Shown here: piece after piece, positions 1 through 23,936 of the stretch
Numbering within the stretch: the stretch's first letter is position 1
How the letters are laid out: the number at the start of each line of letters is the position of its first letter
DNA from: a virus
Reading direction: 5' to 3' (one strand)
Virus record (IMG/VR): IMGVR_UViG_3300010236_000015
Length of the DNA: 23,936 bases
Notes under the pieces: model-generated
The model's input: only the letters and a program-made list of their open reading frames with translations
Told to the model about the DNA's origin: nothing
The model's database searches: none
Made by a program: the position numbers and the translations under genes

Positions 1-1
1 C

Positions 2-256
2 GCTGGCTACGCCAATACGACGGCCTCCTACAACTCGTTCTTCGGCCAGTCCGCTGGCTCCAACAATACGACGGGCTCCTACAACTCGTTCTTCGGCCAG
101 AACGCTGGCTCCAGCAATACGGAGGGCGAAAGAAACGCATTCTTCGGCCATGCCGCTGGCGTCGCCAATACGACGGGCCACTCCAACGCGTTCTTCGGCC
201 AGAACGCTGGCTCCAACAATACGACGGGCACAAATCTTATATGTGTCGGCTACTAT
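2..256 (+). repeat. Five in-frame 51-nt (17-aa) tandem repeats
   Basis: Units begin gctggc at 2, 53, 104, 155 and 206; units 1, 2 and 5 share long near-identical stretches. Confidence 0.9.
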
Positions 257-664
257 GCGCAGGCTTCAGCCGTCGACGCAACGAACGAAGTCACGCTCGG
301 AAACAGCAGCGTAACTACCCTGCGATGCAATACGCAGACGATCACCTCCCTCTCCGACCGAAGAGATAAGACCGATATCGAGCCAATCCCGTTGGGGCTG
401 GACTTCATCCGGGATCTGAAACCGTCACGATGGATCTGGAATTGCAGAGACGGGTCCAGAGTCGGAGACGAGGATACAGGGTTTATCGCACAGGATCTCG
501 ATGATGCTCAACAGATGCACGGCTACGAGATACCCGGTCTCGTCTTCAAGCCGAATGATGATAGGTGGGAAGCAAGTTCCGGCAAATTGCTAACCGTGGC
601 AATCAAAGCGATCCAGGAACTAGCCGCGAAAGTAGACATGCTGGAGGCACAAATCGATGCTTGA
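2..664 (+). CDS. Fibre/spike protein, 5'-truncated, with 17-aa repeats and C-terminal intramolecular chaperone (peptidase S74-like)
   Basis: Frame 2 is open from base 2: AGYANTTASYNSFFGQS-type repeats, then TITSLSDRRDKTDIEPIPLGLDFIRDLKPSRWIWN (S74 cleavage/chaperone motif) and a coiled-coil tail LLTVAIKAIQELAAKVDMLEAQI. The track ORF 392-664 is only its 3' part. Confidence 0.85.
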   Translation, partial: AGYANTTASYNSFFGQSAGSNNTTGSYNSFFGQNAGSSNTEGERNAFFGHAAGVANTTGHSNAFFGQNAGSNNTTGTNLICVGYYAQASAVDATNEVTLGNSSVTTLRCNTQTITSLSDRRDKTDIEPIPLGLDFIRDLKPSRWIWNCRDGSRVGDEDTGFIAQDLDDAQQMHGYEIPGLVFKPNDDRWEASSGKLLTVAIKAIQELAAKVDMLEAQIDA

Positions 665-866
665 AATTTCCGAGAAAATCCAGATAGTGGAACAGCTTTT
701 GAAAAATTACGAAGCTGATAGGTACCGTGCGGAGCTCAATCTGGCGATCGCCGAATCGGCCGGGGTGGACGACCTGATCCAATTGCATGGCAACCAGGCG
801 GCCGTATTGAGGCAGGCAGTCGAAATATTGGCAGCCGAACTGGCCGCGATGGAGGGCAAAAAATGA
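657..866 (+). CDS. Small helical phage protein downstream of the fibre gene
   Basis: Overlaps the fibre stop; 69 aa, amphipathic helix; ATGA overlap with the next gene. Confidence 0.6.
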   Translation: MLEISEKIQIVEQLLKNYEADRYRAELNLAIAESAGVDDLIQLHGNQAAVLRQAVEILAAELAAMEGKK

Positions 867-1138
867 CCGAAATTATCACATGGGATTCGAACGACGCCGA
901 GGAAGATATCACGAAAAAACGGGTGCGGATCGAGAAGCCCATCGTCGAGAAAACGTCTCTCGCCAGGATCGATGACGAGATCGCGATGCTAGACAGGGAT
1001 ATTCAATGGGCCACCGCCCGGAAAGCGGATCTCGTTGCGAAGCGTGACCGGATTTTGGGGGCATTGGCAATCGCGCCCGAACGGGATCTGAGGGCGGAAG
1101 CCGCGGAATTGGCCCCGCCACCTGATCCAGAACTATAG
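863..1138 (+). CDS. Hypothetical coiled-coil protein
   Basis: 91 aa, translationally coupled; ends at a convergent TAG/TAG junction. Confidence 0.6.
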   Translation: MTEIITWDSNDAEEDITKKRVRIEKPIVEKTSLARIDDEIAMLDRDIQWATARKADLVAKRDRILGALAIAPERDLRAEAAELAPPPDPEL

Positions 1139-1261
1139 GCGCAGTGTCGCCCCGTCGTTCAGCGTTACGACGCCGTCCCTGGTGACGTTGTACCCGTGGC
1201 CGATGCCGAGGACGACGACCGCCTCCTCCAGGGCGAGGCCCTCGATACGATCCAGAGGGAT
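1133..1261 (-). other. 42-codon coding-like segment in frame after the TAG of the LITAF-like gene
   Basis: IPLDRIEGLALEEAVVVLGIGHGYNVTRDGVVTLNDGATLRL*; 36 of 42 codons end in G/C; no ATG/GTG/TTG start of its own (first codon ATC). Confidence 0.45.
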
Positions 1262-1474
1262 CTATGTCGCCGCCTCCCCGCTCGCCACTTTCGCCACGAC
1301 GCGACTATTCAGGTCCCGGCCGCATTCGGTGCATCGGTCCGGGGCTTTCGTCGCCCATCGGAGCACGTAGAGGCCGCCGGGCAGGAGGCCGAAGAGTGAG
1401 AGGCCGATCATCCAGCACCAGGAGAAATGCTTCCTCCCAATCGTCTTTTCTCCGCAGTGGGGACAGACGGGCAT
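1262..1474 (-). CDS. LITAF-like zinc-ribbon membrane protein
   Basis: CPHC, a hydrophobic hairpin (WMIGLSLFGLLPGGLYVL), then CTEC; TGATG-coupled to bet. Confidence 0.6.
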   Translation of the reverse strand: MPVCPHCGEKTIGRKHFSWCWMIGLSLFGLLPGGLYVLRWATKAPDRCTECGRDLNSRVVAKVASGEAAT

Positions 1475-2373
1475 CAGCTCACCACCTCGCCCTCTACATC
1501 GATGGCGTCCCGGAACTCCGACGAGTCATAGCAACCCGACAAGTCCGAGGGGAACGCCTCTCTCATCGCTTGGACGAGGGGGACCTTTCGGATCATCGTC
1601 GCTTTGTGCGTCCTCCAGGGGCCGTCTTTCCCGCTGTCGTAGTCCTTCAATGCCACCTCCGCCCTGACGGGATGATCTCTATCCTTCCGGAACACCTCCG
1701 CCCACCCGCCGAGAAGCTCCTCGTCCTTCCGGACGAATGAGCCTTCCCGATAGATCAGAGAGCCCTCGCCGTCGTCTACGATGACTCCAGCCTTGAATCC
1801 TTTGTACTGAGGGTGGAGTTCCGCCTTCCGCATGAAAGCCTCTTTTCCGACTACCATCTGAGCCTTTGCCCCGTACTTGATCAGGTATGCCTCGTTGGTG
1901 AACGGGTTAAGGTTCCTCGCCTGGCATAGCTTCAGGAACATGAAAGCCTCCTGATCGGTGGCGGCGGGACAGATATAGTCCTTGATGTCACCGAGCGATA
2001 GCTCCGCCACCTGGATATCCCGCATCGGGGCGGACCGAACGACGATCGCTTTGGGGGGCGGTGTCGCCGATGTACCCGACATGCGATACTCTTTTTTGGG
2101 CGGCGGGGAGGGCGGCGGGGAGGGCGTCTCCAAAGCTTTCCTCAGGGTCTCGATCCAGGGCCGGTCGAGCTTCGTCATTATCTCGCCCGTCTCGGCGTCT
2201 ACATAGACGTGACCCTTCCCCGGTTCGTTGATGCTGATGCAGTCGGGGAGCCCGGAGTCGTTCAGTGATCCGGTCCAGTCTTCGGGTTTGGGTTTTACAT
2301 TATCCGTCGCCAGTTCGGAGCCGTACTCTTTGTTTGCGGCTTCGATAAATGCGTCTACTTTTTTTGCTATCAT
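1474..2373 (-). CDS. bet: Phage recombination protein Bet/RecT (single-strand annealing), with N-terminal extension
   Basis: ATDQEAFMFLKLCQARNLNPFTNEAYLIKY...GKEAFMRKA...LLGGWAEVFRKDR...WRTHKATMIRKVPLVQAMREAFP. Confidence 0.85.
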   Translation of the reverse strand: MIAKKVDAFIEAANKEYGSELATDNVKPKPEDWTGSLNDSGLPDCISINEPGKGHVYVDAETGEIMTKLDRPWIETLRKALETPSPPPSPPPKKEYRMSGTSATPPPKAIVVRSAPMRDIQVAELSLGDIKDYICPAATDQEAFMFLKLCQARNLNPFTNEAYLIKYGAKAQMVVGKEAFMRKAELHPQYKGFKAGVIVDDGEGSLIYREGSFVRKDEELLGGWAEVFRKDRDHPVRAEVALKDYDSGKDGPWRTHKATMIRKVPLVQAMREAFPSDLSGCYDSSEFRDAIDVEGEVVS

Positions 2374-2374
2374 G

Positions 2375-2794
2375 TTACTCCTCCAGCTTCCGGGCGATCG
2401 TCGCCTGTGGAACCTTCGTGATCGTCACGAAGTCGGGCCGGATCGATTTTGCCGCCCGCTCGAAGTCGGTTTTTTTCAGGGACAGCAGCCCCCGGTGGCC
2501 GTGGCCGACCGCCCAGTCGATTGCCAGGATATCGTCATAGTCCACCTTTTCGACCTCCCGTATCCCGACGCCGGGCGCGGGCCTCTTGTTGCCCGTCTCC
2601 TGGAATACGGAGACTGCGGCGGCGCGGATCTTCTCCTCCATCTCGTCGACGAGGTCTCCGGCGACGGATGCCGCCAGGATCTTCCCGGCGTTCTCGTCCA
2701 TCCATGCCTCCCGGGAGGTCTTGATCTCCTCGTCGATCTCAGCCTTCTTGCGGCGGAGTTCCGCCAGCCTTTTGATATCTTCTTCCAGGGTCAT
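2375..2794 (-). CDS. Mu Gam-like / Gp157-like protein
   Basis: N-terminal coiled coil plus GVGIREVEKVDYDD..AIDWA...LLSLKKTDFERAAK; adjacent to bet. Confidence 0.45.
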   Translation of the reverse strand: MTLEEDIKRLAELRRKKAEIDEEIKTSREAWMDENAGKILAASVAGDLVDEMEEKIRAAAVSVFQETGNKRPAPGVGIREVEKVDYDDILAIDWAVGHGHRGLLSLKKTDFERAAKSIRPDFVTITKVPQATIARKLEE

Positions 2795-2931
2795 TTCTCC
2801 ACCTTCTCTATCGTCACTCTCACCACGTCCTGATTTTTGAGGCCCTGCACTTCCGCCGTGGCGGTGGGTACGTTGATGGAGAAGACTTTGCCCCCACCGC
2901 CGTATACCTTCGCCTCGAATGAGCTTTGCAT
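2791..2931 (-). CDS. Small AbrB/SpoVT-like DNA-binding protein (46 aa)
   Basis: MQSSFEAKVYGGGGKVFSINVPTATAEVQGLKNQDVVRVTIEKVEK; ATG at 2931 lies about 25 nt from the TATA box. The track ORF 2791-3201 is over-extended. Confidence 0.55.
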   Translation of the reverse strand: MQSSFEAKVYGGGGKVFSINVPTATAEVQGLKNQDVVRVTIEKVEK

Positions 2932-2942
2932 AGTTCTAGGTA

Positions 2943-2970
2943 TACCCAAAAGTATATAAGCTTTGGGGTA
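2943..2970. promoter_or_regulatory. Bidirectional TATA box inside a 10-bp inverted repeat
   Basis: tacccaaaag-TATATAAG-ctttggggta (arms 9/10 complementary); ATGs at 2931 (-) and 2983 (+) are equidistant. Confidence 0.7.
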
Positions 2971-2982
2971 GTATGGAAGGCC

Positions 2983-3261
2983 ATGGCGACATTCGAGGCG
3001 ATGAAATATCGGACGCACCGGATGCCTCACGGCGTCGGCGAGCCGATGCGAAACGCGATCGACATGATGAGCCGCCTGGCCGAGACAGAGGCCGGGGATG
3101 CAAGGACGCTGGAGGCCCTGCGGGGGCTGACCGAAGCTATGATCGGCATGATGGCCGTATTTGAAGCGATCGAGGGCACGCTCAAGGCAGAGCCGGGCCA
3201 CCCGAACTATGACGAACTCGACCGGGAATCAAGCCGCCTGTGCCGCATCCTGGGGTACTGA
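2983..3261 (+). CDS. Hypothetical helical protein (92 aa)
   Basis: ATG 2983 is 26 nt from the TATA centre; 3' part of track ORF 2926-3261. Confidence 0.6.
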   Translation: MATFEAMKYRTHRMPHGVGEPMRNAIDMMSRLAETEAGDARTLEALRGLTEAMIGMMAVFEAIEGTLKAEPGHPNYDELDRESSRLCRILGY

Positions 3262-3327
3262 AATGATATTCGACTACGACGGCCTCAAGCTGCGGCCCGT
3301 GTTCGTGGTGACGCGGGGGGATCTGTG

Positions 3328-4068
3328 ATGGTCCCGCCACCCATCACCCTCCGGATCTCGCCGAACGAAAGGGCGACGGCCCCGGAACGATTCGATCTAT
3401 GCGTCATGGAGGCGACTCGCCGGGGATTTGAGGTCGTCCCGGACGCCGGGGCCGAGGTGGATCTCGTCCTCTCCCTGGAAGATCGGACTCTCGGCATAGA
3501 TTTGAAAATGCCCCAGGATCTCATAGGAAGCCTCCAGAACGGTCATCTAGCCGAACAAAGGCGAGGATGCACCTACCCCCTCAGAATCGCCGTAATGGGC
3601 TCTCTGGGCGACGTGATGAGAGCCCTGCCAACGGTGACGGGGAAAGGCTGGCGTAATCCCAGGGAGCGGGCCCAAGCAGAGGGGATGGTCCACCGGGGGA
3701 TCGATGCCCTGCAGGCGTCGGGCGTCGAGGTAGATTTCGGGATGTCGCCTCTGGACTTCGTAAATTTCTCAGACGAGAACTCGATGGCATTCCAGCACAT
3801 CGACGACGCTCTCCGGGCCAACGTCTCGCAGGTCATGAGGCGGGCCGAGTACATCCTCAGATCGAAGATCGATCTCCCTCGCGCCCGGTGCGAGAATACT
3901 CTGGCCGCCATGTGGCAATGTTTCCCCGGAATTGGCGCCGAAAAAGCAAAGATTCTCATTTCACATGGGGTAAAGTTTGAAATCGTACCCCGTGAATTCG
4001 ATATTTCATCGATACCAGGATTCGGAAAAGCCACGGTGGAAAAAATCTTAAAGGCCCTCGACGGATGA
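3328..4068 (+). CDS. ERCC4/XPF-like structure-specific nuclease with C-terminal HhH motifs
   Basis: DLVL...GIDLKMPQDLIGSLQNGHLAEQ (ERCC4-type core, D-x-K in place of ERK); HhH motifs FPGIGAEKAKIL and IPGFGKATVEKIL. Start is GTG 3325 or ATG 3328. Confidence 0.7.
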   Translation: MVPPPITLRISPNERATAPERFDLCVMEATRRGFEVVPDAGAEVDLVLSLEDRTLGIDLKMPQDLIGSLQNGHLAEQRRGCTYPLRIAVMGSLGDVMRALPTVTGKGWRNPRERAQAEGMVHRGIDALQASGVEVDFGMSPLDFVNFSDENSMAFQHIDDALRANVSQVMRRAEYILRSKIDLPRARCENTLAAMWQCFPGIGAEKAKILISHGVKFEIVPREFDISSIPGFGKATVEKILKALDG

Positions 4069-4124
4069 GGGCTCCATTTCTCTTTTCGGGATGGATCTCG
4101 GCGAAAGCGTAGCAGTGGCGGCGG

Positions 4125-4292
4125 TCATGGGGTGGCCTCTGCCGGCATCAGGTTTTTTTCCTCCACCATCGAGATTGTCCCATCGGCCCACTTGACTCGG
4201 ACCCCTCCAGGACGACAGATGAAGAGTATCTTTACATTTTCCCAGGCCGCGAAGGTCACTCCCTGGATGTGGTGATAGACCTTGACCCGCAT
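4125..4292 (-). CDS. Small beta-rich hypothetical protein
   Basis: MRVKVYHHIQGV...VRVKWADGTISMVEEKNL; SD-like gaaggcg upstream. Confidence 0.45.
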   Translation of the reverse strand: MRVKVYHHIQGVTFAAWENVKILFICRPGGVRVKWADGTISMVEEKNLMPAEATP

Positions 4293-4314
4293 TGTGTCGC
4301 CTTCTTTCACGCCA

Positions 4315-4497
4315 TCACCTCGCGCCGGGGTCTCCGGCGCCCTTCTTCGGCGCGTCTCCCAATCTTGTGCCCCTCCCGGCGATCTCCACCAGGATCATCG
4401 CCGCCAGATTATCCCTCGCTCCTCTGGCGTTGCCCGCCGCCGCGTGGTGCTGGACGGTGGCGGCATAGGCGGCGACGAGGTTGCGGCGGGGGATCAT
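4315..4497 (-). CDS. Hypothetical protein
   Basis: ATGA-coupled to the upstream RHH gene; 60 aa. Confidence 0.4.
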   Translation of the reverse strand: MIPRRNLVAAYAATVQHHAAAGNARGARDNLAAMILVEIAGRGTRLGDAPKKGAGDPGAR

Positions 4498-4643
4498 TTC
4501 TCCTCCCTCTCCAGGCCGTCCAGGATGTACTCCCTGGCGACTTCGGACATCGGTTTCCCCTTCCCTCTCGCCACGGCCTCAAGCTCAGCCCTCGCATACG
4601 GCGTCAACTTGACGGCGACGCCATCTGTCAGTCTTTCAGACAT
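4494..4643 (-). CDS. Ribbon-helix-helix (CopG-like) regulator, 49 aa
   Basis: Not in the ORF track. Hand translation: MSERLTDGVAVKLTPYARAELEAVARGKGKPMSEVAREYILDGLEREEK; AT-rich promoter-like region upstream. Confidence 0.7.
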   Translation of the reverse strand: MSERLTDGVAVKLTPYARAELEAVARGKGKPMSEVAREYILDGLEREEK

Positions 4644-4699
4644 GCCACCATCTATCTATCTGATCATATATCTATCTTTCCCTCTATCTTAACCACAAA

Positions 4700-4894
4700 C
4701 TATTTATCATCATAGGATAAGCTTAGTCCATCGGATCGGGCGCGGCGCGATAAGCTCCCTGAAGAATCACTCCCTTCATTGCTTCGCCGTAGCTCGATTC
4801 GCGTTCGGCCTCGATGTCCATTATAAATCCATGCTGGACCAAGCTCTGATAAACACCCGTCGGGGCCGACGAACTCATAATGATGGAGCGCCAT
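4700..4894 (-). CDS. Hypothetical protein (frame ambiguous with 4723-4932)
   Basis: Good SD (aaggaggg) 6-7 nt before ATG 4894; the competing overlapping frame also looks protein-like. Confidence 0.3.
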   Translation of the reverse strand: MALHHYEFVGPDGCLSELGPAWIYNGHRGRTRIELRRSNEGSDSSGSLSRRARSDGLSLSYDDK

Positions 4895-4970
4895 AGAACG
4901 CCCTCCTTTACCTGGCGGCGCGGAGATGCCAACCGGGCCGCCTCATCTCTCTCTTTTCTTCGACCGTTAT

Positions 4971-5001
4971 CTTTATATCCTATATGGTACTATATAGTAC
5001 T
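4971..5001. promoter_or_regulatory. TATA box and 14-bp palindromic operator upstream of the csf operon
   Basis: CTTTATAT at 4971-4978, ATG at 5002; perfect palindrome GTACTATATAGTAC at 4987-5000. Confidence 0.65.
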
Positions 5002-5163
5002 ATGTCGAAAGAGTCTTTGGTACGGCTCCGGCTCGTCGAAAAGCGTATCGACGAGGTCCGGGCGAGATACGACCGGACGGGCGAGCTCTGCGATTTGGCG
5101 GCGCTCCGGGAAAGAATCAAGGAGCACCGAGCCCTCCGGGGCATCCCTTACGAGGCCCCCTGA
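5002..5163 (+). CDS. Small helical protein (53 aa), first gene of the csf operon
   Basis: Hand translation MSKESLVRLRLVEKRIDEVRARYDRTGELCDLAALRERIKEHRALRGIPYEAP; TGATG overlap with the next gene. Confidence 0.6.
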   Translation: MSKESLVRLRLVEKRIDEVRARYDRTGELCDLAALRERIKEHRALRGIPYEAP

Positions 5164-5456
5164 TGGCTGCTCCGAAGAGGCCCTATGTCTCCCCAGAGAC
5201 ACTGGAACGGCTCGCCGATCTCCGTCGCCGGATGAGCGCCACCGAGGGGCGACAGGTGACTACGGACGAGACCGTGGCCCGGCTGATCGACGCAGCCGAG
5301 GGGAAGACCACCGGCGCGGCGGAACTCTTCGCCCATCCGAAAGGGATGCAGTTCACGGTCAGCATCGGCATCCCGGAGGTGCGGATTGCCGGGGCCGCCG
5401 ATCCCGAACGGGAGGCGCGGCGGGCGATGATCGAGTGGCTGGAGGCGCAGGGATGA
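5163..5456 (+). CDS. RHH-like regulator with C-terminal extension
   Basis: PYVSPETLERLADLRRRM...TTDETVARLIDAA fits the archaeal RHH pattern; coupled to csf1 by ATGA. Confidence 0.5.
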   Translation: MAAPKRPYVSPETLERLADLRRRMSATEGRQVTTDETVARLIDAAEGKTTGAAELFAHPKGMQFTVSIGIPEVRIAGAADPEREARRAMIEWLEAQG

Positions 5457-6169
5457 ACTCGCTCCCCGAGCTCATCTGCGCCGCTCGCAACATCGTCCCG
5501 CCCGAGGGTGACCTGGCGGGCCAGTGCGTCTTTTGTGGCCGCTTCACCGAGTCCGGCCGCCCGGCGGCGATGTCGCCGGATTTCACGAACGCCCCCCAAC
5601 TTTCCGGGGGAGACGTCATCTGCCCCTACTGCCAGCACATGCAGTCGGCAGAGATCCCCGGCGCGAAACAGAGCGCGGGCAAGCTCTATCGGGCGAACAT
5701 GTGGGTAGCGAGCCTCGAAGGGATGGCCGTCGTCCGGTTCCCTCGGAAAGAGAAGGAGGGCCAGGCCGAGCGGCGCGACATGAGCGCCGTCTTCACCCTC
5801 GGCGAGATGACGCCCCGCGAGGCCCTCCTCGAACCCCCGGAGCCGCCATTCGCCATCTACCTGACGAGGACCTGGAAGAAGAGCGGCTGGCAATCAATGG
5901 TCCGGGCGGGTGGCGGCGTCTCGATGTCGAGAGCCGTCTTCCTTTGCGGCTTCGATTACGATCCTGTGATGGTGGATCGGAAGCTCCTGGCCGAGTACCT
6001 CGCCGAGATCGACGGCCTCCGGGAGCAGAAGGTCTCGAAGACGGAGCTATCCTCCGGCCAGCTGGGGATCAGGTCCCTGGAACGAATTCATTTTGATGAA
6101 AATGTAGTGAGACGGTTGCGAGATGTTGCAAGTGACCCGCTCTGGTCGCTGGCCGTCTACGTGGCCTGA
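5453..6169 (+). CDS. csf1: Type IV-B large subunit Csf1 (Cas8-like)
   Basis: CVFCG...FTN...CPYC zinc motifs and LLEPPEPPFAIYL...KK.GW; true start ATG 5453 overlaps the upstream stop. Confidence 0.8.
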   Translation: MNSLPELICAARNIVPPEGDLAGQCVFCGRFTESGRPAAMSPDFTNAPQLSGGDVICPYCQHMQSAEIPGAKQSAGKLYRANMWVASLEGMAVVRFPRKEKEGQAERRDMSAVFTLGEMTPREALLEPPEPPFAIYLTRTWKKSGWQSMVRAGGGVSMSRAVFLCGFDYDPVMVDRKLLAEYLAEIDGLREQKVSKTELSSGQLGIRSLERIHFDENVVRRLRDVASDPLWSLAVYVA

Positions 6170-6181
6170 GAAGGCGAGTCC

Positions 6182-6544
6182 ATGGACGAGATAACGACCG
6201 ATCTGATGGCCGTCCTCATGGGGGCCTATCAGACGACGAGGGTGAAACTCCCTCGGAAGAGGCTGAAGGCTGACTGGTTCGCCAGCCAGCTCAAGATAGC
6301 GAGCCGAGCGGCCACCGTTCCGGCAGCGCTGGACATCCTCAGGAAGAGGACCGATCCGGCCTGGTGGGACTTCGATCCGCTCACCGTGGCGATGTTGGAT
6401 GAGAACCATCGGGGCGAGGTGCTCAGGAGGCTCCGCCAGGAGACGATGCTCCTCGCGGCCCTGGTGGCGGCGGAAGCGCAAAAAACCAAGATGCGAAAAG
6501 GTAGCAAGAGCCTGGAATCGTTTGGAGTAGGTGAGGGAGAATGA
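6182..6544 (+). CDS. cas11: Type IV-B small subunit (Cas11-like)
   Basis: 120-aa all-helical protein between csf1 and csf2; call rests on position and composition. Confidence 0.65.
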   Translation: MDEITTDLMAVLMGAYQTTRVKLPRKRLKADWFASQLKIASRAATVPAALDILRKRTDPAWWDFDPLTVAMLDENHRGEVLRRLRQETMLLAALVAAEAQKTKMRKGSKSLESFGVGEGE

Positions 6545-7413
6545 ACGTCGAAGTTTTGGAGGGGCTGCTGCACGTCATGAGCCCCGTAGTGAGCGGATCG
6601 GACGAACACACTGGAAACCATACCGACATCCGGAGGATTACGTTCTCCGTCGATGGCGCGCCGGTTGACATCCCAGTGATCAGCGGAAACAGCATCCGAG
6701 GCCAGCTCCGGAGGTTGGTCATGGCCGACATGCTGGAGCGCGTCGGGAAGATCCCGACCGGGCTCGACCTGGCCGAGATCGAGAAGATGGCGTCTCAGTC
6801 GAAAGGGTTCGCCCGCCTCTGGCATTCGCTATGCTCCGGCGGGATGTTGGAGCAGGTCGCCGAGAAAGACTCGGGGTACGTTGATCTCGCCATGAAGAGG
6901 TCAATCAGGACGGCTCTCCCGCCCGTATCCGTCCTGGGGACGGCGATCGGGAACCAGATGATCCAGGGGAAGATTGACGTGGCAATCGCCCGCCCCTGCT
7001 GCATCGAGCTGAAAGACGGCATCCCCGAGAAGTTCCGGCTGTTCTGCAGTCAGTCGTACCGCGAACTGGAAGGGACGACCTTCGGGACGAGGAAAGACGA
7101 CCTCCACGAAGAGCGGGACGAAGGCGACGCGGCTACCCAGATGCTCTACACCTACGACTACATCTCCCCCGGAGCGAAGCTCTATCACCGGCTCACGCTC
7201 GTCAACTGCAACGATATCGAGCGGGCGGTCGTCGGGAGGATGGTCCAGCTTTGGATGGCCCGCCCCCGGATCGGGGGGAAGGCTGGCACCGGCCACGGCG
7301 AGATATCCGTCGACTACGACAGCGTCCCAGACGACGCTCCCTGGACGGCCTGGATGGACGCCAACCGGACCAAGATCCTCGATATGCTGGCGGAACTGGA
7401 GGGGGGATCCTAA
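6541..7413 (+). CDS. csf2: Type IV Cas7-family backbone protein Csf2
   Basis: IPVISGNSIRGQLRR, LCSGGML, LPPVSVLGTAIGNQMIQGKI, and a C-terminal Gly-rich loop IGGKAGTGHG. Confidence 0.9.
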   Translation: MNVEVLEGLLHVMSPVVSGSDEHTGNHTDIRRITFSVDGAPVDIPVISGNSIRGQLRRLVMADMLERVGKIPTGLDLAEIEKMASQSKGFARLWHSLCSGGMLEQVAEKDSGYVDLAMKRSIRTALPPVSVLGTAIGNQMIQGKIDVAIARPCCIELKDGIPEKFRLFCSQSYRELEGTTFGTRKDDLHEERDEGDAATQMLYTYDYISPGAKLYHRLTLVNCNDIERAVVGRMVQLWMARPRIGGKAGTGHGEISVDYDSVPDDAPWTAWMDANRTKILDMLAELEGGS

Positions 7414-8138
7414 TCCCCCCCGCTATATGGGATCGCAACCAGATTCGGAGAGCGCTGGCATCCTACCAGCCTCCCACTGATTTCGAGCCGATCGAGGTCG
7501 TCTTCCGGCTGGGGACGCCGATGATGATGGGCGATCGCTGGTATCATGGCGATGCCCTGGTCGCCGTCCAGCTGATGCACGAGATCCTCGGTGACCGGTT
7601 CCACGACCTCCCAGCCAAACAGCCCTGGCCCGTCGGCGACTGGCTCGCCCTACCGCTGAAGAAGACGGGCGACGTATACCGTTCGTCGGTCGGGCTGCTA
7701 GATAGCGATCTCCTGAAAACGACCACGATCTACAAGAGGTTCGCCGAGGACGAACGAGTCCTGCTGAGGTCGGGCCGGATCAGGAAAGGCTCGGGGAAGT
7801 TCCGGGACTTCATGATGAAGATGCCGTACTCGACCACGAAGACGGCCACCTTCCACATGAACGGTGACCTTGACGAGATCCGGCGCGTCCTGTCGACGGT
7901 ATCCCATCTCGGGAAGAAGGCGGCCATCGGCGGGGGCGAGGTCGTGGGCCTGGAGGTATCAGCGATTGATGAGGATCGGTCCCTCGTCGCCGATGGCAAG
8001 GCGGCCCGTGAGATCCCGACCAGAATGCTCAAATCCTATGATCCCTCCTATATGATGAGGAGGGCCTACAAGTTCCCATACTGGGATATCGGGAACGTGA
8101 CGGAGTGCATCGTTCCCGGCGGAGCGTGTCAGCTATGA
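7413..8138 (+). CDS. csf3: Type IV Cas5-family protein Csf3 (start codon non-canonical or uncertain)
   Basis: FEPIEVVFRLGTP...DALVA, G-loop HLGKKAAIGGGEV, C-terminal AYKFPYW; no in-frame ATG/GTG/TTG near the junction, ATC at 7413 assumed. Confidence 0.8.
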   Translation: MPPAIWDRNQIRRALASYQPPTDFEPIEVVFRLGTPMMMGDRWYHGDALVAVQLMHEILGDRFHDLPAKQPWPVGDWLALPLKKTGDVYRSSVGLLDSDLLKTTTIYKRFAEDERVLLRSGRIRKGSGKFRDFMMKMPYSTTKTATFHMNGDLDEIRRVLSTVSHLGKKAAIGGGEVVGLEVSAIDEDRSLVADGKAAREIPTRMLKSYDPSYMMRRAYKFPYWDIGNVTECIVPGGACQL

Positions 8139-8193
8139 CGGAGGTGAGACGATGGATCGGGAAGGCGGCGACAGTAAGGGAGGATGAGCGGCC

Positions 8194-8892
8194 ATGATGA
8201 CTGAATCATGGCGCTCCACTTTTTTGGCGTGGTCGGAGCTGGCTGACTACCAGGAGCGGATTGAGGAGGCCCACCGGAACATCGCCCGATCGGTGGCGTC
8301 TCGCCTGAAGGCTTATTGTAGCTACTCCGGTGGGAAGGATTCGACGGTCCTCGTCCACCTATGCCTGTCGGTCGATCCTGATATGATGGTATTCCATTGG
8401 AAGTTTAGCCCGTGGCAGCTCCCGGGGCCGATCGAGGCCGAGGTTTTGCGGAACCTCGAACGGTTGGGGGCCAAAAATAAGCTGATCGAGACATCCCCCC
8501 AGTATGCGAAATACAAGCGGTCGCTGCCGTCGGAGATATTCTACCGGTCCCTTTTCGGGCGGGTCGAGCCCGCTCTAGTGGAGGCAGGATATGATCTCTG
8601 TTTCCTGGGTCTGCGAGCCGAAGAGAGTGGGGCCCGGAAGCGGAGAACAAAAGATGGTTGGGACAAGCCCGGCAAAATTCCGACTCATCACCCCTTGAAA
8701 GACTTGAAATGGCAGGACGTTTGGGCGTACATCATATCCCATGACCTGCCTTATCTGGGATGGTATGATACGCAGGAATCATTAGGCATCGGATATAATC
8801 GGTCCCGGTTCGGGATGTTCTTCATGGCGTCGAAAGGGAACGCGGAAGTGGACGCGGTTCTACTTCCACAATATCTACATAATTGGAGGTAG
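8194..8892 (+). CDS. CysH-like (PAPS-reductase fold, adenine nucleotide alpha-hydrolase) protein of type IV-B loci
   Basis: PP-loop SYSGGKDS, LGLRAEESGARKRR, PLKDLKWQDVWAYI; lacks the C-terminal ECG(L/I)H redox motif. Confidence 0.85.
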   Translation: MMTESWRSTFLAWSELADYQERIEEAHRNIARSVASRLKAYCSYSGGKDSTVLVHLCLSVDPDMMVFHWKFSPWQLPGPIEAEVLRNLERLGAKNKLIETSPQYAKYKRSLPSEIFYRSLFGRVEPALVEAGYDLCFLGLRAEESGARKRRTKDGWDKPGKIPTHHPLKDLKWQDVWAYIISHDLPYLGWYDTQESLGIGYNRSRFGMFFMASKGNAEVDAVLLPQYLHNWR

Positions 8893-8914
8893 GCGACGCT
8901 GGACGATTTCTGAA

Positions 8915-9106
8915 ATGTGGCGCGAATCGGGCGGTCACATTTCCGGTCACATTCATCAGCGACCGGAAGTTAAAGAAGTTATTCTCAAGCTATGCAGTTA
9001 TGCCGGGGGGCTCAGGGGGCTCAACGGCGACGAAGGCTGGTATTCAAAGGGCCCAGGTGGGTCGGTCAAGCTTCGGGGCCCCGGCGACACTAGAAAAAAG
9101 AATTAG
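8915..9106 (+). CDS. Possible small hypothetical protein
   Basis: 63-aa ORF ending in a convergent TTAG stop overlap; no motif recognised. Confidence 0.3.
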   Translation: MWRESGGHISGHIHQRPEVKEVILKLCSYAGGLRGLNGDEGWYSKGPGGSVKLRGPGDTRKKN

Positions 9107-9300
9107 TCCGGGAAGTCGCGATCGATCCATTCCCGGACCTGTTGGGACAGGTTGATCCCGGCGGCTTTGATTCGCCGCCGCTGAGATGCTCGGATCATGA
9201 TTTCCGAGCGGACGAGAGGGTCGCCGTCGGGCAGCGCCTCATTCCCATGTACCCAATCCAACAGGAAAGGGAACGAACTTAGATATCCGTATTTGTCCAT
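9103..9300 (-). CDS. Small protein with RHH-like C-terminus
   Basis: SEIMIRASQRRRIKAAGINLSQQVREWID; SD gaggag upstream. Confidence 0.55.
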   Translation of the reverse strand: MDKYGYLSSFPFLLDWVHGNEALPDGDPLVRSEIMIRASQRRRIKAAGINLSQQVREWIDRDFPD

Positions 9301-9340
9301 CTTCTCTCATCTCCTCGAAAATGGGGGCTCAGGGGGGCGG

Positions 9341-9682
9341 TTAGAATGCCCCCAAGACCTCCCTATATGCCCGGTGTGCGTCCCTGGGGTCCATCCCAGA
9401 GACGTACTCGACTAGCCATTGTTCCCAGGATTCTATATCTGAGATGGGCTCGCGGTGGGTTACCGTCCCAGCATCGCGGTTCCTCGGCCCGTTCTCTTCG
9501 TCCCACTGAAAGAGACAGTCGACATCGACTGACCCTTTCGCTGCTGTTTGAATCTCCGAATATGGCCCGCTCGGGTAGCTGATCTCAGCCCAAAATCCCC
9601 CATCTCTCTCTTCAAAATTCACTATCGCGGTCTTGATGCTGCCTCTTGGCCTGTTCAATTCGATCCCTATTTGTTCCATCAT
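9341..9682 (-). CDS. Acidic hypothetical protein (113 aa)
   Basis: SD gaaggtga plus its own TATA box; about 21 D/E versus 11 K/R by hand count. Confidence 0.7.
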   Translation of the reverse strand: MMEQIGIELNRPRGSIKTAIVNFEERDGGFWAEISYPSGPYSEIQTAAKGSVDVDCLFQWDEENGPRNRDAGTVTHREPISDIESWEQWLVEYVSGMDPRDAHRAYREVLGAF

Positions 9683-9702
9683 AGTTCACCTTCACTACAT
9701 AC

Positions 9703-9724
9703 ATACGTACGTATAGTATATATA
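9703..9724. promoter_or_regulatory. Bidirectional TATATATA box with adjacent 12-bp palindrome
   Basis: ATACGTACGTAT at 9703-9714; TATATATA at 9717-9724; ATG 9747 (+) is 26 nt away and SD-led ATG 9682 (-) is 38 nt away. Confidence 0.6.
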
Positions 9725-9746
9725 GATTGCGCTCGGAGCCTCAAAA

Positions 9747-9881
9747 ATGACCACCGCAGACGACGCCCTGGTATCTCGCCTCCAGGAGATCATCGACTTT
9801 TTTGCGTCATGGCGCGATAAATGTGGCGCGATAATTGTGGCGAGAAACATGCGTTGCCACACATTCTTTTTGTGTCGTTAA
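9747..9881 (+). CDS. Small leaderless ORF (44 aa)
   Basis: Hand translation MTTADDALVSRLQEIIDFFASWRDKCGAIIVARNMRCHTFFLCR. Confidence 0.4.
   Translation: MTTADDALVSRLQEIIDFFASWRDKCGAIIVARNMRCHTFFLCR
9811..9849 (+). repeat. Three 14-bp-period direct repeats
   Basis: ggcgcgataaatgt / ggcgcgataattgt / ggcgagaaaca. Confidence 0.7.
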
Positions 9882-9912
9882 CTACTTATACTTACGATAC
9901 CATGTTAAGGGC

Positions 9913-10050
9913 ATGGAAAAGCCGTTGATTAGAGTGTCGGAGGAAAATAAGAAGCGGTTGGCCTCTTTCGGCGACGCTTCAGCGACGATGAACGATTGCC
10001 TCGGGCGGGTGCTGGATCTCGCCGAAGCGATGAGGGACGGGGGCGCGTGA
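9913..10050 (+). CDS. RHH-like regulator (45 aa)
   Basis: MEKPLIRVSEENKKRLASFGDASATMNDCLGRVLDLAE; TTATA about 25 nt upstream. Confidence 0.65.
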   Translation: MEKPLIRVSEENKKRLASFGDASATMNDCLGRVLDLAEAMRDGGA

Positions 10051-10277
10051 GGATGAGAACCCCGATATTTGTATCGTGGTTGAAATACCAGTGGCGGATG
10101 CGAAGAGCGAAGACCGTCGCCGGGGCGCTCCTCGCCGAGCTAGATTACATCAATGCACACCTCTCAAAGCTTCAGCGCCGGAAGATGGGCGACATTAACA
10201 TGATGAGGATGACCGACCTCTTCCACCGGCGGAACTTCCTGATGACGTATTTAGGCCCGTCGGATTGTGAGGAGTGA
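10047..10277 (+). CDS. Hypothetical protein
   Basis: GTGA overlaps at both ends. Confidence 0.5.
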   Translation: MRMRTPIFVSWLKYQWRMRRAKTVAGALLAELDYINAHLSKLQRRKMGDINMMRMTDLFHRRNFLMTYLGPSDCEE

Positions 10278-10810
10278 GGCACGTGCCGAGTGTATATTTA
10301 GCAGGTAAAATGTTTGTCCGGGGAACGGGCCATGATGTAGAGCCGATCCCCTGGCGCGATTTGTTCTTTAACTCGACCCCGCCGGACCTGAACTCAAATT
10401 ATCTGCCCGGCGAATATCAGAGCCCCACACACCTATCAGAATCTGAGATCGAGTACGCTGCACAGACGAAAGGGCGATACCCCATTCGTAAGAATGCAAT
10501 TGACTTACTAGCCTATACGACGAAACTGCAGGATTTCGGTCCGGCTGACAGAGTTAAATTTGATTACGTCGGCCCGTTTTTTTGGGGAAGGACTCGGATG
10601 GGGTGCTATCAGCACGGGGCGCTAATGGGGGTATGCAGGGGCGCGAAATGTGAATTTGGTATGTGGGAGCCCCACGGCGGTGGGTGCATAGGATCGTCCT
10701 CGGATTATTCATCGCCGTTTTTCGATTATTACATCGGCGAGCACTCGTCCGATCCCGCCCCGCAACGCCCTGGAGGAGTAAGCCTTGGTACTGGCGGACG
10801 ATACCATTAA
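10274..10810 (+). CDS. Nucleoside 2-deoxyribosyltransferase-like (YLAG family) protein, possibly C-terminally truncated
   Basis: N-terminal VYLAGKM...WR and YVGPFF...HG; no GTxxExG motif found. Confidence 0.35.
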   Translation: MRHVPSVYLAGKMFVRGTGHDVEPIPWRDLFFNSTPPDLNSNYLPGEYQSPTHLSESEIEYAAQTKGRYPIRKNAIDLLAYTTKLQDFGPADRVKFDYVGPFFWGRTRMGCYQHGALMGVCRGAKCEFGMWEPHGGGCIGSSSDYSSPFFDYYIGEHSSDPAPQRPGGVSLGTGGRYH

Positions 10811-12923
10811 GGCCGCCATCGAGGACGACCGATGGATCGGGTTTACGGCCTACCTCCCCCCCTGCATCGAAGGGGTCTGGGAGGAAGGGGCCATCGAAGA
10901 GACGGGGCGAACGTGCCGGCTTATAGCCCTGTATTTCAAAGGGATTATCGACGAGCTCTTCGAGGGAGAGGGGACCGCGGAGACGCCGTTCGCGTCGTGG
11001 CTTGAAGACGAGATCGGAGGAGGCACAGGGAACCTCCAGAGGTTCCTAGACTGGAACGATAGATGCAAGCACCCATTATCGAAAAAGGAGATTATAGGGA
11101 TCGTTTACCGGGTGGTAGACAGCCCCCGGACGTGTCCGACGTGCAAAGAGCTTCAATCCATTGCGGGAACGGGGATATATTGCGTTGAAGAGGACTGCAA
11201 GAGATCGGCGAAGGATAAGCAGGCACACAAAACTCAACAGATGGCTATCGTGGGGGACGAGCCGCTTACCCCCAGGGGAAACGCCGAGAGGCTTATCAGG
11301 CTCTTCGGTACGTCGATGAGGTTCAATCATACTGATGGAAAATGGTATCTTTGGAACGGATCTCTCTGGCATCCGGATGATAATGGCGGGGCGTTCCGGC
11401 GAGCGGAGGAGGTCGTGGTGGAGCTTTACCGATTCGCCGCCGAAGCGGAGGATTCTGGGAAGAGGGAACTCAGGTCATCGTGGGCTCGCCGATGCGATGG
11501 GATGGGCGGTTATCGGGAGATGTTGGAGATCGCCAAAAATAAGCACCCCATAACCTCTACAATTGAACTATTCGATCAGGACCCCTGGCTATTTACATGC
11601 CAGAACGTCACGCTAGACCTTCAGAGTGGCGTCGTGACAGAGCCGAAGCCGGGCCATTTCATCACGAAAGCGGCCAGCGTCGTTTACGACCCCGACGCGA
11701 AAGCGCCGCTATGGGATGCGTTCCTAAAAGACGTATTTCGGGACTCGTCGGGGGATCCGGACGGGGAGCTTATATCTTTCGTCCAACAGGCCGTCGGCTA
11801 TTCGCTCACCGGATCGATGGCGGAGCAGATGTTCTTTTTCTGCTATGGGGCCGGAGCCAACGGGAAGAGTGTCTTCCTGTCGGTGATCCGGGATATGATG
11901 GGCGACTATGCCCGCCAGACTGATTTTAACACCTTTTTGGTGCAGCGGAACGAATCGGTGAGGAACGACGTGGCGGCTCTGGCCGGGGCGCGGTTCGTAA
12001 CGGCCCTGGAGTCGGAGGAGGGGAAGAGGCTGGCGATGGCCCTCATCAAGGCATGGACGGGGGGCGATCCGATCACGGCGCGGTTCCTCCATCAAGAGTA
12101 CTTCACGTTCAATCCTGTCGGGAAGCTCTGGTTTGCCTCAAATACCAAGCCGATGATAACCGAGAGGAATAAGGGAGCATGGAGGCGCGTCTGCATGATT
12201 CCATTTACCGTGTCGATCCCCCCCGAGATGCAAGACCCGGACCTTGAAGATAAGCTTCTGAAAGAGCTTCCAGGCATCTTCAACTGGGCGTTAGACGGTC
12301 TAAAGAAGTACTTAGAAGTTGGTAAATTAGAGCTACCTTCCGGTGTTACGAACGCGACTAAATTGTATCGTGAGGAGTATGACTCTATAGGATCGTTTAT
12401 ACAGTCGCGGGTTAAATATGATAAAAATGCGTATATACTCGGAAAAGAATTATATTCCGCCTATGAAGAGTTCTGTGAAGAGGCCGGATACACCCCGCTA
12501 GGAAAGCGGAAGTTCAACCAAGAAATCGAGAGCGAGCCCGGTGTTATGAAATCTGACTTCCGGCATTCTATTAAGTGGATTGGCATCGAACTACTTGGTG
12601 AAACTATCGAGACTGTGAGTAATGTGAGTTATGTGAGTCGAAATCTGGGTTTTAGCTACGTGAAGGAAATTATAGGAAAAAACCTGGAAATGGACTCACA
12701 TAACTCACAAACTCACATCCAGGGTGAAATTGAGACAGTTGGCGACTTCGGGCCTCCCTCTCAGATATCCCAGATCCTAGCCGATCACATCCGGAAGGGA
12801 ACCCCGATCCGGACGAGGGACTATCCCGACATCGACGAGCTGGAGATGCTGGAGGCCCTGGATGCCGGAGGATGGACAGAGAAACGCGGCGTCTGGTGGC
12901 CGCCATCGGAGGAGACGAGATGA
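10785..12923 (+). CDS. Replication protein: PriL-CTD/PriCT-like Cys4 domain, D5_N, SF3 helicase (P4/D5 family) and winged helix
   Basis: TTG start with SD ggaggag; LPPCI...CPTC...YC...DC; Walker A YGAGANGKS; TGGDPITARFL; LWFASNTKP; WRRVCMIPF. Confidence 0.9.
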   Translation: MVLADDTIKAAIEDDRWIGFTAYLPPCIEGVWEEGAIEETGRTCRLIALYFKGIIDELFEGEGTAETPFASWLEDEIGGGTGNLQRFLDWNDRCKHPLSKKEIIGIVYRVVDSPRTCPTCKELQSIAGTGIYCVEEDCKRSAKDKQAHKTQQMAIVGDEPLTPRGNAERLIRLFGTSMRFNHTDGKWYLWNGSLWHPDDNGGAFRRAEEVVVELYRFAAEAEDSGKRELRSSWARRCDGMGGYREMLEIAKNKHPITSTIELFDQDPWLFTCQNVTLDLQSGVVTEPKPGHFITKAASVVYDPDAKAPLWDAFLKDVFRDSSGDPDGELISFVQQAVGYSLTGSMAEQMFFFCYGAGANGKSVFLSVIRDMMGDYARQTDFNTFLVQRNESVRNDVAALAGARFVTALESEEGKRLAMALIKAWTGGDPITARFLHQEYFTFNPVGKLWFASNTKPMITERNKGAWRRVCMIPFTVSIPPEMQDPDLEDKLLKELPGIFNWALDGLKKYLEVGKLELPSGVTNATKLYREEYDSIGSFIQSRVKYDKNAYILGKELYSAYEEFCEEAGYTPLGKRKFNQEIESEPGVMKSDFRHSIKWIGIELLGETIETVSNVSYVSRNLGFSYVKEIIGKNLEMDSHNSQTHIQGEIETVGDFGPPSQISQILADHIRKGTPIRTRDYPDIDELEMLEALDAGGWTEKRGVWWPPSEETR
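12614..12717. repeat. Intragenic inverted iteron cluster, candidate replication origin
   Basis: TGTGAGT three times (12614, 12623, 12632) facing ACTCACA three times (12694, 12703, 12711); 17-bp perfect inverted repeat; 53-bp spacer at about 36% GC. Confidence 0.75.
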
Positions 12924-13084
12924 AGATCATGGTAGTACTGGAAGACATCCCGGCGTTCGTCGGGCTCGATGAGAAGGTCTGGAAGCTGCGGCGGGGCGAC
13001 ATGGTGAGCGTCAACCCCGGTCTCCCTTTCAGGCAGGCAAAGATTCTGATCGACAGGGAGAAGGCCCGATGGGTAGGGCTTTAA
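12920..13084 (+). CDS. Stand-alone GINS B-domain-like miniprotein (54 aa)
   Basis: MVVLEDIPAFVGLDEKVWKLRRGDMVSV...AKILIDREKARWV matches the archaeal Gins51 C-terminal pattern as recalled; ATGA-coupled to the helicase. Confidence 0.7.
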   Translation: MKIMVVLEDIPAFVGLDEKVWKLRRGDMVSVNPGLPFRQAKILIDREKARWVGL

Positions 13085-13091
13085 GGAGACG

Positions 13092-13370
13092 ATGAAGATG
13101 GACAAATTGACCACAACGATATACAAGACCCCGAACTGCCCCAGATGCCGCGAACTGGCGGCATACTTGACCCAGCTGGGGGTCGATTTCGACGAACAGG
13201 ATATGAGCTCATCAGAGGTATTGACCGATCTCCGATGTGAGGGCGTCTTTGTGATGGAGGCCCCCGTTCTCCGGGTGGGCACGACGTATCACAATACTAA
13301 TATCCTCTGGAATGGCAACAGGCTCGCGGCCGGATATGTGGCCGGCCTCTTCGGGAGGGGGTCGGAATGA
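13092..13370 (+). CDS. Glutaredoxin/NrdH-like redoxin
   Basis: IYKTPNCPRC...GVDFDEQDM...EAPVLRVG. Confidence 0.85.
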   Translation: MKMDKLTTTIYKTPNCPRCRELAAYLTQLGVDFDEQDMSSSEVLTDLRCEGVFVMEAPVLRVGTTYHNTNILWNGNRLAAGYVAGLFGRGSE

Positions 13371-13597
13371 ACCTTTCCGACTTCGGTGTCTGCGGTACAT
13401 CCCGCGAGCCAGTTGAGCCGGTATCCGCTATCGAAATCGACGAGGTGCAACGGGGCTGGTCCCTTCGAGGGCGCGGCCTAGATATGGCCCTCGGTGACGA
13501 GAGTTACATGCGAGCGAGAGTTGCGCCCCTGGCGGCTCGTCTCGGCGTCGAGCCCGGCCTACTCCTGATCTCCCCGGCTCTGGCGAGGTGGTCATAG
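13367..13597 (+). CDS. Hypothetical protein
   Basis: ATGA-coupled to the glutaredoxin gene. Confidence 0.5.
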   Translation: MNLSDFGVCGTSREPVEPVSAIEIDEVQRGWSLRGRGLDMALGDESYMRARVAPLAARLGVEPGLLLISPALARWS

Positions 13598-13789
13598 ATG
13601 GGCGTCGTCCAAGAGATCGACGATCTCGACTTCCTCCGATCATGTCTGGGCCAAGTAGACGGATTTATAGCCAGGACGCCACCCGAAAACGTGATCGATC
13701 TGCAAGGGTGGGAAGATCACCGGAAAGATCTGATCGCCCGGATAGCCGAACTGGAGGCGCTATATGCCTATGCTACGGGGGATGAATGA
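13598..13789 (+). CDS. Small coiled-coil hypothetical protein
   Basis: SD gaggtg; HRKDLIARIAELEALY. Confidence 0.55.
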   Translation: MGVVQEIDDLDFLRSCLGQVDGFIARTPPENVIDLQGWEDHRKDLIARIAELEALYAYATGDE

Positions 13790-13813
13790 TCGCCCCGATG
13801 CTGGCGAGGTGGC

Positions 13814-14137
13814 CATGATGGCGATTATTATCGGCGAGATTTTTCTAGTCGGAATAATAATTATGATCGCTGGTATTTGGCTGGCTATCGAGCGTGGCCC
13901 GGATCGGGTGTCCGGTACCGAAGTGTGGCTGTGGCTGTGTGGAATGATATCCGGTATCGGCTTTGGCGTGCTGGTCATGATGGCGATTATTATCGGCGAG
14001 ATTTTTCTAGTCGGAATAATAATTATGATCGCTGGTATTTGGCTGGCTATTGAGCGTGGACCGGATCGGCTGTCAGATACCGAAGTTTGGCTTTGGCTAT
14101 ATGGAGTGATCTCCGGGATAGGATTGGGCGCGCTGGT
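13814..14137 (+). repeat. 162-bp tandem duplication
   Basis: 13814-13975 versus 13976-14137: first 75 nt identical, remainder diverged mostly at third codon positions. Confidence 0.95.
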
Positions 14138-14156
14138 AGCCTGGCGGTGGTGTTGA
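13815..14156 (+). CDS. Membrane protein of two tandem 54-aa two-TM units (holin-like candidate)
   Basis: SD gaggtgg before ATG 13815; four hydrophobic segments. Confidence 0.55.
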   Translation: MMAIIIGEIFLVGIIIMIAGIWLAIERGPDRVSGTEVWLWLCGMISGIGFGVLVMMAIIIGEIFLVGIIIMIAGIWLAIERGPDRLSDTEVWLWLYGVISGIGLGALVAWRWC

Positions 14157-14311
14157 TGCCCCGGATCAGAGGGACCAACCGGGGCATCCTCGGGGCGATT
14201 CGTCGCATCGATGACTGGGATGCTTTCGAGCGGCACAAGGCAGCCACCGCTTATTGGTATTGGCAGGCGTCGAGCGGGGCGTATCCGGCTCTAGACGGGG
14301 CGATGGGATGA
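14156..14311 (+). CDS. Hypothetical protein (51 aa)
   Basis: TGATG and ATGA overlaps at both ends. Confidence 0.45.
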   Translation: MPRIRGTNRGILGAIRRIDDWDAFERHKAATAYWYWQASSGAYPALDGAMG

Positions 14312-14559
14312 GTCAGGAAGAGGTGATTGCAGTCTTGTTGGCAGAGGGTCGACCAATGACGGCTTTCGAGATTCGGGATGTCCTCAGCGGCAAGCTCGGA
14401 ACCATCCAAGCAAACATTCGGACCGCAATGAAAAATCGGCGCGTAGTCCGGGTGGGCTCGGTCCCTCGCAGAAAAGGCGAGTCGGGCTATCCGAGGGCTC
14501 TATATGCTTTGGGAGATGAATACGATGACCGGGTCCAAATGGCCGATCCTAGAGAATAG
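14308..14559 (+). CDS. Winged-helix HTH protein
   Basis: VIAVLLAEGRPMTAFEIRDVL...TIQANIRTAMKNRRVVRV...RALYAL. Confidence 0.65.
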   Translation: MSQEEVIAVLLAEGRPMTAFEIRDVLSGKLGTIQANIRTAMKNRRVVRVGSVPRRKGESGYPRALYALGDEYDDRVQMADPRE

Positions 14560-14737
14560 AGATTGTCTCGCTAAGATGCTGGGACGGAAGATGACATATC
14601 AGGAAATAGCGGATGTGATCGGCGGCGGCTGCACCCGCGATGCTGTCGTCTATTGGATTAGAAAGCACAAGCTAAAGAGCCAACTGAGGCGAGGGACGAC
14701 GCTGGAGCCGAAGGCCTATTGGCCGGGGCATGAATGA
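14504..14737 (+). CDS. HTH protein (start may be ATG 14516 or 14525)
   Basis: KMTYQEIADVIGGGCTRDAVVYWIRKHKL. Confidence 0.65.
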   Translation: MLWEMNTMTGSKWPILENRDCLAKMLGRKMTYQEIADVIGGGCTRDAVVYWIRKHKLKSQLRRGTTLEPKAYWPGHE

Positions 14738-14895
14738 TCGCCTACTGCTGGGGGTGTATGCGCTCGGTGGACGAGTCCGAGATGAGGCGACGCGGCGGCG
14801 TGCTCTTGTGCCGCCGCTGCCACGCTATCCGCCTCCAGCAGAGGCATTTAGACGAAAAGTATTTATATCGTCATGAGGTTATATACAGGCAGTGA
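14734..14895 (+). CDS. Small zinc-finger protein (53 aa)
   Basis: Hand translation MIAYCWGC...LLCRRCH...; ATGA and GTGA overlaps at both ends. Confidence 0.6.
   Translation: MIAYCWGCMRSVDESEMRRRGGVLLCRRCHAIRLQQRHLDEKYLYRHEVIYRQ
14853..14868 (+). promoter_or_regulatory. BRE-TATA-like promoter, candidate for the packaging/late operon
   Basis: cgaaaagtaTTTATAT; GTG 14892 lies about 26 nt downstream. Confidence 0.4.
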
Positions 14896-15191
14896 TTCCG
14901 AACCCCGTCGGGCCACCGGACGGTAAGCAAGACTCCAGGGGGTTGGTCGTCCAGCCTCCGCCACCGACAGCTCGCCACTGGGAGCCCGTTTTTGGTGCGA
15001 GGCTGGAGATCCTTGATTTTATATGCCCTCATTGCCATAAAATAATCTTCTGGGACCTCCAGAACGGAGGATGTCCTACGTGCGGGATGAGGCCGAGGGA
15101 GATCTACCAGCCTTCGGAACCTTCCGAGCGGGACATTGCCCGATGGGGCCGATTTGTGGGTCGAAAATCCAAATTAAGACATGAAAGGTGA
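14892..15191 (+). CDS. Zinc-ribbon protein
   Basis: CPHC...CPTC. Confidence 0.6.
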   Translation: MIPNPVGPPDGKQDSRGLVVQPPPPTARHWEPVFGARLEILDFICPHCHKIIFWDLQNGGCPTCGMRPREIYQPSEPSERDIARWGRFVGRKSKLRHER

Positions 15192-15264
15192 ACTGATGAC
15201 ATGCCGCCGCCTGCGGTGATAATCATTCTGTCCTATCGATGTCCTATTGTCCGAGGCGCTTGTT

Positions 15265-15804
15265 ATGGCTTTTGAATCTATACAAGGTGATTTGGACAAA
15301 ATAGAAGAGCTTTTGTCCAAGGGCCTGAGCCCGCAATCCATAGCAAAAAAGCTGGGATATCCGAAGAAGTACAAGACGATTCAGAGGTACAAGAGAGACG
15401 TCTTCGACGTCCAAGCCGCTGCATCCGAGGCCTGGGAAGAGGAGAAGGCCAAGACGACCGAGGAGAGGCTCGAAGAGGGCAAGGTCCGAATCATAGACTC
15501 CCTGGAACTCCTCAACCTGGCGAAGCTTCGGGGCTGGCAACTCCTCGATCTCAATATTGGCGATCCGTACAAGACGGCCGGAGATGAGCAGGAGAAGGCC
15601 CTGTCTCTAGGATCGTGTGCGATTTACTGGGATCTAGGCACCAAGATCGCAACCCAAGCCATCCGACAAGAGCAAGAGATCGCCGGGGACGACCCGGAAA
15701 GCCGCAAGGCCGACGCCCTGGAGGGGTTAGGTGAGTCAGAGCTTAGAGAGCTTCATAAACTCCTTGTCGCTCGAAGGGACGAACTCGGTTCTGAAGCTGA
15801 CTAG
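15265..15804 (+). CDS. Putative terminase small subunit
   Basis: N-terminal HTH (IEELLSKGLSPQSIAKKLG), helical body, directly before TerL; start TTG 15247 or ATG 15265. Confidence 0.6.
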   Translation: MAFESIQGDLDKIEELLSKGLSPQSIAKKLGYPKKYKTIQRYKRDVFDVQAAASEAWEEEKAKTTEERLEEGKVRIIDSLELLNLAKLRGWQLLDLNIGDPYKTAGDEQEKALSLGSCAIYWDLGTKIATQAIRQEQEIAGDDPESRKADALEGLGESELRELHKLLVARRDELGSEAD

Positions 15805-17053
15805 ACGGAAGCTCGCCCCGTTCGATCCGGTCATCTTCGCTCAGGAATTTCTCGGATTCGAACCGGATTCCTGGCAGGCCGACTTCCTCCGATCGAAGGC
15901 CCCTCGGATTATCCTCAACTGCTCAAGGCAATCGGGCAAATCGACGATCGTGGCGATCCTCGCCTTGTGGGAGGCGATGTATCGGCCCAAGTCGGTTATC
16001 GTCCTCGATTCGCCATCTCTTCGCCAGTCTCAAGAATTGATGCTCAAATTCTCAGAGTTCTTAGCACAGATAGATCAAAAAGTAAAACTGGATTCGGACA
16101 CTAAGCTATCCGTCCGATTTCAGAACGGTTCAAGGGTCCTCGCCCTCCCGGGATCGGAGAAGACGATCAGAGGGCTTTCGGCTGTAACCCTATTCATCGA
16201 GGACGAAGCTGCGGGGGTTCCAGACGAGCTTTACAAATCCATCCGCCCCATGCTGGCGGTATCTCAGGGGAGGCTTATCCTGATGTCCACCCCGCGTGGG
16301 ATGCAAGGCCATTTCTTCGATATCTGGGAGCATGGTGAGGGGTGGGAGAAGATCGAAGTCAAGGCCGAACAATGCCCCCGGATCTCCCCCGACTTCCTGG
16401 CAGAAGAGAGGCGAGAGCTTGGGCCGATCTGGTTCGAGCAAGAGTACCAATGCGCGTTCGTGGCGGCGGGGGCGACTCGGATCAAGAGAGAGTGGTTGAG
16501 ATACGATGACCGTCCACCTCAAGACCTCAAAATCTCGATGGGCGTGGATCTGGCTATCTCGGAAAAAGCCACAGCCGACTATACGGCGGCGGCGGTCTTG
16601 GGCCGTGATCGGGACGGCGTGATCTACGTTCTCGATATCCAACGGCTCCGGACGTCGTTTTCCCAGCAGAAGGATTTCATCCACCAGATAGCCGAAAAGT
16701 GGCGGCCCGCTGTTATAGGGATCGAGGACGTTGCCTATCAGAAGGCGATGGTCCAGGAGATCGCCGCCGGGACGACTCATAACGTCCGGGGCATCAAGCC
16801 CGACAAGGATAAGATCTCACGGTTTGCCCCCCTGGAGGGCCGGTACGAACTCGGCCAGGTAGTCCATCTCCGGGGTCTTCCGCCCGATTTCGAAAGGGAA
16901 CTGCTGGCTTTCCCGATGGCCGACCACGACGACATGATCGATGCGATGAGTATCGCTTTCAAAGCCTTCGACGAGATGGCTACGATGTCCTACTCCCTCC
17001 CCCCGACGGCCATCAAGGGCCGGTCCCGCGCTCCGAAAAACACGTATTGGTAG
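15731..17053 (+). CDS. terL: Terminase large subunit
   Basis: Walker A SRQSGKS, Walker B LFIEDEAA, RNase H-like MGVDLA...ADYTA...HDDMIDAMS. Confidence 0.95.
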   Translation: MSQSLESFINSLSLEGTNSVLKLTRRKLAPFDPVIFAQEFLGFEPDSWQADFLRSKAPRIILNCSRQSGKSTIVAILALWEAMYRPKSVIVLDSPSLRQSQELMLKFSEFLAQIDQKVKLDSDTKLSVRFQNGSRVLALPGSEKTIRGLSAVTLFIEDEAAGVPDELYKSIRPMLAVSQGRLILMSTPRGMQGHFFDIWEHGEGWEKIEVKAEQCPRISPDFLAEERRELGPIWFEQEYQCAFVAAGATRIKREWLRYDDRPPQDLKISMGVDLAISEKATADYTAAAVLGRDRDGVIYVLDIQRLRTSFSQQKDFIHQIAEKWRPAVIGIEDVAYQKAMVQEIAAGTTHNVRGIKPDKDKISRFAPLEGRYELGQVVHLRGLPPDFERELLAFPMADHDDMIDAMSIAFKAFDEMATMSYSLPPTAIKGRSRAPKNTYW

Positions 17054-17059
17054 GTCAAT

Positions 17060-18448
17060 ATGAAGATCATCGATAAAGCCCGCAAGGCCTGGCCGTTCCA
17101 TCAAGAGGCCGCTCCATCAAAGACTTTGGGCAGGGCCATCGTCAAGCAGACGACCAAGCCCGCGGGCCACGTCAACCGCCAGATCACGCCCGAACTGATG
17201 GCCGAGAACCGGGGGGCCGCGCCGGTCCAGTCTGCCCTCACGATGCTCAACCGCCTCTGCTTTCTGGGCTTCGATTTCGTCCTCAAGCCGATGGATGATG
17301 ATGAGGGGGAGGCCGTCCAGAAGAAGATCGACGAGGCGAAAACTGAAATCAAGAGGAACGACGCCCGGATAGGGAGGGTCGGAAAACAGAAGAACGTCGG
17401 GACCCTGGGGTTGTGCCGGGGAGCGTTCCTGGACGGATGCACCTTCAGGCAGTCGGTCGTCGAATACGCCACCAAATTCGAGGAAGGTTGGATCCAGTTC
17501 TCTGATGTCCAACTCCTCCCCGGAACGTCCTTCTCCACCGCCCCCCCAACGCTGGCCGGAAACGAGAGGTACGTCTCTGACAAGATCCTACCTGGCATCG
17601 TCTTCGATTCGGGCGACGACCTGACCCGGTTCTTCCAGGGGCATGGGATGGGCCGATACGAAGAGATCGGGCCGGAAAACGTCCTCTACCTGGAGGACGC
17701 TTCGATACCTGACGATACCTCGATGATGCGAGCCGTAACACCGACCATCGAAGCCTGGAAAGAGGTGCGCCGGATAGCGATGTTGACTGAAGGCCGGGTC
17801 GGTGTCCCGAACGAGATCGCCCAGATCGACGCAAAGGACATCGCCCTCTTGAAAGAGGCCAATATCGATCCGAAGGTGGACGACCTCCTGGAGATCGCCG
17901 GGGACCTCGTAGAAAACCAGGGGTTTGATAGCGCCAAACTAAGCTATCCGGGGATGAGGCTCCAGTATCCGAACATCCCGATACCTCTCGACCCCTGGGA
18001 AGCGGACCAATATCTCAAGGTTGAGATCCTCAATTTCTTCTTCGGTAAAGATATCACAGAACAACTATCTCAGGCCATCTCCATCTCAGCCTCGCCCGCG
18101 AAAGCCCTCTTGGACGCCCGGATCGCTTCCGAGCGGGAACTGTGGGGTCGGCCCTTCGAAGCCCTCTGGAACCTCTGGCTGGAGTTGAACGGCTTCGAGT
18201 TCACCTGTGAGCTGGCGTGGTGGGATTGGACTCCTGACGATCAGGAGGCCGAAGCGAAAGCCGCACGCGACGACCTGATAGCGGGGATAATCACGATAAA
18301 CGAGGCGAGAGAGAAGCGGGGCTATGCTCCGCTTGGAGTTGTTGAAGGTCCGGATGGCGAAGAGATCGCCGAGAGAGACCTTCTCTACGCAGAGATCAAG
18401 GCCCGCAAGGGCGGGCAATCCTCAGATTTACCGGGGCCTGAAGAATGA
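17060..18448 (+). CDS. Portal protein
   Basis: 462 aa after TerL; C-terminal GIITINEAREKRGYAPL motif. Confidence 0.8.
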   Translation: MKIIDKARKAWPFHQEAAPSKTLGRAIVKQTTKPAGHVNRQITPELMAENRGAAPVQSALTMLNRLCFLGFDFVLKPMDDDEGEAVQKKIDEAKTEIKRNDARIGRVGKQKNVGTLGLCRGAFLDGCTFRQSVVEYATKFEEGWIQFSDVQLLPGTSFSTAPPTLAGNERYVSDKILPGIVFDSGDDLTRFFQGHGMGRYEEIGPENVLYLEDASIPDDTSMMRAVTPTIEAWKEVRRIAMLTEGRVGVPNEIAQIDAKDIALLKEANIDPKVDDLLEIAGDLVENQGFDSAKLSYPGMRLQYPNIPIPLDPWEADQYLKVEILNFFFGKDITEQLSQAISISASPAKALLDARIASERELWGRPFEALWNLWLELNGFEFTCELAWWDWTPDDQEAEAKAARDDLIAGIITINEAREKRGYAPLGVVEGPDGEEIAERDLLYAEIKARKGGQSSDLPGPEE

Positions 18449-18529
18449 CCACAAAATTCGAAATTCATCTTCAGTACACTTTCGCGCCGTTCATGTCGTC
18501 GATCGCCCCGGAGCCGGGGGGGGGATAGA

Positions 18530-20314
18530 GTGAAAGACATCCGCCGCGTCCTAGATGACCAGATCCCGGTGATCGAAGCCGACTTCCTGGGATGGGTTAA
18601 GTCTACTCTCTCGGCTACGGACTGGGAGGAGTTCCAGAGGCTCCTCGAAGGCGGCGACTTCGCTCAGGCGGCCAACCTCATCCAGTGGTCCGACTATGCC
18701 CCAGAAGCCGCCATCGGCGCGGCTCTAGGCGCGGCGGCACTGGCCAACTCCGAGAATCTGGGAGAACTCGTCGGGGTGAAGATTGCATTTGATCTGAAGA
18801 ACCCGCTCGCCCTTGATTGGATCGAAAAGCATGGTGCGGAACTCGTCGCCCAAGTCGATGAGCCGACAAAGAAGGCGTTGCGAGAGGTCATTTACCGTGG
18901 TTATTTCAGTGGCTACACCCCCCGAGAGCAGGCGAAGTACATCAAGGGCCTGGTAGGTCTGGATGAAAGACGAATGGGAGCGGTCGATAATTATGCTAAA
19001 GCGCTTCAGAGAAAAGGTCTATCGCCGGCTGAGATCAATCAGAAGGCGGCTCGGTATTCGGAAAAGCTTCTGAAACAACGGGCCCGGACGATCGCCGTCA
19101 ACGAGGCGTCTGAGGCCGCGACGAGAGGCCAATACTTCAGCACGAAGGACGCGGTGAATAGGGGCATAATGAGCCCCCGAGAATGGGAGGGCTTCCGGAT
19201 AGTCGCCGACGACGAGCGGCTATGCGACAGGTGCGCTCCTCTGGAGGGAGAAGGGCGATCGCTTCCGGACGGTGTTTATCCGTCCACCGGGTCAGTAACA
19301 ACTAAAGTACATGTTTTATGTCGTTGTACTGAGGGCTATCGAAAGATCATAACTGAGAGGGTAAAGATGAAACAAGCAACGAGGACCACAGAGGCGGTAT
19401 CTTCTCGGGCCGAGGTCATCTTCGAAGCGAAGGGGATCAAAGAGACCGACGAATCGATATTCGTCCCGACGGTCCCGATGGTGGAGGGTGTTTTCGAGGG
19501 GCACGGGTTCCCGGCCCTCCGGCTTTACGACGAGTTCGCCGAATATGCAAAATGGTTTGAAGGGCTGGCGGTCGTCCCGAACCACGAACCGATCGACCCG
19601 GACGCCAGGCGGATCGGCCAGATCCGGGACCCGAAGGCCGAGGCTCCGAAGAAGAGAGTCAAGGCGACGACCGAATTTTATAAGATCGATCTCACTCAGC
19701 GAGAGCTCGAGAAGCTCCGATCGAAGAAGCCCTCTCACGGTTCTCTGGCTTATTCTTGTTATATGGAATACGAGCCCGGCGAGTACAACGGGACTAGGTA
19801 CGAAGCTATTGAGCGGGGTCCTTACGTCTTCTATGAGTATTCAATGGTGCGAAATGGTGTCGTTACGCCCGATGATGGGGCGGGATTTCACGTCGAAAGA
19901 TCACAGTCACCGGCTCATCGAGCCACAAACAAAGGGGACAATAAAATGACAGGTGACCCAACCCCCGGCCATGAGCCGGGCATAACTGAGGCCGTAAAGC
20001 CTCTGATCGCCGAAGCCGTCGAGGCGGCGAAGGCCGAACTGACCGAGAAATATGAGGGGAAGATCAAGGAGCTGGAGGCCCGTGAGAAGGCGAGGGACCT
20101 GCTGGCGTTCACCGAAAGCCTCAAGCCCGGCCATCGCGCCGAAGCCGCCACGCTATACGAGGCCCTTCTGAAGGACCCGATCGGATGGGTGAGGGAGAAC
20201 GCTTCCAAGCTGGCTATACCGACTGAGGAACAGAAGCTCAAGGGCTCCCCGGTCACAGAGGGCGCTCCGAAGAGAGACCACCAGGCCGAGATGAGGGCCG
20301 TTTACGGAGAGTGA
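18530..20314 (+). CDS. Mu gpF/SPP1 gp7-like head protein fused to a putative prohead protease and scaffold
   Basis: RARTIAVNE...DDERLCDRCAPLEG...HVLCRC (gpF); second domain from ATG 19367 with VPNHEP; coiled-coil scaffold from ATG 19946. Confidence 0.75.
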   Translation: MKDIRRVLDDQIPVIEADFLGWVKSTLSATDWEEFQRLLEGGDFAQAANLIQWSDYAPEAAIGAALGAAALANSENLGELVGVKIAFDLKNPLALDWIEKHGAELVAQVDEPTKKALREVIYRGYFSGYTPREQAKYIKGLVGLDERRMGAVDNYAKALQRKGLSPAEINQKAARYSEKLLKQRARTIAVNEASEAATRGQYFSTKDAVNRGIMSPREWEGFRIVADDERLCDRCAPLEGEGRSLPDGVYPSTGSVTTKVHVLCRCTEGYRKIITERVKMKQATRTTEAVSSRAEVIFEAKGIKETDESIFVPTVPMVEGVFEGHGFPALRLYDEFAEYAKWFEGLAVVPNHEPIDPDARRIGQIRDPKAEAPKKRVKATTEFYKIDLTQRELEKLRSKKPSHGSLAYSCYMEYEPGEYNGTRYEAIERGPYVFYEYSMVRNGVVTPDDGAGFHVERSQSPAHRATNKGDNKMTGDPTPGHEPGITEAVKPLIAEAVEAAKAELTEKYEGKIKELEAREKARDLLAFTESLKPGHRAEAATLYEALLKDPIGWVRENASKLAIPTEEQKLKGSPVTEGAPKRDHQAEMRAVYGE

Positions 20315-20318
20315 AGAA

Positions 20319-21017
20319 ATGGCAATCAAAGCATTGAAGCCGGTACGAACCGGCATGTCCGGCCCGGCGATGACTCAGATTTGCGCCGCTCGGACCGCCT
20401 ACGGGGCCTATGTCGCCCGCGTCGCGTCTGGAACCGCGCAGGGCGCCCCCCTGGAAGATACTGAGGACGGCCTTGGATTCGCCGCCGAAGACAACAACGC
20501 TCACCTCTACGATGGGTTTTATGAGCAGTACGAACCGATGCCGATTATCACGTCCGGGCTCGTTTACGCTCTGGTGACGACGATCGCCGACACCAGCATT
20601 GTCGCCGGTGATTATCTGGACGTGGTGGACGTCTCCTCCGGAACCCAGGCTCTTGCGCTCGGTGTGCTGGCGGAATCCGGAAGCAACGCGGGCGAGACGA
20701 AGGTCGCCGCCTCTTCCGTTGCTCAGGCTATGGAGGATCTCACCCTCACCGCCGCTGGGACGTACACCCAGACTTTCACGACCGTTGCGGTCGGTGACAC
20801 GGAGATCGCCGGGCTCACCCATGCCACTATCGGCTTGAATGTCGGCGACTATATCATTCTGAGAGATGCCGACGGCAACGCTCAGCTCAACCGGGTCGCG
20901 GGACTACCTGACGCCACAACCGTCACTCTTGCGATTCCCGCGACGGTGGCGATCACTGGCGGTGGATCTACCGACTACGTGCACGCGGTCAGACAACTTC
21001 TGGTGAGGATACTTTGA
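20319..21017 (+). CDS. Head decoration/cement protein
   Basis: Between scaffold and MCP; A/G/T/V-rich beta protein with a GFAAED...MPIITSGLVYA pattern. Confidence 0.55.
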   Translation: MAIKALKPVRTGMSGPAMTQICAARTAYGAYVARVASGTAQGAPLEDTEDGLGFAAEDNNAHLYDGFYEQYEPMPIITSGLVYALVTTIADTSIVAGDYLDVVDVSSGTQALALGVLAESGSNAGETKVAASSVAQAMEDLTLTAAGTYTQTFTTVAVGDTEIAGLTHATIGLNVGDYIILRDADGNAQLNRVAGLPDATTVTLAIPATVAITGGGSTDYVHAVRQLLVRIL

Positions 21018-21027
21018 GGTGGTACAA

Positions 21028-21945
21028 ATGGCTATGAATTACGGATCTTATTCCCCCGAGGAAGCTCGCCAGATCTGGGAGAAGCGGCTTGTCAAGACGG
21101 CATCCGTCGAGCGAGACAAGAGGCTCGCCCGGAACCTGACCATGTACCGGGGGCTCCCCGCAACGGTCGATACCGACACCGTGACGACCGTAGTTGGGTC
21201 TGGAGGGAACAGCACCATCGCCGCCAAGATCACGGCAAAGGGCGCGGCTCCCGAAACGACCGACATCAAGGCAGGAGAAGAGGACTTCAAGCAGTACCAG
21301 ATCTCTCTCGGGTTCTACGTGAACGGCCGGGAGATGATGCAGGACCCCAGCGTAAAGAACGCGAAGGTGGACTGGTGCTATCGGAACATCGGGCGGCTGG
21401 AAGACTATATCTGGGTGAACGGTGACTCCACCATCAACCTGTCCGGTATGGTCACCCAGGCGAGGGCAAACCCCAACGGAAAGATCACGGCGTCCGGTGC
21501 ATCGGGGGCCGACGTGAACAACGTGGGAGCATGGGCCGGAACCGACTCTGATATCGACATCCAGAAGGACGTTCTGGAAGCCCTGTCCCGTATCGGCGAC
21601 GACTACGCCAATTCCCCCATGTTCCTGGTGGGGAGGCGGGCCGACCTCAAGTACATCCGCCAGCTTGACGACCTCCGCAACTCTTACGCCGATCAGATCC
21701 TCGACCTCTTCGGGGCCGGAAGCGTAAACGACTTCCTCCGGACTTCGTCCTACGTACCGACCGGGTACGTCTACATCGTGGCGAAGGATGCCGAGGTAGC
21801 GGAGTTCACCGTCTCCACTGAAATGATGGTAGACAACGATTACCCCAGGGAGAAGGGCGACAATTACTGGACCGAAGTCCGGGAGTGGATCAACCCGTTC
21901 CAGTGTTACGACGCAGAGGGATTCGTCGAGATTCAGATCACCTGA
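21028..21945 (+). CDS. Major capsid protein (HK97 fold, encapsulin/linocin-like)
   Basis: About 305 aa; IGRLEDYIWVNGDSTINLSGM; position; SD gaggtgg before ATG 21028 (GTG 21019 is an alternative start). Confidence 0.8.
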   Translation: MAMNYGSYSPEEARQIWEKRLVKTASVERDKRLARNLTMYRGLPATVDTDTVTTVVGSGGNSTIAAKITAKGAAPETTDIKAGEEDFKQYQISLGFYVNGREMMQDPSVKNAKVDWCYRNIGRLEDYIWVNGDSTINLSGMVTQARANPNGKITASGASGADVNNVGAWAGTDSDIDIQKDVLEALSRIGDDYANSPMFLVGRRADLKYIRQLDDLRNSYADQILDLFGAGSVNDFLRTSSYVPTGYVYIVAKDAEVAEFTVSTEMMVDNDYPREKGDNYWTEVREWINPFQCYDAEGFVEIQIT

Positions 21946-21980
21946 TGGTGATCTGGATACTCTTTTAGGAGGATGGAATT

Positions 21981-22640
21981 ATGGGAAACAATCCTCACAG
22001 TATAGTCAGCCGGATGAAGACGGCTCAGGCGGTCACAGGGATCAACGCCGATGGGGTCCTCGATATCGAGGAGCTTGACGCCGGAACGGTCAACGTCGCC
22101 GCCGACACGTTCATTTTCAACGATGCCGACGACGGGGCCACAAAAGAAGAGGCGATCGCTGATCTGGTGGCTGGCATAGCAGGCGCAGGCCTTCTGGCAT
22201 CGGCCGGAGTTCTCAGTGCGGGGACTTTGGCGCTTGCTACTGACGACGATAAAAGTTCTATCTTCATCGAGACCGGGACTTTTGATTTCGGTGGATCTGC
22301 CGATGCAGTCGATACCAAGATCATCGATTCGATGGCGGCAAAGGGTCAGCTTCTCTTTGCGATATATTCTGTCAACGAGGTTGCCAACGGGACGACTTCC
22401 GCAGTGATCAGCCTTTCCAGCGCGGCTTCAGCTGCGACCAAGATGGCCGACGATGTAACCATAACCCTAGAAGATACCGTCTATGAGAACAATAAGAACA
22501 ACGCTCTGATAGCATGGCCGGTGGCGGGGGCCGACAGTATCGTGGCTTCTGGAGGGGACGTTTACCTCTATGCCGCTGCCAGCGCGGGGAGAACGGCGGG
22601 CCAGATCAACTATATTCTGGTATTCATGAAGACAGCTTGA
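21981..22640 (+). CDS. Putative virion spike/decoration protein
   Basis: SD aggagga; fibre-type motif VAADTFIFNDADDGATKEEAIADLVAGIAGAGL followed by a beta-sandwich-like C-terminus. Confidence 0.5.
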   Translation: MGNNPHSIVSRMKTAQAVTGINADGVLDIEELDAGTVNVAADTFIFNDADDGATKEEAIADLVAGIAGAGLLASAGVLSAGTLALATDDDKSSIFIETGTFDFGGSADAVDTKIIDSMAAKGQLLFAIYSVNEVANGTTSAVISLSSAASAATKMADDVTITLEDTVYENNKNNALIAWPVAGADSIVASGGDVYLYAAASAGRTAGQINYILVFMKTA

Positions 22641-22651
22641 GGTGAGAAGAG

Positions 22652-23290
22652 ATGGTAAACGCTCGTAATCCGCTATCGGTGAGAGCACTCTTGGGGACAT
22701 TGAACGGCCTGGTCGGCGAGGTCCAGGCCACCCCGACGGCCAATACCCTCCTCGCCCGAGTCAAGGCCATCGCCGACGCCCTGCCCGGCATCGGCCAGAA
22801 GACCGCCGCAAATTCCATGTCGATCATCCCGGCTTCGGACATGGGAACGATAGCCGTATCAGCGGCGAGTCTGCCTCTCCCATCCGGCGCGGCGACTTCG
22901 GCAAAACAAGACACGGCGAAAGGCGTCCTAGACAACATCGAAGCTGGAATCGACGAGCTGAAGGCCGAGATCGTACTGGGCGCTCGCGTCACGACCACGG
23001 CTGCTCTGACGGTTTCAGCGTCTGGAGACAATACGGTGATAGCAGCCCCAGGCGCTGGCAAACATCTGGCCATATACAGGCTCGTCATGACTGCGGCCAG
23101 AGGTTCAGAGGTAGATATAATCCTGAAATCGGCAGCTACGACGAAATCCGGTGCGATGGTGGCCGACACTTACGATCTCGATTTCGGTGATGCTCCTCTG
23201 ATCTGTGGCACAAATGAAGCGTTCATTGTGAATCTATCGGCGGCGGTCGCCGTCACTGGATTCGTCCAGTACATCGAGGTGGCGGAATGA
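22652..23290 (+). CDS. Putative virion structural protein
   Basis: IGQKTAANSMSIIPASD motif and a beta-rich C-terminal domain; A/T/V-rich. Confidence 0.5.
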   Translation: MVNARNPLSVRALLGTLNGLVGEVQATPTANTLLARVKAIADALPGIGQKTAANSMSIIPASDMGTIAVSAASLPLPSGAATSAKQDTAKGVLDNIEAGIDELKAEIVLGARVTTTAALTVSASGDNTVIAAPGAGKHLAIYRLVMTAARGSEVDIILKSAATTKSGAMVADTYDLDFGDAPLICGTNEAFIVNLSAAVAVTGFVQYIEVAE

Positions 23291-23936
23291 TCGACAGAGC
23301 GCCTATGAGAACTCCTAGACTCGGTATCGGAGTTGCTCCACCAGCCGCGACGGTCGCTACTCAGGACATCAAATCGCTCCGTGACGTGGCGACGCTCGGT
23401 TCGGAACTCGTCACCAACGGCGGGTTCACGGGCGGCGTCGCCGGCTGGACACTGGGCGCGAACTGGGCCTACGGCGCGAACAACGTCGTCCATACCGCAG
23501 GCGCGGTAGAGGCTCTGTCACAAGACATATCCGTTGTGTCCGGGACCGTCTACGTGATCTCGTTCTCACAATCCGCAGCTACCGCAGGATCTTTGACGAT
23601 CGCGATAGGAGCGGTATCCGTCGATTGGGCCTACTGGCAATCTGTGAAATCGGTTACGATTACAGCAGGCGCGACCGGGGCGTTATCGTTTTCGATTACT
23701 CCGACTACCGATTATGACGGAACGCTTGATGACATTTCCGTCAAGGCTATAGTAGCGTATACGCTCCCTGTGGCCAGGTTGCTGAACGCAGATGGCAGCA
23801 TCGGAGCGGAGATTCGATCTGGGGGATCGGGACTATCCAACACCGCGATCGGGCTCAACGCGCTCTATGCGAACACCACGGGCAACTACAACACTGCGAT
23901 CGGGCGAGACGCGCTCAGATCGAACACCACGGGCAC
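23287..23936 (+). CDS. Fibre/spike protein, 3'-truncated
   Basis: Not in the ORF track. ATGA overlap at 23287, open to the window end; ELVTNGGFTGGVAGWT (CBM-like), then SNTAIGLNALYANTTGNYNTAIGRDALRSNTTG 17-aa repeats. Confidence 0.8.
   Translation, partial: MIDRAPMRTPRLGIGVAPPAATVATQDIKSLRDVATLGSELVTNGGFTGGVAGWTLGANWAYGANNVVHTAGAVEALSQDISVVSGTVYVISFSQSAATAGSLTIAIGAVSVDWAYWQSVKSVTITAGATGALSFSITPTTDYDGTLDDISVKAIVAYTLPVARLLNADGSIGAEIRSGGSGLSNTAIGLNALYANTTGNYNTAIGRDALRSNTTG

Follow-up and report, generated by a model that had tools for sequence, protein, structure and literature searches.

A complete, array-less type IV-B CRISPR-Cas module in place of a DNA methyltransferase gene on a tailed virus of Methanotrichaceae methanogens

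Described type IV-B systems and the viral locus

To our knowledge, type IV-B is the sole widespread CRISPR-Cas subtype without a known function. The Csf complex from a megaplasmid of Mycobacterium sp. JS623 (PDB 7JHY; PMC7937560) assembles on heterogeneous non-CRISPR RNA, which led to the proposal of an RNA-sponge role, and it is the only IV-B complex for which a Cas7/Cas11 filament on RNA is known (PMC7937560). It has no preference for co-expressed crRNAs (PMC7937560, PMC8175902), so that no IV-B system has been proven to sequester crRNAs specifically. Sequestration of crRNAs, guided action against competitors and aiming of the CysH-like enzyme are hypotheses that have already been published (PMC7937560, PMC8175902).

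We analyzed 23,936 nt of viral DNA (IMG/VR record IMGVR_UViG_3300010236_000015; the window), with a module at positions 5453-8892 on the + strand. This module shares with the JS623 system its gene set and gene order (csf1, cas11, csf2, csf3, cysH-like), and likewise lacks an array, Cas6, adaptation genes and a nuclease. The two are very distant in sequence, yet Csf2 matches the JS623 Csf2 chain 7jhy_e (1.3e-6) and the Cas11 model finds its best match among PDB chains in 7jhy_g. The JS623 genes reside on a bacterial megaplasmid, whereas ours reside on an archaeal tailed virus; the window’s Csf1 furthermore carries two insertions that an alignment with its relatives reveals, and its csf3 has no canonical start. 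Among solved structures, the best sequence match of Csf2 is in fact Cas7c of type IV-C (PDB 11fs; PMC13676074; 5.8e-11), a type that also has Cas11. In type IV-C, however, the place of Csf1 is taken by a large subunit that resembles Cas10 and bears an HD domain, and no CysH-like gene is present, while the window has both Csf1 and the CysH-like gene.

The first-pass annotation had implied that the placement of such a module on an archaeal virus might be new, which does not hold. Fuxiviridae, viruses of Bathyarchaeia (PMC10848311), also carry IV-B effector genes and a CysH-like gene, a likeness that we draw from their description, and in both cases a host spacer is directed against the viral cas cassette (cas7 in Fuxiviridae, csf3 in the window). 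They belong to another virus family with hosts of another phylum, and their locus contains a mini-array of two repeats and one spacer (PMC10848311), whereas none was found in the window. Closer still is the Methanoperedens virus Mp_virus_41kb_42_49_complete (bioRxiv 10.1101/2023.08.02.551345), again compared by description, in which an array-less csf1-cas11-csf2-csf3-cysH set occurs in the same archaeal class and for which a counter-defence hypothesis was proposed as well. By its name that virus has 41 kb and 42% G+C, compared with ~57% G+C in the window and a Methanotrichaceae host; its Csf1 was inferred to be of bacterial origin, whereas the Csf2 relatives of the window form an unresolved radiation. 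In the window, the module stands exactly where a related virus has a DNA methyltransferase gene, and a host CRISPR array is directed against it.

Gene content of the module and its operon

Profile searches matched the Csf1, Cas11, Csf2, Csf3 and PAPS_reduct families to five co-oriented genes:

csf1, 5453-6169, + strand: Cas8-like large subunit, 238 aa (PADLOC Csf1_0_IV 3.6e-23; TIGR03114 8.7e-7)
cas11, 6182-6544, + strand: small subunit, 120 aa, five helices (PADLOC Cas11_0_IV 1.8e-5)
csf2, 6541-7413, + strand: Cas7 backbone subunit, 290 aa (PADLOC Csf2_0_IV 3.4e-58)
csf3, frame 7413-8138, + strand: Cas5, ~241 aa (PADLOC Csf3_0_IV 8.8e-47, with the match beginning at 7476)
cysH-like (CasCysH), 8194-8892, + strand: 232 aa (Pfam PAPS_reduct 9e-14)

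The locus is almost certainly a complete, array-less subtype IV-B module in canonical order. The first-pass annotation had drawn the same five genes and the same csf1 start on a small archaeal virus, and was right in gene content, positions and type of carrier. The matches to TIGR03114, TIGR03115 and TIGR03116 all fall under the NCBIfam curated cut-offs, and for the latter two we therefore regard Csf2 and Csf3 as divergent members of their families. Csf1 contains a CxxC...CxxC zinc-ribbon motif whose four cysteines are invariant in the alignment with relatives. Cas11 is the least secure assignment in the module: its AlphaFold model (pLDDT 82) has the Cas11 chain of 7JHY as rank-1 PDB match at TM 0.55 with a non-significant Foldseek E, and a syntenic ORF occupies the same position in all relatives. 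For Cas11 and the CysH-like protein, the sequence search found no solved structure. Subtype IV-B CysH-like proteins are recognized by the PP-motif SGGxDS/T and the lack of the catalytic C-terminal cysteine (PMC8175902); in CasCysH, SGGKDS (residues 45-50) is invariant in 14 relatives, the C-terminal catalytic cysteine of PAPS reductases is absent and no C-terminal cysteine is conserved across the aligned relatives. The N-terminal loop of Csf2 holds an acidic pair, D22/E23, that may correspond to the putative catalytic Asp42 of JS623 Csf2, so that the complex might also have an active RNA-cleaving or targeting role. A complex prediction of Csf1, Csf3 and the CysH-like protein scored 0.48, a value equalled by a control, and is thus neutral on the existence of such a complex. 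The csf1 start at 5453 is correct. The longer ORF 4880-6169 is an open frame only, and we rejected the N-terminal extension of Csf1 that it would imply: two genuine genes, read in other frames, occupy its upstream portion.

Repeat and array searches of the window returned no CRISPR array or mini-array, and no tRNA or Rfam family was detected in it. None of the scanned window ORFs encodes Cas6/Csf5, DinG, a Cas10-like HD subunit or adaptation proteins (cas1/2), in line with the first-pass annotation, and the 35 other ORFs scanned yielded no further Cas or defence families.

The features around the operon start and the csf2/csf3 junction are as follows:

4972..4979, + strand: TATA-box-like element TTTATATC, ~31 nt upstream of the operon’s first ATG, of putative function
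5003..5163, + strand: leading small ORF, starting with the ATG at 5003 and encoding 53 aa, matching no known family
5163..5456, + strand: virus-backbone ORF of 97 aa, its N-terminal half 67% identical to vir515_00009, its stop overlapping the csf1 start (ATGA)
7398..7420, + strand: csf2/csf3 junction with SD-like GGAGG, G_GGG_GGA heptamer, csf2 stop TAA (7411-7413) and 8-bp hairpin GGGGGGAU/AUCCCCCC

Only four TATA-box-like motifs occur on the + strand of the window, and a second motif at 4827 on the minus strand suggests a divergent promoter region. From the csf2 stop to the ATG at 7521, the csf3 frame contains no ATG, GTG or TTG. Its first 36 codons (7413-7520) are nevertheless conserved as coding (dN/dS 0.15-0.20), and the N-terminus aligns with Csf3 of relatives. 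The junction is kept in the related contigs L014, L020 and L019, including members 15% apart in Csf2 protein. Its fold is not significantly more stable than shuffled sequences (z = -1.55). No natural Csf2-Csf3 fusion was found in the best 150 of 494 Csf3 relatives (1.84 billion representatives searched), and a frameshift fusion is therefore unsupported by relatives.

Carrier virus, cassette exchange and host spacers

Profile searches of the window ORFs identified a TerL with Terminase_6N and Terminase_6C (phrog_7579 at 3.5e-51), a Mu-F-like head morphogenesis protein, a D5-type helicase and RecT; they did not identify major capsid or portal proteins. Parts of the GenBank virus vir515, whose host label is Methanosarcinales, are 75-99% identical to the window at the nucleotide level. 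With these hallmark genes and the host link described below, the carrier is a tailed archaeal virus (Caudoviricetes) of Methanotrichaceae methanogens. It is plausibly small, at ~24 kb and near-closed; the contig terminates within a fibre gene.

In vir515, a DNA methyltransferase gene sits in the slot of the IV-B module and is replaced in the window from its start codon to ~20 nt before its stop. The overlap of the csf1 ATG with the upstream stop is identical in form to that at the start of the vir515 methyltransferase, and an alignment of the window, L014, L020 and vir515 defines the right border:

8892..8911, + strand: scar of ~20 nt that matches, exactly or almost exactly, the final codons of the vir515 methyltransferase gene

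In L014, the cassette runs on into vir515-like genes. L019 and the window have Csf2 proteins that are 85% identical and CysH proteins that are only 35% identical. The IV-B module is exchangeable cargo in a putative early operon, the same slot of which holds a DNA methyltransferase in the sister virus.

The first-pass annotation had allowed for a chimeric join, which is not borne out. Contigs from three independent studies span 5378/5411-8903/8984 with 3-6 differences, and L014 and L020, which are independent assemblies, hold the same cassette; the block is therefore not an assembly chimera. The stretch or part of it occurs in 20 runs from 13 studies of landfill, sludge, digester, sediment and wastewater, and the cassette is widespread in methanogenic habitats. 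It is under purifying selection, with dN/dS of 0.04-0.20 across all five genes. None of the runs listed as holding the stretch is on record as RNA. We note that run X17 ('RNA-Seq cDNA') yielded divergent contigs only, and these may derive from DNA. In run X3, the depth of the cassette is 118 compared with 150-890 in its flanks, and two weakly supported joints, 5456->8892 (22 letters on the shorter side) and 4815->9876 (30 letters), hint at cassette-free virus variants. The nearest Csf2 relatives, at no more than 47% identity, include methanogen MAG contigs and viral contigs. They lie on contigs of 3-8 kb with the MAG labels Caldisericia, Synergistaceae and Patescibacteria, which we do not trust as a sign of bacterial origin.

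The host was anticipated to be a methanogen with CRISPR, to be assigned through spacer matches, and both expectations are supported. In a Methanotrichaceae genome, the genes cas6-cas10d-cas7d-cas5d-cas3d-cas4-cas1 of a type I-D system adjoin an array of 85 repeats, two spacers of which match csf3:

7543..7601, - strand: spacers 12 and 70 of the Methanotrichaceae I-D array match two overlapping protospacers in csf3 (7543-7577 and 7568-7601), each with a 5'-GTG PAM

Spacer 12 matches at 35/35 positions and spacer 70 at 30/34, and the PAM of type I-D is GTN (PMC10212523). The cassette is thus a target of the host type I-D CRISPR system. The other 82 spacers of this array match nothing elsewhere in the window or in vir515. 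Within this virus, both spacers match the cassette alone; this host may have encountered it on a different element. The match emerged only on widening the search from order to class; within the order Methanosarcinales (284 genomes, window positions 1-20000), the spacer search gave short imperfect matches only, none of them in an array. Relatives of the virus backbone were found in 22/108 class genomes outside the order Methanosarcinales compared with 1/284 inside it. McrA of the spacer-bearing genome shares 91% identity with a protein of Methanocrinis sp.

Possible functions of the module

We tentatively favor a role in counter-defence, exerted by an RNA-binding Csf filament together with the CysH-like PP-loop enzyme, a reading that falls somewhat short of even odds. 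By homology to the Mycobacterium IV-B complex, the four Csf proteins would form a Cas7/Cas11 filament. It would assemble on small RNAs for which the virus has no CRISPR guide genes of its own, the best candidates being crRNAs of the host or other small RNAs of the host or of rivals, and the filament and the ATP-using CysH-like enzyme would then blunt RNA-guided host defence. The module would be expressed early, like the methyltransferase that it replaces. Against this reading stand the lack of preference of the JS623 complex for co-expressed crRNAs (PMC7937560, PMC8175902), the acidic pair D22/E23 of Csf2, and host spacers that match the cassette alone. The slot in common with the methyltransferase, moreover, is guilt by position only.

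A less probable reading, which we nevertheless take seriously, is that of a guided weapon. The Csf complex would load host crRNAs, for example from the I-D array with its ATTGAAAC handle, or an unrecognized viral RNA, and bind any matching DNA or RNA of rival viruses or plasmids, the effector being the CysH-like enzyme; this would lead to superinfection exclusion or to conflict between mobile elements. Type IV-A systems are reported to act in plasmid competition without a nuclease, and the Fuxivirus authors propose action against rivals for their mini-array-bearing IV-B (PMC10848311). Csf3 (Cas5) and Csf1 are maintained by selection, as recognition of a specific RNA handle and of a target would lead one to expect, and many related virus variants are present together in the same samples. 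However, the window contains no array, mini-array or Cas6, a nuclease or helicase partner is absent, and the indifference of the JS623 complex to co-expressed crRNAs (PMC7937560) also argues against such loading.

The exact gene-for-cassette replacement in the same operon slot raises an unlikely third reading, in which the Csf filament would be an RNA-binding scaffold for CasCysH, and CasCysH would adenylate or otherwise modify nucleic acid, giving protection like that of the replaced methyltransferase. It is favored by two features known from descriptions of CasCysH (PMC8175902), the invariant SGGKDS and the missing sulfonucleotide-reducing cysteine, and by the swapping of the cysH-like gene between cassettes seen in L019, as if this gene were the specificity-bearing effector. 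However, no CasCysH has a known biochemical activity, and a position in common is weak evidence.

A compound version of this idea, which we consider quite unlikely, holds that IV-B is interchangeable with the DNA methyltransferase as a shield from restriction or CRISPR, and that csf3 is recoded at the G_GGG_GGA/TAA hairpin junction. Here an RNA-based scaffold, the Csf filament, would direct CasCysH to a nucleic acid for modification in an ATP-dependent manner, and csf3 would be reached by a -1 frameshift that gives a Csf2-Csf3 fusion or by non-AUG re-initiation. If true, this recoding would set a low Cas5:Cas7 ratio in the complex.

Finally, a passive or decaying passenger, hitch-hiking with no current use to the virus, would explain the start-less csf3 and the signs of co-existing cassette-free variants (the depth in run X3 and the two joints), but is highly improbable given purifying selection in every gene including the N-terminus of csf3, intact frames throughout, near-identical copies in three studies, the presence of all or some of the stretch in 13 studies, and a csf2/csf3 junction kept across 15% Csf2 divergence.

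This example leaves existing knowledge of type IV-B unchanged, and its value is that of a natural experiment of unusual clarity. One operon slot holds a methyltransferase in one sister virus and a IV-B cassette in the other, the host belongs to an identified lineage whose type I-D array includes anti-cassette spacers, and the cassette abounds in digesters and landfills, settings in which acetoclastic methane production is driven by Methanotrichaceae. The hypotheses of counter-defence, competition and modification are therefore directly comparable in this system.

Gene content and subtype of the module

The + strand of the window (23,936 nt, about 57% G+C) carries a co-oriented run of genes, within which the type IV-B module proposed by the first-pass annotation at 5453-8892 is borne out by PADLOC type IV and Pfam PAPS_reduct profile matches.

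Genes of the co-oriented run, with profile E-values
5003-5163, +, 53-aa ORF
5163-5456, +, 97-aa ORF, N-terminal half 67% identical to vir515_00009 of the related virus vir515
5453-6169, +, csf1 (PADLOC Csf1_0_IV, 3.6e-23)
6182-6544, +, cas11 (PADLOC Cas11_0_IV, 1.8e-5)
6541-7413, +, csf2 (PADLOC Csf2_0_IV, 3.4e-58)
7413-8138 (frame), +, csf3 (PADLOC Csf3_0_IV, 8.8e-47)
8194-8892, +, cysH-like (Pfam PAPS_reduct, 9e-14)

The NCBIfam type IV equivalogs match the same proteins with scores under the curated cut-offs, and we therefore regard the module proteins as divergent family members. A 429-aa ORF (4880-6169) was considered as an extended Csf1 and ruled out: the csf1 ATG (5453) and the stop codon of the 97-aa gene overlap as ATGA, and the 97-aa gene is itself a vir515_00009 homologue.

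The weakest assignment is cas11. Its model, built from 19 syntenic homologues, is a five-helix bundle (pLDDT 82). Of 350,542 PDB chains searched, its top-ranked match is Cas11 from the IV-B complex 7JHY (TM 0.55), with a Foldseek E-value that is not significant. In Csf1, four cysteines, arranged as CxxC...CxxC, are invariant. The PP-motif SGGKDS of the CysH-like protein is invariant across 14 relatives, and the protein lacks a conserved C-terminal cysteine; this combination is the described signature of CasCysH (PMC8175902). Searches of the window returned no CRISPR array, mini-array, tRNA or Rfam family, and no further Cas or defence families among the 35 other ORFs scanned, in agreement with the earlier observation that array, Cas6 and DinG are missing here. 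The subtype thus follows from gene content, namely Csf1, Cas11 and a CysH-like protein without DinG, Cas6 or a Cas10-like subunit. Judged from sequence, the IV-B placement stands despite a type IV-C Cas7 being the best sequence match of Csf2 among solved structures.

The window Csf2 belongs to a tight five-member clade (85-93% identity), composed entirely of metagenome contigs. This clade sits at the end of a long stem within an IV-B radiation whose branching order is unresolved; outside the clade, identity does not exceed 47% in alignment (44% by BLASTP). All relatives with identities of about 33% or more are accompanied by csf3 and a cysH-like gene, and most by a recognisable csf1, in a gene-neighbour comparison that includes truncated contigs. 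Members of the radiation include Methanobacteriaceae MAG contigs mixed in one clade with IMG/VR viral contigs, a Methanomassiliicoccales contig, and short contigs binned to assorted bacteria. Several relative loci have viral neighbours (TerL, RusA, MT-A70, N6_N4 methyltransferase).

Carrier virus and exchange of cassette for methyltransferase

The carrier of the module is a tailed virus.

Marker genes of the carrier in the window
1474-2373, -, RecT
10785-12923, D5-type primase-helicase
15731-17053, TerL
18530-20314, Mu-F-like head protein

Both window ends (1-255 and 23838-23935) lie inside a fibre gene, in repeats of 51 nt (17 aa); an S74 chaperone domain of this gene is at 2-664. The contig probably represents an almost closed circle broken at these repeats. 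The replication region also contains a glutaredoxin-like 92-aa ORF (13092-13370; Pfam Glutaredoxin, 1.6e-5). The 668-aa proteins P0120-P0134 (HTH_3 and PF27228), encoded on contigs of up to 36 kb, match the helicase at 90% identity over only ~20% of its length, which suggests a domain shuffled among related viruses.

The early region aligns in blocks, at 75-99% nucleotide identity, with GenBank BK063672.1 (Caudoviricetes sp. vir515), a circular 36.5-kb virus from a bioreactor with the host label Methanosarcinales. In vir515, vir515_00009 is followed by a DNA methyltransferase gene that begins with TTG, and this start codon overlaps the preceding stop. The csf1 start falls at exactly this position, and about 20 nt 3' of the cysH stop match the last methyltransferase codons in the window and in two independently assembled contigs, L014 and L020. 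Consequently, the 3.44-kb module takes the place of the 1.04-kb methyltransferase ORF to almost the exact codon. In L014 (Csf2 93% identical), vir515_00007- and 00003-like genes follow the cassette. Directly downstream of the window's cassette and far from its own helicase gene, 139 nt (8950-9088) match the 5' end of the vir515 primase gene at 93% identity; by sequence, this stretch resembles a scar left by recombination within a mosaic region (8892-10785).

Logan contigs from three independent studies (aquatic, sediment, sludge) cover 5378/5411-8903/8984 with 3-6 differences, and the stretch or part of it occurs in 20 runs from 13 studies (landfill, sludge, digester, sediment, wastewater). 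That the cassette block is an assembly chimera has a negligible probability, since independent contigs carrying the same block effectively exclude a chimeric join. The Logan contigs break at the cassette borders, and depth in sequencing run X3 is 118 over the cassette versus 150-890 in the flanks, a pattern expected when the cassette is present in only a fraction of a mixed virus population. In the same run, one contig runs from 4815 to 9876 with 5 additional letters at the junction, and a weaker joint in run X7 connects 5456 to 8892, both hints of co-existing variants without the whole accessory region or without the cassette alone.

The cassette of contig L019 encodes a Csf2 85% identical to that of the window and a CysH-like protein (L019:2193-2915) only 35% identical, which resembles those of the Methanobacteriaceae-virus clade. 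The cassette is therefore mosaic, with the accessory enzyme swapped independently of the Csf genes.

Host lineage and CRISPR targeting

When a DNA search for the window was extended beyond the order of a Methanolobus MAG to its class, it found a perfect 35-nt match to 7543-7577 in G315, a Methanotrichaceae genome. This match corresponds to spacer 12 in an array of 85 repeats (37-nt repeat, 3' end ATTGAAAC). Immediately upstream of the array lies a complete type I-D system, cas6-cas10d-cas7d-cas5d-cas3d-cas4-cas1. Spacer 70 of this array matches an overlapping site (7568-7601) at 30/34 positions. Both protospacers lie on a common strand and each is preceded by GTG, which fits the type I-D PAM 5'-GTN-3' (PMC10212523).

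The McrA of G315 shares 91% identity with a protein of Methanocrinis sp. and 85% with one from a Methanotrichaceae MAG. As independent evidence, the structural and replication modules have DNA relatives concentrated outside the order Methanosarcinales (22 of 108 class genomes outside versus 1 of 284 inside). Taken together, the spacers with their PAM, McrA and the backbone relatives identify Methanotrichaceae as the host lineage, and the spacer check upholds the methanogen host type anticipated from the sequence. We note that L078 (G323:C103), a contig of 7 kb from a genome bin of the class Methanosarcinia with 69-73% DNA identity to window ~15100-21970 (terL and downstream head genes), is a related virus or provirus.

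The other 82 spacers of the G315 array have no match in this virus. Since spacers 12 and 70 match the cassette only, the G315 lineage may have encountered it on another carrier. With the window Csf2 as query, homologues are rare in host genomes of the class (2/392).

The csf3 start, function and relation to known systems

No ATG, GTG or TTG lies in the csf3 frame between the csf2 stop (TAA, 7411-7413) and ATG 7521. Even so, the 36 codons of this interval (7413-7520) match the N-terminal part of Csf3 from relatives in alignment, first RAMP strand included, and are under purifying selection (dN/dS 0.15-0.20). The start-less arrangement is kept in L014, L020 and L019. In another clade member, the contig encoding P0006, the called csf3 is 242 aa long with a 4-nt overlap with the csf2 stop; from this length we infer a start, and a start codon, at the equivalent of window position 7410. 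The csf2/csf3 junction (7398-7521 region) contains an SD-like GGAGG, a G_GGG_GGA heptamer at which a -1 slip leads from the csf2 into the csf3 frame, and an 8-bp G/C hairpin whose loop contains the stop codon; L019 has two substitutions in this hairpin, where wobble pairs preserve the stem. Translation of csf3 could begin by non-AUG initiation or re-initiation at AUC 7413, or could depend on a -1 frameshift that would yield a Csf2-Csf3 fusion. No natural fusion was found among the top 150 Csf3 relatives.

As the most likely mechanism we tentatively propose early-expressed counter-defence, in which an RNA-binding Csf filament would act with CasCysH. Guided competition is a possible but doubtful alternative, and a role as modification device is unlikely. 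That the module is a mere passenger is highly improbable given dN/dS values of 0.04-0.20 across all five genes (Nei-Gojobori, versus L020 and L019), which indicate a maintained module rather than a remnant. The functional hypotheses listed in the first-pass annotation have already been put forward in published work (PMC7937560, PMC8175902).

The module was read correctly in identity and host type, but it is not new in kind: the idea that IV-B on an archaeal virus might be undescribed gives way to published cases in Fuxiviridae of Bathyarchaeia (PMC10848311) and a Methanoperedens virus (bioRxiv 10.1101/2023.08.02.551345). The Fuxiviridae locus has a mini-array, whereas none was found in the window, and the host spacer targets cas7 there (PMC10848311) but csf3 here. 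What the present virus adds is a Methanotrichaceae host, the exact methyltransferase-for-cassette swap and host I-D spacers with a correct PAM, together with the breadth of cassette occurrence and a start-less csf3.

Follow-up and report, generated by a model that had tools for sequence, protein, structure and literature searches.

We describe here a viral protein of 54 residues that, judged by profile comparison and predicted structure, is a homologue of the C-terminal B-domain of archaeal Gins51, and whose gene overlaps that of a viral replicative helicase. The domain itself is known; what is new is its recurrent viral context, in which it is coupled or fused to replicative ATPases. We think it very probable that the miniprotein is a genuine homologue of the B-domain, with a functional tie to the viral replicative ATPase. 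Our search of the full-text literature, which covers a part of the journals, returned no viral or stand-alone B-domain and no D5-like helicase with a fused or adjacent GINS B-domain. How helicase-only archaeal viruses obtain a polymerase is largely unknown, and the Gins51 B-domain has recently been shown to be the physical link of the archaeal CMG-like helicase to PolD and GAN. A B-domain detached from GINS and placed on unrelated viral motors would therefore suggest a concrete and testable mechanism for the recruitment of a host polymerase.

The miniprotein gene and its viral setting

The gene was found in a stretch of viral DNA of 23,936 nucleotides, referred to here as the window, and the features discussed below are collected in Table 1. 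The translation between the ATG at 12920 and the TAA at 13082-13084 is MKIMVVLEDIPAFVGLDEKVWKLRRGDMVSVNPGLPFRQAKILIDREKARWVGL. It agrees with the pattern quoted in the preliminary description of this DNA, which had reported a 54-residue reading frame coupled to the helicase by an ATGA; the sequence, the retention of the overlap and the third-position changes all bear this out.

Table 1. Features of the helicase and miniprotein region in the window.
Feature	Position	Strand	Basis and remarks
D5-like SF3 replicative helicase, 712 aa	10785..12923	+	Pfam D5_N 1.4e-24, DUF5906 9.4e-10, Pox_D5 6.4e-8; Cys-rich N-domain aa 1-166, D5_N 167-318, DUF5906 P-loop core 354-468, Pox_D5 531-583, low-complexity stretch, C-terminal winged helix
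Helicase tail, predicted winged helix, 55 aa or so	12756..12920	+	Alignments; AF2; fold matches
Shine-Dalgarno-like GGAGGAG	12908..12914	+	Read from sequence; 5 nt 5' of the miniprotein ATG, within the helicase CDS
ATGA start/stop overlap, helicase/miniprotein	12920..12923	+	Helicase stop TGA 12921-12923 overlaps the miniprotein ATG
GINS B-domain (Gins51C-like) miniprotein gene, 54 aa	12920..13084	+	Stop codon included; ORF translation, Pfam, hhalign, AF2, fold matches, third-position changes
Large terminase gene	15731..17053		

As read from the sequence, the ATGA overlap is a translational coupling of helicase and miniprotein. The overlapping ATGA is retained in the window and in all seven related loci examined (L007-L013), and a purine-rich counterpart of the GGAGGAG is present in four of these (L007-L010). 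In public metagenomes a word-based search found 31 protein clusters of the miniprotein with 74-100% identity, in which the gene is called with either 54 or 70 residues. The changes between diverged copies fall most often on the third codon position, with counts of 6/4/17, 8/6/23 and 13/6/23 for positions 1/2/3, the last of these for the window against L010. The miniprotein frame is free of stops in the diverged copies, and the other two frames contain 1-8 stops. Because of the homologous clusters, the retained overlap, the third-position excess and the stop-free frame, we conclude that the miniprotein is a real gene under purifying selection.

Many public gene calls use the longer form of 70 residues, which starts at ATG 12872. 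We consider this form unlikely and its extension of 16 residues probably noncoding, since the changes in this extension, which are few, are silent when read in the helicase frame but non-synonymous when read in the frame of the extension, and also since a GGAGG abuts ATG 12872 with no spacer. We also looked for signs of a programmed -1 frameshift by which helicase and B-domain could be joined in one protein, and by eye 12870-12920 contains no slippery heptamer.

The helicase has no primase (AEP) domain recognised by Pfam. Its Cys-rich N-domain persists in relatives where the ATPase core has been swapped. The AF2 model of the tail has a pLDDT of 84, and winged helices account for all of its best structural matches (Z 5.0-5.4). 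The tail is common to the proteins of P0150, L008 and L010 despite their different upstream cores. We rejected the idea that the tail is restricted to loci with a B-domain, as the tail is also present in two outgroup helicases, P0048 and P0049, that have no B-domain nearby. A complex prediction for the winged-helix tail and the miniprotein gave ipSAE values of 0.17 and 0.04, to be compared with a mark of 0.32, which counts neither for nor against an association of the two.

The window resembles the genome of a tailed virus, with a large terminase, a Mu-F-like head protein and an S74 chaperone at the fibre gene; other genes encode RecT, a RAMP protein and a PAPS-reductase-like protein. The miniprotein gene follows the helicase gene and directly precedes a glutaredoxin-like gene, and 2.6 kb separate it from the terminase gene further downstream. 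The nearest record (G001), a fragment of 7 kb, does not contain the miniprotein gene. The MAG labels are mixed: beside Methanothrix and Methanoregulaceae they include bins assigned to Patescibacteria and Dehalococcoidia. The bacterial labels probably reflect mis-binning, and the host is probably a methanogenic archaeon. No polymerase family was among the Pfam matches to the 36 window ORFs scanned, and neither PolA nor PolB families matched in related records estimated to be 94% and 100% complete, nor in one with direct terminal repeats.

Relationship to the Gins51 B-domain

The Pfam family Gins51_C (PF22090) matches the miniprotein with E 7.4e-5 over profile positions 5-47 of 48, at a score of 22.9 bits that lies below the curated cut-off of 27 bits. 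The same family is a precomputed match for four close homologues of the miniprotein, and in a fused relative (P0054) it reaches 31.8 bits, over the cut-off. When 1.84 billion representative proteins were searched exhaustively with a profile, 13 matches were obtained. Among these are three Gins51-type proteins of about 190 residues (P0035, P0036 and P0041; E 3.5e-5 to 4e-4), with a Sld5-type A-domain, a Gins51_C domain at the C-terminus, or both; the gene of P0036 lies between priS and the gene of ribosomal protein L44e in an archaeal MAG. A scan of genome contigs yielded two cellular Gins51 loci and otherwise only viral contigs that are short and probably mis-binned; a Micrarchaeota Gins51 was recovered in this way. 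When the viral family was aligned by hhalign with the cellular Gins51 C-terminal domain, the match had a probability of 98.7% (E 1.6e-16) with 43% identity over 47 columns. The motif (V/I)LEDIPxFVGxD...L.kGD...A..LI..gkA is common to the viral family and the Gins51 C-termini. Sequence searches of the PDB that used the single miniprotein or a narrow profile of its family gave no entry for GINS, and a search with a wider alignment that includes cellular Gins51 reaches 3ANW and 5GHR.

The predicted fold points in the same direction. The AF2 model has a pLDDT of 92.8, with strands at residues 2-6, 10-14, 20-23, 28-31 and 49-52 and a helix at 35-45. The B-domain fold has been described as a three-stranded antiparallel sheet beside a helix together with a two-stranded sheet (PMC2861644), and this arrangement is found in the model. 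The top four Foldseek matches in the PDB are Gins51C of T. kodakarensis (5GHR, 5GHS and 3ANW; TM 0.73, rmsd 2.2, 30% identity), and the same domain takes the top two places in an exhaustive VIA-align comparison (Z 7.2 and 7.1, with 32% identity over 50 aligned residues). Gins51C is followed by the human Sld5 B-domain (Z 6.7), Gins23 of S. solfataricus (Z 5.6) and PriS-CTD (Z 4.9). The preliminary description had proposed a GINS B-domain and had named the lack of a structural match to that domain as the observation that would speak against it; such a match was found, with Gins51C first in both structure searches, and the proposal agrees with both the profile evidence (Pfam and hhalign) and the predicted fold. 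The GINS A-domain (Pfam Sld5, PF05916) has no match in the 54-residue miniprotein and the frame upstream of it is the C-terminus of the helicase. We therefore describe the miniprotein as a B-domain homologue and not as a GINS subunit.

Small beta/alpha folds of this kind are common, and the fold alone therefore does not identify the domain; our assignment depends on sequence and fold together. The model also matches the C-domain of lambda gpFI (2LSM, Z 5.1), the N-domain of L9 (Z about 5) and many unrelated phage miniproteins (TM 0.6-0.75), and this raises the question whether the miniprotein is a convergent or unrelated protein of the gpFI-C, L9-N or DUF7210 type whose position after the helicase is incidental. 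The Pfam score under the curated cut-off could be read in the same way, as could an ESM Atlas feature search with the miniprotein, which gave sub-threshold matches only, including Packaging_FI clusters. Nevertheless, we regard a convergent origin as very improbable. The identity to the model is 30-32% for Gins51C and 9-24% for the other folds, Packaging_FI (PF14000) has no Pfam match to the miniprotein at E up to 1, which leaves it outside the gpFI-C family, and the gene lies in a replication module and not in a packaging module. The alignment with cellular Gins51 C-termini and the shared motif, the fused P0054 over the Pfam cut-off, and the first place of Gins51C in two independent structure searches all argue against convergence as well.

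Linkage to replicative ATPases in related viruses

Wherever a locus offers enough context, the B-domain adjoins a replicative ATPase gene or sits inside it; three further loci (L016-L018), too short for such a judgement, stand outside this count. The preliminary description had linked the miniprotein to an SF3 helicase, and the recurrent fusions and the conserved adjacency strengthen this link.

In-frame fusions of the B-domain are found in at least five distinct lineages of D5-like helicases. They surfaced through the exhaustive search of representative proteins and a search for helicase homologues; a word-based search for longer relatives of the miniprotein found none, and a fused B-domain is present in only 3 of the best 120 helicase homologues listed. 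The arrangement of the fusions varies. In P0034, a protein of 779 residues, the B-domain occupies residues 727-778 directly after the helicase tail and is 42% identical to the miniprotein, and in P0040 the order is reversed, with an internal B-domain followed by the tail. In P0060 and P0074 the fused domain comes after a long low-complexity linker rich in Pro, Thr, Ser and Glu. P0054 combines a D5-like helicase with its Gins51_C domain, and two further D5-like helicases with a fused B-domain are found in L027 and L028.

The B-domain is also encoded as a separate gene in a second subfamily (P0032/P0167; L019 and L026), whose loci are in viral contigs. Here a PrimPol-D5 helicase gene is followed by one gene of 86-101 residues and then by the B-domain gene, which has an overlap of 4 nt.

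The protein upstream of the miniprotein varies among the close relatives of the window virus, some of them with an exchanged ATPase core, and each of these relatives retains the tail and the ATGA-coupled B-domain gene. P0150 has kept the Cys-rich N-domain at 78% identity and about 54 residues at the C-terminal end at 76%, with a core that is AAA_16/AAA_22-like with HTH_3 and not D5. A core like that of P0150 (41% identity) is found in L010. In L008 a PrimPol-like N-terminus has been added to the protein upstream of the miniprotein; the upstream proteins of L019 and L026 have PrimPol N-domains as well. The two nearest outgroup helicases (P0048 and P0049) show a similar tail and no B-domain within 3 kb, and the module is therefore optional.

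A candidate docking module and its known counterparts

A possible role of the miniprotein is suggested by its cellular counterpart. Gins51C of T. kodakarensis alone suffices to bind both GAN and the N-domain of the PolD subunit DP1 (PMC9023282), and the Gins51 B-domain is dispensable for the GINS tetramer (PMC3114041). GAN is contacted through the last strand, the edge strand beta4. For DP1N the contacts are made by the helix, a loop and the strands beta2 and beta3, and the complex with DP1N is lost with the substitutions V148D and V170D in Gins51C (PMC9023282). The statement in the preliminary description that the B-domain binds Cdc45/GAN thus holds for GAN and was too narrow, as it left out the DP1 N-domain. 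In the miniprotein the residue aligned with V148 is the invariant and hydrophobic F13, and the C-terminal edge strand (residues 49-52) is kept. The viral family also has a conserved insertion of 4 residues (PGLPF) before the helix, at the loop where V170 of T. kodakarensis contacts DP1N. The surface that faces DP1N has therefore been remodelled, and the partner could differ.

By analogy with the host, where the flexibly tethered Gins51 B-domain links the MCM-GINS helicase to GAN and, by way of the DP1 N-domain, to PolD, the viral B-domain would most likely be a docking module of the helicase, fused by a linker in some relatives and provided as a separate subunit in the window virus. The miniprotein would be produced together with the helicase through the ATGA overlap, and the free protein would presumably then bind to it. 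The docked B-domain would hold host PolD and/or GAN on the SF3 helicase, and a virus without a polymerase would then build its fork with host enzymes. That the B-domain docks a host replisome partner on the viral helicase is the simplest reading of these observations, and we hold it to be an evenly balanced proposition; PolD and/or GAN are the leading candidates for this partner, a choice that we infer from the precedent. More tentatively, an SF3 or other AAA+ motor with a captured Gins51 B-domain might form a minimal mimic of CMG in which host PolD (and GAN) is plugged in directly, with no part for MCM or GINS. In that case the B-domain would be a portable polymerase socket independent of the motor, a reading that we hold to be less probable than docking as such.

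Could the miniprotein instead act on its own? A free decoy, which does not bind the helicase, might saturate the Gins51C sites on host PolD DP1 and/or GAN, uncouple the host CMG-like helicase and stop host replication. Such a role would fit a separate chain of 54 residues with its own ribosome-binding site that keeps the Gins51C fold and the edge strand, and the binding of isolated Gins51C to GAN and DP1N in T. kodakarensis (PMC9023282) would allow it. But the repeated in-frame fusions to helicases in relatives would be pointless for a decoy, the ATGA coupling ties expression to the level of the helicase and not to an excess, and a block of the host replicase would starve the polymerase-less virus itself. 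We therefore think a decoy quite unlikely and, because of the fusions, favour a tethered adaptor. An accessory domain with a role other than GAN or PolD binding, such as binding of PriSL, PCNA or DNA, or the assembly or loading of the helicase, is a somewhat less unlikely possibility. B-domains are versatile, and some stabilise the tetramer in eukaryotic GINS; the homologous PriS-CTD, which is among the fold matches of the model, has a proposed structural role in primase (PMC2861644). The changed DP1N-facing loop, the co-occurrence of the B-domain with the winged-helix tail in either order (P0034 and P0040), and a helicase without a recognised primase domain, for which the recruitment of a primase would also be useful, could all be explained in this way. 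Against it, sequence and fold are nearest to Gins51C and not to PriS-CTD or Gins23, and nothing points directly to any alternative partner.

If docking of a host partner on the helicase is the role of the viral domain, the B-domain would be an autonomous docking module, and this would bear on the evolution of GINS, of PriS and of the eukaryotic link between Psf1 and Pol epsilon. A protein of 54 residues that binds PolD or GAN could furthermore serve as a probe or an inhibitor of archaeal replication.

Several known systems can be compared with the viral one. The window helicase shares the typical D5_N, DUF5906 and Pox_D5 architecture of the P4/D5 primase-helicases of phages, plasmids and archaeal viruses. 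The eukaryotic Psf1 and Sld5 B-domains in CMG (7PFO chain G and 6XTX) have the same fold as the miniprotein, with the match to Sld5 noted above, but they share only 10-15% identity with it and belong to a heterotetramer. PriS-CTD of S. solfataricus (1ZT2) is a precedent for a fold of the B-domain type on a replication enzyme other than GINS (PMC2861644), and the mention of a homologous domain on PriS in the preliminary description is in line with this. The match to PriS-CTD, over 48 residues (281-328), is weaker than that to Gins51C, and on PriS the domain is joined to a catalytic domain of the AEP type, whereas the miniprotein polypeptide carries none. The closest counterpart is the B-domain of archaeal Gins51 (T. 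kodakarensis 3ANW, 5GHR, 5GHS and 7E15), which has a homologous motif and the same fold of five short strands and one helix. In contrast to Gins51, the miniprotein is without an A-domain and cannot join the GINS tetramer; it is encoded by a virus, its partner motor is SF3 (D5-like) and not MCM, and it carries the insertion before the helix. The flexible tether of the B-domain in archaeal Gins51 has its likeness in the long linker that joins this domain to the helicase in some of the viral relatives.

Exchange of the ATPase core upstream of the B-domain gene

Our comparison with P0150 (the upstream protein of a relative) and the related loci L008 and L010 shows that close relatives of the window helicase have had their replicative ATPase core swapped. 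P0150 shares 78% identity with the window helicase in the Cys-rich N-domain and 76% in the winged-helix tail, and the core between them is AAA_16/AAA_22-like with an HTH_3 domain. In L008 this type of core bears a PrimPol-like N-terminus. The B-domain gene lies downstream of the ATPase gene in all of them.

Coordinates of the features discussed
Feature	Locus	Position	Match
Upstream ATPase gene	window	10785-12923	
Upstream ATPase gene	L008	3647-6001	
Upstream ATPase gene	L010	3683-6001	
38-nt stretch	window	12867-12904	
70-aa start, added segment	window	12872-12919	
RAMP-superfamily protein	window	6541-7413	E 7e-4, below cut-off
PAPS-reductase-domain protein	window	8194-8892	E 9e-14
Glutaredoxin-like gene, 92 aa	window	13092-13370	Pfam Glutaredoxin, E 1.6e-5
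86-101-aa intervening gene	L019	7744-8004	
86-101-aa intervening gene	L026	4699-5004	
P0039, tandem B-domains	L018	790-1128	
Cellular gins51 locus	L014	2030-3882	

The helicase 3' end and the miniprotein start

At the 3' end of the window helicase gene, 38 nt (GGAGGATGG...GGCCGCC) are the same in L010, which is the most diverged copy. L008 and L009 carry a single synonymous change apiece, and in the adjacent B-domain gene about 40% of third positions differ. The identity might mark a joint left by recombination, an RNA element or one for translation initiation, or it might reflect the coding constraint of a Trp-rich segment.

Many public gene calls place the miniprotein start at ATG 12872, giving 70 aa. 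How substitutions are distributed there, and how the ribosome-binding site is spaced from this ATG, both point to a mis-call.

Neighbouring genes and other B-domain arrangements

The glutaredoxin-like gene immediately 3' of the miniprotein gene is kept in the related locus L007, and other sequence takes its place in L008 and L009. Elsewhere in the window, the RAMP-superfamily and PAPS-reductase-domain proteins are consistent with the separate proposal that this virus carries a type IV-B-like CRISPR-Cas module.

L019 and L026 belong to the second B-domain subfamily, where a gene of unknown function coding for 86-101 aa separates the PrimPol-D5 helicase from the B-domain gene, with which it shares a 4-nt overlap; in L005 the two frames read through into one 119-aa call (P0033). 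The 112-aa protein P0039 is composed of two B-domains in tandem, the second of which also matches Pfam DUF7210, and its contig, made up of small genes, looks like a mobile element. The cellular locus of an uncultured archaeon has the order priS, gins51 (P0036) and an L44e gene, which fits the reported priS-gins adjacency (PMC2861644).
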